A stretch of 64,000 nucleotides of DNA, taken from positions 19,552 through 83,551 of the forward strand of contig MHFR01000037.1 in assembly GCA_001804285.1 (NCBI GenBank), written 5' to 3'. The translations under genes and the position numbers were made by a program. Of the stretch, positions 1 through 64,000 are shown one piece after another (the stretch's first letter is position 1; each line of letters opens with the position of its first letter). The notes under the pieces are model-generated. The model had not been told where the DNA came from. It was given only the letters and a program-made list of their open reading frames with translations, and made no database searches. This stretch comes from Candidatus Danuiimicrobium aquiferis. GTDB taxonomy: Bacteria > Omnitrophota > Omnitrophia > Omnitrophales > Danuiimicrobiaceae.

Positions 1-224
1 AGGGCTGCCTGAGCGTTCCCGGCGCATCCGCCGAAATCCGGCGTGCAACAGAAATTAAATTTCAAGCCATGGATTTGAAAGGGAAAACCTTCACCGAAAA
101 AGCCACCGGCTTCTACGCACGCGTCATTCAGCACGAACTCGACCACTTAAATGGCACACTCATCATCGACAGGGTTGATTTTGTCCGGCGTCAACAGCTG
201 TTAAGCACGTATAAACTTATTTAA
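1..224 (+). CDS. def: peptide deformylase, 3' portion (5' end lies outside the window)
   Basis: Frame-0 translation reads ...GCLSVPGASAEIRR...VIQHELDHLNGTLIIDRVD...KLI*, containing PDF motif 2 (EGCLS-like) and motif 3 (QHExDH). Stop at 222-224, 2 nt before the fmt start, giving the classic def-fmt pair. Confidence 0.9.
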   Translation, partial: GCLSVPGASAEIRRATEIKFQAMDLKGKTFTEKATGFYARVIQHELDHLNGTLIIDRVDFVRRQQLLSTYKLI

Positions 225-226
225 AT

Positions 227-1171
227 ATGTTCAACATCGTTGTCTTCAGTTCCTCGTCGTTTTCGATTCCACTCCTGAATCGGTTGGTTGCTGCAAAAAA
301 ATTCAATATTTATATCATAACAACCCCGGATCAAAAAAAAGGGCGCGGTCAAAAAAAGATTTTAAACGAAATTAAATTATTTGCCGAGGAACAGAAATTT
401 ATCTGCATCGCACCCGAAAGACTTAAAACACCCGAAGTACTTGAACAAGTTAAAAGTTTTCAGCCCGATTTCATGATGATTGCTTCCTATGGCAAACTCA
501 TTCCAAGTTCGCTTTTTTCTCTCTCAAAATATGCGTCACTCAACATTCATCCATCTCTCTTGCCAAAATATCGCGGTGCATCACCCGTTCAAGCGGCAAT
601 CCTGAATGGCGATATCGAGACGGGGGTCAGCATTGCCGAGGTAACGGATCGATTGGACGCAGGCGACATTTTCGCTCAAGAAAAAACACCAATCGCCAGA
701 GACGAGTATTGCGAGGATTTAATGAACCGCCTTGCCCACGTGGGTGCAAATCTCGCAATACAAACAATCGAAAATTTAACAAAAGGGAATCTGTTCAAAA
801 CACCGCAGAACGAGGCGGCTTCGAGTTACGCGAAAAAAATCGAAAAAGACGACGGGCTTATCGACTGGAAGTGTCCGGCGGAAATGATTTACAATCAAAT
901 TCGCGCTTATTATCCTTGGCCTTCGGCATTTACATTCTTGAATGGAATTCGGTTGAAAATTCTGGAAGCGAAAGTTTGTAATGACAGTTCAGATGCAACA
1001 CGGACTAAGACCGGCACAATGACTGTCAAAAATAAACCACCTCACTTGTTTGTGCAAACAGGAGACGGCTCGATTGAGATAGTGCACCTTCAGCCAGAAG
1101 GAAAAACCCCCATTACGGCTGTTGATTTTTTAAACGGCTATCGACTAAACACCGGCGATCACTTAGGATAA
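227..1171 (+). CDS. fmt: methionyl-tRNA formyltransferase
   Basis: 314-aa ORF directly after def. Formyltransferase N-domain (...HPSLLPKYRGASP...) and C-terminal domain are present. Confidence 0.9.
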   Translation: MFNIVVFSSSSFSIPLLNRLVAAKKFNIYIITTPDQKKGRGQKKILNEIKLFAEEQKFICIAPERLKTPEVLEQVKSFQPDFMMIASYGKLIPSSLFSLSKYASLNIHPSLLPKYRGASPVQAAILNGDIETGVSIAEVTDRLDAGDIFAQEKTPIARDEYCEDLMNRLAHVGANLAIQTIENLTKGNLFKTPQNEAASSYAKKIEKDDGLIDWKCPAEMIYNQIRAYYPWPSAFTFLNGIRLKILEAKVCNDSSDATRTKTGTMTVKNKPPHLFVQTGDGSIEIVHLQPEGKTPITAVDFLNGYRLNTGDHLG

Positions 1172-1172
1172 T

Positions 1173-2324
1173 ATGACAAAAGTTCTTCATTTAACCACTC
1201 ATGTCAATGTTGGCGGAATTACTAGCTATATCCGATTACTCACGAAAGAAATGCGCGGACTCGGATATCAGTTTTATGTTGCTTCAAGCGGCGGGAATCA
1301 ACGAGAAACCATAGAAAAAAGCGGCGTTTACTGCAAACGATTTAATATTAAAACGAAGAGTGAATTGAGTCCGAAACTTTATTTCGCTATTTTGCCGCTT
1401 GTCCGATTTGTCAAACGTGAAAAAATTGATATGATGCACGCCCATACGCGCGTCACACAAGTCTTAGCCTGGTGGATCAGGCTTTTCACGGGCATTCCGT
1501 ACGTGTCCACGTGCCATGGTTTTTACAAACACCGGCTTGGAAGAAAATTATTCCCCGCGTGGGGTAATCATGTAATTGCCATCAGCGGGCCGGTCGAAGA
1601 TATGTTAAAAGAAAAGTTTGATGTTCCTGGAAACCGCGCCAGCACAATTTTCAACGCTGTGGATATTGATGATTTGAATGCTCGTTATCAACAAAAGAAT
1701 CCGATAACAATACGAAACGAGCTGAATATCGAGCCCAATGCACCGGTTGTGGGAATTATTGCTCGTGTTGTAGTTGATAAAGGCCATGAATATTTTCTTC
1801 GAGCCGTCAACAAACTTTCGACCGGACAGTTTCCCAATATTATAGTTTTAATCGTCGGAGAAGGACCTAACTTAACTAAAATCGAAAATTTGGTAGATGG
1901 CTTGGCCATGCAAAATAAAGTCCGGTTTCTGGGATCTTTGCATGATGTCACCTATGCGTTATCCGTCATGGATATTTTCGTTTTGCCGGCGATTTGGCGA
2001 GAAGGATTTGGCCTGTCGATTATTGAAGCAATGGCAGTCAAAAAACCGGCAATCGTAACAAATATTTGGGCATTGAACGCACTGATCGAAGATAGAGTAA
2101 ATGGAATCCTTGTCCCGCCGAAAGATGAACACGCACTGGCCGAAGCTATTACGGAATTACTGACAAATAATTCCCTTTATCAAACACTCTCCGAAAATGG
2201 TTTTGCCATGGTCAAAGAACGGTTTTCTATTCCCATTATGGCCGCAAATATGTCGAAACTTTATCAGGAAGTTCTTCGCACGATAAATTCAAAAAACGGC
2301 CTCTTATCCCGCCTTTTCAATTAG
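1173..2324 (+). CDS. glycosyltransferase family 4 (GT4/RfaB-like)
   Basis: 383-aa ORF with a GT4 C-terminal E-x7-E-type region (REGFGLSIIEAMAVKKPAIV). Start lies 2 nt after the fmt stop. Confidence 0.75.
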   Translation: MTKVLHLTTHVNVGGITSYIRLLTKEMRGLGYQFYVASSGGNQRETIEKSGVYCKRFNIKTKSELSPKLYFAILPLVRFVKREKIDMMHAHTRVTQVLAWWIRLFTGIPYVSTCHGFYKHRLGRKLFPAWGNHVIAISGPVEDMLKEKFDVPGNRASTIFNAVDIDDLNARYQQKNPITIRNELNIEPNAPVVGIIARVVVDKGHEYFLRAVNKLSTGQFPNIIVLIVGEGPNLTKIENLVDGLAMQNKVRFLGSLHDVTYALSVMDIFVLPAIWREGFGLSIIEAMAVKKPAIVTNIWALNALIEDRVNGILVPPKDEHALAEAITELLTNNSLYQTLSENGFAMVKERFSIPIMAANMSKLYQEVLRTINSKNGLLSRLFN

Positions 2325-2364
2325 CGAATACTCATTCGTCATTTAAATCATTATAAAACTATAA

Positions 2365-3519
<1,155 letters not shown>

Positions 3520-3528
3520 AATGAACAC

Positions 3529-3590
3529 GCAATCTTGCGGTTGTCTGCGCGAATCGGCGAAGGCAACCGCAAGTTGCTTTGTGAATTTTC
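3529..3590 (+). terminator. intrinsic terminator-like hairpin downstream of gap
   Basis: GCAATCTTGCGGTTG...CAACCGCAAGTTGC (about 14-bp stem with one bulge) followed by TTTGTGAATTTT, beginning 10 nt after the gap stop. Confidence 0.5.
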
Positions 3591-3610
3591 CGCCATACAG
3601 CGCGGACGGA

Positions 3611-3686
3611 TCCGCCAACAATTTGTGGCGGATTCCCGCCTAATGCACGGCGGAGCAGTGCTGCTTCGCTGCATGCGGGAATGACA
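3611..3686 (+). repeat. family-B palindromic repeat copy (ATTCCCGCC...GCGGGAATGACA), preceded by a TCCGCCA/TGGCGGA hairpin
   Basis: Direct read: tccgccaacaatttgtggcggattcccgcc...gcatgcgggaatgacaaag. The same ATTCCCGC-N-GCGGGAATGACA module recurs at 53334, 55373, 57208 and 60358. Confidence 0.55.
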
Positions 3687-3745
3687 AAGATGTTTGGGTT
3701 TACACAAAACCGGTTGCGAATTTATAAGACAAAGGATATTGAACG

Positions 3746-4927
3746 ATGAACAAGAAAACAATCGAGAATATTGACGTTCGGGGCAAACGAGTGATTGCGC
3801 GCGTTGATTATAACGTTCCAATCGAAGGTGACAAAATCACGGATGACGCCAGGATTGTTAAGACACTTCCTACCGTCAAATACTTGATTAAGCAGAAAGC
3901 TAAGATCATTTTGATGGCACATTTGGGCCGCCCAAAGGGTAAGAAAGATCCAAAATACACCCTGAAGCCGGTTGCGGACCATCTTGCAAAACTTCTCGGA
4001 CAGCCTGTGAAATTTGTTCCGGATTGCATCGGCGAAATCGCGCAAAGAGAAACAGCTAATTTAAAAGAAGGGGAAGTTGTGCTTCTTGAAAATCTCCGGT
4101 TTTATGCGGAAGAAGAAAAAAATGATGACAATTTCTCAAAACAGCTGGCTTCTCTCGGCGAAGTTTATGTGAATGATGCTTTTGGAGCGGCGCATCGCGC
4201 ACATTCCTCAACAGCAGGAATCGCAAAATATCTCCCGGCAGTCGCCGGTTACCTGCTTGCCAAAGAAATTGAATACTTTGATAAAGCACTCCAAAATCCG
4301 GAAAAACCGTTCCTCGCTATTTTGGGCGGGGCAAAAGTAGTCGATAAAATCAAAGTCATTGAAAATTTAATGACCAAAGTCGATTCGCTTTTGATCGGCG
4401 GCGCGATGGCCTATACTTTTTTAAAAGCGCAGGGACACACCATCGGTAAATCATTATTTGATGCGGAAGGTTTTGACGTTGCAAAAAGCCTCCTCGAAAA
4501 AGCCAAACAAATGAAAATTCAAATGCTTTTCCCGGTCGACCACGTGATTTCCGACAAAGTCGAAGCGGGCGCGCCAACGCAACTTTGCGGGATTGATATT
4601 CCCGAAGGAAAACTGGGAGTCGACATCGGCCCAAAAACTGTCGATCAATTTACAAACGTCCTCAAAAATGCAAAAACGGTAATTTGGAACGGGCCTCTCG
4701 GCGTATTTGAAATTCCGGCATTTTCAAACGGAACAAAAAAAATTGCCGAATTTTTGGGCGATTTAAAACAGGCAACAAGAATTGTGGGCGGTGGAGAAAC
4801 AGCCGCAGCTTGCACGGAATTTGGTGTTGAAGAAAAAATGTCTCACGTCTCAACCGGTGGCGGCGCTTCGCTTGAGTACCTCGAAGGCAAAGTTCTTCCG
4901 GGTGTAGATGCTTTACTAAATAAATAA
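3746..4927 (+). CDS. pgk: phosphoglycerate kinase
   Basis: 393 aa. Conserved PGK N-domain (RVDYNVP) and C-terminal GGGASLE motif. Confidence 0.95.
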   Translation: MNKKTIENIDVRGKRVIARVDYNVPIEGDKITDDARIVKTLPTVKYLIKQKAKIILMAHLGRPKGKKDPKYTLKPVADHLAKLLGQPVKFVPDCIGEIAQRETANLKEGEVVLLENLRFYAEEEKNDDNFSKQLASLGEVYVNDAFGAAHRAHSSTAGIAKYLPAVAGYLLAKEIEYFDKALQNPEKPFLAILGGAKVVDKIKVIENLMTKVDSLLIGGAMAYTFLKAQGHTIGKSLFDAEGFDVAKSLLEKAKQMKIQMLFPVDHVISDKVEAGAPTQLCGIDIPEGKLGVDIGPKTVDQFTNVLKNAKTVIWNGPLGVFEIPAFSNGTKKIAEFLGDLKQATRIVGGGETAAACTEFGVEEKMSHVSTGGGASLEYLEGKVLPGVDALLNK

Positions 4928-4955
4928 CCAAACAATCGATTGAAAGGTGACTTTT

Positions 4956-5735
4956 ATGAAGAGAGTTCTAATTGTCGGCAACTGGAAAATGTTCAAAACC
5001 ATTCCCGAAGCTGTAAATCTTGTCAATAGCATTAAGGCCGGCGTTCATAAAATCAGCAACTGCGATATCGTCGCATGCCCACCATTCACAGCGTTAACCG
5101 CCGTTTCAGAACTTGTCAGAGATTCCAACGTTGACCTTGGTGCTCAGGATATGCATTTCGAAACAGAAGGGGCCTTTACCGGAGAAATTTCTCCGATGAT
5201 GTTAAAAGACGTCGGTTGCCGATATGTCATCCTTGGTCACTCCGAACGGCGGGCATACTTTAAAGAAACTGATGAACTCATTAATAAAAAAGTGAAAGCT
5301 GCTCTAAAATATAACATCGTACCGATTGTTTGCGTCGGAGAAACCCTGGAAGAGCGGGAAGCTCATAAAGCATTTGAAGTGGTTAAAAAACAATTTGATT
5401 ATTCGCTGGCCGACCTCGATGCCGCGGCCATTGAGCGCGTTGTCGTTGCTTATGAGCCTGTTTGGGCTATCGGCACGGGAAGAACGGCCACCCCAGAACA
5501 AGCGGAGCAAATGCATTCATACATCCGCCGGCTGCTGAATGAAAAATATGGCAGGGAAGTCGCCGCGCGAATCAAAATTCTTTACGGAGGAAGCGTCAAG
5601 CCCGATAACATAGAATTGTTAGTTTCAAAACCAAATATTGATGGTGCTCTGGTCGGCGGTGCTTCGATTAAAGCAGAATCGTTTATTCAGATTGTCAAAA
5701 ATTCATTGCCAAGCGAGATAAAAAGTAATTCATAA
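4956..5735 (+). CDS. tpiA: triosephosphate isomerase
   Basis: The tracked ORF begins with GTG at 4947. ATG at 4956 (MKRVLIVGNWKM) with AAAGGTGA 7 nt upstream is the more plausible start. Active-site motifs GNWKM, GHSERR and AYEPVWAIGTG are present. Confidence 0.95.
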   Translation: MKRVLIVGNWKMFKTIPEAVNLVNSIKAGVHKISNCDIVACPPFTALTAVSELVRDSNVDLGAQDMHFETEGAFTGEISPMMLKDVGCRYVILGHSERRAYFKETDELINKKVKAALKYNIVPIVCVGETLEEREAHKAFEVVKKQFDYSLADLDAAAIERVVVAYEPVWAIGTGRTATPEQAEQMHSYIRRLLNEKYGREVAARIKILYGGSVKPDNIELLVSKPNIDGALVGGASIKAESFIQIVKNSLPSEIKSNS

Positions 5736-5761
5736 AACTTAACTGAGTGAAGGAGATTTCC

Positions 5762-6289
5762 GTGACAATTGTTCTCATCGTTTTACATGTCTGTGCGAGT
5801 TTATTTTTAATTGCGGTCATTTTGCTGCAAGCCGGGCGCGGCCAAGGACTGAGTTGGGGAATGATGGGTGGCTCACCGCAATCTATTTTGGGAACCAAAA
5901 CCGCAAGTTTCTTAACGCGACTTACGACAATTTGCGCATTCCTATTCTTGTTTACCTGCATTGGCCTGAATCTGATCGAAATCAGAAGATCCAAGTCCTT
6001 AATGAATTTAAGCAGGGGGGCAAGCCAAGTCGATTTGACCAAAATCAAAGAAGCCCTGGACAAAATCAAGAAAGAACCGGCTACCGTAGCCGCAACACAA
6101 GCCACTGACAAGACGGCACCTGCCGCTGAAACAACAAAAGCTGATACAGCCGAAACGGCAAAGGCAGCCCAAACAACCGCAGCAGAAGCAACAAAAACAG
6201 CCGAGGCTTCTGCAATCCCAGCAGCCGCTACAGAAAAACCAAAAACTGCCGAAACTAAAGTAGCTAACCAAACGAAACCTCAAACGTAA
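5762..6289 (+). CDS. secG: preprotein translocase subunit SecG with a long Ala/Thr/Lys/Glu-rich C-terminal extension
   Basis: It sits directly after tpiA, the conserved tpiA-secG arrangement. The N-terminal 75 aa carry two TM helices and the LLQAGRGQGL SecG signature. GTG at 5762 is preceded by AGGAG at 5751-5755; the ORF track extends to a GTG at 5747. The C-terminal roughly 90 aa are low complexity. Confidence 0.75.
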   Translation: MTIVLIVLHVCASLFLIAVILLQAGRGQGLSWGMMGGSPQSILGTKTASFLTRLTTICAFLFLFTCIGLNLIEIRRSKSLMNLSRGASQVDLTKIKEALDKIKKEPATVAATQATDKTAPAAETTKADTAETAKAAQTTAAEATKTAEASAIPAAATEKPKTAETKVANQTKPQT

Positions 6290-6308
6290 AAAGCTTAAAG
6301 AGGTCATT

Positions 6309-7334
6309 ATGCCGGAACTACGGAAAGATCCCGTTACGGAACGATGGGTGATTATTGCCACTGAGCGTGGCAAACGTCCCTATGATGCAAGTGAAATCGC
6401 TCATTCATGGGCGGAAAACGATCATTGTCCATTCTGCGCCGGGCATGAACATTTGACCCCCTCCGAAATTGCGGCTATTCGCGATCCCTCATCGAAACCA
6501 AATGGACCAGGTTGGCAGGTTCGTGTCGTTCCCAATAAGTTTCCCGCACTCGGAATCGATACCCCTCTCGCAAAACAAGGGACGGGAATGTATGACCGGA
6601 TGACTGGGTTTGGCGCACACGAAGTCATCATTGAATGTCCTGATCATACTCAGACGCTCCACAAACTTCCGATTGAGAATATAAAAAATGTCTTAGCTGT
6701 ATCCCAAAATCGAATCGAAGACCTTCAGAAAGATACGAGATTCCGATATGTCCTTTTATTTCGAAATGACGGCCCTCAAGCAGGCGCAACGATCGCCCAT
6801 CCGCACTCCCAAATTATCGCAACACCCATCACGCCCAAACGCGTAAAAGAAGAGCTTCGCGGAGCTGAAACCTATTTCAAATTAAAAGAACGCTGCGTGT
6901 TCTGCGACATTATTGACGAAGAAAAGCGGATTGGTGAAAGAATCGTTTATGAAAATGAACATTTTGTTTCCTTTTGTCCTTATTGGTCACGATTTCCGTT
7001 TGAAATTTGGTTGCTTCCGAAGAAACACGAACTCAACTTTTACAGTTCCCGGGCTCATTTGTTTGAAATGGCGCTTGCGCTCAAAACAACCATGGAAAAA
7101 CTGTCTCAGGTATTAAACAATCCGCAATACAATTATATTGTGCACTCGGGCCCAAACATGTTTGCGCGCAGAGGATACTGGCAAACCATCCAAGACGATT
7201 ACCACTGGCATTTCGAAATCATCCCCCGCTTGACCAAAGTAGCCGGTTTCGAATGGGGAACCGGATTTTATATCAATCCGACTCCGCCCGAAGATGCTGC
7301 CAAGTATCTCAGGGAAGCAAACGTCTTCGTGTAG
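6309..7334 (+). CDS. galactose-1-phosphate uridylyltransferase family protein (GalT-like, HIT superfamily)
   Basis: 341 aa. Carries a Cys/His zinc motif (HCPFCAGHE) and the catalytic H-x-H motif (IAHPHSQI) typical of GalT and related nucleotidyltransferases. Confidence 0.7.
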   Translation: MPELRKDPVTERWVIIATERGKRPYDASEIAHSWAENDHCPFCAGHEHLTPSEIAAIRDPSSKPNGPGWQVRVVPNKFPALGIDTPLAKQGTGMYDRMTGFGAHEVIIECPDHTQTLHKLPIENIKNVLAVSQNRIEDLQKDTRFRYVLLFRNDGPQAGATIAHPHSQIIATPITPKRVKEELRGAETYFKLKERCVFCDIIDEEKRIGERIVYENEHFVSFCPYWSRFPFEIWLLPKKHELNFYSSRAHLFEMALALKTTMEKLSQVLNNPQYNYIVHSGPNMFARRGYWQTIQDDYHWHFEIIPRLTKVAGFEWGTGFYINPTPPEDAAKYLREANVFV

Positions 7335-7504
7335 TTTTATATCGGCATGTTCTATTTTCCCGTGCTCATTTTGCTACTTCCTATAGAATCCCGGATCGGA
7401 AGTCGGGTGTGAAACAGATAAAGAGACCGCACAAAAATCGGCAGAAAAGATTTTAAACTACCTAAAAAAAGCGAAGATTATCTCCGCGTAATCTCTCGTA
7501 CCTA

Positions 7505-7533
7505 TTGCACCTCATACGTCCTGCGTATATAAT
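7505..7533 (+). promoter_or_regulatory. sigma70-type promoter for recG (TTGCAC-17-TATAAT)
   Basis: TTGCAC at 7505-7510, a 17-nt spacer, TATAAT at 7528-7533, ending 13 nt upstream of the recG ATG. Any leader would therefore be very short. Confidence 0.45.
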
Positions 7534-7545
7534 AAATAAAATTTT

Positions 7546-9630
7546 ATGGCTGTCATAACTTTCGATTCAAAAAACAAAGATTCCATCCGCTACATTAAGG
7601 GCATCGGCCCAAAAAGGGCGGAAATTTTAAACCGCCTGGGAATTCTCACCATTCGCGACTTGTGCTACTTTTTCCCCCGAACATACGAAGACCGGAGTCA
7701 ATTTCTCCCCATAAATACTGTCACGCCGGGGAGTCAAGTCACGATCCGCGGAACCGTTTTGGGAACATCTGTCAGACCGACCCGGAATATGACTCTTTGC
7801 GAAATGGTGATTCATGACAAAACCGGATCCATCACTGCCGTGTGGTTTAATCAACCGTACTTGAGCAATAAATTCAAACAGGGCGATCAAGTGATCCTCA
7901 GCGGAAAGGCAGAGTTTTACCAAAGGCGCATCCAATTAAGCAACCCGGAACATGAAATTATTCAACAAGGCGATGACGAAACCGTTCACACGGGGAGGAT
8001 TACGCCAATCTATCCGCTAACCGAGGGGCTTTTCCAGCGGGCCCTGAGAACTGTCATGAAAGAAGTTTCGGATCATTACGTCGCCCGGGAAGTCCGGGAA
8101 TTTATGCCTTTAACAATCCATAACAATTTAAACTTAATGGATCTGCATCAGGCACTAAAAACGATTCATTTCCCGGAAACGTTTCAATTACTCGAAGAAG
8201 CCCGGAAGCGGCTTGTGTTTGACGAGTTTTTCCTATTTCAATTGAGCCTGCTTTCAAAAATCAAAGCTTCCCAAACCGAAGGCTCCGGCCTGCCCATCAA
8301 GAAAAATATAAAATTATTAAGTGAGTTCAAGCAAAAACTTCCCTTCGAACTTACCACCGAGCAGGAAAAAGTGATTGATGAAATTATGAAACCCTTATCT
8401 CAGAGCATCCCAATGAACCGTTTGCTTCAAGGAGACGTCGGCTCGGGAAAAACAGTAGTTGCTTCATTTTTCCTATTTTTAGCTGCTCAATCAAAAATTC
8501 AAAGTGCTCTCTTGGTCCCCACCGAAATTCTTGCCGAACAACATTTTCATAATTTAAGCCCGCTCTTTCAAAAACTGGGCATTTCAAGTGTCTTGTTAAC
8601 GGGAGGATTGTCCGAAGAAAACAAAGTCGCCGCCCGCAAAAAAATAAAAACGGGCGGAGTACAAATCGTTATCGGCACCCATGCGCTTTTACAGGATGAC
8701 GTTTCCTTCACGCAACTCGGCCTTGTGATTATCGATGAACAACACCGATTTGGTGTTGAGCAAAGAGCAAAACTTCTGTTGAGAAAACCGCGGCCGCATC
8801 TTTTGGTGATGACAGCAACTCCGATCCCACGCACACTCGGATTAACTTTATATGGCGATCTGGACATCTCAACGATCGAGACGCTCCCGAAGGGGAGAAA
8901 AGAAATTAAAACCTATTGGATTCGTTCAGAAAAAGAACCGGATGTCCTAGAATACATAAATGAACGCATTATAAACGGGGGCGATCAGGCTTATGTGCTA
9001 TATCCGATCATCGAAGAAAATGAAAAGCTCGATCTCCTTGCGGCAAAAAAAGAATATGAAAGACTGAAAAACGGCCCATTTAAGAAATTAAAAGTCGGGC
9101 TTGTTCACGGACGGATTCAAAAAAAAGAACGTGACGAGGTGATGAAAGATTTTTACGCGAATAAAATCCGCGTCCTCGTTGCTACATCGGTCATCGAAGT
9201 CGGCGTCGACAACCCCAACGTGACTTGTATGGTCATCGAAAATGCGGAGCGATTCGGACTTGCCCAACTCCACCAAATGCGCGGACGGATTGGTCGGGGC
9301 ACTAAAGAATCCGTCTGTTTCCTTTTTGGGAGCCCGGAAACAGAAGAAGGAAAAAAGCGGCTCAGGATTCTCACCAAAACAACAAACGGTTTCGAAATTG
9401 CCGAACAGGATTTGCTCCTTCGCGGTCCCGGCGATTTCTTGGGAACCCAGCAAAGCGGAATCCCGTTTTTCAATCTTGCCGATTTCAGTAAAGACCAAGA
9501 GCTTCTGCTTCTCGCAAGGCAGGAAGCTTTAAAACTTCTGGAATCCGATCCAAAACTTTCAAAACAGGAACATCAACTGCTATTAACAGAAATTGAAATG
9601 CGTGAAAAACACGCGGCGGCACTGCCATGA
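7546..9630 (+). CDS. recG: ATP-dependent DNA helicase RecG
   Basis: 694 aa. N-terminal wedge domain, helicase motif I (GDVGSGKT), DEQHRFG and a C-terminal helicase domain. Confidence 0.9.
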   Translation: MAVITFDSKNKDSIRYIKGIGPKRAEILNRLGILTIRDLCYFFPRTYEDRSQFLPINTVTPGSQVTIRGTVLGTSVRPTRNMTLCEMVIHDKTGSITAVWFNQPYLSNKFKQGDQVILSGKAEFYQRRIQLSNPEHEIIQQGDDETVHTGRITPIYPLTEGLFQRALRTVMKEVSDHYVAREVREFMPLTIHNNLNLMDLHQALKTIHFPETFQLLEEARKRLVFDEFFLFQLSLLSKIKASQTEGSGLPIKKNIKLLSEFKQKLPFELTTEQEKVIDEIMKPLSQSIPMNRLLQGDVGSGKTVVASFFLFLAAQSKIQSALLVPTEILAEQHFHNLSPLFQKLGISSVLLTGGLSEENKVAARKKIKTGGVQIVIGTHALLQDDVSFTQLGLVIIDEQHRFGVEQRAKLLLRKPRPHLLVMTATPIPRTLGLTLYGDLDISTIETLPKGRKEIKTYWIRSEKEPDVLEYINERIINGGDQAYVLYPIIEENEKLDLLAAKKEYERLKNGPFKKLKVGLVHGRIQKKERDEVMKDFYANKIRVLVATSVIEVGVDNPNVTCMVIENAERFGLAQLHQMRGRIGRGTKESVCFLFGSPETEEGKKRLRILTKTTNGFEIAEQDLLLRGPGDFLGTQQSGIPFFNLADFSKDQELLLLARQEALKLLESDPKLSKQEHQLLLTEIEMREKHAAALP

Positions 9631-10208
9631 GAATTATCGGCGGAAGACTAAAGCGCAGACTAATCGACTTTCCCAAAACAAGAGACACCCGGCCGTTAAC
9701 TGACCGGTCAAAGGAAACCATTTTCAATATCCTGGCAACACTACCGGAATCAGCCCATATTCTTGATCTGTATGCAGGAAGCGGAAGCTTTGGGCTTGAA
9801 GCCTTAAGCCGTGGGGCACAATTTGTCGACTTTGTTGACCATGCCCCCATCTGCAAAGGGTGTATTTCAGATAACTTGAAAAAATTAGAACTGGCCCAAA
9901 TGGCCAGAATCCACACCCTGGAAGTTGAAATCGCACTCAAACAATTTGAAAAGTCAAACAAAAAGTTCGATTTGATTTTTGTCGATCCGCCTCATAATAA
10001 AGGACTTATAAAAAAAACATTGAATGAAATAGACCGATCTGATATATTACCCATCGAAGGACATGTTATTGTTGGACATTCCAATAAAGAAGATGTTCCT
10101 GAAGACCTGGTCACGCTTATTCCATATAAAAAGGTTAAAATAGGGCAGAGTTTTGTTAGTTTTTTTATTAAATGCGACGTGAAAAATGGCAGTGAAAAAG
10201 GGAAATAA
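9627..10208 (+). CDS. rsmD: 16S rRNA (guanine966-N2)-methyltransferase RsmD family
   Basis: 193 aa. Contains LDLYAGSGSFGLEA (SAM binding) and FVDPPH (the DPPF/Y-type motif). Overlaps the recG stop by 4 nt. Confidence 0.75.
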   Translation: MRIIGGRLKRRLIDFPKTRDTRPLTDRSKETIFNILATLPESAHILDLYAGSGSFGLEALSRGAQFVDFVDHAPICKGCISDNLKKLELAQMARIHTLEVEIALKQFEKSNKKFDLIFVDPPHNKGLIKKTLNEIDRSDILPIEGHVIVGHSNKEDVPEDLVTLIPYKKVKIGQSFVSFFIKCDVKNGSEKGK

Positions 10209-10683
10209 AGCTCTTTATACAGGCAGTTTCGATCCCGTAACGTACGGACATATCGATCTCATTAATCGAGCGTTGAAGATCTTTGACGAAATCCATGTCG
10301 GAATCGCAATTAATATCGATAAAAGCCCTTACTTTTCTCTTGAAGAGCGACTTGATTTTTTGCGGTCTTCAGTCGGAAAAAACCCTAAAATAAAAATCGA
10401 GGCATTCAAAGGGTTGAGTGTAGCGTACGCCAGGGAAAAGGGGATTCGAAACATTATTCGCGGAGTCAGGGTCACTTCGGATTTTGATTATGAGTTTCAG
10501 ATGGCCCTCACAAACCGCCAGCTTGCGCCGGATGTGGAAACCGTATTCCTGATGCCGTCTGAAAAACATTTTTATTTGTCTTCGCGATTGATCAAAGAAA
10601 TCGCATTCTCGGGCGGCAAAATTTCTTCGTTCGTTCCGCCGATTGTGAAAAATGCGTTCCGGAATCGGCTCAGCAGAAAATAA
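10186..10683 (+). CDS. coaD: phosphopantetheine adenylyltransferase
   Basis: 165 aa. GSFDPVTYGHIDLI (T/HxGH nucleotidyltransferase motif). Overlaps the rsmD 3' end by 23 nt. Confidence 0.9.
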   Translation: MAVKKGNKALYTGSFDPVTYGHIDLINRALKIFDEIHVGIAINIDKSPYFSLEERLDFLRSSVGKNPKIKIEAFKGLSVAYAREKGIRNIIRGVRVTSDFDYEFQMALTNRQLAPDVETVFLMPSEKHFYLSSRLIKEIAFSGGKISSFVPPIVKNAFRNRLSRK

Positions 10684-10706
10684 GTTGCGGAAAGGTTTTT
10701 GATCTA

Positions 10707-11117
10707 ATGATATTTGATATCTTGAAATTAAAAGAGGGAATTGCCGAAGAAGTCAGCAACGATTACAATGCTGATAAGCTTGATTTGGGATTATTTGACA
10801 TTCAATTTAAAAGCCTGATTCATCTTGAGGGTATCGTCGAAAAAGTTCAGACAAATTTGCTCTTCCGGGGAAATTTGTCAAGTCAAATCGAACAGGTTTG
10901 TGCGCGTTGTCTGTGCGTGACACAATCGAAATTGACAATCCCCTTCGATTTATGTTATGAAATAGCGGGCATGGAAACACTTAACGCAACAAATGATTTG
11001 CGGGACTACTTAATTTTAGATAATTCGGATCGTTTTATTTGTAAAAAAGATTGCAAAGGCATTTGCCCGACATGCGGCGTGAATTTGAATGAAGCCGATT
11101 GTTACTGCAAGTCATGA
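10707..11117 (+). CDS. yceD: DUF177/YceD family protein
   Basis: 136 aa with a C-terminal CPTCG...C..C zinc ribbon. It sits immediately upstream of rpmF-plsX, as in the conserved yceD-rpmF-plsX-fabH arrangement. Confidence 0.7.
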   Translation: MIFDILKLKEGIAEEVSNDYNADKLDLGLFDIQFKSLIHLEGIVEKVQTNLLFRGNLSSQIEQVCARCLCVTQSKLTIPFDLCYEIAGMETLNATNDLRDYLILDNSDRFICKKDCKGICPTCGVNLNEADCYCKS

Positions 11118-11163
11118 ATATTGATTTGAAATAGGCAGTTTGAGGAAAGGAAGGAAATCTGAC

Positions 11164-11370
11164 GTGGCACATCCAAAAAGAAGACATTCAAATATGCGGA
11201 GCCGCCTTCGGCGGACGCACGACACTCTAAAACTAAACTCGCTCTCAAAGTGTTCGAATTGTGGACATACAATGATGTCCCATAGAATCTGTCCCAAGTG
11301 CGGATTTTATAAAGGAAAGCAAGTCATTACAATCAAAACCAAAGACAAAAAAAATTCGGACAACTCATGA
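11164..11370 (+). CDS. rpmF: 50S ribosomal protein L32
   Basis: GTG start at 11164 gives VAHPKRRHSNMRSRLRR..., the canonical L32 N-terminus, plus a CxxC...CxxC ribbon. A GGAAAGGAAGGAAA RBS lies upstream. The ORF track extends to an upstream ATG at 11140. Confidence 0.85.
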   Translation: MAHPKRRHSNMRSRLRRTHDTLKLNSLSKCSNCGHTMMSHRICPKCGFYKGKQVITIKTKDKKNSDNS

Positions 11371-12431
11371 TTAAAATCGCTATAGACGGAATGGGAGGAG
11401 ATTTCGCGCCTCAAGTTACAGTCGCAGGTGCAGTTGAAGCCGCCAACAGCTTTGACGATATTGAGGTGATTATTGTCGGTCGCGAAGATGCGATTAAGCG
11501 GGAACTTTATAAACACAAAGTAGTCGGTGGTAAAATTTCCATCAAACACGCTTCCGACATGATCGAAATGAGCGATTCACCAGTGCAGTCAATCAAAAAA
11601 AAGAAAGATTCATCTCTCAGCGTTGCCATTGATCTCATTAAGCAAAAGGAAGCGCAAGCAGTTGTCACGGCGGGAAACACTGGTGCTGCCGTAGCTGCTT
11701 CAACCTTACAATTGGGATTGTTGCCGGGCATTAAACGCCCAGGAATTGCAATTATGCTTCCTACACCACACGGAATATCCATCGCCATTGATGTTGGCGC
11801 AAATATCAATCCCACATCCGAACATCTCCTCCAGTACGCGATTATGGCCAATATTTACGCACGGTATCTCCTCAAGAAAAAACAACCTTCGATTGGCTTA
11901 TTAAACATCGGAGAAGAAGAATCGAAAGGAACCGAACTTCAAAAGGAAACTTATAAATTACTGAGGGACTCCAATTTAAATTTTATCGGAAACATTGAAG
12001 GCCGCGATTTTTTTACGGGAAAAGTTGACTGCATCGTTTGCGACGGATTTGTCGGAAACGTCACGTTGAAACTGACCGAAAGCCTTCTGGAAATGATGAT
12101 CTCTCTTATTTCAAAGGAGATTTCAAAAAACTGGCTCGCCAAAATCGGCGCGATTTTATGCAAATCGGCATTTGACTCCATCCGAAAAGATACCAATTAC
12201 GAAGAGGCCGGCGGGGCACCACTTCTTGGAGTCAACGGAATTGTCATCATCAGCCACGGCATTTCTTCCGCACGTGCCATTTCAAATGCAATTCGCGTTG
12301 CACGGGACGCCGTCGTTGAAAGAATCAACGACCATATTATTGACGGAATCACCGAATACTCAAAAATGCATTTGGAATCCGCGACAAATTCAAGCACACA
12401 ACAGCATCCAACTCCCCGGGTTATTTCATAA
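11367..12431 (+). CDS. plsX: phosphate acyltransferase PlsX
   Basis: 354 aa. MIKIAIDGMGGDFAP is the canonical PlsX N-terminus. Overlaps the rpmF stop. Confidence 0.9.
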   Translation: MIKIAIDGMGGDFAPQVTVAGAVEAANSFDDIEVIIVGREDAIKRELYKHKVVGGKISIKHASDMIEMSDSPVQSIKKKKDSSLSVAIDLIKQKEAQAVVTAGNTGAAVAASTLQLGLLPGIKRPGIAIMLPTPHGISIAIDVGANINPTSEHLLQYAIMANIYARYLLKKKQPSIGLLNIGEEESKGTELQKETYKLLRDSNLNFIGNIEGRDFFTGKVDCIVCDGFVGNVTLKLTESLLEMMISLISKEISKNWLAKIGAILCKSAFDSIRKDTNYEEAGGAPLLGVNGIVIISHGISSARAISNAIRVARDAVVERINDHIIDGITEYSKMHLESATNSSTQQHPTPRVIS

Positions 12432-12433
12432 CC

Positions 12434-13417
12434 ATGCATGCTCAATCCATTGGAATTTTAGGACTGGGGGCGTATCTGCCCGAAAAAGTATTGACTAATT
12501 TTGATCTCGAAAAAATAGTAGATACCACCGACGAATGGATCCGGACTCGGACGGGAATACACGAACGGAGAGTTTCGGAAAAAGGAATAGCCACAAGCGA
12601 TCTTGCCTCAAAGGCTTCCCTGGAAGCCCTTCAAAACGCAAATCTGAAACCTGAGGATCTTGATTTAATCATTTGTGCAACGATTACGCCGGATACGTTA
12701 TTTCCGTCTACCGCCTGTTATATCCAAAATAAAATCGGCGCAAAATGTCCGGGTTTTGATATTTCAGCGGCATGCTCAGGCTTTCCGTATGCCCTCACAA
12801 TCGCAAACGGCTTAGTTAAATCCGGAATGTACAAAAAGATTCTCGTGATTGGCGCTGAAGTCCTTTCCAACTTTATCAATTGGAAAGACCGTTCTACGTG
12901 CGTTTTGTTCGGCGATGGCGCCGGCGCCGCTATCATCGGCGAGGTGAATAACGGCCATGGAATTATTGCAACTTATTTAGGGGCGGATGGCGCACAAACA
13001 GAAATTCTTAAAATTCCGGGAGGGGGCTCCGCAATTCCTCTCACTGTTGAAACGTTAGAGGCCGGAAAACAATATGTTTATATGGAAGGGAAGGAAGTCT
13101 TCAAATTAGCCGTCCGTAGCATGTGTGATGCCATTGAAAAAGTGGTCGAGCTGGGTGGTCTTCGGATCGAAGATATTGATTGCCTGATTCCACATCAAGC
13201 CAATATTCGGATATTAGATGCCGTAACCGATCGCGCAGGCATTCCGTCGGAAAAAGTTTTTATTAATGTAAATCGCTATGGCAATATGTCAGCCGCATCA
13301 ACACCGGTCGCATTGTATGAAGCAGTCAAACAAGGAATGATTAAAAAAGGATCGAATGTCGTTCTGGTCGCGTTCGGAAGCGGATTAACATGGGCAGCCT
13401 GCCTCATCAAATGGTAA
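12434..13417 (+). CDS. fabH: 3-oxoacyl-ACP synthase III
   Basis: 327 aa with the catalytic Cys context (AACSGF) and the C-terminal HQAN...GNMSAAS motifs. Confidence 0.9.
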   Translation: MHAQSIGILGLGAYLPEKVLTNFDLEKIVDTTDEWIRTRTGIHERRVSEKGIATSDLASKASLEALQNANLKPEDLDLIICATITPDTLFPSTACYIQNKIGAKCPGFDISAACSGFPYALTIANGLVKSGMYKKILVIGAEVLSNFINWKDRSTCVLFGDGAGAAIIGEVNNGHGIIATYLGADGAQTEILKIPGGGSAIPLTVETLEAGKQYVYMEGKEVFKLAVRSMCDAIEKVVELGGLRIEDIDCLIPHQANIRILDAVTDRAGIPSEKVFINVNRYGNMSAASTPVALYEAVKQGMIKKGSNVVLVAFGSGLTWAACLIKW

Positions 13418-13431
13418 CAAAAGGAAAGAAA

Positions 13432-14379
13432 ATGAAACAATTCGGTTTTTTATTTCCGGGACAAGGTGCACAAGCGGTCGGAATGGGATTCGACTTTTAT
13501 CTAAAAAACCAAGCCGCAAAAAAAGTATTTACTCAAGCAGATGAAATTTTAAATTTTCCGGTTACAAGACTATGTTTTGAAGGCCCTGATACCGAACTTG
13601 TTCGCACAAAAAATACGCAAATTGCTATTTTTGTCACCAGCATGGCAACGCTTGAAAGCGTCAAATTACAATTTCCGGACCTTCAACCGCAGGTTTCGTG
13701 TGGCTTAAGCTTGGGAGAATTTACGGCCTTAACCGCAATCGGGGCTATTTCATTTGAAGACGCTCTCAAGCTCGTGCAAATACGCGGGGAATTGATGGAG
13801 CAAGCCGCTGAATCAAATCCTGGCACCATGGCATCTATTATTGGGCTTTCGTTAGACGATATTCGGGAGATTTGCAACGAAACAGGAGCTGTGCCAGCTA
13901 ATATTAACAGCCCGGAACAAGTCGTGATTTCGGGTTCGGTTGATTCGGTTAAACAGGCTTGTGAACTGTGCGAAGCTAACGGCGCAAAGCGTGCCATCCA
14001 GTTGAAAGTCGGAGGTGCATTTCATTCACCGCTGATGAAAAGTGCCGAAGAAGGCTTAAAAAAAGCCCTTCAGAAAATCAGGGTTTCGAAAACAAATATT
14101 CCATTCATTCCCAATGTTACCGGCGAGGTGGTCAACGAGCCCGAAACGATCCGAATGCTGCTGGCCAACCAGTTGACAAGTCCGGTCGAATGGGTTAAAA
14201 CGATGCAGACTTGCCATCAAATGGGATTGCGCGAATTTTTAGAAATGGGACCGGGAAGTGTCTTGAAAGGATTGGCTCGGAAAATCAATTCAGAACTTAT
14301 CGTTTACAATATTAACAAAACAGAACACCTTGAAAAATTAAATACGATGATGCTGGAGGGAACCACCAATGCTTCTTAA
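13432..14379 (+). CDS. fabD: malonyl-CoA:ACP transacylase
   Basis: ATG at 13432 (MKQFGFLFPGQGAQ), with AAGGAAAG RBS and the GLSLGE active-site serine motif. The ORF track's 13390 start would overlap fabH. Confidence 0.9.
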   Translation: MKQFGFLFPGQGAQAVGMGFDFYLKNQAAKKVFTQADEILNFPVTRLCFEGPDTELVRTKNTQIAIFVTSMATLESVKLQFPDLQPQVSCGLSLGEFTALTAIGAISFEDALKLVQIRGELMEQAAESNPGTMASIIGLSLDDIREICNETGAVPANINSPEQVVISGSVDSVKQACELCEANGAKRAIQLKVGGAFHSPLMKSAEEGLKKALQKIRVSKTNIPFIPNVTGEVVNEPETIRMLLANQLTSPVEWVKTMQTCHQMGLREFLEMGPGSVLKGLARKINSELIVYNINKTEHLEKLNTMMLEGTTNAS

Positions 14380-15112
14380 AGATAAGGTCGCCGTTATTAC
14401 GGGTTCAGGGCGCGGTATCGGAAAAGCCATTGCAGAAAAATTCGCGAAAGAGGGCGCAAAACTTGTTCTTTGCGACATCAACGAAGATTGGGTGAAGCTC
14501 GCGAGCGAAGAATTTAAAGAAAAATATGGAACTCAATCAATTTATTTTTCGTTTGATGTGCGTGATGCTGAAAAAATAGATGCTTGTGTCAAAAAAATTC
14601 TTGACACCTTTCAACGTATCGATATACTCCTCAACAATGCTGGCATTACGCGGGATCAGTTGTTAATGATGATGCCGGAAAAAGATTGGGACGATGTTCT
14701 TTCAATTAATTTAAAAAGTGTTTTCTTGTTCACCAAAGCCGTTACGAGACCAATGATTAAACAACGTTGGGGACGTATTATTAATATGGCTTCGGTTGTC
14801 GGGGTAATGGGAAATGCCGGACAGGCAAATTACGCAGCTTCAAAAGGCGGCGTGATTGCGTTCACGAAATCCGTTGCGAAAGAATTGGCAAAGCGCAATG
14901 TGAATTCGAATGCAATAGCTCCCGGTTTTATCATGACCGACATGACAAAAAAGCTGGACGAAAAAGTTCAGGAAGCAGTGAAGCAAAATATCCCACTGGG
15001 CCGTTTCGGCGATCCGGAGGAAGTTGCAAATTTGGCTTTATTTTTAGCTTCTGATTTATCGAACTATATTACAGGTCAAGTCATCCACGTAGACGGTGGA
15101 TTGGTCATGTGA
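14369..15112 (+). CDS. fabG: 3-oxoacyl-ACP reductase
   Basis: 247-aa SDR: TGSGRGIGKAIA (NAD(P) binding), YAASKGG (catalytic YxxxK). Confidence 0.9.
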   Translation: MLLKDKVAVITGSGRGIGKAIAEKFAKEGAKLVLCDINEDWVKLASEEFKEKYGTQSIYFSFDVRDAEKIDACVKKILDTFQRIDILLNNAGITRDQLLMMMPEKDWDDVLSINLKSVFLFTKAVTRPMIKQRWGRIINMASVVGVMGNAGQANYAASKGGVIAFTKSVAKELAKRNVNSNAIAPGFIMTDMTKKLDEKVQEAVKQNIPLGRFGDPEEVANLALFLASDLSNYITGQVIHVDGGLVM

Positions 15113-15133
15113 ATTTAACAACGGAGGAAAAGA

Positions 15134-15373
15134 ATGGCAATACAAGATAAGATCACTGAAATTATAGTAGAACAACTTGGTGTAAAACCGGAAGAAGTGA
15201 CACCCGAAGCATCGTTTGTCGATGATTTAGGTGCAGATTCTCTCGATACCGTTGAACTCGTCATGGCATTTGAAGAAGAATTTGGAATTGAAATTCCGGA
15301 TGAAGACGCCGAAAAGATTCAAAATGTCGGCGATGCCATTAAGTATATTGACGAAAAAAGCGCTGCCAAGTAA
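15134..15373 (+). CDS. acpP: acyl carrier protein
   Basis: 79 aa with [20 protein letters not shown] (phosphopantetheine-attachment serine motif DSLD). Confidence 0.95.
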
Positions 15374-15453
15374 TTGAACTTCATGATTGGCAGTGTTTTG
15401 ACATTAACTATCAAATCAATCGAAGTTTATACTCTCCTTATTTAGACAACAGC

Positions 15454-16701
15454 ATGAAACACCGTGTAGTCATCACAGGCGCAGGATGTGTTACGCCTGT
15501 TGGAAATACAGTCAAGGAATCTTGGGAAGCCATTATTTCGGGAAGAAGCGGGACTGGCAGGGTCACTCAAGTCAATCCCGATCTTTACAGTTCAAAGGTA
15601 GCGGCTGAGGTCAAGGGGTTTGACCCCGCTCAATTTATTCCTGACAAAAAGCAAATCAAAAAAAATGACCGGTTTGTTCAATTTGCAATCGCCGCAAGTC
15701 AAATGGCCGTTGCGGATGCGCAAATCGATCTGAGCAAAGAAGATCTTTACAGAATCGGTGTGCTCATCGGCTCAGGAATTGGCGGATTACGCGTGATTGA
15801 AGAACAACACAAAGTTCTGATGGAACGCGGGCCGGAACGAATTTCACCGTTTCTGATTCCGATGCTGATTGTCAATATGGCACCCGGACAGGTTGCGATT
15901 CAGTTGGGACTTAAAGGGCCTAATTCTTGCGTCGCAACAGCCTGTGCAACCGGTTCGCATGCACTGGGTGATGCCTGCCGGATTATCCAAAGAGGAGAAG
16001 CGGACGTGATGTTATCCGGAGGAACAGAGTCGTGCATTACACCTCTCGGCTTTGCCGGATTTGATAATATGAAAGCACTTTCAACGCTGAATGACGTTCC
16101 AGAAAGAGCCTCCCGGCCCTTTGACAAAACACGAAATGGTTTTGTGATGGGGGAAGGCTGCGGAATTGTCATTCTGGAACGACTGGAAAGGGCACTCAAG
16201 CGGAATGCAAAGATTTATTGCGAACTTGTCGGTTATGGCATGACAGCCGACGCAACACATATGACCGCACCCGATCCAAACGGTTTTGGTGCGCAGCGTT
16301 GTATGGAAATTGCCATGGAAGACGCCGGTATCAAACCGGAAGATGTCGATTATATCAATGCGCATGGAACATCCACTCAGCTGAACGATAAAGTCGAATC
16401 ACTTGCTATTAAAAAAGCTCTGACTGAACCCATTGCAAAAAAGGTCATGGTCAGCTCTACCAAGTCGATGACCGGGCATTTGTTGGGAGCCGGCGGAGCG
16501 GTAGAAGCCATTTTTACCGCACACGCCATTAAGTATGGAATCGTCCCTCCGACGATTAATTATGAATTTCCGGATCCTGATTGCGATTTGGATTATGTCC
16601 CGAATCAAGCACGCCAGAAAAATATCCGAGTTGCCCTATCAAACTCGTTAGGATTTGGCGGACATAATGTCACATTGTGTTTTAAAAAGTTCGAAGGTTA
16701 A
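15454..16701 (+). CDS. fabF: 3-oxoacyl-ACP synthase II
   Basis: 415 aa. Active-site Cys (ATACATGSHA), HGTST and GHLLGAGG motifs. Confidence 0.9.
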   Translation: MKHRVVITGAGCVTPVGNTVKESWEAIISGRSGTGRVTQVNPDLYSSKVAAEVKGFDPAQFIPDKKQIKKNDRFVQFAIAASQMAVADAQIDLSKEDLYRIGVLIGSGIGGLRVIEEQHKVLMERGPERISPFLIPMLIVNMAPGQVAIQLGLKGPNSCVATACATGSHALGDACRIIQRGEADVMLSGGTESCITPLGFAGFDNMKALSTLNDVPERASRPFDKTRNGFVMGEGCGIVILERLERALKRNAKIYCELVGYGMTADATHMTAPDPNGFGAQRCMEIAMEDAGIKPEDVDYINAHGTSTQLNDKVESLAIKKALTEPIAKKVMVSSTKSMTGHLLGAGGAVEAIFTAHAIKYGIVPPTINYEFPDPDCDLDYVPNQARQKNIRVALSNSLGFGGHNVTLCFKKFEG

Positions 16702-16852
16702 GCCAATCTTCGGATTTTAATCCCGTTTCAGCACTTGTAATACAAACAATAAATCCTGAAGTTAAGATTAAACTCAAGAATACAAACTGACGATATATAA
16801 AGTGTAGTAATACCGCAGATAAGGAAAGGGCAGCGCCGGTTAAAGGCCTTTT

Positions 16853-19800
16853 ATGTATCTAAAAAAAGTTGAACTTTTCGGATTTAAATCTTTTGCTCTC
16901 AAAACGGAAATTGTTTTCGAAAAAGGCGTCACTTGCGTCGTCGGTCCTAACGGTTGCGGAAAGAGTAATATATCAGATTCTATTCGTTGGGTTCTCGGCG
17001 AAAGAAGCGCAAAGCTCCTCCGCGGTGCCAAAATGGAAGACGTTATCTTTGGAGGCACCGAATTTCGAAAACCCTTAAACCTTTGTGAAGTTTCGCTTGT
17101 CATCGATAATACCGATCAAAAACTTCCGCTTCAATATTCCGATGTTGTCATCACGCGTCGGTTACACCGTTCCGGCGAAAGTGAATACCTGATCAACAAA
17201 ACCCCGTGCCGCTTAAAAGATATCCAGGATTTAATCGCGGACACCGGATTGGGTTCAAATTCATACTCGATGATTGAGCAGGGAAGAATCGACTACATTT
17301 TAAATGCCGAAGCCGATGAGCGCCGCTATTTAATTGAAGAAGCGGCAGGCATTTCAAAATATAAAATAAAAAAAGAAGAAGCCATTCGGAAACTTGAACG
17401 CACAGATCAAAACCTTTTGCGTCTGAATGATATCGTTGCCGAAGTCGAGCGCAACATCAAATACGCAGAACGGCAGGCAAAACGGGCCGCCCGTTTTAAG
17501 GACCAACTCGAACAGCTGAAAGTGATGGAAATTAAAAAAGCATTTGAGGAACTTCGGCACTGTGAAGAACAAACGTCTGGGCTCGATCAAAAACGAGCGG
17601 CTCACCAAGAAACCTTAAATCGCATGGAAGAGCAACTCTCTACCAAAAATAAAACGATGAGCGAGCTTGAAGCGCGTCTTAGGGAGCTTGAACAATTATT
17701 CTATGCACAGGAAGCCATCCGCTCCGACATCAAGCAAAAGCAAGTTTCGATTGAGGATCATGAGAAATTTTATCGTGAAAAAATCGAAACTCTGAAACTA
17801 TCCAATGAAAAAGTACTTGGCGAAATCGAGTCTCTTAAAAAACGCTTGGCCGTCGTCAACGGCGAAATCGTACGGAAAGAAGCCGAATACAAAGCGATCT
17901 TGAGAGACCGTGATGACATCCTCCGGAATAAATTAGAGAAAGAATCCGTTTTAGAAACGTTCGCGTCAAAAGACGCAATTCACCAAAACGAATTACAGCA
18001 AAACAAGACCCGGTTGTTCGATTTGGCACGCGAAATTTCTGATTTAAAAAATAAAATCTCAAAAATCGATTCGGATCTGCAATCCATTGAACGTTCTAAA
18101 CATCATTTTTACGCGCAAAAGGATAAACATCTCGCCTCATTGGACAGCCTGTTGGAACGCAATCTCGTCATACGAGAACTAAAAGATTTTTTACAGATTA
18201 AGATTCTTGAGGCTGAGAAAAATCTGCGCACCGTGCTCAACGAGAAAGAAGAAGTCGCGTCCTATTTACAACAACTCTTAAGAGAATCCACTGAACACAT
18301 TATGGAAAAGGCGAAAATCGAAAGCCAAATCCAAATTTTTCAAGAACAGCATGATGCCTATCAAAAAGATTTGAAAGATGCAGGGTCTGCATCCACTGAA
18401 ACCCTTAAATTAGATTTCGTAAAAATCCTATCGGAAACAATTTCGGTCAAACCAGGTTACGAAGCCGCCTTGGAAACTGCACTGGATGAACTTACAAGCA
18501 GCCTTATCGCTTCCGATCTGGATTCTGCCGCCACGATGGTCAAACAATTGAAAGGAGCAAATGCCAGGCGGTTAAATATTCTTATTAGAAGCGATCTGGC
18601 AGGTGTAGGAGATTGGCTGGAAGATAAAATAACAGCGGCACATCCTCTTGTTGGAATACCTTTATTAAATGTTGTCGAAATCGAAGAAGGCTATAGCCCA
18701 TTGATACGTGAGTTGCTGAAAGATGTTTACATTATAAAAGATTGCGCGATTGAACGCCTGAGGGAGGTGCTTGCCTTATCAAAAGCTTCAACCTTTGTGA
18801 CAAAATCCGGATATTTTTTGTTTGCAGCAAATAGAATCTTTTATCGGAATCCCAGCAATCAAAAAACAGACCCCCCTCCTTGGACGGCCAAAAAAGACAT
18901 GCGCGAACTTCGTCAAACTTTGGATAAAGCCTCCGAAAAAATCAACAACATCAACAATTTGTGCTATCAATACGAAGAGCGCCTTTTAATCCTAACCAAA
19001 GAAGAAGATAAGTTCCGGGAAGATTTAAAAAAATGTCAGTCAGCACATGCCCGCATATCTGCCTCCTTTGATGGAATACGTGAACAAGCAATTAGTATTT
19101 TTTCCGAACTGAGGTTAATCACCGCAGAGGGGATCCAAAATGCGGCCGAAATGAAGCAACTGCGAGAAGAGCGAACCGCTTATTCGGGCTCCTTAACAAA
19201 TCTTGAAGCAACAGAAGCAGACCTACGCGCGATATTTGATAAACTGCAACACGCCATCAGCGTTCTTAAAGAGCAAAAAGACCATGTTGTCCGAGATCTT
19301 TCCTATATTTTGGCGCGCTTCGAAGTCTTACGCGAAAAGGAAGATGATATTGAAAACGGCTTGGCGTTCTTAAAAGGCCAATATTCAGATATTGACCAAC
19401 GCGTACTTATATTGACCTCTGAAAGGGAAATAGCTGCTAAGGAAGTTTCCAAACTCACTGAGGAGCTCACAAAGCTTGAAGAAGAAAAAATCATGGTCAA
19501 TCAACAGGTCATTGAGAAAACCGTTCTCGTTGAACACACCAAAAAGGAACGCAACGAAGTTCAAACTTATCGTGAAACACTCCTGTCGGAACTCAATGAA
19601 TTGACACGGTCTGTATCCGACGAGAAACAAAAATTTCACGAAATCAGCATTGAGGAAATTGAAATCGGGCATCGGAAAGAAAATGCACGTCATGAATTGC
19701 AAACACGTTATAAAATTTCTCTCACCGAATTAAATCCTGACGATTACGTTATTGCGGACGAAGAACGCCCGATGATGGAAGAGGAAATCGAGAAGCTCCG

Positions 19801-20476
19801 TTCTAAGCTCGATGAAATTGGCCCCGTTAATTTACTGGCGATTGAAGAACACGATGAACTCAACCAGCGCTACCAGTTTTTAGTGGCTCAACAGAAGGAT
19901 TTGATTGATTCGAAGGAGCAACTGCTCGAAACCATTCGAAAGATTAACAGGACAACCAAGAAATTATTTGATGAAACCTTTTTGAAAGTAAAAGAATCTT
20001 TTCAATCATATTTTAAGGTTTTATTCAGCGGCGGACATGCCGATTTAATCTTGTTAGACGAATTGCATCCACTCGATTCCGGAATCGATATTATCGCACG
20101 CCCTCCCGGCAAAAAGCCGCAACATATTACGCTTCTTTCCGGCGGCGAAAAAGCGATGACTGCCTTAGCATTGCTTTTTTCGCTTTTTTCTGTCCGCCCT
20201 TCTCCTTTTTGCGTATTGGACGAAGTCGATGCGCCGCTTGACGAGGCAAATACGGATCGCTTCTTAAGCGTGTTAAAACCGTTCCTCGATACGACCCAAT
20301 TTATCATCGTGACACACAGCCGAAAAACCATTTCGATCGGTGATTCGTTATATGGAATCACAATGGAAGAACCAGGCGTCTCCAAAATAGTGTCGGTAAG
20401 ATTGTCTCACGATGTCGAGGGAATTGAGCATGAAGACTCTAAACTGGCAGAGGAATTCAATAAAGTCTTAGTCTAA
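16853..20476 (+). CDS. smc: chromosome segregation protein SMC
   Basis: 1207 aa. N-terminal Walker A (GPNGCGKSN), long coiled coils, a hinge, and C-terminal signature LSGGEK plus Walker B (LDEVDAPLD). Confidence 0.9.
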   Translation: MYLKKVELFGFKSFALKTEIVFEKGVTCVVGPNGCGKSNISDSIRWVLGERSAKLLRGAKMEDVIFGGTEFRKPLNLCEVSLVIDNTDQKLPLQYSDVVITRRLHRSGESEYLINKTPCRLKDIQDLIADTGLGSNSYSMIEQGRIDYILNAEADERRYLIEEAAGISKYKIKKEEAIRKLERTDQNLLRLNDIVAEVERNIKYAERQAKRAARFKDQLEQLKVMEIKKAFEELRHCEEQTSGLDQKRAAHQETLNRMEEQLSTKNKTMSELEARLRELEQLFYAQEAIRSDIKQKQVSIEDHEKFYREKIETLKLSNEKVLGEIESLKKRLAVVNGEIVRKEAEYKAILRDRDDILRNKLEKESVLETFASKDAIHQNELQQNKTRLFDLAREISDLKNKISKIDSDLQSIERSKHHFYAQKDKHLASLDSLLERNLVIRELKDFLQIKILEAEKNLRTVLNEKEEVASYLQQLLRESTEHIMEKAKIESQIQIFQEQHDAYQKDLKDAGSASTETLKLDFVKILSETISVKPGYEAALETALDELTSSLIASDLDSAATMVKQLKGANARRLNILIRSDLAGVGDWLEDKITAAHPLVGIPLLNVVEIEEGYSPLIRELLKDVYIIKDCAIERLREVLALSKASTFVTKSGYFLFAANRIFYRNPSNQKTDPPPWTAKKDMRELRQTLDKASEKINNINNLCYQYEERLLILTKEEDKFREDLKKCQSAHARISASFDGIREQAISIFSELRLITAEGIQNAAEMKQLREERTAYSGSLTNLEATEADLRAIFDKLQHAISVLKEQKDHVVRDLSYILARFEVLREKEDDIENGLAFLKGQYSDIDQRVLILTSEREIAAKEVSKLTEELTKLEEEKIMVNQQVIEKTVLVEHTKKERNEVQTYRETLLSELNELTRSVSDEKQKFHEISIEEIEIGHRKENARHELQTRYKISLTELNPDDYVIADEERPMMEEEIEKLRSKLDEIGPVNLLAIEEHDELNQRYQFLVAQQKDLIDSKEQLLETIRKINRTTKKLFDETFLKVKESFQSYFKVLFSGGHADLILLDELHPLDSGIDIIARPPGKKPQHITLLSGGEKAMTALALLFSLFSVRPSPFCVLDEVDAPLDEANTDRFLSVLKPFLDTTQFIIVTHSRKTISIGDSLYGITMEEPGVSKIVSVRLSHDVEGIEHEDSKLAEEFNKVLV

Positions 20477-20492
20477 TCTTCAGTGTGAGAAC

Positions 20493-21050
20493 TTGAATAT
20501 ACCGAATTTTATCACACTCATACGAATCTTACTTGTCCCGGGTATTGTAACTTGCATTGCTTACGCAAATAACACACAGCAGAATTTAAAACTTTGCGCA
20601 TTTCTCCTTTTTATTGTTGCCATTATCACAGACGGTTTGGATGGATATATTGCACGCCGATTCAATTTAAAAACTCAACTGGGCACCTTCTTAGATCCAT
20701 TTGCGGATAAGTTGCTTTTGGTATCCTGCTTCGTCGCCATTTCACTGTCCAGCGCTTATCTTATCAAGCCACCGGCATGGATTATCATCATCATTGTCTT
20801 CAGAGAACTCGTCCTTGTTTGCGGACTTTTGATTCTTTTTTTCACCACGAACAAAATGACCATCAGACCAAACTATTTCGGAAAAATCACAACCGTCCTT
20901 CAAATGATCGCTGTGATCATGCTGCTTGGTCAATGGCATATCACCGAATATCTTTGGTACATCCTTGCGATCGTAACGAGCGCATCAGGCCTCATTTATG
21001 TATTCCGCGACCTCAAACAAATGAATTCGAACGGAAAACATTTAGCTTGA
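20493..21050 (+). CDS. pgsA: CDP-alcohol phosphatidyltransferase (PgsA-like)
   Basis: 185 aa, multi-TM, with DGLDGYIARRFNLKTQLGTFLDPFADK (the D-G-x2-A-R-x8-G-x3-D-x3-D motif). Confidence 0.8.
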   Translation: MNIPNFITLIRILLVPGIVTCIAYANNTQQNLKLCAFLLFIVAIITDGLDGYIARRFNLKTQLGTFLDPFADKLLLVSCFVAISLSSAYLIKPPAWIIIIIVFRELVLVCGLLILFFTTNKMTIRPNYFGKITTVLQMIAVIMLLGQWHITEYLWYILAIVTSASGLIYVFRDLKQMNSNGKHLA

Positions 21051-21074
21051 CAGACCCATCAATATTTATATAAT
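21047..21074 (+). promoter_or_regulatory. sigma70 consensus promoter (TTGACA-16-TATAAT) for the PC4-like gene
   Basis: TTGACA at 21047-21052 overlaps the pgsA stop codon. A 16-nt spacer leads to TATAAT at 21069-21074. AAAGGAGA RBS sits before the ATG at 21153. Confidence 0.55.
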
Positions 21075-21152
21075 GCATAAAGAATTTGCTGAAAAAGCAA
21101 TATTCCTTCCTTACTTTCCCGCAAAAAAATAACAAAAAGGAGACCTATTACC

Positions 21153-21398
21153 ATGGAAAATTCTAAATGTTACAGCTTTGCGCGGGGAGAAAATGAATCA
21201 ATTTTCGTTACCTTAAAGGAATATAAACAAAAGAAATACGTTGATTTACGGCTTTATTTCCGGCCGGAGGGGAAAGAAGAGATGGTGCCAACAAAGAAGG
21301 GAATTACGATCGGTTGTGAATATTTGGGTGATCTCAAAAAAGCCATTCTAATGTGTGAATCCGATTTAGCACCGACCAACGTAAAGGCACATTGCTAA
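21153..21398 (+). CDS. PC4/YdbC-like single-stranded DNA-binding protein (transcriptional coactivator p15 family)
   Basis: 81 aa. The pattern ...SFARGENESIFVTLKEYKQKKYVDLRLYF...KKGITIG... matches the bacterial PC4-like fold signature (K-Y-[VI]-D-[LI]-R ... KG-I-T-[LI]). It has its own consensus promoter and RBS. Confidence 0.5.
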   Translation: MENSKCYSFARGENESIFVTLKEYKQKKYVDLRLYFRPEGKEEMVPTKKGITIGCEYLGDLKKAILMCESDLAPTNVKAHC

Positions 21399-21411
21399 AG
21401 AGAAGAAATTC

Positions 21412-21440
21412 TTTACAAGGTTTGGCTAAGTCTGTATAAT
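21412..21440 (+). promoter_or_regulatory. sigma70-type promoter upstream of recA (TTTACA-17-TATAAT)
   Basis: TTTACA at 21412-21417, a 17-nt spacer, TATAAT at 21435-21440, about 130 nt upstream of the recA ATG. A short GC dyad (GGCGCGA-N6-TCGCGCC, 21540-21560) abuts the start codon. Confidence 0.45.
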
Positions 21441-21572
21441 TCAACATGTTACGAATAAAAACCGGTTTCATAGCTTCAGAAATAACCGCATTATTTTCTG
21501 ACATCATTTTTCTACGATTCCGGAATAAAAATTTTCCATGGCGCGAGGCAATTCGCGCCGAAGGGGTTCAAA

Positions 21573-22667
21573 ATGACAATCAAAAAGAAAACAGAAACTA
21601 AAGAACAACCAACCAGCAAAGCTTCAATAGAAAAACAAAAAGCACTGGAGCTAACTCTACAGCAAATTGAAAAACAGTTCGGAAAAGGCGCAATCATGAC
21701 GCTCGGCCAAGATGTCAGCAAAGACTGGGAAGCCATTTCAACGGGCGCGCTAAGTCTTGACATTATTACCGGAATCGGCGGCATTCCCCGAGGACGGATA
21801 GTTGAAATTTATGGGCCGGAAGGCAGCGGAAAAACTACGCTGACGCTGAGTGTTCTTTCACAAGTTCAAAAAAAGGGGGGCGTTGCAGCCTTTATTGATG
21901 CAGAACATGCGCTCGACCCCACCTACGCAAAAAAATTAGGCGTTAAGCTTGAAGAAATTCTGATTTCGCAACCGGATTCCGGCGAACAGGCCCTTCAAAT
22001 CGTGGAAATGCTTGTCCGTTCTAATGCGATTGATCTGATTGTCGTCGACTCCGTCGCAGCTCTTACGCCGCGCGCAGAAATCGAGGGAGAGATGGGCGAT
22101 GCACACATGGGATTGCAAGCACGCCTGATGTCACAGGCATTGAGAAAGCTGACGTCCATCGCCAGCCGCTCAAAAACCTGTATCATTTTTATCAACCAGC
22201 TCCGGCAGAAAATCGGAATTGTTTTTGGTAATCCCGAAACCACGCCGGGCGGAACAGCGCTAAAATTTTATTCTTCTATGCGCCTCGACATCCGAAAAAT
22301 AGCTTCCATCAAAAAAGGGGAAGACATTATCGGGAATCGTGTCAAAGTAAAAGTCGTAAAGAATAAATGCGCCGCTCCGTTTAAGACTTGTGAGTTTGAC
22401 ATTATGTTTGACGAAGGAATTTCGCGTTCATCAAGCATCCTCGATATGGCGCTGCAATATGAAATTCTGGAAAAGTCGGGGACGTGGATTACCTACGGGC
22501 CTGAAAAACTCGGTCAAGGGCGTGAAGCCGTCCGCTATTTCTTAAAAGAAAACCCCAACTTACTTGATGAAATTGAAGCCAAAGTCAAAGAACGGCTGGT
22601 GACGGATTTGGCGGCCGGAATTGATATCACCAGACGCCCGGAAGTTGAAGCCGAAAGTAAGAAATAA
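21573..22667 (+). CDS. recA: recombinase RecA
   Basis: 364 aa. Walker [10 protein letters not shown] and the RecA L1/L2 regions, with an N-terminal Lys/Glu-rich extension of about 25 aa. Confidence 0.95.
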
Positions 22668-22696
22668 TTTACCAAACGGTGGTCACAAACAAAAAT

Positions 22697-22730
22697 ACGG
22701 TGGGTAAAATATTTATCCGCCGTTTTTTTA
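22697..22730 (+). terminator. weak hairpin plus T7 between recA and recX (possible attenuator)
   Basis: ACGGTGG-N13-CCGCCGT followed by TTTTTTT at 22723-22729. Confidence 0.3.
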
Positions 22731-22754
22731 TCAACCCTCAAAGGCCGGATATCC

Positions 22755-23258
22755 ATGGAAGCCCCTACGACACCGGATTCAAAGTTGAAGCAAGGATATA
22801 TCTATGCAGTCCGTCTTATGGCAATGTCGAATCGGAGCAGGAACGACATCGTTCGGCATATGCAGAAGAAAGGTTATGACGATACGATCATTGCCAACGT
22901 CATTGATCGACTTGAACGCGAAGGCTTTTTAAATGAAAAGAAAACATTAACACAGGCTGTTCAATACGCCATCCAGGGAAAACGGCAAGGCCGGATCCGG
23001 ATGAAATTTGAGTTGAAGCGGAAAGGCTATAAAACAAATTTAATTGACGAAGCATTAAGCGCCTACTCTCGCGAGACAGAGCTCGACTTGGCCCGTTCGC
23101 TTGCGATAGAGCAAATCCATCGGCATCCGAATCTTGACCCCGTCAAAAAAAAGAAACGCCTTTACGATTTTTTGATTCGAAAAGGATTTGATTTTAATTT
23201 ATGCCGTGACATTGTCACAGAGGCCATGAAAACTTCTTCCGGAGAATCCAAAGAATAA
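22755..23258 (+). CDS. recX: recombination regulator RecX
   Basis: 167 aa of helical-repeat protein immediately downstream of recA. recA-recX-alaS is the conserved order. Confidence 0.75.
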   Translation: MEAPTTPDSKLKQGYIYAVRLMAMSNRSRNDIVRHMQKKGYDDTIIANVIDRLEREGFLNEKKTLTQAVQYAIQGKRQGRIRMKFELKRKGYKTNLIDEALSAYSRETELDLARSLAIEQIHRHPNLDPVKKKKRLYDFLIRKGFDFNLCRDIVTEAMKTSSGESKE

Positions 23259-23273
23259 GATTTTGGGAAAGAA

Positions 23274-25868
23274 ATGAAAACTGCCGAAATACGAAAAAGC
23301 TACTTAGATTTTTTTAAAAGCAAGGGCCATTCGGTCATTAAGAGTGATTCGCTCATTCCTCAGAGCGATCCGACGCTCTTGTTTACGGGTGCCGGGATGA
23401 ATCAATTTAAAGAATATTTTCTCGGCATCAAAACGGACCTCAAGCGGGCCACCTCATCGCAAAAGTGCTTGCGCACGGGCGATTTGGATGAAGTCGGCAA
23501 AACGCCTTACCACCATTCTTTTTTTGAAATGCTCGGCAATTTCTCCTTCGGTGATTACTTCAAAGAAGAGGCCATCGCGTGGGCATGGGAATATCTGACA
23601 AAAACATTGAAGATTCCGGCTGAACGGCTTTTTATCAGCGTTCACCGGAACGATCAGGAAGCATTTGATATTTGGTCAAAAAAAATCGGAATTAAAAAGG
23701 AACTCATCGCAAGAATGGGCGATCATTCTAATTTCTGGCCTGCTGATGCACCGGAATCCGGACCGAACGGTCCCTGTGGCCCGTGTTCAGAAATCTATTA
23801 CGAACAAAATGCTGAATGGTTTCCGAATTGTGACCGTTCAAAGTTTTGGATCGAAGACGAATCTCGCCGGTATGCGGAAATTTGGAACTTGGTTTTTACG
23901 CAATATGACCGCCAAAGCGACGGTTCTCTCATTCCGCTCAAGAATAAAAACATCGATACCGGAATGGGGCTCGAGCGTCTTGCCTGTGTCATTCAGGGGA
24001 AAAAGACCAATTTTGAAACCGATATATTCGAGCCGATCTTAACAGCGTTAAAAAACTGTTTCAGGGGAACCCTTCCCGCCCCGATCACTCGTTTATATGC
24101 GGTCGCTGACCATGCGCGCGCGGCCGTTGTCTCAATTTCAGACGGAGCGTATCCTTCAAACGAAGGGCGCGGCTACGTCATTCGCAAACTCATCCGGCGT
24201 GCTGTGTGGCAAGCAAAAATGGCCGGCATGAAAGATTCGTTCATGGCGAAAATTGTCCCGGACATTATCAGTTCGCTTCGGGATGCCTATCCGGAGCTCG
24301 ATCAGTCACGTCAAAGTGTTGAAAAAGTCATCGCAAACGAAGAAGAACGCTTCATTGAAACGTTGGACAAAGGACTTATCGTCTTATCCCGGAAAATCGA
24401 GGATGCTAAAACAAAGAAAAATAAATCCTTGTCGGGCGAAAACGTATTTCTTCTTTATGATACTTACGGTTTCCCCGAGGAATTAACACGCGTGATTGCG
24501 GATGAACAGGGAGTTGCCATCGAAAAAGGAACCTTTAACCGCCTTCTTGATGAACAACGCGCGCGCGCAAAGGAATCAAGTAAAATTGCTGATTCGATTT
24601 TCGTTATTTCCGACGAAGACCTGGAATCGAGATCTATCCCTAAAACAACCTTTTTAGGTTATGAAAAATTGGCGGCCGAAGCCAAAGTCATTTATTTTAA
24701 GAGCACGGAAGAAACCGGCGCGATTATCCTCGATCAGACCCCGTTCTATCCCGAGGGCGGTGGACAAGTCGGAGCTCGCGGGAAAATTTACTCTGACAAA
24801 TTCGAATTTGATGTCCGCGAAACACAGTCAAAAGGACAAGTCATTTATCATTACGGGAAAATGATTAAAGGCATCGCCAAAATAGGCGCGGCATGCAAAG
24901 CCGAGGTAAATCTTGATCTTCGAAACGCAACGAAGAGAAATCATACCGCGACCCATCTTCTTCAATCGGCTTTGAGGAAAGTTTTAGGGACGCATGTCCG
25001 CCAGGTTGGTTCCTATGTCGGTTTCGAAAAACTCCGTTTCGATTTTACTCACGGGGCGGCATTACTTCCGGAAACCGTAAAACAAATAGAAGAAGAAGTG
25101 AACTTGAGCATCTTGCAAAATCGGGAAGTTGAAATCGAAACAATAAGCTATGATCAAGCGATTCAAAAAGGCGCTTTGGCCTTTTTCGGAGAAAAATACG
25201 GGAAAGATGTCCGCCTTGTTAGCGTCCCGGAAGTGAGCCGGGAACTTTGCGGAGGAACCCATTGCGAGCGAACGGGCGATATCGGCGGATTCTCCATCAT
25301 CTCTGAAACTTCGATTAGCAGTGGCACTCGCCGAATTGAGGCAATAACAGGACTCAATACGATTCAGTATGTCAATGACCTTCGCGATCTGTTAGCGAAA
25401 TTATCGTCCATTTTAAAAGTCGGAATCGACGACATCCCTGAAAGAATCGAAAAACTTCAGAAACGAATTAAAGAACTGGAAAAGGGAATCCTTCAAAAGT
25501 CACAGGATCATGTCGATCTTGACGCCCTAATAAGCCATGCTCAAAAATGTGGAAATGTGGCGGTCATTTCGGCTATGATGGAGGGCAAAGACTTATCGGT
25601 TTTACGGCAAATTGCAGATAAGCTTAGAAGTAAAACAAAAGAAACAATTTTGGTTCTCTTTGGGACGACAGACGAAACAGTCAGCATGGTCGTCGCCTTG
25701 ACAAAAGATTTAAACAATTCACAATTTGACGCCCGCAAAATTGCCGCACAATTAACACCGCTCATTGATGGAAGTGCGGGCGGCAGAAAAGATTGGACAC
25801 AGGGCGGAGGAAAATCACTTTCGGGAATCCAGAAAGCTCTCGAGATATTACCGACAATTATCAACTGA
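23274..25868 (+). CDS. alaS: alanine--tRNA ligase
   Basis: 864 aa. Class II catalytic core, editing-domain HxxxH/CxxxH (HTATHLL ... CGGTHC) and a C-terminal DHHA1-like domain. Confidence 0.95.
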   Translation: MKTAEIRKSYLDFFKSKGHSVIKSDSLIPQSDPTLLFTGAGMNQFKEYFLGIKTDLKRATSSQKCLRTGDLDEVGKTPYHHSFFEMLGNFSFGDYFKEEAIAWAWEYLTKTLKIPAERLFISVHRNDQEAFDIWSKKIGIKKELIARMGDHSNFWPADAPESGPNGPCGPCSEIYYEQNAEWFPNCDRSKFWIEDESRRYAEIWNLVFTQYDRQSDGSLIPLKNKNIDTGMGLERLACVIQGKKTNFETDIFEPILTALKNCFRGTLPAPITRLYAVADHARAAVVSISDGAYPSNEGRGYVIRKLIRRAVWQAKMAGMKDSFMAKIVPDIISSLRDAYPELDQSRQSVEKVIANEEERFIETLDKGLIVLSRKIEDAKTKKNKSLSGENVFLLYDTYGFPEELTRVIADEQGVAIEKGTFNRLLDEQRARAKESSKIADSIFVISDEDLESRSIPKTTFLGYEKLAAEAKVIYFKSTEETGAIILDQTPFYPEGGGQVGARGKIYSDKFEFDVRETQSKGQVIYHYGKMIKGIAKIGAACKAEVNLDLRNATKRNHTATHLLQSALRKVLGTHVRQVGSYVGFEKLRFDFTHGAALLPETVKQIEEEVNLSILQNREVEIETISYDQAIQKGALAFFGEKYGKDVRLVSVPEVSRELCGGTHCERTGDIGGFSIISETSISSGTRRIEAITGLNTIQYVNDLRDLLAKLSSILKVGIDDIPERIEKLQKRIKELEKGILQKSQDHVDLDALISHAQKCGNVAVISAMMEGKDLSVLRQIADKLRSKTKETILVLFGTTDETVSMVVALTKDLNNSQFDARKIAAQLTPLIDGSAGGRKDWTQGGGKSLSGIQKALEILPTIIN

Positions 25869-25878
25869 CAGAAAAAAT

Positions 25879-27156
25879 ATGCAGATATTCAATTGGGAAA
25901 AGCAAACGCTTAAAAAAATCAACCGTCCGATCGGCTATGAAGCTGACAAGGAATTAATCAAAAAAGTCAGCCGGATCGTTTTCGAAGTAAAAGCAAAGGG
26001 TGATTCCGCGCTGCTTAAATTTACCCGCCAATTCGACGGACTATTAATGCCGGCAAAGCGAATCGCAGTCAAAGAAAGCGATATTAATCGGGCATATGAG
26101 AAAATCAATTTCGCGTTTGTCCCGCTTCTAAAACAAGTTCGTGACAACGTGACCGCTTATTACGAAGCCGAACTACGGCCCTCTTTTACCATCAAGGGAA
26201 ACGACGGCATCCTCCTTGGAAAAGAATACCGTCCCATCGAACGCGTCGGAGTTTACATTCCGGGCGGAACCGCACCGCTTGTTTCGACAGTTTATATGAC
26301 GTTAATTCCTGCAAAAGTTGCCGGCGTTAAAGAAATTGCGATTGCAACACCGCCAAACCGAGACACGGGCGAAATCGATCCGCACATCCTGGTCGTGGCA
26401 GATTTGCTCGGCGTAAAAGAAATTTATCGGGTTGGCGGAGCACAGGCAATTGCAGCCCTGGCATTCGGAACAAAAACCATTCGAAAAGTTGATAAAATTG
26501 TTGGCCCCGGAAATCAATATGTTGCCGAAGCAAAGCGGCAAGTTTATGGATTTGTGGATATCGACATGGTCGCGGGCCCCAGCGAAGTTGCTATCCTCGC
26601 CGACCAGGATGCCGATCCAAATTATGTGACTTGCGATCTGCTGGCACAGGCGGAACACTTTGGCGGAATTTCTTATCTTGTCACCACCTCGAAAAAACTG
26701 GCAGAAACGATTAAAGGCCGCGTTGAACAAGGTTATATTATTCTTGTCAAAAATTTAAAAGAAGGGTTTGATGTCGTTAATGAAATCGCACCGGAACACC
26801 TTGAAATTATGACGGAAAATCCGGAAGATTGCCTCAAGTACATCAATCATGCCGGTGCTATCTTTTTAGGCCCCTATTCACCCGCAGTCATTGGCGATTA
26901 TGTTGCCGGGCCAAGCCACGTTCTCCCGACAAGCGGAACAGCTCGGTATTATTCGCCGCTCAGCGCCGCATCATTTATCAAGGGCTCTCAAATCATCCGT
27001 TACACAAAAGAAGCACTGGCAAAAGTCAGGGAGCCGGTTCGGAAGCTTACGGAAATCGAGGGATTGATTCTTCACCGGATATCTCTCGAATCAAGGTTTG
27101 TGGACGAATTAACAAATTCAAAAGCAGAAAAAGAAAAGGAAAAAACGAATGCCTAA
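25879..27156 (+). CDS. hisD: histidinol dehydrogenase
   Basis: ATG at 25879 (MQIFNWEKQ...) lies 10 nt after the alaS stop. The ORF track's 25765 start would overlap alaS. Confidence 0.9.
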   Translation: MQIFNWEKQTLKKINRPIGYEADKELIKKVSRIVFEVKAKGDSALLKFTRQFDGLLMPAKRIAVKESDINRAYEKINFAFVPLLKQVRDNVTAYYEAELRPSFTIKGNDGILLGKEYRPIERVGVYIPGGTAPLVSTVYMTLIPAKVAGVKEIAIATPPNRDTGEIDPHILVVADLLGVKEIYRVGGAQAIAALAFGTKTIRKVDKIVGPGNQYVAEAKRQVYGFVDIDMVAGPSEVAILADQDADPNYVTCDLLAQAEHFGGISYLVTTSKKLAETIKGRVEQGYIILVKNLKEGFDVVNEIAPEHLEIMTENPEDCLKYINHAGAIFLGPYSPAVIGDYVAGPSHVLPTSGTARYYSPLSAASFIKGSQIIRYTKEALAKVREPVRKLTEIEGLILHRISLESRFVDELTNSKAEKEKEKTNA

Positions 27157-27745
27157 GCGCAGGTCAAAGATTCTTAGGGAAACCAAAGAAACGAAAATTA
27201 AAATTGTTTTAAATATAGACGGCTGCGGGAAATCAAAAATTTCGACCGGAATCCCGTTTCTCGATCACATGCTGACGAGTCTGGCCAAGCACGGTTTGCT
27301 GGATCTTCAAGTCAAAGCCAAAGGGGACTTGGCGGTTGATATTCATCACACCAATGAAGATATCGGAATTTCCTTAGGGAAAGCTTTCGCGAAAGCATTA
27401 GACAAAAAAACCGGCATTCAACGTTTCGGCTTTTCATCGGTTCCAATGGACGATACGCTTGTTCGTATAACGCTCGATTTTTCAGGACGGCCGGCATTTA
27501 ACGTCATTCAAAATAAAGGTGTTAAATTTACACGAATGGAAACATATTCCTTCCACGACGCGACCGAATTTCTGCGGGCATTTTCACAAAATTCGGAAAT
27601 TAACCTTTTCGTCGAAATTGTCAGCGGCCAAGACACGCATCACATTATTGAAGCGACCTTTAAAGCACTCGCAAAAGCTCTGGAAATGGCCACTCGCCGC
27701 AATCCGCGCATCAAAGGCGTGCCCTCCACCAAGGGAACATTATAG
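27149..27745 (+). CDS. hisB: imidazoleglycerol-phosphate dehydratase (monofunctional)
   Basis: 198 aa with the D-x-H-H-x2-E metal motifs (DIHHTNED ..HHIIEA). Overlaps the hisD stop. Confidence 0.9.
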   Translation: MPKRRSKILRETKETKIKIVLNIDGCGKSKISTGIPFLDHMLTSLAKHGLLDLQVKAKGDLAVDIHHTNEDIGISLGKAFAKALDKKTGIQRFGFSSVPMDDTLVRITLDFSGRPAFNVIQNKGVKFTRMETYSFHDATEFLRAFSQNSEINLFVEIVSGQDTHHIIEATFKALAKALEMATRRNPRIKGVPSTKGTL

Positions 27746-27752
27746 TCATGCC

Positions 27753-28376
27753 ATGGTAAAAAATCTTATCGGAATCATCGATTATGGCATGGGGAATCTG
27801 AGAAGCGTCAGCAAAGCTTTTGAAGCGCTCGGCGGAAGTGTCTATGTCGGGAGCAATCCTGAAAAATTATCAAGATCAAATAAATTGGTTCTTCCGGGTG
27901 TCGGCGCATTCGGCGATGCCATGAGTGAACTTAAAAAAAGAAAACTCATTTTAACGATTCGTAATTTCATTAATGACGGAAAGCCTTTTTTCGGAATTTG
28001 TTTGGGCCTACAACTTTTGTTTGAAGGGAGCGATGAGAACAAAGGAATCCCCGGGCTCGGAATTTTCAAAGGAACCGTAAAACGGTTTCCCAAAGACCAA
28101 ACAAATGAATTGAAAATCCCGCACATGGGTTGGAATCAAGTGAATATTAAAATGAAATCGCCGATCCTGAAAAAAATTCTGAAAAATAGTCATTTTTATT
28201 TCGTCCATTCCTATTATGGAAAACCGAAACGGACGGAAATCATCGCCGGAGAGACCGATTACGGAATTACATTTCCGGCCATATTATCACAAGCAAATAT
28301 TTTTGCAGCCCAGTTTCATCCCGAAAAAAGCCAAAAAATGGGACTGCAAATTCTAAAAAACTTTATTGAGATCTGA
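27753..28376 (+). CDS. hisH: imidazole glycerol phosphate synthase, glutaminase subunit
   Basis: ATG at 27753 (MVKNLIGIIDYGMGN). Catalytic GICLGLQ (Cys) and a C-terminal HPEKS motif. The ORF track's longer 27519 start overlaps hisB. Confidence 0.9.
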   Translation: MVKNLIGIIDYGMGNLRSVSKAFEALGGSVYVGSNPEKLSRSNKLVLPGVGAFGDAMSELKKRKLILTIRNFINDGKPFFGICLGLQLLFEGSDENKGIPGLGIFKGTVKRFPKDQTNELKIPHMGWNQVNIKMKSPILKKILKNSHFYFVHSYYGKPKRTEIIAGETDYGITFPAILSQANIFAAQFHPEKSQKMGLQILKNFIEI

Positions 28377-28377
28377 C

Positions 28378-29109
28378 ATGTTAATCATTCCGGCAATCGA
28401 CTTAAAGGGTGGTTGCGTCGTTCGTTTAACACAGGGAAAACGCGATCAACAGGTGGTTTATTCTCACACCCCCGAAACAGTTGCGCTTCTCTGGCAGCGC
28501 GCTGGCGCAAAAATGATTCATATTGTTGATCTGGACGGAGCGTTTGAAGGCCATCGCCAAAATTTAGGAAGTTTAAAAAATATTATGACTGTCGTCAATG
28601 CTTCAATCCAATTCGGCGGAGGATTGCGGACATTTGACGATGTTAGAGAAATCTTGGAATCCGGCGTCTCCCGGGCTGTCCTTGGCACCAAAGCCACCGA
28701 TATTGATTTTCTGAAAAACCTTCTCAAAACTTTTGCCGAACGGATTGCGGTGGGCGTTGACGTAAAAGATAAAATCATCCAAACTCACGGATGGGTGAGC
28801 GGGGATGCGAAATACGAATTGCTGCCTTTTTGCAAGCAACTTCAAGACATGGGCGTCAAAACGATTATTTATACCGATATTCACCGTGATGGAATGCTGA
28901 TGGGTCCGAACATAAAAGGATTGGAACAACTTCTAAATGACACCAGCATGGATATCATTTTGTCCGGAGGCATATCGAACCTGTATGATTTAAAACAGCT
29001 TTCAAAAATTAAAACCGAAAAATTCAAAGGCGTCATCATCGGGAAAGCACTTTACGAACAAAAAATTGATCTGAAAGAGGCAATCGAGACCTATCAAAAT
29101 TCTAACTAA
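28378..29109 (+). CDS. hisA: ProFAR isomerase
   Basis: ATG at 28378 (MLIIPAIDLKGG) immediately after the hisH stop. The ORF track uses an upstream TTG at 28366. Confidence 0.9.
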   Translation: MLIIPAIDLKGGCVVRLTQGKRDQQVVYSHTPETVALLWQRAGAKMIHIVDLDGAFEGHRQNLGSLKNIMTVVNASIQFGGGLRTFDDVREILESGVSRAVLGTKATDIDFLKNLLKTFAERIAVGVDVKDKIIQTHGWVSGDAKYELLPFCKQLQDMGVKTIIYTDIHRDGMLMGPNIKGLEQLLNDTSMDIILSGGISNLYDLKQLSKIKTEKFKGVIIGKALYEQKIDLKEAIETYQNSN

Positions 29110-29119
29110 AGGTGACTTT

Positions 29120-29533
29120 ATGTTCCAAGAAATCCAGCAATCTATCGGGGACGGGCGAAACTGGTCGTGGGCATTGATCGCAATTGTATCAATTCTTGTC
29201 GGCCTTACTTTTCGCCAGCTTGTCCTTGGCGATTTGTTACGCAAGTTAAAAAATAAAAATAAAACGTGGTACAAAAAAACTCAACAGCGATACGAGTCAC
29301 TATCCCTCATCGGTTGGGGCTTGTTTGTGATATCCATTTTTGGCTTTATCATGATCTGGCATAATGAATCGTTATTCACACGTTACTTGAATTTAAGCTA
29401 TTGGTTGATTGTATTTTCCGGCTTAATCGTTGTGTCTTACATCTTTCATTTGCGGGCCTATATGCAAGCCATGGTGGATTCGATACAGGAAAATATTATG
29501 ACTGAGAAAGAATTAACGCCCCATGCTGACTAA
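29120..29533 (+). CDS. hypothetical small membrane protein (3 predicted TM helices) embedded between hisA and hisF
   Basis: 137-aa ORF that fills the 413-nt gap between hisA and hisF with overlapping ends. It has three hydrophobic segments of about 20 aa each. No family recognised. Confidence 0.45.
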
Positions 29534-30281
29534 GCGGATTATCCCTTGTTTGGATGTCAATCGCGGGCGCGTTGTCAAAGGAGTTAACTTTGTCAATCTG
29601 CAAGATGCGGGCGACCCCGTCGCATGTGCAAAAGCTTATGATAATTCTGCGGCAGATGAATTGATTTTTTTAGATATTACAGCGTCGCACGAATCAAGAC
29701 CAATCACATTGCAGATGGTCGAAAAAGTGGCCGAAACCATATATATACCGTTCACCGTCGGCGGGGGAATTCGATCTTTGGAAGATATCCGTCAATTGCT
29801 AAAAGCGGGGTGTGATAAAGTTTCACTCAACACGAGCGTCGTCGAAAATCCGATTCTGGTTGCGGAAGCAAGTACACGGTTCGGTTCTCAATGTATTGTT
29901 GTCGCAATCGATGCCAAAAAAACCGGCAAAAATAAATGGAGCGTTTATACCCATGGCGGACGCAAAGAAACACCTCTTGATGTAATCGAATGGGCTCAAA
30001 AATGCGTAAAACTCGGGGCCGGCGAAATTTTACTAACCAGCATGGATCGCGATGGAACCAAGATGGGTTACGATCTTGAATTGACAAAACGCGTTTCAGA
30101 GGCCGTTTCAATTCCGGTGATCGCTTCCGGCGGCGCAGGTTCTCTGCGGGATTTTTATGACGGATTCGTGAGCGGAAAAGCTAGCGCAGTTCTTGCAGCC
30201 TCCTTATTTCATTTTGGAGAATTAACAATACAACAAGTTAAACAATATTTGAAACGAAAAGGTTTACCAATCCGCATCTAA
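29523..30281 (+). CDS. hisF: imidazole glycerol phosphate synthase, cyclase subunit
   Basis: 252 aa, [12 protein letters not shown]..., canonical HisF. Confidence 0.95.
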
Positions 30282-30296
30282 ACACAAGAGGTTTAA

Positions 30297-30677
30297 ATGA
30301 TTAATTTTAAATTTGATGAACAGGGGTTAATGCCGGCAATCGTTCAGGATATCAAAACCAAAGAAGTCTTGATGGTCGCATATGTCAATGAAGAGTCTCT
30401 TAAAAAAATGCTGAAAATTAAAAAAACATGTTTTTATTCAAGATCTCGAAAAAAATTCTGGGTGAAAGGCGAAGAATCCGGTCACATTCAAATCGTTAAA
30501 AAAGTATTCACGGATTGCGATCGGGACACACTCCTCATTCAAGTTGCTCAAAAAGGCGGCGCATGTCATCTGGGTTATAAAAGTTGTTTTGTGTTTCCCG
30601 TCAACGAAAAGGGAAATATGAAACCGGTTACGGCAAAACAATTATTTGATCCTAACAAGGTTTATAAGAAAAAATGA
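30297..30677 (+). CDS. hisI: phosphoribosyl-AMP cyclohydrolase (HisI domain only)
   Basis: 126 aa with a C-x15-C-x6-C zinc-site pattern (CDRD...C.LGYKSC). No HisE domain is fused. Confidence 0.85.
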
Positions 30678-32155
30678 AGATTACTCCTTCTTATCCGGAA
30701 TTTTTAAAACTTTGCAAAAAAGGAAACACCATTCCGGTTTCGTTCGAATTTCCGGCAGACCTTGAAACGCCGGTCTCCGTTTTTCTAAAAATTGCGTCAA
30801 AAAAAGAAAATGCGTTTCTTCTCGAATCCGTTGAGCTCGGGGAAAGATTAGGGCGTTTTTCATTCATTGGCACTGATCCTGACGCAATCCTCGAATATTC
30901 ACGCGGTTCATGTCACCTGATTAAAAAGGGGCGGCGGAAAACATTCAAAGACCAAAAAGATCCGCTGCACATCATCGAACGAATTATGGAATGTTACCGC
31001 TATGTTCCGGATCAAACACTTCCCAAATTTACGGGTGGATTTGTCGGCTATATCGGATATGAATTAGTCAGCCAGTTTGAAGACATTAAATTAAAAACGA
31101 AACCCGGTTTAAACTTTCCGGATGCGGTCTTGTTTTTCGCACGCAACCTGATTGCTTTTGATCACATCAAACATCATTTAAAAATTATTCACCTCGCCCA
31201 TGTCGATCGCAAACCCGAAAGAATTTATCAAAATGCAATCATGCAACTGAAAAAAATTGAATCGCAACTAAAGCGTCCGCTTCCGCTGAAATCAGGCCTT
31301 TTAAATGTCGAACAAAGCGGCTCGAACACCACCTTCCGATCAAACATAACCCGAAGGCAATTCGAGGGAATGGTTAAAAAAGCGAAGGAATATATCCGCG
31401 CAGGAGACATTATCCAGACTGTCTTGTCACAACGATTCGATTTGGGGCTCGTCAACAACGAATTCGAAGTTTATCGGAGACTCCGATCTTTAAATCCGTC
31501 TCCCTATATGTTCTACTTCAAATATGGCAAGAAAACCCTCGTTGGATCGTCACCAGAAGTTTTAACCCGGAAAACAAAAAACATAGCGGAAGTAAAACCG
31601 ATTGCGGGAACACGTCCGAGGGGTGATACGGAAAAAGAAGATCTGGCATATGAAAATGCGCTCCGTTCATCGCCCAAAGAGCTGGCCGAACATTTGATGT
31701 TAGTCGATTTAGGCCGCAACGATTTAGGCCGGGTTTCGGAGCGAAGCAGCGTCCATGTCAAACAATTCGGACGAGTTGAGCGATATTCTCACGTCATGCA
31801 TTTGGTAAGCGACGTTGTTTCTAAATTAAAAACAGGAAAGACGGCATTTGATCTATTACGAGCAACGTTTCCCGCCGGAACCGTTTCAGGTGCGCCGAAA
31901 ATCAGGGCCATGCAAATCATTAACGAATTGGAACCCGAAAAACGCGGACCGTATGCGGGCTCACTCGGTTATTTCAGTTTAAACGGCGATATGGATATGT
32001 GCATTATCCTCAGAACCATCTTCATTGATCACGGAAGGGCCTATGTGCAAGCGGGTGCCGGCATTGTCTATGATTCGAAACCGAAAAACGAATATCAAGA
32101 AACAATTAACAAAGCAAAAGCATTGTTTTTAGCAGTCAAAAAAAGCAAAACGTGA
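30674..32155 (+). CDS. trpE: anthranilate synthase component I
   Basis: 493 aa. Chorismate-binding C-terminal domain ([11 protein letters not shown]..., GYFS). The start ATG overlaps the hisI stop (ATGA). Confidence 0.9.
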
Positions 32156-32162
32156 GTCCGCC

Positions 32163-32729
32163 ATGATTTTAATGATCGACAATTATGATTCATTCACTTA
32201 TAACCTGGTCCAATATTTATATGAGCTTGGCACGGACGTTAAAGTGTATCGCAATGATAAAATTTCCGTTTCCAAAATCAAGAAAATGAAACCGGAAGGA
32301 CTCGTTATTTCTCCGGGCCCATGCACACCTCGGGAAGCCGGAATTTCAAATGAGGCCATTCAGGCTTTTAGCGGAAAGATTCCCATTCTGGGCGTTTGCC
32401 TCGGACATCAGTGCATCGGACACGTTTTTGGCGGGAGAGTCATTCGCGCAAAAAAAATTATGCATGGGAAAACTTCGAAAATTTATCATGACCATTCCCA
32501 TCTTTTCAAAAAAATCGAAAATCCGTTCACCGCAACACGCTATCACTCACTGCTGGTTGAACGAAAAACACTCCCGTCACTGCTTAAAATTACGGCATGG
32601 ACAAAAGAGCAGGAAATCATGGGGCTTAAACACAGCCACCATCCCACGTTCGGCGTTCAGTTTCATCCGGAATCAATCCTAACAAATTGCGGAAAAAAAA
32701 TATTATCCAATTTTCTCGAGTTGCTGTAA
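32163..32729 (+). CDS. trpG: anthranilate synthase component II (glutamine amidotransferase)
   Basis: 188 aa with the catalytic triad context GVCLGHQ ... HPES. Confidence 0.9.
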
Positions 32730-32732
32730 AAA

Positions 32733-33773
32733 ATGATCAAATTGAATCTTGTCATCGACCGCCTATTACTCGGAAAAGATCTAAGTGTCCGTGAAATGAA
32801 GGATGCTTTCCGCTATTTGTTTCTAACAAAAAAATCCAATCTCAATTTTGGCGCAACCGTGCTCCTCCTCCTGCAAAAAAAAGGAATCCATTTAAACGAG
32901 CTTTACGGGTTGGTAAAGCTTGTTCACGAACTGGAGCCACCTCTACGGCTCGGAAAGTCACTCACGTTAGTTGACGGCTGCGGCACTGGCGGAGATAACG
33001 CGCATACATTTAATATTTCAACGCTTGCATGTCTGGTCGCGAGCGGGGCAGGGGCTTCGATTGCAAAACACGGAAACCGAAGCATTTCATCTCAATGCGG
33101 CAGTTCGGACTTGATGGAAAGTTTGGGTGTTCGAATTGACGCGAGCCCAAAATTGATGCTTCACGCAATCGAGAAACATGGTTTCGGTTACTTTCATGCC
33201 CCGTTATACCATCCGATATTTAAACGGATTCAACCTATCCGACAATCTTTGGGCCGAAAAGGAATCAAAACTATTTTCAATCTCGTTGGACCTCTCGTGA
33301 ATCCATTACGTCCAAAACGGCAAGTCATTGGCGTTTTTCGAAAAGATTATGCCGCCATAGTAGCACAAACAGCAAAAAAAATAGGATATGATCATGCTGT
33401 TGTTTTTTATAATCTGGGAGGTTTCGACGAATTAACCATCTTTTCAAAAGCTTTTCTGTTCGAAATTAAACGCCACCAATTAAATCATTCGATATTCAAT
33501 CCTCGCGAATTGAAACTGAGATCCGGGAATAAAAACGAAATTGCGGGTAAAAATAAAAAATATAACACCCGACTCGCTCATCAAATCCTGCTTGGAAAAG
33601 TAAAGGGAACAAAACGGAACGTTGTCATTTTGAACGCAGCGGCAATTTTGTATGTCGCGGGTTTGGCCAAATCCATCAAGGAGGGATTGTCATTATCGGC
33701 GGAATCCATCGACAGCGGTTCTGCATGGAAATCTTTACAAAATCTGGTAAAATCAAGCCATGATTCTAGATAA
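32733..33773 (+). CDS. trpD: anthranilate phosphoribosyltransferase
   Basis: 346 aa. GTGGD and KHGNRS motifs. Confidence 0.9.
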   Translation: MIKLNLVIDRLLLGKDLSVREMKDAFRYLFLTKKSNLNFGATVLLLLQKKGIHLNELYGLVKLVHELEPPLRLGKSLTLVDGCGTGGDNAHTFNISTLACLVASGAGASIAKHGNRSISSQCGSSDLMESLGVRIDASPKLMLHAIEKHGFGYFHAPLYHPIFKRIQPIRQSLGRKGIKTIFNLVGPLVNPLRPKRQVIGVFRKDYAAIVAQTAKKIGYDHAVVFYNLGGFDELTIFSKAFLFEIKRHQLNHSIFNPRELKLRSGNKNEIAGKNKKYNTRLAHQILLGKVKGTKRNVVILNAAAILYVAGLAKSIKEGLSLSAESIDSGSAWKSLQNLVKSSHDSR

Positions 33774-34572
33774 AATAGTCTGTTATAAAAAACGGGAATT
33801 ACTCATTCAGAAGCAGAAAATGCCACTCGCGCATTTACTCAAAATAGCCCGTCAACTCCCCCCTAAAAAACACGGCTTTATGAAAGCCTTGAACCGCAAA
33901 AAAGGGATTAATTTGATTTGCGAGCTTAAAAAAGCCTCACCCTCTCACGGGCTTATCCGAAAAAACTTCTCGCCGGTTTCACTCGCAAAAGATTTCGAAA
34001 AAGCAGGAGCGTGCGCAATCTCAATCTTGACTGAAGAACGTTTCTTTAAAGGGAGCCCAAAAATATTGAAACAGGTTCGCCGCAACACTAAGTTACCGAT
34101 TTTACGAAAAGATTTCATCATCGATCCTTATCAAGTCTGCGAAACATTCGTGCTCGGCGCAGATGCTTTTCTCCTCATTGCTTCGTTGTTAGACGACAGA
34201 AATCTGGAAATGTTAATCAGCCTTGGCGAATGGTTCGGTATGGACCCGCTTATCGAAGTCCGTTCCAAACACGAACTTAGACGAGCATTAAAAGCCGGTG
34301 CAAAAATCATCGGCATCAATAACCGGGATTTAAAAACATTACGCATTAATCCATCCTATGCAAAACAATTACTTTCATCCGTACCCAAAACAATCATTCC
34401 AGTCATTGAAAGCGGAATCGAGTCACACAAACAGATCTGCGAGTATTTAAATTTAAGGGTTAATTCTTTTCTCGTCGGAACTTCGCTCATGAAATCCAGA
34501 AACGTCAAATCGACGATCCTGGAAATGCTGGGCAAAACCAAAAAAGGAAAACCAAATAATGCCAAAAATTAA
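33760..34572 (+). CDS. trpC: indole-3-glycerol phosphate synthase
   Basis: 270 aa, TIM-barrel IGPS (ICELKKASPS, INNRDL). Confidence 0.9.
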   Translation: MILDKIVCYKKRELLIQKQKMPLAHLLKIARQLPPKKHGFMKALNRKKGINLICELKKASPSHGLIRKNFSPVSLAKDFEKAGACAISILTEERFFKGSPKILKQVRRNTKLPILRKDFIIDPYQVCETFVLGADAFLLIASLLDDRNLEMLISLGEWFGMDPLIEVRSKHELRRALKAGAKIIGINNRDLKTLRINPSYAKQLLSSVPKTIIPVIESGIESHKQICEYLNLRVNSFLVGTSLMKSRNVKSTILEMLGKTKKGKPNNAKN

Positions 34573-35194
34573 GATTTGCGGAAATACAAATTTCGATGAC
34601 GTCAAACTTGCGATTGATTTGGGAGCCGACTATCTTGGATTTGTTTTTGCGGAAAGCAAGCGAAAGATTGATCCCGTTGTTGCGAAATCCATCATTGGCA
34701 AATTCCCACATTTCAAAACCTTCGTCGGTGTCTTTGCGAATCAATCGAAAGATGAGGTAGCATCAATCGCAAACCTTTTAGGGCTTAAGTGGCTTCAGTT
34801 TCACGGAGACGAAACATCTCGGCATTGTGATTATTTTACTGATAAAGGCTTCAACGTCATCAAAACCTTCCGCATCAAGGATCGAATGAGTTTAAAACGC
34901 CTGGAGGAATATAATGTCGAAGCTTTTCTATTTGATACCTACTCAAAAAACGAACTGGGCGGAACCGGGAAAACATTTGATTGGAAAATCATAGAAGATA
35001 AACCTTATGTCCGGGAAAAATTATTTCTAGCCGGCGGATTAACCGTGGATAATATTGACGCGGCCCTGAGCACCATTAAGCCTTATGCCGTTGATACAGC
35101 CAGCGGAATCGAAAAAAGCATCGGACAGAAAAATCATGATCTGTTGAGAAAAATGATTGAAAAAGTCAAAGCCGTGCAGTATTCATACAAATGA
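34559..35194 (+). CDS. trpF: phosphoribosylanthranilate isomerase
   Basis: 211 aa, MPKIKICGNTN... This is the last trp gene here; no trpB/trpA follow. Confidence 0.85.
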   Translation: MPKIKICGNTNFDDVKLAIDLGADYLGFVFAESKRKIDPVVAKSIIGKFPHFKTFVGVFANQSKDEVASIANLLGLKWLQFHGDETSRHCDYFTDKGFNVIKTFRIKDRMSLKRLEEYNVEAFLFDTYSKNELGGTGKTFDWKIIEDKPYVREKLFLAGGLTVDNIDAALSTIKPYAVDTASGIEKSIGQKNHDLLRKMIEKVKAVQYSYK

Positions 35195-35218
35195 ACCTTT
35201 TAAAAAACCCATGAGAGC

Positions 35219-36397
35219 ATGATCACCAACGAATTTATAGACCGATTGATCCATCGAATCGATAAAATTGATAAAAAAAACCTGCAAAGTTATGTTCTCG
35301 AACTTGGACAGGATAGAAATTTTCTTTTCTCCCTGTTCGATCATATTCTCGAAGGCGTGATGGTCCTGTCGGCAAAACAGGAAGTCGTTTTCATTAACCG
35401 CCGGATCCGGCAACTCTTCGACCTGTCCTCAGAGCAGTCCCATGAGCGAAATTATATGACTATTCTACAGGACACCCGATTAAAAGCCCGCGTCCAATCC
35501 GCGCTGCAGGAACGGAATGAAGTTTCCCATGAAAACATTGAGGTTTTAATTCCACGTCCAATGCTGATTAAGTTATCGCTCAGATATGAAACCATCATGG
35601 CGAAAACATATTCTGTCATTCTCATCGAAAATATCAGCCAAAATGAAATTCTGATTCGCGAACAGTTTCAAAAAGAAAATTGGAAATCCATATTTGAATT
35701 GGCAGCGGGAATCGCCCATGAAATCGGCAATCCGCTCAATTCCATCAACATCCACTTAAAACTTCTTTCGAACAAAATACAATCCCTGAAACAAAAAAAT
35801 ACAGACCCTTTGACAAACGAACTCGCAATCCTCAGAGAAGAAACGAATCGCCTCGACGAAATCATCAGGAATTTTCTTCGGGCAACGCGGAAAAAACCTC
35901 TCAATTACGAATTGACCAATATCAATGATCTGATTTCCAAAACCGTTGACTTTCTCAGGCCAGAACTCAAAGAATCAAAAATTCAAGTGACACAACAGCT
36001 GAATGCCGAAATTCCGCTTTTTCTGATCGATCAGGATCGCATGCAACAGGTGTTCATCAATTTGGTTAAGAATTCTATTCAGGCTATGGTGCGCGGCGGA
36101 AAATTAAACATTCAGACGGGTTTAAAAGACAAATTATGTTTCATACAAATTCAGGATACCGGCGTCGGCATTCCGGAATCCAAACTTCCAAAAATATTCG
36201 ACGCCTATTTCACCACCAAGGAAGAAGGTAGCGGTCTCGGACTGATGATTGCCTATCAAATCATTTCGGAACATCACGGAAGGATCGAAGCCACAAGCAA
36301 GGTAAATATGGGCACTACTTTTCGAATCGTTCTTCCAATCCGAAAAGAAAAGCTTGAATTACCGCTTAATGAAACTTCCCAAAAAGGCAAAGGTTAA
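35219..36397 (+). CDS. cytoplasmic PAS-domain sensor histidine kinase
   Basis: 392 aa with no TM segment. H-box HEIGNPLNSI and an HATPase region (GSGLGLMIAYQII). Sits 24 nt after trpF. Confidence 0.8.
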   Translation: MITNEFIDRLIHRIDKIDKKNLQSYVLELGQDRNFLFSLFDHILEGVMVLSAKQEVVFINRRIRQLFDLSSEQSHERNYMTILQDTRLKARVQSALQERNEVSHENIEVLIPRPMLIKLSLRYETIMAKTYSVILIENISQNEILIREQFQKENWKSIFELAAGIAHEIGNPLNSINIHLKLLSNKIQSLKQKNTDPLTNELAILREETNRLDEIIRNFLRATRKKPLNYELTNINDLISKTVDFLRPELKESKIQVTQQLNAEIPLFLIDQDRMQQVFINLVKNSIQAMVRGGKLNIQTGLKDKLCFIQIQDTGVGIPESKLPKIFDAYFTTKEEGSGLGLMIAYQIISEHHGRIEATSKVNMGTTFRIVLPIRKEKLELPLNETSQKGKG

Positions 36398-36399
36398 TC

Positions 36400-37770
36400 A
36401 TGGGAATGTGGGCAACGATTTTAGTCGTCGATGACGAAAAAAATACACGGGAAGGAATCAAACCGATTCTTGAGTCATGGGATTACGACGTTGTCCTTGC
36501 GGAAAACGGAAAGGCGGCACTTGAACTCATGAAGGAAGATTGCCCGGATATTGTTTTGGCCGATCTAAAAATGCCGGAAATGGACGGCATTGAATTATTA
36601 AATACAGTCAAACGCAAATACCCGCAGGTTATCTTCATTGTCCTCACCGCCTACGGCACGGTTCAAACCGCCGTTAGCGCCATGCAAGACGGTGCCTATT
36701 ACTATTTGACCAAACCGGTTAATTTTGAAGAGCTGGAATTAATTCTTAAAAAAGCGCTCCACCAAAGATCTATAGAACAAGAAAATGTAAATCTCCGCGC
36801 AGAGCTCATGCAAGAACGGCATGAAGCAGGCGAAATCATCGGGAATTCAGAGACGATTAAGAAAGCCATCTCAACGGCAAACCAAGTTGCACAAACTGAC
36901 TCGACGGTTTTAATCCAGGGCGAAAGCGGAACCGGAAAAGAACTGTTTGCCCATTTAATCCATTTTGGAAGCTCCCGCAGAAATCAACCGCTGATCACTG
37001 TCCACATGGCCGCGCTTACGGAGACTTTACTCGCCAGCGAACTTTTTGGACATGAAAAAGGGGCATTCACCGGGGCAACCGAACGCCGAGTCGGTCGTTT
37101 TGAACGTGCAAACGGGGGAACGCTCTTCCTCGATGAAATATCGGAAATTCCGGAAGGCATGCAGACAAAGCTCTTGCGCGTCCTTCAGGACGGCCTGTTT
37201 GAACGGGTCGGGGGAACAAAAACGATCAAAACGGATGTTCGTTTGATTTGTGCCACCAACAAAAATTTAAAGGACGAGGTCACAAAAGGGAAGTTTCGCG
37301 AAGACTTATATTATCGGATCAATGTTATTTTGCTTGAAATTCCGCCGCTGCGCAACCGCCGATCGGATATTTCGCTTCTGGTAGATCATTTTCTAAATTA
37401 TTTTACACGAATTAACCGGAAAAATATCGATGGAATAACCCCGGAAGCAAGCCAGGCGCTCAAGCAATATTCATGGCCTGGAAATATCCGTGAATTAAAA
37501 AACGTGATGGAACGCGCCGTCGTTCTTGGAAACAACGGAACGATCGGCCTTGAACAATTTCCGGACGACATCAGGCACAATCAACCCATCCGTATAGAAT
37601 CCGACGCAACAACCACGAAATCAGTCGAATCGATTCGCGGAATGGAAGATCAAATGATCAGGAAGGCTCTCAAGCAATCCGGCGGAAACAAAAGTATCAC
37701 GGCCAAACGTCTCGGAATTTCCCGCAGAACGCTTTACAGGAAAATAGAAGAATATAAAATTTCCGACTAA
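36400..37770 (+). CDS. sigma-54-dependent response regulator (NtrC family: REC + AAA+ + Fis-type HTH)
   Basis: 456 aa. REC domain (ILVVDDE...D...KMPEMDG), Walker A GESGTGKE, the GAFTGA sigma54-contact motif, and a C-terminal HTH. Confidence 0.9.
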
Positions 37771-37772
37771 CC

Positions 37773-37965
37773 CGGTTATTCTCATCGTTTTTTTCACTCG
37801 CTGAGAATAACCGCTTTGGACAATATGGACGTGCTGTCCAAAGTTTTGCGCGCATAGACAAAACAGCGCGCAAAAGATAAGCCCTTTTGCGAAAGCAATT
37901 TAAATGATTTCCGCAAAAGCTCTTTGAGCGCATTTCTCATCCCTAAAGATGAGAAATGCGGGCTA
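37773..37965 (+). repeat. family-A composite structured repeat (at least 5 hairpins, divergent full-length copy)
   Basis: H1 CGGTTATTCTCA..TGAGAATAACCG. H2 CTTTGGACA..TGTCCAAAG. H3 TTTTGCGCGC..GCGCGCAAAA followed by ATAAGCCC. H4 TTTTGCG..CGCAAAA. H5 GCATTTCTCAT..ATGAGAAATGC followed by GGGCTA. Module order and spacing match copy 47128-47316, but the stem sequences differ by compensatory changes. Confidence 0.7.
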
Positions 37966-38159
37966 ATACTGGCACGCCAGTGTATCGATATGGCCCACTG
38001 CACATATCTTATCAATAAGTTTTTTGATGGACATTGCAAGTCGTTTCTTAATAACAAGTTATACTAGCAATAAAATCAATTGTTTGGCACGGAAATTGAT
38101 GTACTGAAGATAGAAATTGAAATCATTTACAACAATTTAATAAAAACAGGAGAATTAAA

Positions 38160-40082
38160 ATGGCAAAAATCATCGGAATTGATTTAGGAACTACGAATTC
38201 ATGCGTCGCAATCATGGAAGGATCTGAACCCAAAGTGATCCCAAACGTTGAAGGAAATCGAACAACCCCTTCTGTCGTTGCACTCACTAAACAGGGAGAA
38301 AGACTGGTAGGACAAACAGCCAAGCGTCAGTCTATCACAAATCCGGATCGTACCATTTTCAGCGCAAAGCGTTTTATCGGACGCCGCTACAACGAAGTTT
38401 CGGAAGAAATTAAACTGGTTCCATATAAAGTTGAATCCGGAAAAAATGCGGACGTGGTTTTTAATATCGACGGCCGCAATTATACGCCGCCTGAAATTTC
38501 TGCGATGGTGCTTCAAAAATTGCGTTCAGACGCCGAAGCTTTTTTGGGCGAAAAAATCACAAAAGCCGTCATTACCGTTCCGGCCTATTTCAACGATTCA
38601 CAGCGCCAGGCAACGAAAGATGCAGGACAAATCGCCGGTTTAGAAGTGTTGCGGATTATCAATGAGCCTACAGCCGCCGCACTCGCGTATGGATTGGATA
38701 AGAAAAAAGACGAGCGGATCGCTGTTTACGATCTCGGAGGCGGAACTTTTGATATCTCCATTCTTGAAATCGGTGAAGGCGTCTTTGAAGTCAAAGCCAC
38801 CAATGGCGACACACATCTCGGCGGCGATGACTTTGATCATTGTGTTATGGATTGGCTTACCAGCGAATTTAAAAAATCAGAAGGAATCGATCTTTCAAAA
38901 GACCGGATGGCGCTGCAACGTCTGCGTGAGTCGGCAGAAAAAGCAAAATGCGAACTTTCAACCGCAGAAACCACCGAAATCAATTTGCCATTTATCACGG
39001 CAGATGCTTCCGGACCAAAACATTTGGTCATGACACTGACGCGGGCGAAACTTGAGCAATTGGTTCAGGCCCTCATTGATCGCACCGTTGGCCCTTGTGA
39101 ACGCTGCATGAAAGACGCCGGCGTAACACCGGACCAAATCGATGAAGTGGTTTTGGTGGGCGGGCAAACCCGCATGCCGGCTGTCCAACTCCTTGTGAAA
39201 AAACTATTCGGAAAAGAACCGCACAAGGGAGTCAATCCTGATGAAGTGGTCGCGATTGGCGCCGGTATTCAGGCCGGGGTCCTCGGAGGAGATGTCCGTG
39301 ACGTATTACTTCTCGATGTCACTCCGCTCTCCCTCGGAATTGAAACATTGGGCGGGGTCATGACAAAATTAATCGAACGGAATACAACAATCCCGACTAA
39401 AAAGTCAGAAATCTTTTCAACGGCGGCAGACAATCAAACAGCTGTTACCGTCAAAGTACTTCAGGGTGAGCGGCAAATGGCCGCGGACAGCCGAACACTC
39501 GGACTTTTTAATCTCGAAGGAATTCCGCCGGCCCCTCGCGGTATTCCGCAGGTTGAGGTCACCTTCGATATTGACGCAAATGGAATTGTGCATGTTTCAG
39601 CCAAAGATCTCGGAACAGGCAAAGAACAGAAAATCAGAATCGAATCATCTTCCGGGCTTTCGAAAGATGATGTTGATAAACTCATAAAAGAAGCTCAATC
39701 ACACGCGGACGATGATAAGAAAAAACAAGAGTTAGTCCAAAGCAGAAATGAACTGGACAATTTAATTTATCAGTGCGAAAAATCACTTAAAGACTACGGC
39801 AGCCAAATCTCAGGCGAAGAAAAATCAAAGATTGAAGACGCCGTCAAAGATGCCCGTAAATCTTTAGATTCAAATGATGCTGAGAGCATGAAACAGGCTA
39901 AAGAAAAACTGGCAACAGCTTCTCATGTCATCGCACAAAAAATGTATGAAGAGGCCGCTAAGAAAAAAACGGCAGAGACCGGAAAAACACCGGACTCCGA
40001 AGGCCAAGAAAAAAAGAAAGACAAAGGCGACGCGGTAGATGCCGATTACGAAGTTGTGGATGACGATGATAAGAAGAAGTAA
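38160..40082 (+). CDS. dnaK: molecular chaperone DnaK (Hsp70)
   Basis: 640 aa. [18 protein letters not shown], and a C-terminal acidic tail. Confidence 0.95.
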
Positions 40083-41024
40083 ATGATCGGTTTTCATCAC
40101 CAAGGCGTAACAAAGCAGAATAAAACTTTCCGGTTTGGTGCGCTTTTATCAAAAACCGGGCGCGGAAGTTTTATTCTGCTTGTTTACTTTTTTATCTGCT
40201 TCTGCTCCCGCTCCACATTTGCAGCAAATAATGATACCTCTTCGGGTGTTACCATCATAAGGCAACCGGAACAAACATACTATATAACCGACGAAATAAT
40301 CTATGAAATATCGATCCGCTGGGATTCGAAACTAAACGAATCGCGGATGTCTTCGCCACGAATGAATCTTGAAAATCTCGTATTCGTAGGCGCCCGGCAA
40401 TCAACACAATCCACATCGGGAACAGGCGCCCCTCCGGAACAAATCTTTCAATTTTCTTTTAAAGGCAATCAAACCGGCCGCGCCGCCATTCGTAAACTTG
40501 AACTTGAGTTTTTTTCAGGACAGGGCGCGGAAGTGACAAGATTTCAAATACCACCCGTTGAATTGGAAATTAAAAGTGATTTCCGTTTGATCATTCGAAC
40601 AATTTTTATCGCTATCGCTGGAATCATTGTTCTCTTCTCAAGCATAATGCTTTTTCGGAAAAAATTTTATCGCAAACCCGCCGCTTCAAAAACAACGCCG
40701 GAAGAAGATATCTGCGGCCAATTAGCCCGGCTCAAAATCGAACTAACCTCAGCGCAGAAACCTGACCGGATTTTGAAATATCTCGTGTCAGTCACTGAAG
40801 ATTATCTTCTTAAAAAATTGGATTGGAAAGCGCGGCGGGATAGCTATAATCTACTAAAAAGCAAGGCGGCCGAAACATGGTCTAAAAAAGAAGCGCAAAC
40901 ATGGCATGATTTCATGAAAAAGCTCGAAGATTACCGGTATTCGGGAAAAACATGCGGCAGGGAAGAGATTAATGAATTATTGAACACCATCAACTCGTTC
41001 ATTCGAACCGAACGTTCGTTATAA
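40083..41024 (+). CDS. BatD-like membrane protein (signal-anchor / ecto-domain / TM / cytoplasmic tail); start uncertain
   Basis: 313-aa ORF whose ATG abuts the dnaK stop. Hydrophobic segments lie at about aa 30-47 and 190-212. The architecture parallels ORF 43060-44052. A terminator-like nested hairpin (40123-40179) lies inside the annotated 5' end, so the real start may be downstream. Confidence 0.4.
   Translation: MIGFHHQGVTKQNKTFRFGALLSKTGRGSFILLVYFFICFCSRSTFAANNDTSSGVTIIRQPEQTYYITDEIIYEISIRWDSKLNESRMSSPRMNLENLVFVGARQSTQSTSGTGAPPEQIFQFSFKGNQTGRAAIRKLELEFFSGQGAEVTRFQIPPVELEIKSDFRLIIRTIFIAIAGIIVLFSSIMLFRKKFYRKPAASKTTPEEDICGQLARLKIELTSAQKPDRILKYLVSVTEDYLLKKLDWKARRDSYNLLKSKAAETWSKKEAQTWHDFMKKLEDYRYSGKTCGREEINELLNTINSFIRTERSL
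40123..40179 (+). terminator. nested hairpin plus U-rich tail just after dnaK
   Basis: AAAACTTTCCGGTTT...AAACCGG-GCG-CGGAAGTTTT (outer stem of about 10 bp, inner of 7 bp), followed by ATTCTGCTTGTTTACTTTTTT. Confidence 0.4.
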
Positions 41025-41072
41025 TAGTCTAAATTATATTTTACGTTTCCATCACATAAAACTGGAGGACTC

Positions 41073-42062
41073 ATGGAACCAAATATCAAAGAACTTTCCG
41101 AACAAATCAAGGAAGCCCAAAAAAGCATTGACATCCTGTGCCGCGAAATAGGAAAAGTAATCGTCGGTCAAAAATATTTAATGGACCGGCTCATTGTCGG
41201 CCTGCTTGCAGACGGCCATATCCTCATTGAAGGTGTTCCGGGACTCGCTAAAACGATGTCCGTTCGAACCCTGTCTCAAGCCATTCAGGCAAAATTCCAG
41301 CGAATTCAATTCACCCCCGACCTATTGCCCGCAGACTTAATCGGAACGCTGGTATATAGCCCCAAGGATGGCAGTTTTTCGACCAAAAAGGGCCCTATTT
41401 TCGCAAATATCATCCTCGCTGATGAAATTAACCGTGCCCCATCCAAAGTCCAAAGTGCGCTTCTTGAAGCCATGCAGGAGCATCAAGTGACGATCGGGGA
41501 AAACACCTTTAAACTCCCTGAACCGTTTCTTGTGCTCGCGACTCAAAACCCGATTGAACAGGAAGGCACCTATCCGCTTCCTGAAGCTCAGGTGGACCGT
41601 TTCATGATGAAATTAATCGTAGATTATCCAAATAAAAATGAGGAGAAAGAGATTCTCAATCGGATGTCAACCGGATTTCCGATTGAAGTTTCTCCGGTTG
41701 TCGACTCTCAAAAAATTCTCGAATTGAGAAAACTTGTCAACCAAATTTATATCGACGAAAAAGTAAAGGATTACATAGTCGATTTGGTTTTTGCGACACG
41801 TTTTCCGGCGCAATACAAACTCGAAAATCTAAAGCCCTTGATTTCTTATGGCGCTTCACCGCGCGCAAGCATTATGCTAACTGTCGCCGCAAAAGCGCAT
41901 GCTTTTCTTCAGGGAAGAGGGTATGCCACCCCGGAAGACGTGAAATTAATCGGAAACGACGTTCTGCGACACAGAATTCTTGTCACTTACGAAGCGGAAG
42001 CAGAAGGAATGACTTCTGAAAAAATCATTGAACAGATTTTTGATCAAGTTGAGGTCCCGTAA
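41073..42062 (+). CDS. moxR: MoxR-family AAA+ ATPase
   Basis: 329 aa. Walker A GVPGLAKT and the AAA_3/MoxR C-terminal region. First gene of the Bat-type module. Confidence 0.9.
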   Translation: MEPNIKELSEQIKEAQKSIDILCREIGKVIVGQKYLMDRLIVGLLADGHILIEGVPGLAKTMSVRTLSQAIQAKFQRIQFTPDLLPADLIGTLVYSPKDGSFSTKKGPIFANIILADEINRAPSKVQSALLEAMQEHQVTIGENTFKLPEPFLVLATQNPIEQEGTYPLPEAQVDRFMMKLIVDYPNKNEEKEILNRMSTGFPIEVSPVVDSQKILELRKLVNQIYIDEKVKDYIVDLVFATRFPAQYKLENLKPLISYGASPRASIMLTVAAKAHAFLQGRGYATPEDVKLIGNDVLRHRILVTYEAEAEGMTSEKIIEQIFDQVEVP

Positions 42063-42093
42063 TTAAACCGGCTTTACCATAGGCTCATGCTAA

Positions 42094-42165
42094 CCCGCCT
42101 TTCTCATCGATTTTGTAAATCGACGAGAAAGGCGCTTCGGGCATAATCAGTTGCGCCCAAAGTTT
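42094..42165 (+). repeat. family-A repeat, partial copy (H1+H2 modules)
   Basis: CCCGCCTTTCTCATCGATTTTGTAAATCGACGAGAAAGGCGCTTCGGGCATAATCAGTTGCGCCCAAAGTTT. Relative to 47128 it shows a compensatory GAC..GTC to GCC..GGC swap in the H1 stem. Confidence 0.65.
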
Positions 42166-42181
42166 CCTGAAAAGAGGATCG

Positions 42182-43063
42182 ATGGATATCAAGCTTAGCC
42201 AAATTCTCGATCAAGTTAAACAGATCGAAATTAAATCAACCCGGCTCGTCAATGAAATCTTTGCTGGCGAATATCAATCCGTCTTTAAAGGCCGGGGCAT
42301 GGAATTTGCCGAGGTCCGTGAATATGTTCCCGGCGATGATATCCGAACCATCGATTGGAATGTCACCGCAAGATCTCAACATCCGTTTATCAAAAAATTT
42401 ATCGAGGAACGGGAACTTACCGTTATTTTCGTGGTGGATGGATCCCGTTCACTTTATTTCGGTTCCACAGAAAAAATGAAAGCAACTCTCGCCGCTGAAA
42501 TCGCCGCGCTTCTTGCCTTTTCAGCCGTCAAAAACCATGACAAAGTCGGACTTTTGATTTACACCGATACCATTGAAAAATTTCTGCCCCCCAAGAAGGG
42601 AAAAAGCAATGTTCTTCGAGTCGTCCGTGAAGTGCTTTACCATCAACCAACGGGCAAGCAAACAAACTTAAAAATCGCACTGGAATATCTCAACCAAACG
42701 GTTAAACGAAATGCCGTCGTCTTCGTCATTTCCGACTTCATCGACCATGGCTATGAACAAGCACTGAAAATCGCAAACCGCAAACACGACTTAATCGCCA
42801 TTCAAATCATCGATCCGCGCGAACAAAAACTGCCTCCTTGCGGTTGGATTGAAATGGAAGACGGGGAAACCAGCGAGCGAGCGCTGGTCAACACACAAGA
42901 TAAGCGTTTTCGTGACGACTACGAAAAAGTCTGTTTAAAGCGGGAAGCTAAAACCGATTACTTGTTTAAATTGATGGGCATCGACTCCGTTAAAATTATC
43001 GCAGGAACTTCGTATGTGCATCCGTTGGTTAAATTTTTTCGCCGGCGGGAGAAGCGGCTATGA
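42182..43063 (+). CDS. DUF58 domain protein (VWA-like, MoxR partner)
   Basis: 293 aa with the ...FKGRGMEFAEVREYVPGDDIRTIDWNVTAR... DUF58 signature. Confidence 0.8.
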   Translation: MDIKLSQILDQVKQIEIKSTRLVNEIFAGEYQSVFKGRGMEFAEVREYVPGDDIRTIDWNVTARSQHPFIKKFIEERELTVIFVVDGSRSLYFGSTEKMKATLAAEIAALLAFSAVKNHDKVGLLIYTDTIEKFLPPKKGKSNVLRVVREVLYHQPTGKQTNLKIALEYLNQTVKRNAVVFVISDFIDHGYEQALKIANRKHDLIAIQIIDPREQKLPPCGWIEMEDGETSERALVNTQDKRFRDDYEKVCLKREAKTDYLFKLMGIDSVKIIAGTSYVHPLVKFFRRREKRL

Positions 43064-44052
43064 TTCAATCAAAAGCCGGTATAAGATACTTCTTCGGTTT
43101 CATTTTATTTCTGCTCATAAATTCGACGTTTATTTTTGCTGACGATATTTCGCTTAAAACCGAAATTGACAAAGCGTTCATGACCATCGGCGATAAAGTC
43201 CACTTCAAAATCACCGCATCTCACCCCAAAAATATTCAAATACTGAATTTTGATATGAGCATCGCCCTGAGCGATTTTGAAGTGAAAGAAATAAAAGATT
43301 TTTCAATTGAGGAAAAAGGCCTGATCCAAGAAGGCAGAGAAGCCATCCTCACTAATTTCACACTCGGAGAATATGTCATTCGCCCCGTTCAGGTTCAATA
43401 TCGGGATACAAAAGGGGAGACAAAAACCATTCAATCACACCAGTTATACCTCACCGTGCAAAGTACAAATCAAAAAATGGATCCTGCAAGTGATATTCGA
43501 GGAATCAAAGGTGTCCTCAACATCAAAACAAGCCCATGGATTTGGATTGTGCCTACTGTCATTCTCATGACCGTTATTTTAAGCCTTCTGATTAGACATT
43601 ATCTCGTGAAACGCTCGTTCTTGGGCGCAGGCAAAGAGGAATCGCTTTTATCTCCGTCTGATGAAGCATTCAGGGCACTCGCAGAATTGGAACTCACAGA
43701 TTGGCTTAAACGAAATGAATTCAAACGCTATTTTTTTCGCCTATCCGAAATTGTTCGGAAATATCTCGAACGGCGATATCAAATGCCCGCTTTAGAATCG
43801 ACCACCAGCGAAGTCAGCCGTTCGCTCTCTCGAATCAAAGAACAATGCAACCCGGAAAACACAAAATCGATTGTTGATTTGCTCGAATTCTGTGATTTGG
43901 TTAAGTTCGCGAAATATATTCCGTCCCCGATAGAAATGGTCCACAAAAACAAACAAGCGAAAGCCATCGTTGAAAAGACAAAAGAAATACCAGCCGAAAA
44001 CGTTCAGAGCGAAAGCGAAAAACAATTTCCGGGAGAGGAGAAAAAACTATGA
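43060..44052 (+). CDS. BatD-like membrane protein (signal peptide, ecto-domain, one TM, charged C-terminal tail)
   Basis: 330 aa. N-terminal hydrophobic signal (FFGFILFLLINSTFIFA), a TM at about aa 160-180, and a Glu/Lys-rich C-terminus. Confidence 0.45.
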   Translation: MIQSKAGIRYFFGFILFLLINSTFIFADDISLKTEIDKAFMTIGDKVHFKITASHPKNIQILNFDMSIALSDFEVKEIKDFSIEEKGLIQEGREAILTNFTLGEYVIRPVQVQYRDTKGETKTIQSHQLYLTVQSTNQKMDPASDIRGIKGVLNIKTSPWIWIVPTVILMTVILSLLIRHYLVKRSFLGAGKEESLLSPSDEAFRALAELELTDWLKRNEFKRYFFRLSEIVRKYLERRYQMPALESTTSEVSRSLSRIKEQCNPENTKSIVDLLEFCDLVKFAKYIPSPIEMVHKNKQAKAIVEKTKEIPAENVQSESEKQFPGEEKKL

Positions 44053-45032
44053 TTCATTTTCACTCACCCTACGCATTCTTGCTTTTACTTCTGATCCCGC
44101 TTTTCTTTATGGCGGACTGGATAACCAAGCGTAGCACCTTGCGTTTTTCCTCGCTGTCAGAAATCAAACTCTGTCAAAATAAAAGCACCGCACTGATTAA
44201 ACCTTTTCTTTTCATCCTTCGCATGCTCGCCTATATCTTGCTTGTCACGGCACTTGCGCGCCCTCAAACAACCGAATCTGAACGGGAATACGAAACAAAA
44301 GGAATCGATATTGTGCTGGCTTTAGATATCTCCGGATCCATGTTAGCGGAAGACTTTAAGCCGAATAATCGTGTCACCGTGGCAAAAATGGAGGCTAAAA
44401 AATTCGTGCAGGGCCGTGAAAACGACCGGATCGGTCTTGTTGTTTTCTCGCGAAAAAGCTACACCCAATGCCCGCTGACACTGGATTATCACGTTCTTGC
44501 TGATTTAATTGAGAACGTCAATGTAGGCCTCATCAAGGACGGAACCGCGATCGGTCTTGGGCTCGCAAATTCCGTGAACCGGCTTCGTGAAAGTGACGTG
44601 AAAAGCAAAGTTATTATCTTATTAACGGACGGCGAAAATAACGCCGGAAATATCGACCCCATCACAGCTGCAGAACTTGCGAAAAGCTATGGAATCAAGG
44701 TGTACACGATCGGCATCGGCAAATCCGGATTGGTTCCGTTTCCGATTGAAGATCCCGTTTTCGGGAAACGTTATATCCAAACGCAGGTCAACGTTGATGA
44801 TAAAACACTCAAACGGATCGCCGACATTACCGGCGGACAATATTTTGCGGCAACCGACGCCAACGTACTTCATCAAATTTATCGGCAAATTGACAAATTG
44901 GAAAAATCAAAAGTCAAAATCAAGGAATACACAAGTTTTAGCGAACAATATAAAATTTTCCTGATTCCGGCAATTTTTATCTTGATTTGTGAAATCATAT
45001 TTAGAAATTTATTTTTTATTAAAATTCCGTAA
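44049..45032 (+). CDS. batA: VWA-domain protein BatA-like
   Basis: 327 aa. Two N-terminal TM helices, then a VWA domain with a MIDAS motif (DISGSM). Confidence 0.8.
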   Translation: MIHFHSPYAFLLLLLIPLFFMADWITKRSTLRFSSLSEIKLCQNKSTALIKPFLFILRMLAYILLVTALARPQTTESEREYETKGIDIVLALDISGSMLAEDFKPNNRVTVAKMEAKKFVQGRENDRIGLVVFSRKSYTQCPLTLDYHVLADLIENVNVGLIKDGTAIGLGLANSVNRLRESDVKSKVIILLTDGENNAGNIDPITAAELAKSYGIKVYTIGIGKSGLVPFPIEDPVFGKRYIQTQVNVDDKTLKRIADITGGQYFAATDANVLHQIYRQIDKLEKSKVKIKEYTSFSEQYKIFLIPAIFILICEIIFRNLFFIKIP

Positions 45033-45065
45033 CCCGGATTTCTCATTCGTGCTGAGAAACCCGGG
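45033..45065 (+). repeat. family-A repeat, minimal copy (single H1/H5-type hairpin)
   Basis: CCCGGATTTCTCATTCGTGCTGAGAAACCCGGG between batA and batB. Confidence 0.5.
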
Positions 45066-45080
45066 ATAAAGGCAAAAACC

Positions 45081-46097
45081 ATGCAACTCGTTTACCCTGA
45101 ATGGCTGAATGGACTTTGGCTGGTCGCCGGCTTATTCCTGTTTTATGGGTGGACTCAACGCCGGAAACGACAGATGCTTCAATATTTCGGGAATTGGCAA
45201 ACGCTCAAGTCGTTAACCGAATCTCATTCTCGCCAGAAAGAATGGGCAAAAAAAATTCTACTGATGGTCATTTTAACACTTTTGATTATCGCGGTAGCTC
45301 AGCCGCAATGGGGTGAGGTCAAGAAAGAAGTAAAACGGAAGGGAATTGAAATTGTATTCCTTTTAGATACGTCTCTCAGCATGCGTGCCGAAGACGTCTC
45401 TCCGAGCCGAATCGAAAGAGCGAAAATCATAATGAAATCGTTTTTACGGGAATTGAAAGGGGACCGCGTTGGAATTGTGACATTTGCGGGATCCGGGTTC
45501 ATCCAGTCACCATTAACACTCGATTACGATGCCTTTCTCCTATTTGCAAACTCGATCCAAGTCGGCTATATTCCGGATCCCGGAACGTCCTTGGGAGAAG
45601 CCATTAAAACCGCGATTAAAGCCTTCCCCGAGAACAAACAAAAGAACCACACCATGGTTTTACTCAGTGACGGGGAAAACCTCGAGGGAGCCGTCGATTT
45701 TGCCATCCAGGCGGCACAGAGCGCGAATATCCGCATTTATACAGTCGGCCTCGGAACCCCGGACGGCGCACCGATCCCTTTACGCTCGGAACAAGGAGAG
45801 CAAGTTACGGGTTATAAAAAAGATAAACAGGGACAGGTGGTCATCACAAAACTCAACGAACAGCTACTGAAAGATATCTCCGAAAAAACAAAAGGTGTTT
45901 ATTTTCTGGCCACGCCGGACGGTCGGGAAGTAGATTGGATCTATCAGCACATGCAAAACATCGAAAAGAAAGAATTAAAACAAAGAGTCGTCGTTGAGCG
46001 GGAAGAACATTTTCAAGCTTTTCTCGGATTGGCGGTTTTTTTGTTGATCATCGAAATGTTGCTAAGCGAAACACAAAAGGCCAAAGCACATGCATAA
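45081..46097 (+). CDS. batB: VWA-domain protein BatB-like
   Basis: 338 aa. TM helices, a VWA domain (DTSLSM MIDAS) and a C-terminal TM. Confidence 0.8.
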   Translation: MQLVYPEWLNGLWLVAGLFLFYGWTQRRKRQMLQYFGNWQTLKSLTESHSRQKEWAKKILLMVILTLLIIAVAQPQWGEVKKEVKRKGIEIVFLLDTSLSMRAEDVSPSRIERAKIIMKSFLRELKGDRVGIVTFAGSGFIQSPLTLDYDAFLLFANSIQVGYIPDPGTSLGEAIKTAIKAFPENKQKNHTMVLLSDGENLEGAVDFAIQAAQSANIRIYTVGLGTPDGAPIPLRSEQGEQVTGYKKDKQGQVVITKLNEQLLKDISEKTKGVYFLATPDGREVDWIYQHMQNIEKKELKQRVVVEREEHFQAFLGLAVFLLIIEMLLSETQKAKAHA

Positions 46098-47115
46098 GCG
46101 CAAGGGGGTCCTTATTTTTTCCCACGTTTTTTACTTCGTTACATTCTGCGCATTTTTCACAACCACATCCGGCCTTAACCGGGACGGAAATAAACTTTAC
46201 CAGGAAAAACGTTATGAATCGGCATTAAAAAATTACAGGGAAGCACAAGTTCGAAATCCAGACCAGGCCGAGACGCAATACAATCTTGGAACCGCTCTTT
46301 ACCAAACGGATCAATTTCAAGAAGCCGATGAGCACTTCAAAAAATCCATCGAACTGATGAAAGATAAAGACGACAAGGCAAAGGCCTGGTATAACTACGG
46401 AAATTCTCAATATCGCCTGGGCCAATTCGAAAAAGCGATTGACGCCTATAAACACGCGCTTGATTTAAATCCGGCCGATCAGGACGCCAAATACAATATA
46501 GAGTTGCTTCAAAAGAAAAAAAACATGTTTGACATCAAACAAAAAAACCGGGATGAAAAGAAAAACGAGCAAAACCAAAACCAACAAAAACAAAACCAGC
46601 AACAAAGTAAACAACAGCAAAGCCAGAATCAACAACAGAACCAGCAGCAACAGCAGCAGAACCAACAAAACCAGCAGAACGAGCAACAACAGCAGCAAAA
46701 CAAGCAGAACCAAGAACAAAATCAAAAACAGAATCAACAGGATCAACAAAACAAAGAACAACAAAAACAAGATCAGCAGAACCAACAACAAAAAGAGCAG
46801 AATGAACAACAGCAGCCCGATCAAGGCGAAGAAGAACAAAATCAGCAGCAAAAAGAACAGGCAGAAAAAGAGCAGCAACCAAAAGAACAACGAGAACAAG
46901 AAACACCGGCCGCGCCACAGCCCGATCAATCACAAAATCAACAAGGCGGCAAACCTGAGGAGCAACAACAAAAACAGTTATATCAGGGGCAAATGTCCCG
47001 CGAAGATGCGGAAAGAATTCTAAATGCCCTCAAAGATACCGAGCAGGAGTTGCAAAGCATCGTACGCCGCCCCCAGGAAAAATTCCCGGACCACAACCCA
47101 GAAAAAGATTGGTAG
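46090..47115 (+). CDS. batC: TPR-repeat protein BatC-like with a roughly 150-aa Gln/Asn/Glu/Lys-rich low-complexity insert
   Basis: 341 aa. A signal/TM segment, three TPR units (aa 30-140), a Q/N-rich tract, and a short conserved C-terminal segment. Confidence 0.7.
   Translation: MHKRKGVLIFSHVFYFVTFCAFFTTTSGLNRDGNKLYQEKRYESALKNYREAQVRNPDQAETQYNLGTALYQTDQFQEADEHFKKSIELMKDKDDKAKAWYNYGNSQYRLGQFEKAIDAYKHALDLNPADQDAKYNIELLQKKKNMFDIKQKNRDEKKNEQNQNQQKQNQQQSKQQQSQNQQQNQQQQQQNQQNQQNEQQQQQNKQNQEQNQKQNQQDQQNKEQQKQDQQNQQQKEQNEQQQPDQGEEEQNQQQKEQAEKEQQPKEQREQETPAAPQPDQSQNQQGGKPEEQQQKQLYQGQMSREDAERILNALKDTEQELQSIVRRPQEKFPDHNPEKDW
46540..46960 (+). repeat. cryptic simple-sequence region (CAA/CAG/AAC codon repeats) inside batC
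   Basis: For about 420 nt the + strand is composed almost exclusively of A and C, with few G and almost no T. The antisense frames give poly-Leu artefact ORFs. Confidence 0.8.
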
Positions 47116-47127
47116 CAATCATTTAAA

Positions 47128-47316
47128 ATAACTTTAACCCGACTTTCTCATTGATTTTGTGAATCGACGAGAAAGTCGCTTTGGGCGCAATCAGTTAAGC
47201 CCAAAGTTTTGCGCCCTTGTTAATTTGGGGCGCAAAAGATAAGCCCTGCGTCGCAAAGATGAATACCCTCTTTGCACCGCAGCTCTTACGAGCGGAATTT
47301 CTCATTAACAATGAGA
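47128..47316 (+). repeat. family-A composite structured repeat, full-length copy (left arm of a roughly 190-bp inverted pair)
   Basis: CCCGACTTTCTCAT-CGATTTTGTGAATCG-ACGAGAAAGTCG, CTTTGGGC..GCCCAAAG, TTTTGCGCCC..GGGCGCAAAAG-ATAAGCCC, ..., GGAATTTCTCAT..ATGAGAAATCCGGGCT. The reverse complement of 50621-50819 is more than 90% identical over about 190 bp. The element ends about 30 nt before the yqeY ATG. Confidence 0.85.
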
Positions 47317-47345
47317 AATCCGGGCTAAATATTCAGGAGCATCCC

Positions 47346-47792
47346 ATGACACTGACAGAACAGCTTGCAGAAGATCTTAAAACCGCTATGAAACAAAAGG
47401 AAGAAGTCCGGCTATCAACCATCCGGATGCTTAAAGCCGCCATGCAGATGAAAGCCATCGAAAAGAAGGTGAAAGCGCTTGCCGACGAAGAAGTCCTCGA
47501 TGTTATTCAAAAACAAGTCAAACAGCGGAAAGACTCAATCGCCGAATATGATAAGGGAAACCGGCGGGATTTAGCAGAAAAAGAACAAAAAGAAATCGAT
47601 GTTCTCATCACTTATTTGCCAAAACAGCTCTCCAAAGATGAATTAAAACAAATCGTACAAGGAGCGATCACCGTCACAGGAGCGACCACTAAAGCCGATA
47701 TCGGCAAATTAATGAAAGAAATCATGCCTAAAGTCAAAGGAAAAGCCGACGGGAAAGAGGTCAATCAGCTAATCAGCGAGCTCTTGCCGTAG
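47346..47792 (+). CDS. yqeY: GatB/YqeY domain protein
   Basis: ATG at 47346 (MTLTEQLAEDLKTAMK...) with AGGAG at 47334-47338. The ORF track's 47217 start would read through the repeat. Confidence 0.7.
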   Translation: MTLTEQLAEDLKTAMKQKEEVRLSTIRMLKAAMQMKAIEKKVKALADEEVLDVIQKQVKQRKDSIAEYDKGNRRDLAEKEQKEIDVLITYLPKQLSKDELKQIVQGAITVTGATTKADIGKLMKEIMPKVKGKADGKEVNQLISELLP

Positions 47793-47815
47793 AAAGCTTG
47801 CAAACAGATTATAAT

Positions 47816-47843
47816 TGTTTACATAACATATATTATAGGACGT
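47816..47843 (-). other. dif: candidate dif site (XerC/XerD chromosome dimer resolution site) at the gene-orientation switch point
   Basis: The reverse complement of 47816-47843 is ACGTCCTATAA-TATATG-TTATGTAAACA. The B. subtilis dif is ACTTCCTAGAA-TATATA-TTATGTAAACT. That is 24 of 28 identical, with 10 of 11 in the XerD arm. It lies in the 69-nt convergent intergenic region where coding strand polarity flips from + to -. Confidence 0.5.
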
Positions 47844-47861
47844 TATTGACAGCATTAAAAA

Positions 47862-48350
47862 CTACTTCTTTCTTCTAAATACGTCGATCTTCAACGAAGA
47901 TACCCGATCAAGAAATAAGATTCCGTTTAAGTGATCAACTTCGTGTTGAATACACACAGCTTCAAGCCCATCGGTTTCTATTCGGTTGACTTTCATGTCA
48001 AGGTCAAACCATTCTACTTTAATGGTATTCGCTCGCCTGACATTGGCCGTAAAATCCGGAATACTCATACATCCCTCCCGAAAGATTCGAAAATCCGATT
48101 CGGCGGTAATTACAGGGTTAATCATCACAAGCTGGGCTTTCCCTTGGATTTTCCGTGAGACATCGATAATGATCACGCACTTAAGAACGCCTACTTGCGG
48201 CGCAGCAATACCGATACCGCCTGGCTGCTGATGCATGATTTCGTCTAAATCTTTAATAAACGTTCTAAACTCGGCATCAATACGTTGAACCGGCTCAGAT
48301 ATTTTTTTAAGAATCGGGTCCGGATATGTGTAAATATGATATGGCTTCAT
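47862..48350 (-). CDS. def: peptide deformylase (second copy)
   Basis: 162 aa with all three PDF motifs: GIGIAAPQ, EGCMSIP, QHEVDHLNG. Confidence 0.9.
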   Translation of the reverse strand: MKPYHIYTYPDPILKKISEPVQRIDAEFRTFIKDLDEIMHQQPGGIGIAAPQVGVLKCVIIIDVSRKIQGKAQLVMINPVITAESDFRIFREGCMSIPDFTANVRRANTIKVEWFDLDMKVNRIETDGLEAVCIQHEVDHLNGILFLDRVSSLKIDVFRRKK

Positions 48351-48908
48351 TTAAAGGCGCGCTGTTTCAAGTGGTTTAAACGACACATCCACTTTCAATT
48401 TCTTCTTTATTTGATCGATTTTTTTCTCAACTGTTCGAATCCTTGCATTTTGAGGGGCATCAACCTCCAAAATAAGCGCATAAATTGAATTTTTTCCGGA
48501 TCCCGCAATGTTGGAATTCAAATCGGTAATATTCAACCCCTCATCCGCTAAAACCTTGGAAACTTGATAAACAATACCCGCGTGATCCCTTCCATAGACC
48601 GAAAGAATGTACGGAACCGAACCTTTTAGATGCTTTTCACCGCGTGTCAATCGCCGCTTTATCGGTCTTATTTGAATGCTCAAAGCCAATGTTTTTTTGA
48701 TTCGCTCAATTGAAGCAACAAACTTTCGGTAACCGGAAGCACTGCCGATTTCCGCCAAAAGAATCATGGCAAACTCCCCTTCCAAAATCGTCATATTGGC
48801 ATCTTCCAGATTGCCACCGCATTTAAAAATTGCGCCCGTAAACGCTGCGATAATTCCCGGCTGATCCTTCCCTGTAATCGTCATCAATAATTTCATGGAA
48901 CCCCTCAC
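48351..48908 (-). CDS. tandem ACT-domain protein (GcvR-like)
   Basis: 185 aa with two ACT-like repeats (MTITGKDQPGIIAAFTGAIF... and LSVYGRDHAGIVYQVSKVLA...). Abuts the def2 start and overlaps the cca stop by 4 nt. Confidence 0.65.
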   Translation of the reverse strand: MRGSMKLLMTITGKDQPGIIAAFTGAIFKCGGNLEDANMTILEGEFAMILLAEIGSASGYRKFVASIERIKKTLALSIQIRPIKRRLTRGEKHLKGSVPYILSVYGRDHAGIVYQVSKVLADEGLNITDLNSNIAGSGKNSIYALILEVDAPQNARIRTVEKKIDQIKKKLKVDVSFKPLETARL

Positions 48909-50227
48909 TGGTTAATCAGTTTTTCCTTTACGTACAAAATGGCATCCTCTTTCGATTTGAATTTCAATTCGAGCTGAAGTTCATAAATCGCATTTAAGAT
49001 TTCTTTCATTATCGGGCCTTCCGAAACCCCTAACGCCATCAGATCATGGCCGTTGATAATACATTTCGGCTTTAAATCTTCTTTCTTGAATTCTTCTCGT
49101 TTCTGAATCAAAAAATAATAATTATCAAGCGAACCGTGGCTCGCCAGGCAATCTGCCCGATGAAGTTCCAGTTCCATTTCAAAGGTTTCTTTGCCGATCA
49201 ACTGTTTCAGTTTCCCGATCCTCATTTCTTTCACATCCCCATAACGCATGTGATTCCCGATCGCCCATGTAATCCGATCAATTTCCTGATTCGAAAAGCG
49301 GAGCCGGGTTAACGCTTCCCGCGCAATGTCAGCCCCCACCGCGGCATGATTATAAAAATGGATATCGCCCGTTTCCGTTCGCCCGAAAGTACCGGGCTTA
49401 CCGACATCATGAAAAATCGCAGAAAAAGCCAACTCAACCGAAACCGGCTGCTTCAATTGATCCAACATGAGTTTGGTATGGACAAAAACATCGCCTTCCG
49501 GATGATACGCTTCCGGTTGTTTGACACCCTTTAGCGCTTCGATTTCTGGTAAAACCTCTGCAAGCAAACCGCTTTCTGACAGCAAAACAAGCCCCTTCCC
49601 CGCTCCCGGCCGAGTAAACATTTTAACGAGTTCATCGCGGATCCGTTCCTGGCTGACCCTGTGAATGCTTGTCCGGTTACGAATCATCGCAGCCCATGTT
49701 GCTGCCTCAATTTCAAAATTCAAATTTGCCGCAAACCGGATCGCGCGTAAAATCCGGAGATGATCTTCCTCAAAGCGCTCCTGCGGATTTCCGATCGTAC
49801 GGATAACTTTCTTTTCAATATCCATTTGCCCGGAAACGAAATCGATCATTCGGCGATTCATCGGATCGTAAAACAATCCATTGATCGCGAAATCCCGCCT
49901 TTTCGCATCTTCTTCGGGCGAAGAAAAAGACACTGACTCGGGATGGCGGCCATCCACATACTTCGCATCAGAGCGGAACGTGGTCACTTCAAATTGATAC
50001 CCCTCCAGGACAACAATTTCGACACCGAATTTTTTCCCGACAGAAATACATTTCGGGAACATCGCTTCAATGTCATCCGGAAGCGCACTGGTCGCAATAT
50101 CATAATCTTTGGGCGTATTTCCCATAATCAAATCCCGGACATATCCGCCGGCAAAAAACGCCACAAATCCGGCGGCTTTCAGCTTTTCAATAATTTGAAT
50201 TGCGATTTTTTCTGCCTGTTCAGCCAT
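48905..50227 (-). CDS. cca: CCA tRNA nucleotidyltransferase (pol-beta-like NTase head + HD domain)
   Basis: 440 aa. GGYVRDLIMG...DYDIAT NTase motif, ...RRDFAING..., and a C-terminal HD domain (HDVGK...HH...D). Confidence 0.85.
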   Translation of the reverse strand: MAEQAEKIAIQIIEKLKAAGFVAFFAGGYVRDLIMGNTPKDYDIATSALPDDIEAMFPKCISVGKKFGVEIVVLEGYQFEVTTFRSDAKYVDGRHPESVSFSSPEEDAKRRDFAINGLFYDPMNRRMIDFVSGQMDIEKKVIRTIGNPQERFEEDHLRILRAIRFAANLNFEIEAATWAAMIRNRTSIHRVSQERIRDELVKMFTRPGAGKGLVLLSESGLLAEVLPEIEALKGVKQPEAYHPEGDVFVHTKLMLDQLKQPVSVELAFSAIFHDVGKPGTFGRTETGDIHFYNHAAVGADIAREALTRLRFSNQEIDRITWAIGNHMRYGDVKEMRIGKLKQLIGKETFEMELELHRADCLASHGSLDNYYFLIQKREEFKKEDLKPKCIINGHDLMALGVSEGPIMKEILNAIYELQLELKFKSKEDAILYVKEKLINQ

Positions 50228-50240
50228 AAAAGATTCCCAA

Positions 50241-50291
50241 TACCCCTCACCCTATCCCTCTCCCCGTGGGAGAGGGATAGGGTGAGGGGTA
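50241..50291 (-). repeat. family-C GC-rich perfect hairpin (24-25-bp stem, 3-nt loop)
   Basis: TACCCCTCACCCTATCCCTCTCCC-cgt-GGGAGAGGGATAGGGTGAGGGGTA, located between the acyP stop (50331) and the cca start (50227). A related copy lies at 57841-57896. Confidence 0.8.
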
Positions 50292-50330
50292 TCTGTTAAT
50301 CACTTCAAAACGCTAAATAATTACTTCCAA

Positions 50331-50603
50331 TTAACGGACTGAAAACGTTACAAAATTCTGCTGTGGCTCTTCAACCGTAATCGCCACATCATCCACTTGC
50401 GCACCCGGCGGTCCGGAATGACACCATTTGACTAATCGCGCAATATAGGCTTCTTCGCCTTGCGCCACAATCTCAACCTTTCCATCGGGTAAATTTCGCG
50501 CAAAACCAACTAATTTCAGGCTTCTTGCGTTCTCTGCGGCCGAAGCGCGATAAAACACCCCTTGAACTCTTCCGGAAATCAACAAATTGACCTGTTTAAT
50601 CAT
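50331..50603 (-). CDS. acyP: acylphosphatase
   Basis: 90 aa with VQGVFYR...GFARN acylphosphatase signatures. Confidence 0.85.
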   Translation of the reverse strand: MIKQVNLLISGRVQGVFYRASAAENARSLKLVGFARNLPDGKVEIVAQGEEAYIARLVKWCHSGPPGAQVDDVAITVEEPQQNFVTFSVR

Positions 50604-50620
50604 GATCCCCTATCGCCCTC

Positions 50621-50819
50621 AGCCCGGATTTCTCATTCTGAATAAGAAATTCCGCTCGTAAGAGCTGCGGCGCAAAGATGGTCCGTATGTTTGCGACGCA
50701 GGGCTTATCTTTTGCGCCCTGATTTAACAAGGGCGCAAAACTTTGGGCGTAACTTATTGCGCCCAAAGCGACTTTCTCGTCGATTCACAAAATCGATGAG
50801 AAAGTCGGGTTAGGACTCA
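50621..50819 (-). repeat. family-A composite structured repeat, full-length copy (right arm, inverted)
   Basis: The reverse complement aligns base-for-base with 47128-47316 (same five hairpin modules, ATAAGCCC and GGGCT landmarks). Its 3' end, in the transcribed sense, lies about 18 nt upstream of the acyP ATG. Its 5' end overlaps the last 11 codons of the MFS gene. Confidence 0.85.
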
Positions 50820-51996
50820 TATTCTTGCTTAGTTTACGGATAAACCAAAAGCCGGTCAAACTCAAAAATGCGGTGGCAAGAATAAGCCAATTCAAGCCAA
50901 TGCCTTCATAGAGCATTCCGCCTGCCGAACGGAAAATAGCCTGGCTTAGATTATAGATACTTGAAATCATGGCAAATAATGACCCTTCGACACCGGTTCC
51001 GTGTGATAACTTTGCCGCCAAGGACATGAATGGCAGCAAACTGATATAACCCAAAATACCGCCAATCACAGATAAAACACCTGCCGACACTCTGCCCCGG
51101 ATAGCAAAAACGAGAAGCACGTCAACAAAGGTAATCATAACTGCCCAATATAGCGCCGTTTGGTCTTTCATGGTTTTAAAAAACCGCGCATAAAACAAAC
51201 AGCCGATAATCGCCCCAAGCCACGTTAAACTTTGAAGGAGCCCGAGAAAAAACTCATTAAACCTGAGCTGGTCCTTCATGTAAAAAAAGAATGGCGTTCC
51301 AATCGCTACCGGCAGCGCTGAAACGGCAAAAAGCAGCATGAACCATAGAATCTTGCGTTGAAATAAATATTTGAAACTTGTAAAAACCGCCTCTGCAATT
51401 TTTTCTTTTCGCGATCGTGCATCGGAAGGCTGTTCGTGAATAAAAAATGAAACCACAAATGAAATCATGGGCAAAAACCCGGTTAATAGGAAAACGGTCC
51501 GGTATCCAACCTTCACCGTCAAATACCCACCCGTCACACCCGCGAGTAAAGCGCCTATGCTTCGGGCACCCCACGATATGCTTTGATACGTCTGGGCGGT
51601 ACTTTTATCCGAATATTCCACAACTAAACCATCCGTGATCACATCTGTGGCGGCGAGCCCTAAATTGGCAAGTGTCAACGCAAAAATCACCGTCACGTCT
51701 TGAGCTTGTCCAACCGCCAGCAAAAACCATCCGGCAGCCGAAAAAAGTGAACAAATAATTAAATACGGTTTTCTCCTCAGTCCGAAAATCGGAATCCCGT
51801 CACTGATGATTCCATAGAGGATTTTAACAAACCACGGCCATGTCGTCAGCGATGTGATCCATGCAATTTTTGAAATACTGTAACCGTTTTCACGCATGAA
51901 TAGCGGCAGTGCAATAGCGGAAAGACCGAGGGCTCCCTGGATAAAATACACGACAAAGGCAAGGCTTCCAACATTCTTATTGATACGTTCTTTCAT
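50785..51996 (-). CDS. MFS-type transporter (12 TM; folate/biopterin-transporter-like)
   Basis: 403 aa of polytopic membrane protein with an MFS-like 6+6 arrangement. Confidence 0.6.
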   Translation of the reverse strand: MKERINKNVGSLAFVVYFIQGALGLSAIALPLFMRENGYSISKIAWITSLTTWPWFVKILYGIISDGIPIFGLRRKPYLIICSLFSAAGWFLLAVGQAQDVTVIFALTLANLGLAATDVITDGLVVEYSDKSTAQTYQSISWGARSIGALLAGVTGGYLTVKVGYRTVFLLTGFLPMISFVVSFFIHEQPSDARSRKEKIAEAVFTSFKYLFQRKILWFMLLFAVSALPVAIGTPFFFYMKDQLRFNEFFLGLLQSLTWLGAIIGCLFYARFFKTMKDQTALYWAVMITFVDVLLVFAIRGRVSAGVLSVIGGILGYISLLPFMSLAAKLSHGTGVEGSLFAMISSIYNLSQAIFRSAGGMLYEGIGLNWLILATAFLSLTGFWFIRKLSKNMSPNPTFSSIL

Positions 51997-52019
51997 GTCG
52001 TGTCAAGTTAGGTAAGTTT

Positions 52020-52337
52020 TTAAGACGAGAAAAAGTCCCTGGCTGTTTGCTGACCTGTGAGTTTTTTAAAATCATCATAATCAATCCATGTGAGATCCTG
52101 CCTCGCGGCATGAAGATGCTTCACAATCCGGAACCTTTCTCCGGGATTACTTGCGAATCGCCTGCTCGTTACATACTTAAACGGCGTTTTGCACTTGGGA
52201 CATTCTTTTGCGGTTTTATAACTGATGCCAAGTTCTCTGCAATTTCCGCAATCGCCCATGAGATCGCCGGCAATGAGCAAATGTTTTTGAATGTCGTTAA
52301 GGTCCTTCTCCGCCCAAATTCGAATCCAGCATTGCAT
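52020..52337 (-). CDS. hypothetical zinc-ribbon protein
   Basis: 105 aa with CGNC...CPKC. No family recognised. Confidence 0.35.
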   Translation of the reverse strand: MQCWIRIWAEKDLNDIQKHLLIAGDLMGDCGNCRELGISYKTAKECPKCKTPFKYVTSRRFASNPGERFRIVKHLHAARQDLTWIDYDDFKKLTGQQTARDFFSS

Positions 52338-52365
52338 AACGACTCCTTAGATTAAGCACCTCTTT

Positions 52366-52971
52366 TTACTTAACAATAAACACTTCGTCCCCTGCTCTCA
52401 CCCGCTCTTTCACCTCAATGCCAACCTCTTCACCTTTTCGTCCGGTATCCACGGGAATCCGGCTGATTTGAAGAGACTGAATCTTTTGACGGAAATCCGT
52501 CGTCTCACCCTTAAACAATACAAAATCCCCGACAGAAAGCGGTTTCGCCAACTTCACCGCAGCAGCATTTACATTCGGGAAAAAATGAGTCACATCCGCA
52601 ACCTTTACCAATCGTTTTTGAATTCCAGCCGGCTTGACGGCTTTTGCCTTTTTGACACTGTGAGATTTAACTTTCGGTCGACTGTGCCGTTTCTTTTTGT
52701 TACGGACAATTTTCTTTTTCGATTTCCGTTTTGGTCTTGCTTCCGTTTTTCTTCTTTTCGGCTTACCTTTTTTTCGTTGTTTTCGCTTCGCAGGAAACCG
52801 TCCGCTTGTTTTAGACTGAATATCTTCGCCGGCCAGTAGCCGTTTAGAAAATTTGATAACTTTTTTTAGCAGTCCAAACACTGAAAGCCTATTTTTTTGT
52901 CTTTTTTTGTTTAAAAAAAGAATCCACCCATTTGACTGACCATGAAAATATTGAGTCACCGCCTTTTTCAA
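52366..52971 (-). CDS. hypothetical highly basic protein with an EF-Tu domain-2-like C-terminal beta-barrel; start uncertain
   Basis: A Lys/Arg-rich central tract is followed by ...PLSVGDFVLFKGETTDFRQKIQSLQI...GRKGEEVGIEVKERVRAGDEVFIVK, which resembles the EF-Tu/IF2 domain II pattern. The annotated N-terminus overlaps ORF 52889-53266 by 83 nt. Confidence 0.35.
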   Translation of the reverse strand: MKKAVTQYFHGQSNGWILFLNKKRQKNRLSVFGLLKKVIKFSKRLLAGEDIQSKTSGRFPAKRKQRKKGKPKRRKTEARPKRKSKKKIVRNKKKRHSRPKVKSHSVKKAKAVKPAGIQKRLVKVADVTHFFPNVNAAAVKLAKPLSVGDFVLFKGETTDFRQKIQSLQISRIPVDTGRKGEEVGIEVKERVRAGDEVFIVK

Positions 52972-53266
52972 CTGTATGAACTGTTTTATCGGTTCCCTTC
53001 CCGATCAAGTTTGATGACTTCTCGGTCACATCAGCCGTATTGTCCTCAACCACCTTCAACGTCTTTTTAATCGCTGCGCGCTTTGCGGGCGACTCGGCAA
53101 CCGCCGCTGCTGGCGTTCCTGAAAATGTCGCTTCTTTTCGGTCTTCAACTTGGCGGATCGCAATATCTGGGTTTAAGTCTTTATTTTCATTGCCGGCAAG
53201 TAAAAAAAACGGCGAGACTATCAGGATTAACAAAAATAGGCCTGCAAAATAGATGATTCGCTTCAT
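52889..53266 (-). CDS. hypothetical secreted protein (signal peptide)
   Basis: 125 aa. N-terminal MKRIIYFAGLFLLILIVSPFFLLAG signal, then a hydrophilic Ala/Lys/Glu-rich body. Confidence 0.4.
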   Translation of the reverse strand: MKRIIYFAGLFLLILIVSPFFLLAGNENKDLNPDIAIRQVEDRKEATFSGTPAAAVAESPAKRAAIKKTLKVVEDNTADVTEKSSNLIGKGTDKTVHTVEKGGDSIFSWSVKWVDSFFKQKKTKK

Positions 53267-53333
53267 AGTAACCTCGCTATTTATTCATCAGTAACAATGA
53301 CCAACACTGCGACACGGTAACACATATATTTTT

Positions 53334-53394
53334 GTCATTCCCGCGGAAGCGGGAATCTATAAACTATGGATGCCCGCTTTCGCGGGCATGACAG
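53334..53394 (-). repeat. family-B palindromic repeat copy (two hairpins)
   Basis: GTCATTCCCGCGGAAGCGGGAATC ... GATGCCCGCTTTCGCGGGCATGACA, immediately downstream of rng. Confidence 0.7.
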
Positions 53395-53413
53395 AAGTTC
53401 ATGTGCCCGAACG

Positions 53414-54913
53414 CTACTTCACAAATGTAATATTCGTATCTTCCCTGTGCATACTCGGATCGGCAAGAATATAAATCTTACTCTTCGAATTTTTTTCCAA
53501 CTCCTTGATCGACTGCTGTTCCTGATTTAAGAGCCGCTCCGCAACATCCGGATGAACATACGCATTAATCACTTTGTTGTGAGAATGATTAAGCGCTTTC
53601 TTGATTTCTTTAATCGTATGAATCGTCATCGTCGTCACTGACTTGACGCTTCCTTTTCCCGTGCAATAGGGACAAGAATCATACACGGCGCTCTCAAGTG
53701 ACGGGCGTATTCTCTGGCGCGTCATTTCCACAAGGCCAAGCTCGGACATCTGCAGAATATTCGTCTTTGCACGATCGCGCCTGACCGCATCCTTGAAAAG
53801 CCGGTAAAGATGCCTCCGGTGATCTTCTTCCTCCATATCAATAAAGTCAATAACGACAATTCCGCCCATGTCGCGCAACCGGACCTGTCTCGCAATTTCC
53901 GAAGCCGCTTCAAGATTGGTACGATAAACCGTTTCTTCCAAATCTTTGCTGCCGGTAAATTTTCCGGTGTTCACGTCGATAGCAACCAGGCCTTCTGTCT
54001 GTTCGATAATAATATGGCCCCCGGAGTGTAAATAAACTTTCTTGTGAAAAGTCCTCTCCACCTCTTTTTCAATGTGATATTTTTCATAAAGGGGAGCATC
54101 GCCCTTATACCAGTCAAATTTAACCTTCACTCCGGGAAGATAAATATTGAGAAAGCGCTTGACCTGATTATATAAATTTTTGTTATCGACAACGATTCGC
54201 TCGACTTCCTCATTATAGAAATCGCGGATAATACGCTCCACCAAATCGAGCTCGGAATGAATCAGGCACGGCGCCGTTTTATTTTGACATTCCGTTTTAA
54301 TTTTACTCCATACCCGGGTTAAATATTTAATGTCGCGCGCAAACTCCTTTTTCGTTTTCCCTTCCCCCGCCGTCCGGACAATAAAACCGATATCGCTCGG
54401 GCAACTCAATTCCTGAAAAATAGCCCGGATGCGGTCTCTCTCGGAGCGGGAATCAACACGCCTGGAAATGCCTAATTTATGATCCCCCGGCATTAAAACA
54501 AGATAACGCGCCGGAATGGCAAAGTGAGTCGTTAAACGCGGGCCTTTCGAGCGGATAGGTTCTTTGACAATCTGGACAATGACTTCCTGTCCGGGTTTTA
54601 GAAGATCTTCAATTCGCTGAAACTGCTTTCTCTCGCTTTTCTCTTCGTATTCAATATCTTCAAACGCAGAATCTAAACCAAGCGGGGACTCAAGCGCATC
54701 CGTAACATATAGGAAGCCATCCTTTTGCGTTCCCAAGTCGACAAACGCCGCCTGCATCCCGGGAATCACTGACTTCACGATTCCTTTGTAAATATTCCCA
54801 AACATTTTGTACGTGTCGGCCCGCTCGATAAAAAACTCTTCGAGCTTCCCATTTTCGAGAATCGCCACGCGTCTCTCGTTCACTTCTTCTGAAATTAAAA
54901 TATCTTTTTTCAT
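53414..54913 (-). CDS. rng: ribonuclease G/E family endoribonuclease
   Basis: A start at 54913 (MKKDILISEEVNERRVAILENGKLEEFFIER) gives about 499 aa, with an S1 domain, DNase-I-like catalytic region and a CPxCxGxG zinc link (CPYCTGKG). The ORF track's longer 55021 start is less likely. Confidence 0.85.
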   Translation of the reverse strand: MKKDILISEEVNERRVAILENGKLEEFFIERADTYKMFGNIYKGIVKSVIPGMQAAFVDLGTQKDGFLYVTDALESPLGLDSAFEDIEYEEKSERKQFQRIEDLLKPGQEVIVQIVKEPIRSKGPRLTTHFAIPARYLVLMPGDHKLGISRRVDSRSERDRIRAIFQELSCPSDIGFIVRTAGEGKTKKEFARDIKYLTRVWSKIKTECQNKTAPCLIHSELDLVERIIRDFYNEEVERIVVDNKNLYNQVKRFLNIYLPGVKVKFDWYKGDAPLYEKYHIEKEVERTFHKKVYLHSGGHIIIEQTEGLVAIDVNTGKFTGSKDLEETVYRTNLEAASEIARQVRLRDMGGIVVIDFIDMEEEDHRRHLYRLFKDAVRRDRAKTNILQMSELGLVEMTRQRIRPSLESAVYDSCPYCTGKGSVKSVTTMTIHTIKEIKKALNHSHNKVINAYVHPDVAERLLNQEQQSIKELEKNSKSKIYILADPSMHREDTNITFVK

Positions 54914-55372
54914 GATTATCAACCACTCTTTCTGTAATTCCGTGTAATTCCCCGCATCCGCCGGAGCAGTCGCAATCCTGAGATTCATCCAGCCATGGAA
55001 TTGAATCTTTACCGGAATCAATATTCAAAATGTCAAAATTGAACAGGCCTATTATCAAGGCCTGCAAAGATCGCCACGAAGTTTCACGCTTCTGTGACGT
55101 TGTGTGGCAAGAGAATAAACAATGCGGCATCGAATTCGTCAATAGAACACGAAAGATGTCTCTGGCTATGGAATGGACACTTTGAATAATTGATTGGACC
55201 TGCTCGCAAAGGCGAGTAAATACAATGCTAATAAATAGTTTAAACTTTAAAATTTTTTCACCTAAAATGCTTGCGAATCCGCTTAAATCAACGTCAATTA
55301 TGTGCGAATTCAAAAAACTAATCTTGTCAAAAACCTTCAAAATCATAAATAAAAAACCATTTTGCGTTTCTC

Positions 55373-55481
55373 TGTCATTCCCGCAATCTTCCCTCGGTAA
55401 ATCGAGGGCCGGCCCTGTATTTCCAGGGTAGGCGGGAATCTCTGAATCGTAGATGCCCGACATAAGCATTCGGGCATGACA
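55373..55481 (-). repeat. family-B repeat, expanded copy with a nested GGGCCGGCCC core
   Basis: CTGTCATTCCCGC-[CCCTCG..CGAGGGCCGGCCCTG..CAGGG]-GCGGGAAT ... GATGCCCGA..TCGGGCATGACA. It lies in the roughly 670-nt region upstream of rng. Confidence 0.7.
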
Positions 55482-55586
55482 CAATACAATCTGTCGTAAC
55501 TTATACCCATTACAAAAACCAGTCAAATTAAGTATTTTAAGATAATATCGAACTCTGACAGCTGTATTATACCATACTTTCACAAC

Positions 55587-57140
55587 TTATACGACAGCCG
55601 TTTTCCCCGGAACTTTAGGTGCTTGCAACACAACCGGTTCGCCGGCTGTATCAACAACATTCACGGTAACAAAAAACAAGGTTTCCTGTTTAGCGTTTGT
55701 GTCTCCAGACGCCTTGCGTTTTGAACGAAATGCCTTACCCAATATAGGAATATCGCCTAACACCGGAACTTTTGTGTAACTCTCAGAACCCTTATCTGTC
55801 ATCAGCCCGCCGACTGCAATCGTTTCGCCGCTTTTTATCATCACTTGCGTGTGAGCCGACTCCACGTTGAACGTTGGAAATTGATCAAACGAAGTTGACG
55901 CACTAGCCCCTGAGCTAAAAGAGACAAGACTTCCTTGTGAACTAACCTCCGGCTTTAAATCTACCAAAATCTCATCCGCATTATTAATGTGAGGAGTCAC
56001 CTCCAGCACAACGCCTGTCTCGCGATAGGAAAAACCAGAGACTTCAAAACTTCCGGATGTCTCATTACGTTCAAGTGTCGGAATCGGTACATCGACACCA
56101 ACTTTTACTTTTGCTGTTTGATGATTTAAAACAGTAATCCGCGGATTTGAAATAATTTTAGTATTAGCGCGGCTTCTTAAAAAATTGAGCGTCGCCTGAA
56201 AAGCCGTGAAATCCAAAGCACCAAATGTAAACGATGTCGTTCCTGCAGAGGCTGCCGGAATCGTAGGGAAACCGCGCAAATTATCCGAATTGGGAGTTAC
56301 AGTAGCAGCAGAAACCTCTGTACCGACGTTCGAAGCCAAAGTGGGGAAAACAGGTTTAAAGAATTCTTCGAGAAAAAAATTCTTATCATTCGCAAACGGA
56401 AATGTCGATGGCCTTTTCGACCCCGAAATAGTTGCTCCAGGTGACCACTGAATTCCCAGGTTTTCTCCTTCCTGCATTGCTGTTTTTACAATCTTCGCAT
56501 CAATATACGCTTGCGGCGTATTCTTATCTAATTTTCTAACCACCTCTGTGATTTTGGTGATATTGGTCGGAATATCCGTCACAATCAGCATATTGGTACG
56601 TGCAACCGATTTTACCCGGCCACGCTCCGACAGCACATCCTTAATCGCTTCTTCGGCTTCCTGGCACGTCGTGTAATTCAAAATAAAAGTTTCCGTGATC
56701 AATTCCTCGGTCGTCAGACTCTCTTTGGTCGTCACGCGAATAATATTGCCGTCACGCTCGTAAACATATCCATAGGTTCTTAATACAATATCAAGCGCCT
56801 TATCCCACGGAACATCTTCAAGCCGGATCGTAACGGTTCCCTGGACTTCCGGCCCGGAAACGACATTGATATTACTCTTGAGTGCAATAATACGAAGCAC
56901 GTTATTGATATCCGCATCTTTAAAATCCAAACTGACATTTCCGGAAGCTTCAGAAATTTCAACATGGTCTTCTGAAACAGCCATCTCATCAGCAACAACA
57001 TTGTACTCGGTCACTTGAGCGGGGTCTTTCGCTGTTTCTTGCTTCACTTCTGGACTTGTCTCCTGTTTTGCTTCTTGAGCAAAAGCATCGTGCGCCATAA
57101 ATATAAATATGATGCTAAGAAAAACAATTATCTTTTTCAT
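55587..57140 (-). CDS. pilQ: type IV pilus secretin PilQ
   Basis: A start at 57140 (MKKIIVFLSIIFIFMAHDAFA signal) gives about 517 aa, with an AMIN/N0-like region and a C-terminal secretin domain (...VPVLGDIPILGKAFRS...). The ORF track's 57287 start reads through a family-B repeat. Confidence 0.85.
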   Translation of the reverse strand: MKKIIVFLSIIFIFMAHDAFAQEAKQETSPEVKQETAKDPAQVTEYNVVADEMAVSEDHVEISEASGNVSLDFKDADINNVLRIIALKSNINVVSGPEVQGTVTIRLEDVPWDKALDIVLRTYGYVYERDGNIIRVTTKESLTTEELITETFILNYTTCQEAEEAIKDVLSERGRVKSVARTNMLIVTDIPTNITKITEVVRKLDKNTPQAYIDAKIVKTAMQEGENLGIQWSPGATISGSKRPSTFPFANDKNFFLEEFFKPVFPTLASNVGTEVSAATVTPNSDNLRGFPTIPAASAGTTSFTFGALDFTAFQATLNFLRSRANTKIISNPRITVLNHQTAKVKVGVDVPIPTLERNETSGSFEVSGFSYRETGVVLEVTPHINNADEILVDLKPEVSSQGSLVSFSSGASASTSFDQFPTFNVESAHTQVMIKSGETIAVGGLMTDKGSESYTKVPVLGDIPILGKAFRSKRKASGDTNAKQETLFFVTVNVVDTAGEPVVLQAPKVPGKTAVV

Positions 57141-57207
57141 TATTTTATTTCCTGTTTTACTCAAACTGACCGTTTTTTTAATAAGTGGGACATCACATCT
57201 TAATATT

Positions 57208-57255
57208 CTGTCATTCCCGCCTGAAGCTTGCGGGAATGACAGAAATTCGCAGAAC
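57208..57255 (-). repeat. family-B repeat, minimal copy
   Basis: CTGTCATTCCCGC-ctgaagctt-GCGGGAATGACAG-AAATTCGCAGAAC. The 3' tail CAGAAA.YCGCAGAAC is shared with the copy ending at 60521. Confidence 0.7.
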
Positions 57256-57264
57256 TCAATTCCT

Positions 57265-57777
57265 TTATTTAGCTTCTTTTCCGTCATTCAATACTTTTTG
57301 TCTGGTCATCTCCGCCAAACCTTCCAATCCGGAAACTTTTTTCTCCTTCTTATTTTCGGCTTTTGGCACGGGTTCTTTATTGCTTATTTTTTTCGCTTTG
57401 GTCGATTGTTTTGCAAGCATCTCTTTCAGCATTTCTTCTTCTTGATTAATCACCATCTCAAACATTTCGCCGTTGTCTTTTATAAATACGATGACATCTT
57501 TCTTAATGTCTTTAATCCGAACTCCGTCGAATTCTTCACCGATTCTGCGAGGTTCCCCGTTGATCAATGCATAGGATCCATTTTTTTTCGGATCTATAAT
57601 CACGCCCTCAATGTGAATATTGGTCATCCCCAATTTGGCTCCTTCTTTGACTGCCATTCCCGCTGGCAGAAATGGATCGCGTTTCCCTTCGCTTTGGTAA
57701 ATAAAATCCCCGGCAGATATAACCACGGGGGAAAAGCATCCAAAAATTACGAAGGAAAATAAAAATGGATAGATCAT
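57265..57777 (-). CDS. pilP: type IV pilus lipoprotein PilP-like (start ambiguous)
   Basis: A start at 57777 (MIYPFLFSFVIFGC, lipobox-like signal) gives about 170 aa. An upstream ATG at 57939 overlaps the pilO stop (ATGA), but would place a family-C hairpin inside the coding region and leave the signal peptide internal. Confidence 0.5.
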   Translation of the reverse strand: MIYPFLFSFVIFGCFSPVVISAGDFIYQSEGKRDPFLPAGMAVKEGAKLGMTNIHIEGVIIDPKKNGSYALINGEPRRIGEEFDGVRIKDIKKDVIVFIKDNGEMFEMVINQEEEMLKEMLAKQSTKAKKISNKEPVPKAENKKEKKVSGLEGLAEMTRQKVLNDGKEAK

Positions 57778-57840
57778 TTTAGACCAATACTGAGACGTGT
57801 TTTTAGTGCTTCGCTCAATAAATTCGAATCGATTTTCATC

Positions 57841-57896
57841 CCCCTCACCCTCCACGTTGAATTTACCCTCTCCCTCAGGGAGAGGGTGGGGTGAGG
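57841..57896 (-). repeat. family-C GC-rich hairpin, imperfect copy
   Basis: CCCTCACCC-tccacgttgaattt-ACCCTCTCCC-tca-GGGAGAGGGT-g-GGGTGAGGG. It shares both stem modules with 50241-50291. Confidence 0.7.
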
Positions 57897-57935
57897 GTAA
57901 TTCCGGTACTGATTTACTGAATAGCTTACTCCGTT

Positions 57936-58544
57936 TCATTTTCCCACCCGCTCAATAAGTGCCGCTAATACAAAATTAGACTGAAGGATCCCCGAACGAG
58001 CATCTTTGCCTTTCAAATAAAAATTCGGAATGATAAAACTTTTGCCGTAACGCTCCAGCCCGTTAAAAAACGATCCGATTTGGTGATAACTCCCTTCGAT
58101 GCTCAAATCGTAAGAAACGGCTGTATAGAGTTTGTCAAACGGCGCCTCCAACTTCAACTCGAGATTACTCGGCCTTGACGCCGTGATCCGGATTCCGGCT
58201 TTTTGAGCCGTCGATGAAATAATTTCAATCAACTGATCGATTTCACCCATTTTAAAGAATTTCTGCCGGACTATTTCTGCGCGTTTGCTTAAAAATTCTT
58301 TTTCTTTTTTCATTGCCGGAATTTTTGAAATTCGAACCGTTGCATCACGAACATGAGACTGCAACTCTCTCACCTCGCCGATCATTTTTTGATTCGTGAT
58401 AAAAACGGGAACAACCCCCACAAAAACAATGATCAATAAGATGGCCCCAAAAATGGAATTTTGGATCAGCATTCGCCGATCCAACTTAGCCAACCACTCG
58501 CGAACTTTTTTGATGGATATTTGTTCTTTTGCTACTTTTGCCAC
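57936..58544 (-). CDS. pilO: type IV pilus assembly protein PilO
   Basis: 202 aa with an N-terminal TM anchor, coiled coil and periplasmic domain. Overlaps the pilN end. Confidence 0.6.
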   Translation of the reverse strand: MAKVAKEQISIKKVREWLAKLDRRMLIQNSIFGAILLIIVFVGVVPVFITNQKMIGEVRELQSHVRDATVRISKIPAMKKEKEFLSKRAEIVRQKFFKMGEIDQLIEIISSTAQKAGIRITASRPSNLELKLEAPFDKLYTAVSYDLSIEGSYHQIGSFFNGLERYGKSFIIPNFYLKGKDARSGILQSNFVLAALIERVGK

Positions 58545-59164
58545 GTGGATCCCTCTTCGGAATTTACCGTAATCGCAAATTGTGTCTGATTTTCGCCGCG
58601 AACACCTTCAGCAGCGCTGCTCGTCGTCACCGAAGCCTTAAACACCTTCTTCTCTTTAGAATCAACCGGATTCGCCGACGCTGAAAGCTCTTCTGCTTTT
58701 TCTTTCAAATTATTTGCAAATTTTTGAATCTCTACGAGTTTCGAAGCCGCTTGGGAAACTTCGGAAAAACCATTCATCACCACTTGTATTTTACCGCGCT
58801 GCCCCTCGTATTTTAGATCCACCAACCGCACACTGTCCGGAATTAGCTCACTAATAAACCCGAAAATCATCCCCACTTCAATGGGCGGATCGACAACCGT
58901 ATCATAAAAATTCACTTCTTGTTTAAGCCCCATACTCAATTCACGCTGAAGCTGCTCTGCTTCTTTATTTTGAATTTTTAACCTTTCCCATTGCGTTTTC
59001 AAGCTGCGTAGTTCCTGGCTTTTATTCACAAAAACATATAAATTGATTAAAGATACCCCAATAAAAATAATGAACAAACCGATGGCAATCGGAAGAACCG
59101 GGATTTTCGTCTGCTTGACGACCCTGGGCCGTAATTCGATCGGTAATAGATTAATAAGAATCAT
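58532..59164 (-). CDS. pilN: type IV pilus assembly protein PilN
   Basis: A start at 59164 (MILINLLPIELRP... then TM) overlaps the pilM stop as ATGA. The ORF track's longer start would overlap pilM by about 110 nt. Confidence 0.65.
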   Translation of the reverse strand: MILINLLPIELRPRVVKQTKIPVLPIAIGLFIIFIGVSLINLYVFVNKSQELRSLKTQWERLKIQNKEAEQLQRELSMGLKQEVNFYDTVVDPPIEVGMIFGFISELIPDSVRLVDLKYEGQRGKIQVVMNGFSEVSQAASKLVEIQKFANNLKEKAEELSASANPVDSKEKKVFKASVTTSSAAEGVRGENQTQFAITVNSEEGSTWQK

Positions 59165-60279
59165 TTGAGTCGAATCGCTAATCCGATACTGACCGGTAAA
59201 TATGGAATGAGAGGTTTTAACAGTTCCGATTTTAACGACGGATCCAGCTTCAACCTTTGTGTTGGGTCCCACTTTTGGACCGGAATTTCAAGCCGTTTTT
59301 GTAAAAGCTCCGGCAGCATCCCCGTCTGTGAATACCCCCCCGAGATAAAAAGAGATTCGATCGGCGGTGCATTTTCACGCTGATTGAAATAATAATTGAT
59401 CGAAAGTTTTAATTCGTGAAACACACGTTCAAGGCTCTCTTGAATCGCCTCTTGATATTCCGGTTTTGTCGCGTCGTTTGAATACTGAATCTGCGCAGCC
59501 TCTCCATCCGTTATGTTTAATTTCCGTTTAATACTGGCGATTGCGTCACTTCCGCCAAATGCAATATCACGGGAAAACACCAGCATCCCTTTGTCCCGAA
59601 TCATAAAAGTCGTATCTCGCCCCCCAAAGTCCACCACGCCGACCACTTTTTCGCTCATTTCCGGCATCCCTAATTCAAATGCGTTTGAGCATGCAAGCGT
59701 ATCCACATCAATCGCGTTGATTTCGAGGCCCGCAAATTGTGCAAGCTGAATTAATTTTTGGACCTCGGTCTTGCGGGCTGCGACCAAAATGACCGGCATC
59801 GTTGTCCCGGATTTACCGGGCTCGTTATCTTTCTCGTTAATATGAAAATCCAGCATCACATCTGAAAGATTGAAAGGAAGATATTTTTCCGCTTCAAATT
59901 GAAGAGCACTTTCAAAATCCGAACGGTTCATGCGAGGAAAACGCAAGAACCGAATGACAATCCCCTGCCCTTTCAGCGAAAGATTGACTTTCTTCGACTG
60001 AAAACCCGCTTCCTGCAAAAACGTCTTGAGCTGCTGCCCAACGGACCCTTCCGTTAACTCTTTCCGGTAGCATTTCTCAAGAACGAGTTCGCTTCCGCCA
60101 TGAAGCATTTCTGCAGCGATAATACTCGATCGGCCAATATTTAATCCAATCCGGCGCGTAATCTCGACTGTTTGTTTTTTTTGTCCGGATGAGAATTTCA
60201 TCTTATCTTTAAGCGAGCTGAAAAATTTAACAACTTCTTGCGTCGGCAATTGCTTTAACATAACAATACCCGTTTTCAT
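59161..60279 (-). CDS. pilM: type IV pilus assembly ATPase-fold protein PilM
   Basis: 372 aa with an actin-like ATPase fold (..GLNIGRSSI.., DIGGGTT-like DFGGRDTTF). Confidence 0.85.
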   Translation of the reverse strand: MKTGIVMLKQLPTQEVVKFFSSLKDKMKFSSGQKKQTVEITRRIGLNIGRSSIIAAEMLHGGSELVLEKCYRKELTEGSVGQQLKTFLQEAGFQSKKVNLSLKGQGIVIRFLRFPRMNRSDFESALQFEAEKYLPFNLSDVMLDFHINEKDNEPGKSGTTMPVILVAARKTEVQKLIQLAQFAGLEINAIDVDTLACSNAFELGMPEMSEKVVGVVDFGGRDTTFMIRDKGMLVFSRDIAFGGSDAIASIKRKLNITDGEAAQIQYSNDATKPEYQEAIQESLERVFHELKLSINYYFNQRENAPPIESLFISGGYSQTGMLPELLQKRLEIPVQKWDPTQRLKLDPSLKSELLKPLIPYLPVSIGLAIRLK

Positions 60280-60357
60280 TTAGCTTACTCTTCAATTATT
60301 TACTTAGGTTCTGAAAATTTTAAGGCGTCATAATCACAACTCTTTGATAGGAATGAG

Positions 60358-60521
60358 CTGTCATCCCCGAATGCCTTCCCGCGGAACAGAGCGGGCCGGC
60401 CCAATTTTCCCTGGGTGTCGGGGACCCATATTTTTTCTGGATTCCCGCTTACCCCTGAAAAGCTGGGGCCGGCCCTTTCTTTCCCAAGGGAAGCCTGCGG
60501 GAATAACAGAAAACGCAGAAC
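60358..60521 (-). repeat. family-B repeat, largest expanded copy (two nested GGGCCGGCCC cores)
   Basis: CTGTCATCCCCG...GCGGGCCGGCCC...GGATTCCCGC...GGGGCCGGCCC...GCGGGAATAACAGAAAACGCAGAAC. Located between the glycosyltransferase-like gene and pilM. Confidence 0.7.
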
Positions 60522-60568
60522 TTAAATTATTATACTATCTTTATGAACGTCCAAAACAGGTTTTATGT

Positions 60569-62191
60569 TTAGCTTGTTTTTGCTCTATTTTCAGTCAGGG
60601 CAAAACCTGGCACACCGTTATATTGATTCGTTTTAATTCGCCGCAACACAAAGGCTCCTTTTTGAACTAAAATATCGGTATATTTTGAAAGAAATGTTTG
60701 AAAGATTGCGAGTTCTCTCACTTCTAACCCAAATTTCGGATCAGCAATAAACTGTTCGTCAATCAGCAAATGCGTCATTTTATTTGCCTCAAAAAACTGG
60801 AAAAGCTGCTCCGGTTTTTCAATTTCTTTCAACCTTTTGTCCAGTCTCCATCGCTCAAAAACAAAATCAGCTGTCCAATTGCAGTTAAGGTAATAAACAT
60901 AATTTTTCGTATTCACCAAATAGACTTTGTCATTAGGCCCCACAATTTTATTCGTCTGCCGATACATCTCAAAATAAACACCCAATCGACGGGATAAATA
61001 AGCTTCGCGGCTTTCTTTGCCAAGCCAAAAATTGAGCGGCTCCGCAGCCCAAAGTGCCCGAACCCCCGTCAAGCAATTAAACGCGATCAAACCATATACG
61101 ACAAAACGGATGATTTTGCTTTTCGTCTGTGAAAGCCCGTATCCAAGCAAAACGCACATCACCGGTAGAATGGGGACTAAAAACCTCACTTGCATAGTCG
61201 TAAACGCCCAGTAATAAAAGTATAAAATTGTGAATAAACCCAGCAATTTGATTTCTCTCGACAGTTTTTTCTTATATAGTAAAAAAGGGATCAAAAGGAA
61301 TACGGGGCCAAGGACACCCTCATAATAGCGCTGATCGTCAAACTTTCCCTGAATAAAAATTAAAATCGGAGCAAGAACCGTATGCCAAATTGATTCTTGT
61401 CCTATCGGCGCTCCAAATGTCCCGAGCCAACCCAAATAAAACCGTGCACGTTCCGGATCCCAATTAATCTCGGGTTTCAATGGGAGCCCGCCGAAATCAA
61501 ACGGAAAAAACGGCCAGCCAGTTAGAAAATAATTCCTGATTAAATACGGAGAAACGACGGCAATTGAAACTACCGGCAAAATCACGAGCTCAAATGGAAA
61601 ATTCTTTCGTTTGCCGATCAATCGCTCGATTAAAATAAAAATTGTCGCAAGAATCAGCAACTGAAACCCTGTATACTTCGTCGCCATCGCCCCGCCAACC
61701 ATCAAACTAATTGCAAAAATCCACCTCATTCTCCCGTTCTCAAAATATTTCAGCATCGAAACAACCGCAAGAAATGTAAATAAAGTATAAAATAAATCAA
61801 CATAGGCAAGCGTCATCAGTTCCATAATTGACGGGGCCGTTAGAAAAATAACCGCCGATAGCACGGCCTGCCCAGGAGCCAGATATTTCCGTGAAAACCG
61901 GTAAATTGCCGCCGCGATGGCGAGTCCGCATAAAAAATGAATTGCCTTCGCTCCCAAAACGCCGAACAAAGGATAAATCAGAGAAAACAAAGATTCTCCA
62001 AGCTGGGGAAAATAAAAATATATATTATCCGCGGAAAACGGAAACCCTTTATGCTGAAAAATCGAACTCGCAAGCGGAAGGTGATAAATCAGTTCGTCAG
62101 TAGAAATGGGCGGAAGAAATATGAAGCCGAACAGAAGCAATAAAAAACCGGCACCGGCCAACCACAACAGGATGTCTGATTTTTTTGTCAT
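60569..62191 (-). CDS. multi-TM glycosyltransferase-like membrane protein (GT39/ArnT/PMT_2-like)
   Basis: 540 aa with more than 10 hydrophobic helices and a long loop with aromatic residues. The family assignment is tentative. Confidence 0.45.
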   Translation of the reverse strand: MTKKSDILLWLAGAGFLLLLFGFIFLPPISTDELIYHLPLASSIFQHKGFPFSADNIYFYFPQLGESLFSLIYPLFGVLGAKAIHFLCGLAIAAAIYRFSRKYLAPGQAVLSAVIFLTAPSIMELMTLAYVDLFYTLFTFLAVVSMLKYFENGRMRWIFAISLMVGGAMATKYTGFQLLILATIFILIERLIGKRKNFPFELVILPVVSIAVVSPYLIRNYFLTGWPFFPFDFGGLPLKPEINWDPERARFYLGWLGTFGAPIGQESIWHTVLAPILIFIQGKFDDQRYYEGVLGPVFLLIPFLLYKKKLSREIKLLGLFTILYFYYWAFTTMQVRFLVPILPVMCVLLGYGLSQTKSKIIRFVVYGLIAFNCLTGVRALWAAEPLNFWLGKESREAYLSRRLGVYFEMYRQTNKIVGPNDKVYLVNTKNYVYYLNCNWTADFVFERWRLDKRLKEIEKPEQLFQFFEANKMTHLLIDEQFIADPKFGLEVRELAIFQTFLSKYTDILVQKGAFVLRRIKTNQYNGVPGFALTENRAKTS

Positions 62192-62253
62192 AGAATCATC
62201 AACGATTATCTACCTCAAAACCTTTTTTTATGAAAATATCATATTAGCGGAAT

Positions 62254-63483
62254 TCAAGCGCTTAAAAATCGCGATGCGGAAATTTTGTAATCGTTCTGCT
62301 TCCCGACATGCAGGACGCCTTCTTCCTTGACGATCTGGACAAGCGGGATTCCGCCCAACACCGAAGCGAAGTGATACAGATGTGGCGCCAATGGTTCATC
62401 CTTCAGTTTGGCCTCGATAAGCAACCATGGCTCGCGATTTTTCAGAATCAAAAAATCACATTCCTGACCTTTCCGGTTCTTGATATATTGTAGCTCGAAC
62501 GTTCCAATTCCGGAATCTGACCACAGCATCGTCCAACCAAATAACTCTACAGCAACATAATTTTCAAATTGTTTGCCCAAATCCGGCATGCGTGTCCAGT
62601 CAAAAAAATAAACCTTCCGTTCCTTCTTCAGGGAACGATTAATTTTCTTGGTATAAACGCAAAGCTCAAACAAAACGTAACACAGCCTAAGCGCATCGAG
62701 ATAATTCCGGATCGCTTCATGACTCACTTCCAAATCGCCTCGCAGAGAATTAACGGAAAGCGGACTGCCAATCCTGGCCGGAAGCAATGTCACAAGTGTC
62801 GCAACATTCTCAAGATGAGCTATTCTCGTCAAATCTCTCAAATCCTCTCTCACAAGACGGTCCAGCCCGTCCCGCTGCCAAAGGCGCAAAAACGAGGCAT
62901 CTGCGTGAAAAAACGGTTCCGGAAACCCGCTATACGCCAACAAGGCTTCCATCGTCGATTGATCTGAATGACGGGTGTGCGCAATTCGCCGTTGAATAAA
63001 ATCGCTTGCCGACACACAATGCTCCAGTTCGACCTCAGACTTGCGGGTCAGTTCAAACAAGTTAAGCGGAAGAAGGTGAAAGAGAAAATATCGCCCCGCG
63101 AGGCTGTCTCCCGATTTTCGGAACAAATCAAGCCGCGCACTTCCCGTAATAAGAAATCGGACACTATCTTCATAAGCGTCAAAGTAGGATTTTAGAATAT
63201 TTTTCCATTTTGGCATCTTATGAATTTCATCAAAACACGCCCATTGAATGTGCTTCTGGCTTGGGGAAATTGCACGGGATTCCCGAATTAAATCAACACC
63301 TTTAGCATGTTTAATTTTAATATCCCGCTGATCCCAATTCCAATAAGCAACGGAACAGGATTCGGCGTCTAAGTGCGCCTTAGCGAGCGTGGTTTTTCCG
63401 CTCTGTCGCGGGCCGGCAATAAACCTCATTTGCCGCCCCCACTTGGGCGAACAAGCTATCGAGGAAAGCAATCTTGTAACCAT
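62254..63483 (-). CDS. AAA+ ATPase with a DUF4143-type C-terminal domain (COG1373 family)
   Basis: 409 aa. Walker A GPRQSGKTT and Walker B LVFDEIH... Confidence 0.8.
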   Translation of the reverse strand: MVTRLLSSIACSPKWGRQMRFIAGPRQSGKTTLAKAHLDAESCSVAYWNWDQRDIKIKHAKGVDLIRESRAISPSQKHIQWACFDEIHKMPKWKNILKSYFDAYEDSVRFLITGSARLDLFRKSGDSLAGRYFLFHLLPLNLFELTRKSEVELEHCVSASDFIQRRIAHTRHSDQSTMEALLAYSGFPEPFFHADASFLRLWQRDGLDRLVREDLRDLTRIAHLENVATLVTLLPARIGSPLSVNSLRGDLEVSHEAIRNYLDALRLCYVLFELCVYTKKINRSLKKERKVYFFDWTRMPDLGKQFENYVAVELFGWTMLWSDSGIGTFELQYIKNRKGQECDFLILKNREPWLLIEAKLKDEPLAPHLYHFASVLGGIPLVQIVKEEGVLHVGKQNDYKISASRFLSA

Positions 63484-63631
63484 ATGACAAGTTTACCCCA
63501 TACCCAAAAAATGTCAAGCCAGATTTCGACACCACCTGAAAATTGTCATTCTGATAAGGAGGAATTCCACTGGAGACATCTTTTCATTGCAACCAAAAAC
63601 CATGGCTTTCGATCGACTGTCACCAGAAAAT

Positions 63632-63640
63632 CCCCCCCCC
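63632..63640. repeat. homopolymeric C9/G9 tract in the promoter region of the AAA ATPase gene
   Basis: tCCCCCCCCCa read directly, followed 10 nt later by T7. It lies about 150 nt upstream of the minus-strand ATPase start. Confidence 0.8.
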
Positions 63641-63686
63641 ATGGTCTCCGTTTTTTTGCGCACAGTTCCGTCACTTGTTAGTTATT

Positions 63687-64000
63687 TTAGCTCAAATCAT
63701 AAATTTTATAAGTCCTATTTTCATAAACAATCGGCAGATCAAAAGCCCTCTTTTCAACCAAATATTCTGCGTGAACCAATTGACCCAATCGTTGAAAATC
63801 AGCCGCGGTTTTAAATTTTTCATTGTATGCTTTCGTTGTTTCCTGAAACCAGCGCCCAACCGTAGCTGTTTGATAGGCTTTATTCACCCCAAGGAGATTG
63901 ATTAAAAATTGATCTATCTTGAATGCTTCTATGTTCGGATAATACATATACTCCAGTTGCGGATAAGGATTAAACACCGGCCGCTCACTGAAGCTTCTCC
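63687..64000 (-). CDS. hypothetical protein, 3' portion (gene continues beyond the window end)
   Basis: Open frame of at least 96 aa running into the window edge (...DFQRLGQLVHAEYLVEKRAFDLPIVYENRTYKIYDLS*). No family recognised. Confidence 0.35.
   Translation of the reverse strand, partial: RSFSERPVFNPYPQLEYMYYPNIEAFKIDQFLINLLGVNKAYQTATVGRWFQETTKAYNEKFKTAADFQRLGQLVHAEYLVEKRAFDLPIVYENRTYKIYDLS

Follow-up and report, generated by a model that had tools for sequence, protein, structure and literature searches.

A 28-bp site of the dif type lies in the short spacer at which two long blocks of co-oriented genes converge in the 64,000-nt stretch of DNA analysed here (hereafter the window). We consider it likely that this site is the dif at which chromosome dimers are resolved in an uncultured member of the Omnitrophota, placed where the two replichores, as defined by gene orientation, meet. 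The more limited statement that the 28-mer is a functional chromosomal dif at this gene-orientation arm boundary is very probable. The assignment is well supported by the sequence match, by the occurrence of the core of the site as a single copy in each of 41 other genomes, by the conservation of bases that the search left free, by the unrelated genes that flank the site in different lineages, and by its position in the chromosome of Bacillus salacetis. The similarity to dif is far above background, the site has a two-arm structure, and its conservation is independent of its flanks. The site is thus ordinary for a terminus region of a known kind; the continuity of the mutational skew through it is the one unexplained anomaly.

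The dif-type 28-mer and its spacer

On the - strand, positions 47816-47843 of the window form a 28-bp candidate dif, ACGTCCTATAATATATGTTATGTAAACA, which is identical at 24 of 28 positions to ACTTCCTAGAATATATATTATGTAAACT; Kono et al. (2011) give the latter in a supplementary table as the dif of both Bacillus amyloliquefaciens and B. pumilus. The mismatches are at positions 3, 9, 17 and 28. When all 28-mers on both strands of the window were compared with ACTTCCTAGAATATATATTATGTAAACT, the runners-up reached 19/28 (one site), 18/28 (two sites) and 17/28 (nine sites). A match of 24/28, with the next at 19/28 among 128,000 positions, is far above chance, and the degree of identity given in the original prediction for the convergent spacer was thereby reproduced. 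The exact 28-mer occurs once in the 64-kb window, where no second site of at least 20/28 was found. The spacer, the site and the two adjoining genes are composed as follows:

47793..47861, no strand: convergent spacer of 69 nt between the stop codons of yqeY and def2, in which the dif 28-mer is the sole recognisable element
47816..47843, - strand: predicted dif-type Xer site, ACGTCCTATAA-TATATG-TTATGTAAACA, with 11-6-11 architecture and imperfect dyad symmetry
47833..47843, - strand: putative XerC-type arm, ACGTCCTATAA, site positions 1-11, identical at 9/11 positions to the B. subtilis-type arm ACTTCCTAGAA
47827..47832, - strand: central region TATATG, 6 bp, which would host strand exchange (TATATA in Bacillus)
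47816..47826, - strand: putative XerD-type arm, TTATGTAAACA, site positions 18-28, identical at 10/11 positions to TTATGTAAACT
47346..47792, + strand: yqeY, YqeY/GatB-like protein of 148 aa, last gene of the + block (gene call and Pfam PF09424); coding-strand four-fold GC skew -0.36
47862..48350, - strand: def2, peptide deformylase paralogue of 162 aa, last gene of the - block (Pfam PF01327); four-fold GC skew +0.23

The sequence TTATGTAAACA departs from TTATGTAAACT at the outermost base only, so that the XerD arm is essentially intact, as had been proposed. The inner bases of the two arms (TATAA/TTATG) are symmetric. By analogy with the dif sites of E. coli and B. subtilis, the arm ACGTCCTATAA would be the XerC side. 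Compared with ACTTCCTATAATATATGTTATGTAAACT, the consensus of the 41 single-copy sites found elsewhere, the window site is identical at 26 of 28 positions. Its G at position 3 is common to three other loci (L010, L024 and L032; loci carrying the site in other genomes are designated by L numbers), and its last base, A, is atypical, being T in 40 of the 41 other sites.

The closest known counterpart in sequence is the dif of B. subtilis, which is acted on by CodV and RipX. The two sites are alike in their length of 28 bp, in the 11-6-11 architecture, in 24/28 identical positions, in a XerD-type arm matching at 10/11, and in an intergenic location at a point of gene convergence. They differ in the centre, TATATG in the window and TATATA in B. 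subtilis, in positions 3 and 28, and in the host phylum, here Omnitrophota. Position 9 of the window site is T, as in the variant found in Listeria, Jeotgalicoccus and Omnitrophota, and unlike B. subtilis dif. The E. coli dif/XerCD/FtsK-KOPS system is alike in its presumed mechanism and in the type of the inner arms (CATAA/TTATG), whereas only ~17 of 28 positions of E. coli dif are identical to the window site by manual count. If the site works like XerCD/dif of E. coli and CodV-RipX/dif of B. subtilis, its two 11-bp arms would be bound by a pair of tyrosine recombinases whose genes would lie elsewhere in the genome. An FtsK-type translocase reaching dif at the closing septum would trigger the recombinases, and strand exchange across the 6-bp TATATG would turn a chromosome dimer into two monomers. 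Xer binding, FtsK dependence and the presence of one copy in the source genome would be expected on the same analogy.

The site is AT-rich, partly palindromic and placed where a terminator is expected, features that would also suit an AT-rich palindrome arisen by chance, or a terminator that ends transcription of the two convergent genes from both directions. The probability of such an origin is negligible in our estimation. The match of 24/28 stands against 19/28 for the runner-up among 128,000 positions, and the exact 22-nt core with its conserved outer bases is found once per genome in three phyla. In the 69-nt spacer we detected no intrinsic-terminator-like hairpin and no G+C-rich stem followed by a T run; the spacer folded no better than shuffled sequence (z = +0.73), and searches of the window with Rfam and ARAGORN returned no matches. 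The reading of the spacer as a terminator or structured RNA was therefore discarded on the hairpin, folding and Rfam checks.

Occurrence of the site in other genomes

The 22-nt core CCTATAATATATGTTATGTAAA was searched for in one genome per species of 185,579 species. It was found in 41 species genomes, in one copy each; the source genome of the window is not among the 41. The hosts, which belong to three phyla, are cocci of the Jeotgalicoccus, Salinicoccus and Phocicoccus type (Staphylococcaceae-like), Listeria, Bacillus and about 14 metagenome-assembled genomes (MAGs), the latter labelled Omnitrophota (6), Planctomycetota (6), Bacillota (1) and Muribaculaceae (1). The centre TATATG is present in 41/41 sites, but it was demanded by the search pattern and hence is not independent evidence. 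The six outer bases, which the pattern left free, are nearly invariant among the 41 sites (ACTT...A[C/G]T), and such conservation of unspecified bases would not be seen in a chance match. In the chromosome of Bacillus salacetis, the only complete one among the 41, the site is at 1,943,053 of 4,443,543 bp, i.e. at 43.7%, where the terminus region should lie provided that the record begins at dnaA.

The genes beside the site differ between lineages. Homologues of the window proteins near dif were sought at the other loci and none were found. At L037, L024, L035 and L007, the genes beside the site are unrelated housekeeping genes, and no Xer genes were present among the ten flanking proteins scanned there. 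Because the flanking genes are unrelated between lineages, the 28-mer is conserved in its own right and not as part of a syntenic block. Synteny of dif with def and cca in relatives was also considered and dropped: a metagenome scan gave two relatives, and in the usable one, which has a 45%-identical CCA enzyme, no dif-like site was found within 10 kb.

The wide occurrence agrees with an earlier survey, in which the Firmicutes dif profile was the one that transferred best to many other phyla (Kono et al. 2011). In the single Planctomycetes genome of that 2011 survey, dif prediction failed (Kono et al. 2011), and the accessible part of a report on Omnitrophota genomes (West-Roberts et al. 2023, bioRxiv 10.1101/2023.11.21.568195) contains no mention of dif. 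The sites found here provide a concrete dif sequence, ACTTCCTATAATATATGTTATGTAAA[C/G]T, for the Omnitrophota and for MAGs labelled Planctomycetota, which can serve as a landmark for orienting and closing MAGs of uncultured bacteria.

Similar sites are not confined to chromosomes. They are present in 122 plasmid records (mostly Bacillus megaplasmids) and in large Bacillus phages, replicons on which matches of 90-93% over 30 nt are found, and one IMG/VR contig carries a 27/28 site. Since dif-type sites are found on megaplasmids and phages, the motif alone is no proof of a chromosome terminus.

Gene orientation and gene content around the site

Gene content was read from public contigs whose sequence is identical to the window, using their gene calls and Pfam matches. 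Proteins identical to those of the window are named Omnitrophica bacterium RIFCSPLOWO2_12_FULL_44_17 and RIFCSPLOWO2_02_FULL_44_1x, which identifies the source as a member of the Omnitrophota from Rifle groundwater. The window DNA is also present in the NCBI MAG GCA_001804245.1 and in several groundwater assemblies, and with ~28 kb added from beyond the window, the region read extends from window -19.6 kb, where all of the assemblies end, to +72.2 kb (~92 kb). All open reading frames with a gene call or Pfam support are on the + strand over 1-47792 and on the - strand over 47862-64000, the single exception being a 57-aa call that overlaps another gene. The + run starts at about window -17460, after one lone - gene, and the - run reaches at least window +72191. 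The complete coding-strand switch that had been described at the spacer was thus confirmed and extended, with + genes for ~65 kb on the left and - genes for at least 24 kb on the right. The two blocks are:

includes 1..47792, + strand: block of ~65 kb with ~58 co-oriented housekeeping genes directed toward dif (gene calls and Pfam), comprising priA, def1-fmt, gap-pgk-tpi, secG, galT, recG, rsmD, coaD and plsX-fabH-fabD-fabG-acpP-fabF; smc, recA-recX, alaS, the his operon and the trp operon; and a sensor kinase with a sigma-54 activator (two-component system), dnaK, a moxR-DUF58-batA/B-TPR operon and yqeY
includes 47862..64000, - strand: block of at least 24 kb of co-oriented genes directed toward dif (gene calls and Pfam), comprising def2, an ACT-domain protein, cca, acylphosphatase (acyP), an MFS/BT1 transporter, three small ORFs and RNase G (rng); pilQ-(224 aa)-pilO-(210 aa)-pilM (pilQ-O-N-M), a PMT_2 glycosyltransferase and an AAA_14 ATPase; and further glycosyltransferase, radical-SAM and methyltransferase genes

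The two deformylases are 36% identical, and def1 lies upstream of fmt. We searched the ~92 kb for tyrosine recombinase, FtsK, plasmid, partition and phage genes and found none, in agreement with the earlier observation that xerC and xerD are absent from the window. From its core housekeeping content, the contig is chromosomal and not a plasmid. IMEX attachment sites and the Xer sites of plasmids and phages (cer, psi, pdif, and those of Bacillus megaplasmids and phages) belong to the same 28-mer family and use host Xer recombinases, whereas the window site lies amid chromosomal housekeeping genes, with no partner site in the window and no mobile-element genes. It is therefore very improbable that the 28-mer serves to resolve multimers of a plasmid, chromid or phage genome, as the plasmid, phage and IMG/VR records described above might suggest. 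The ~92 kb contains priA, recA, recG, smc, dnaK, alaS, def/fmt, cca, RNase G and type IV pilus genes, as well as genes of glycolysis and of fatty-acid, histidine and tryptophan biosynthesis; it contains no replication, partition or phage genes, and the contigs that carry the region are 0.2-1 Mb long.

The arrangement of the genes is that expected of a terminus region in this phylum. In complete Omnitrophota genomes, almost all genes of each replichore are on one strand, according to West-Roberts et al. (2023, bioRxiv 10.1101/2023.11.21.568195). Since these replichores are nearly single-stranded for genes, a convergent switch marks the boundary of the chromosome arms. In the three complete genomes of the same phylum described there, the terminus is accordingly marked by a complete convergent switch. 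Genes are likewise co-oriented toward the site at other loci in MAGs labelled Omnitrophota or Planctomycetota, where the numbers of + and - genes on the left and on the right are 4/0 and 0/3 (L027), 7/0 and 0/2 (L031), 6/0 and 0/4 (L037), and 3/0 and 1/6 (L026). With genes directed toward the spacer from both sides, the term "terminus" is supported in the sense of a terminus region.

Composition around the site and the meeting of replication forks

The original prediction regarded the co-oriented genes converging on dif as a textbook signature of a terminus, and proposed an inversion of GC skew near 47.8 kb as its check, with a skew of unchanged sign counting as a refutation. Co-oriented genes do meet at a dif-type site, but the skew inversion is absent from both the raw and the four-fold degenerate positions, so that the wording was overstated. 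Raw GC skew shifts from -0.001 in 1-47792 to -0.153 in 47862-64000. Its cumulative curve stays almost level, with the peak at 30,679, until it drops steeply from 47.8 kb onward. The raw skew thus breaks in slope at 47.8 kb but does not reverse its sign.

At four-fold degenerate sites, the GC skew of the coding strand is -0.156 on the left (95% bootstrap CI -0.186 to -0.124; 40/45 genes negative) and +0.260 on the right (CI 0.205 to 0.314; 15/17 genes positive). Expressed on the + strand, these values are -0.156 and -0.260, i.e. this strand is C-rich at four-fold sites on both sides of dif. All eight four-fold codon families shift in one direction between the two sides. At codon position 1, the coding-strand GC skew differs little between the sides, being +0.235 on the left and +0.268 on the right; the AT skew of the + strand at four-fold sites is +0.05 and +0.10, and the intergenic GC skew is -0.009 and -0.148, respectively. 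A mirror-symmetric terminus needs left and right skews that sum to zero. The sums are negative in every site class, including codon positions 1 and 2 and intergenic DNA, and most negative at the least constrained sites, indicating that mirror symmetry fails.

In 5-kb bins, the four-fold GC skew (GC4 skew) of the + strand ranges from -0.10 to -0.28 between window 0 and +72 kb. It is close to 0 between window -17.5 and -5 kb, which corresponds to a low-GC glycosyltransferase/Wzy cluster, and the lone - gene to the left of this cluster has a G-rich coding strand (+0.19, n = 133). A skew flip ~52 kb to the left of dif, suggested by the leftmost 5-kb bin (+0.086), was considered and dropped in view of the values near 0 in the Wzy cluster and of +0.19 in the lone - gene. 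The sign of the skew is constant from window -19.6 kb to +72 kb, and no skew shift point was found near dif. The strand asymmetry of replication type thus runs continuously over ~92 kb. The skew of the coding strand, on the other hand, jumps abruptly from -0.36 in yqeY to +0.23 in def2, with no attenuation near dif. An artefact of codon usage or expression was ruled out by the agreement of all eight families and by the gene counts of 40/45 and 15/17. All values fit a model in which the - strand of the window is the leading strand throughout, the coding-strand contribution c being ~0.05 and the replication contribution r ~0.21.

These values bear on the strictest reading of the region, according to which the forks meet at the spacer, dif, strand switch and terminus coincide, and the skew anomaly reflects, as a relic or an artefact, the past of the left block. 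The exact flip of gene orientation at dif and the sharp break in the slope of the raw cumulative skew at 47.8 kb agree with this reading, as do the near single-stranded Omnitrophota replichores with normal whole-genome GC-skew curves (West-Roberts et al. 2023). It predicts, however, equal coding-strand skews on the two sides, whereas -0.156 and +0.260 were observed, with non-overlapping confidence intervals and in all eight families, and the change between yqeY and def2 is abrupt. In addition, C-rich coding strands need a long residence on the lagging strand, and no recent rearrangement produces them. We therefore consider the strict reading unlikely. A recent inversion as the cause of the anomaly was rejected, because an inversion leaves the composition of the coding strand unchanged and the present arrangement is the one with the continuous skew. 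As an inversion cannot alter coding-strand composition, the ~58 genes of the left block must have been on the G-poor strand for long. The complete Omnitrophota genomes have ordinary two-replichore GC-skew curves, as described by West-Roberts et al. (2023); in the window, by contrast, the synonymous skew is continuous through the switch.

The absence of a skew inversion from the ~92 kb would also be understandable if the 28-mer were a secondary or relic dif-like site, e.g. the end of a Xer-integrated element (IMEX), with the functional dif at the true skew shift point. Its two departures from the lineage consensus, one of them at the normally invariant last T, point in the same direction, and dif-like sites are known on mobile replicons. 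However, a site derived from an IMEX is separated from the real dif by no more than the length of the element, and its XerD arm is usually degenerate, whereas the XerD arm found here matches at 10/11 positions and the 64-kb window has no second site of at least 20/28. Moreover, both flanks consist of core housekeeping genes and not of mobile DNA, and the convergent strand switch at which the site lies is the one kind of place expected for a terminus in Omnitrophota. A relic is thus quite improbable, and we retain the interpretation of the 28-mer as the chromosomal dif.

If the 28-mer is the chromosomal dif, its coordinate is probably not the usual meeting place of the forks. On either side of dif, the synonymous sites of the window's - strand are rich in G and T; with the usual polarity, in which the leading strand is G-rich, this would mean that the fork from the right crosses dif. 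From composition, it is a serious possibility, which we put forward tentatively, that the right-hand fork, which approaches from the XerC-arm side, runs through dif and replicates at least ~65 kb of the + block head-on. The passage beyond dif would amount to at least ~67 kb with standard polarity, or to at least 24 kb from the left if the polarity is reversed. For fork fusion to be displaced in this way, the two replichores would have to be unequal by ~130 kb or more, or a fork barrier would have to lie far away. One may speculate that such an imbalance is created by giant genes, since Omnitrophota proteins of at least 10,000 aa have been reported (West-Roberts et al. 2023, bioRxiv 10.1101/2023.11.21.568195).

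Forks that pass dif are known from other bacteria. In B. subtilis, dif is tens of kb from the RTP/Ter fork trap, and one fork crosses dif. In E. coli, forks pass through dif (1,588,773) to the Ter sites (TerC, 1,607,184), an offset of ~18 kb in 4.6 Mb (0.4%), compared with what would be at least 67 kb here (at least 24 kb if the polarity is reversed) in a genome of probably ~2 Mb. More generally, termination occurs near dif and not at dif, and the distance between dif and the skew shift point is 0-1.39% of the genome (1 sigma), with outliers below 3% (Kono et al. 2011). For a genome of ~1.6-2.1 Mb (sizes from West-Roberts et al. 2023), a passage of at least 67 kb reaches or exceeds the limit of this published range, which, like the missing skew inversion itself, counts against the interpretation favoured here. 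Head-on copying of dnaK, recA, fab, alaS and other genes would also be difficult to square with a phylum in which gene co-orientation is almost perfect.

In its full form, the displacement would mean that the segregation terminus, comprising dif and the strand switch, is uncoupled from the replicative terminus, with one fork habitually crossing dif and copying at least 65 kb and ~58 genes head-on, long enough for synonymous sites to have equilibrated. We regard such uncoupling as possible but doubtful. If it is true, the fork-fusion point can lie elsewhere without any shift of dif or of gene polarity, which bears on the question of why genes are co-oriented. The one-sided pattern at the other dif loci described below hints that gene orientation in these phyla may follow the ori-dif axis rather than the direction of the fork, or that the passage of forks through dif may be polar. 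Whatever its cause, a ~65-kb housekeeping block beside dif bears a lagging-strand mutational signature despite the near-perfect co-orientation in the phylum.

Candidate FtsK-orienting sequences were counted in the directions toward and away from dif. For GGGNAGGG, the ratios were 2:1 on the left and 5:0 on the right, and for GAAGAAG 25:5 and 10:2, respectively; since all genes are co-oriented, these ratios are confounded by, and inseparable from, a coding bias.

The GC4 skew at the other dif loci, read in the direction from the XerC to the XerD arm, was, on the left and on the right, 0.20 and 0.25 (L024), 0.38 and 0.42 (L026), 0.08 and 0.22 (L027), 0.11 and 0.17 (L037), and 0.14 and 0.34 (L010), compared with 0.26 and 0.16 for the window; L032 could be read on one side only. 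The loci L026, L027, L031, L037, L038 and L042 are mutually syntenic, which leaves only 4-5 independent cases (L024, L010, L032 and the L026/L027/L037/L038 group), none of them opposite in sign. A systematic link between the orientation of dif and the G-rich strand was therefore not adopted: with 4-5 independent cases it is suggestive without being significant. The 8-kb control loci from Firmicutes were noisy, and several of the cocci among them had the same sign on both sides.

Inverted hairpin repeats around dif

Four copies of an intergenic repeat family, whose unit consists of three tandem hairpins and spans about 110 nt, were found in the window:

37767-37880, hairpin repeat copy
42090-42165, hairpin repeat copy, first two hairpins only
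47135-47326, hairpin repeat copy, 192 nt
50621-50812, reverse strand, hairpin repeat copy, 192 nt

Each copy has a gene immediately upstream, and three compensatory base-pair changes were observed across the four. No Rfam family reached its gathering score against these repeats, which may be REP/MITE-like or may act as a terminator module.

The two 192-nt copies (at 47135 and 50621) form an inverted pair, 92% complementary, that encloses the 3.3-kb segment yqeY-dif-def2-ACT-cca; recombination across this pair would invert dif. Contigs of the same population from other assemblies (L004, L005 and ERZ27254845 k141_2165070) terminate within the hairpin repeats, at window positions 47248 and 50675-50772, and L005 corresponds exactly to the segment between the two copies. 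Such contig ends fit either of two readings: assembly breaks induced by the repeats, or a polymorphism in which the segment carrying dif is inverted.

A separate palindromic hairpin, long and near-perfect, lies at 50239-50293, between cca and the acylphosphatase gene. The Rfam search of this hairpin returned only sub-threshold miRNA-like matches, on both strands (41 bits versus a gathering score of 75).

Genes and composition of the two blocks

Two peptide deformylase paralogues, each of 162 aa and 36% identical to one another, are encoded at the following positions:

1-224, extending to -264 on contig L047, peptide deformylase in the usual def-fmt pair
47862-48350, peptide deformylase directly adjoining dif

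The Q/N-rich low-complexity tract at 46550-46920, composed of CAA/CAG/AAC repeats in 19 overlapping degenerate copies, sits within a TPR/BatC-like gene, the last of the moxR-bat operon, and accounts for a local AT-skew spike of 0.32-0.36.

A-rich octamers showed a strong coding-strand bias to the left of dif (1-47792; CAAAAAAA 34:3, TCAAAAAA 31:3), but no such bias to its right (47862-72191; 7:4 and 4:7, respectively). This left-only bias is one more way in which the left and right gene blocks differ in composition.

Left end of the region

All assemblies of the population (contigs L062, L063 and L064) break at one place, about window -19.6 kb, which is some 2.1 kb to the left of the first Wzy gene; this common break point suggests that a repeat or a region variable between strains lies there. 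In the adjoining 12-kb glycosyltransferase/Wzy/DUF2079 cluster, GC content is lower (38-42%) and the skew at synonymous sites is close to zero, as DNA acquired recently would be expected to show.

Dif-type sites in other records

Synteny around dif unites MAGs labelled 'Planctomycetales' (L027, L037) with MAGs labelled 'Omnitrophota' (L026, L031, L038), and tblastx segments are up to 95% identical among the syntenic loci (these five and L042). The public taxonomy labels of these MAGs are inconsistent.

The only IMG/VR contig with the dif core, IMGVR_UViG_3300011211_000001 (138 kb), carries at 560-587 the site ACTACCTATAATATATGTTATGTAAACT, which matches the consensus of 41 single-copy sites at 27 of 28 positions and shares the XerC-arm variant ACTACC with an Omnitrophota MAG locus (L007). 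Either the contig is a piece of bacterial DNA that was misclassified, or it comes from a large phage or element that has an Xer site of its own. In the plasmid and phage collections, dif-type 28-mers (90-93% identity over about 30 nt) were found in unannotated stretches of 122 plasmid records, of which 94 are from Bacillus and mostly megaplasmids, and of the 165-kb Bacillus phages vB_BsuS_PJN02, FADO and 2S-4.
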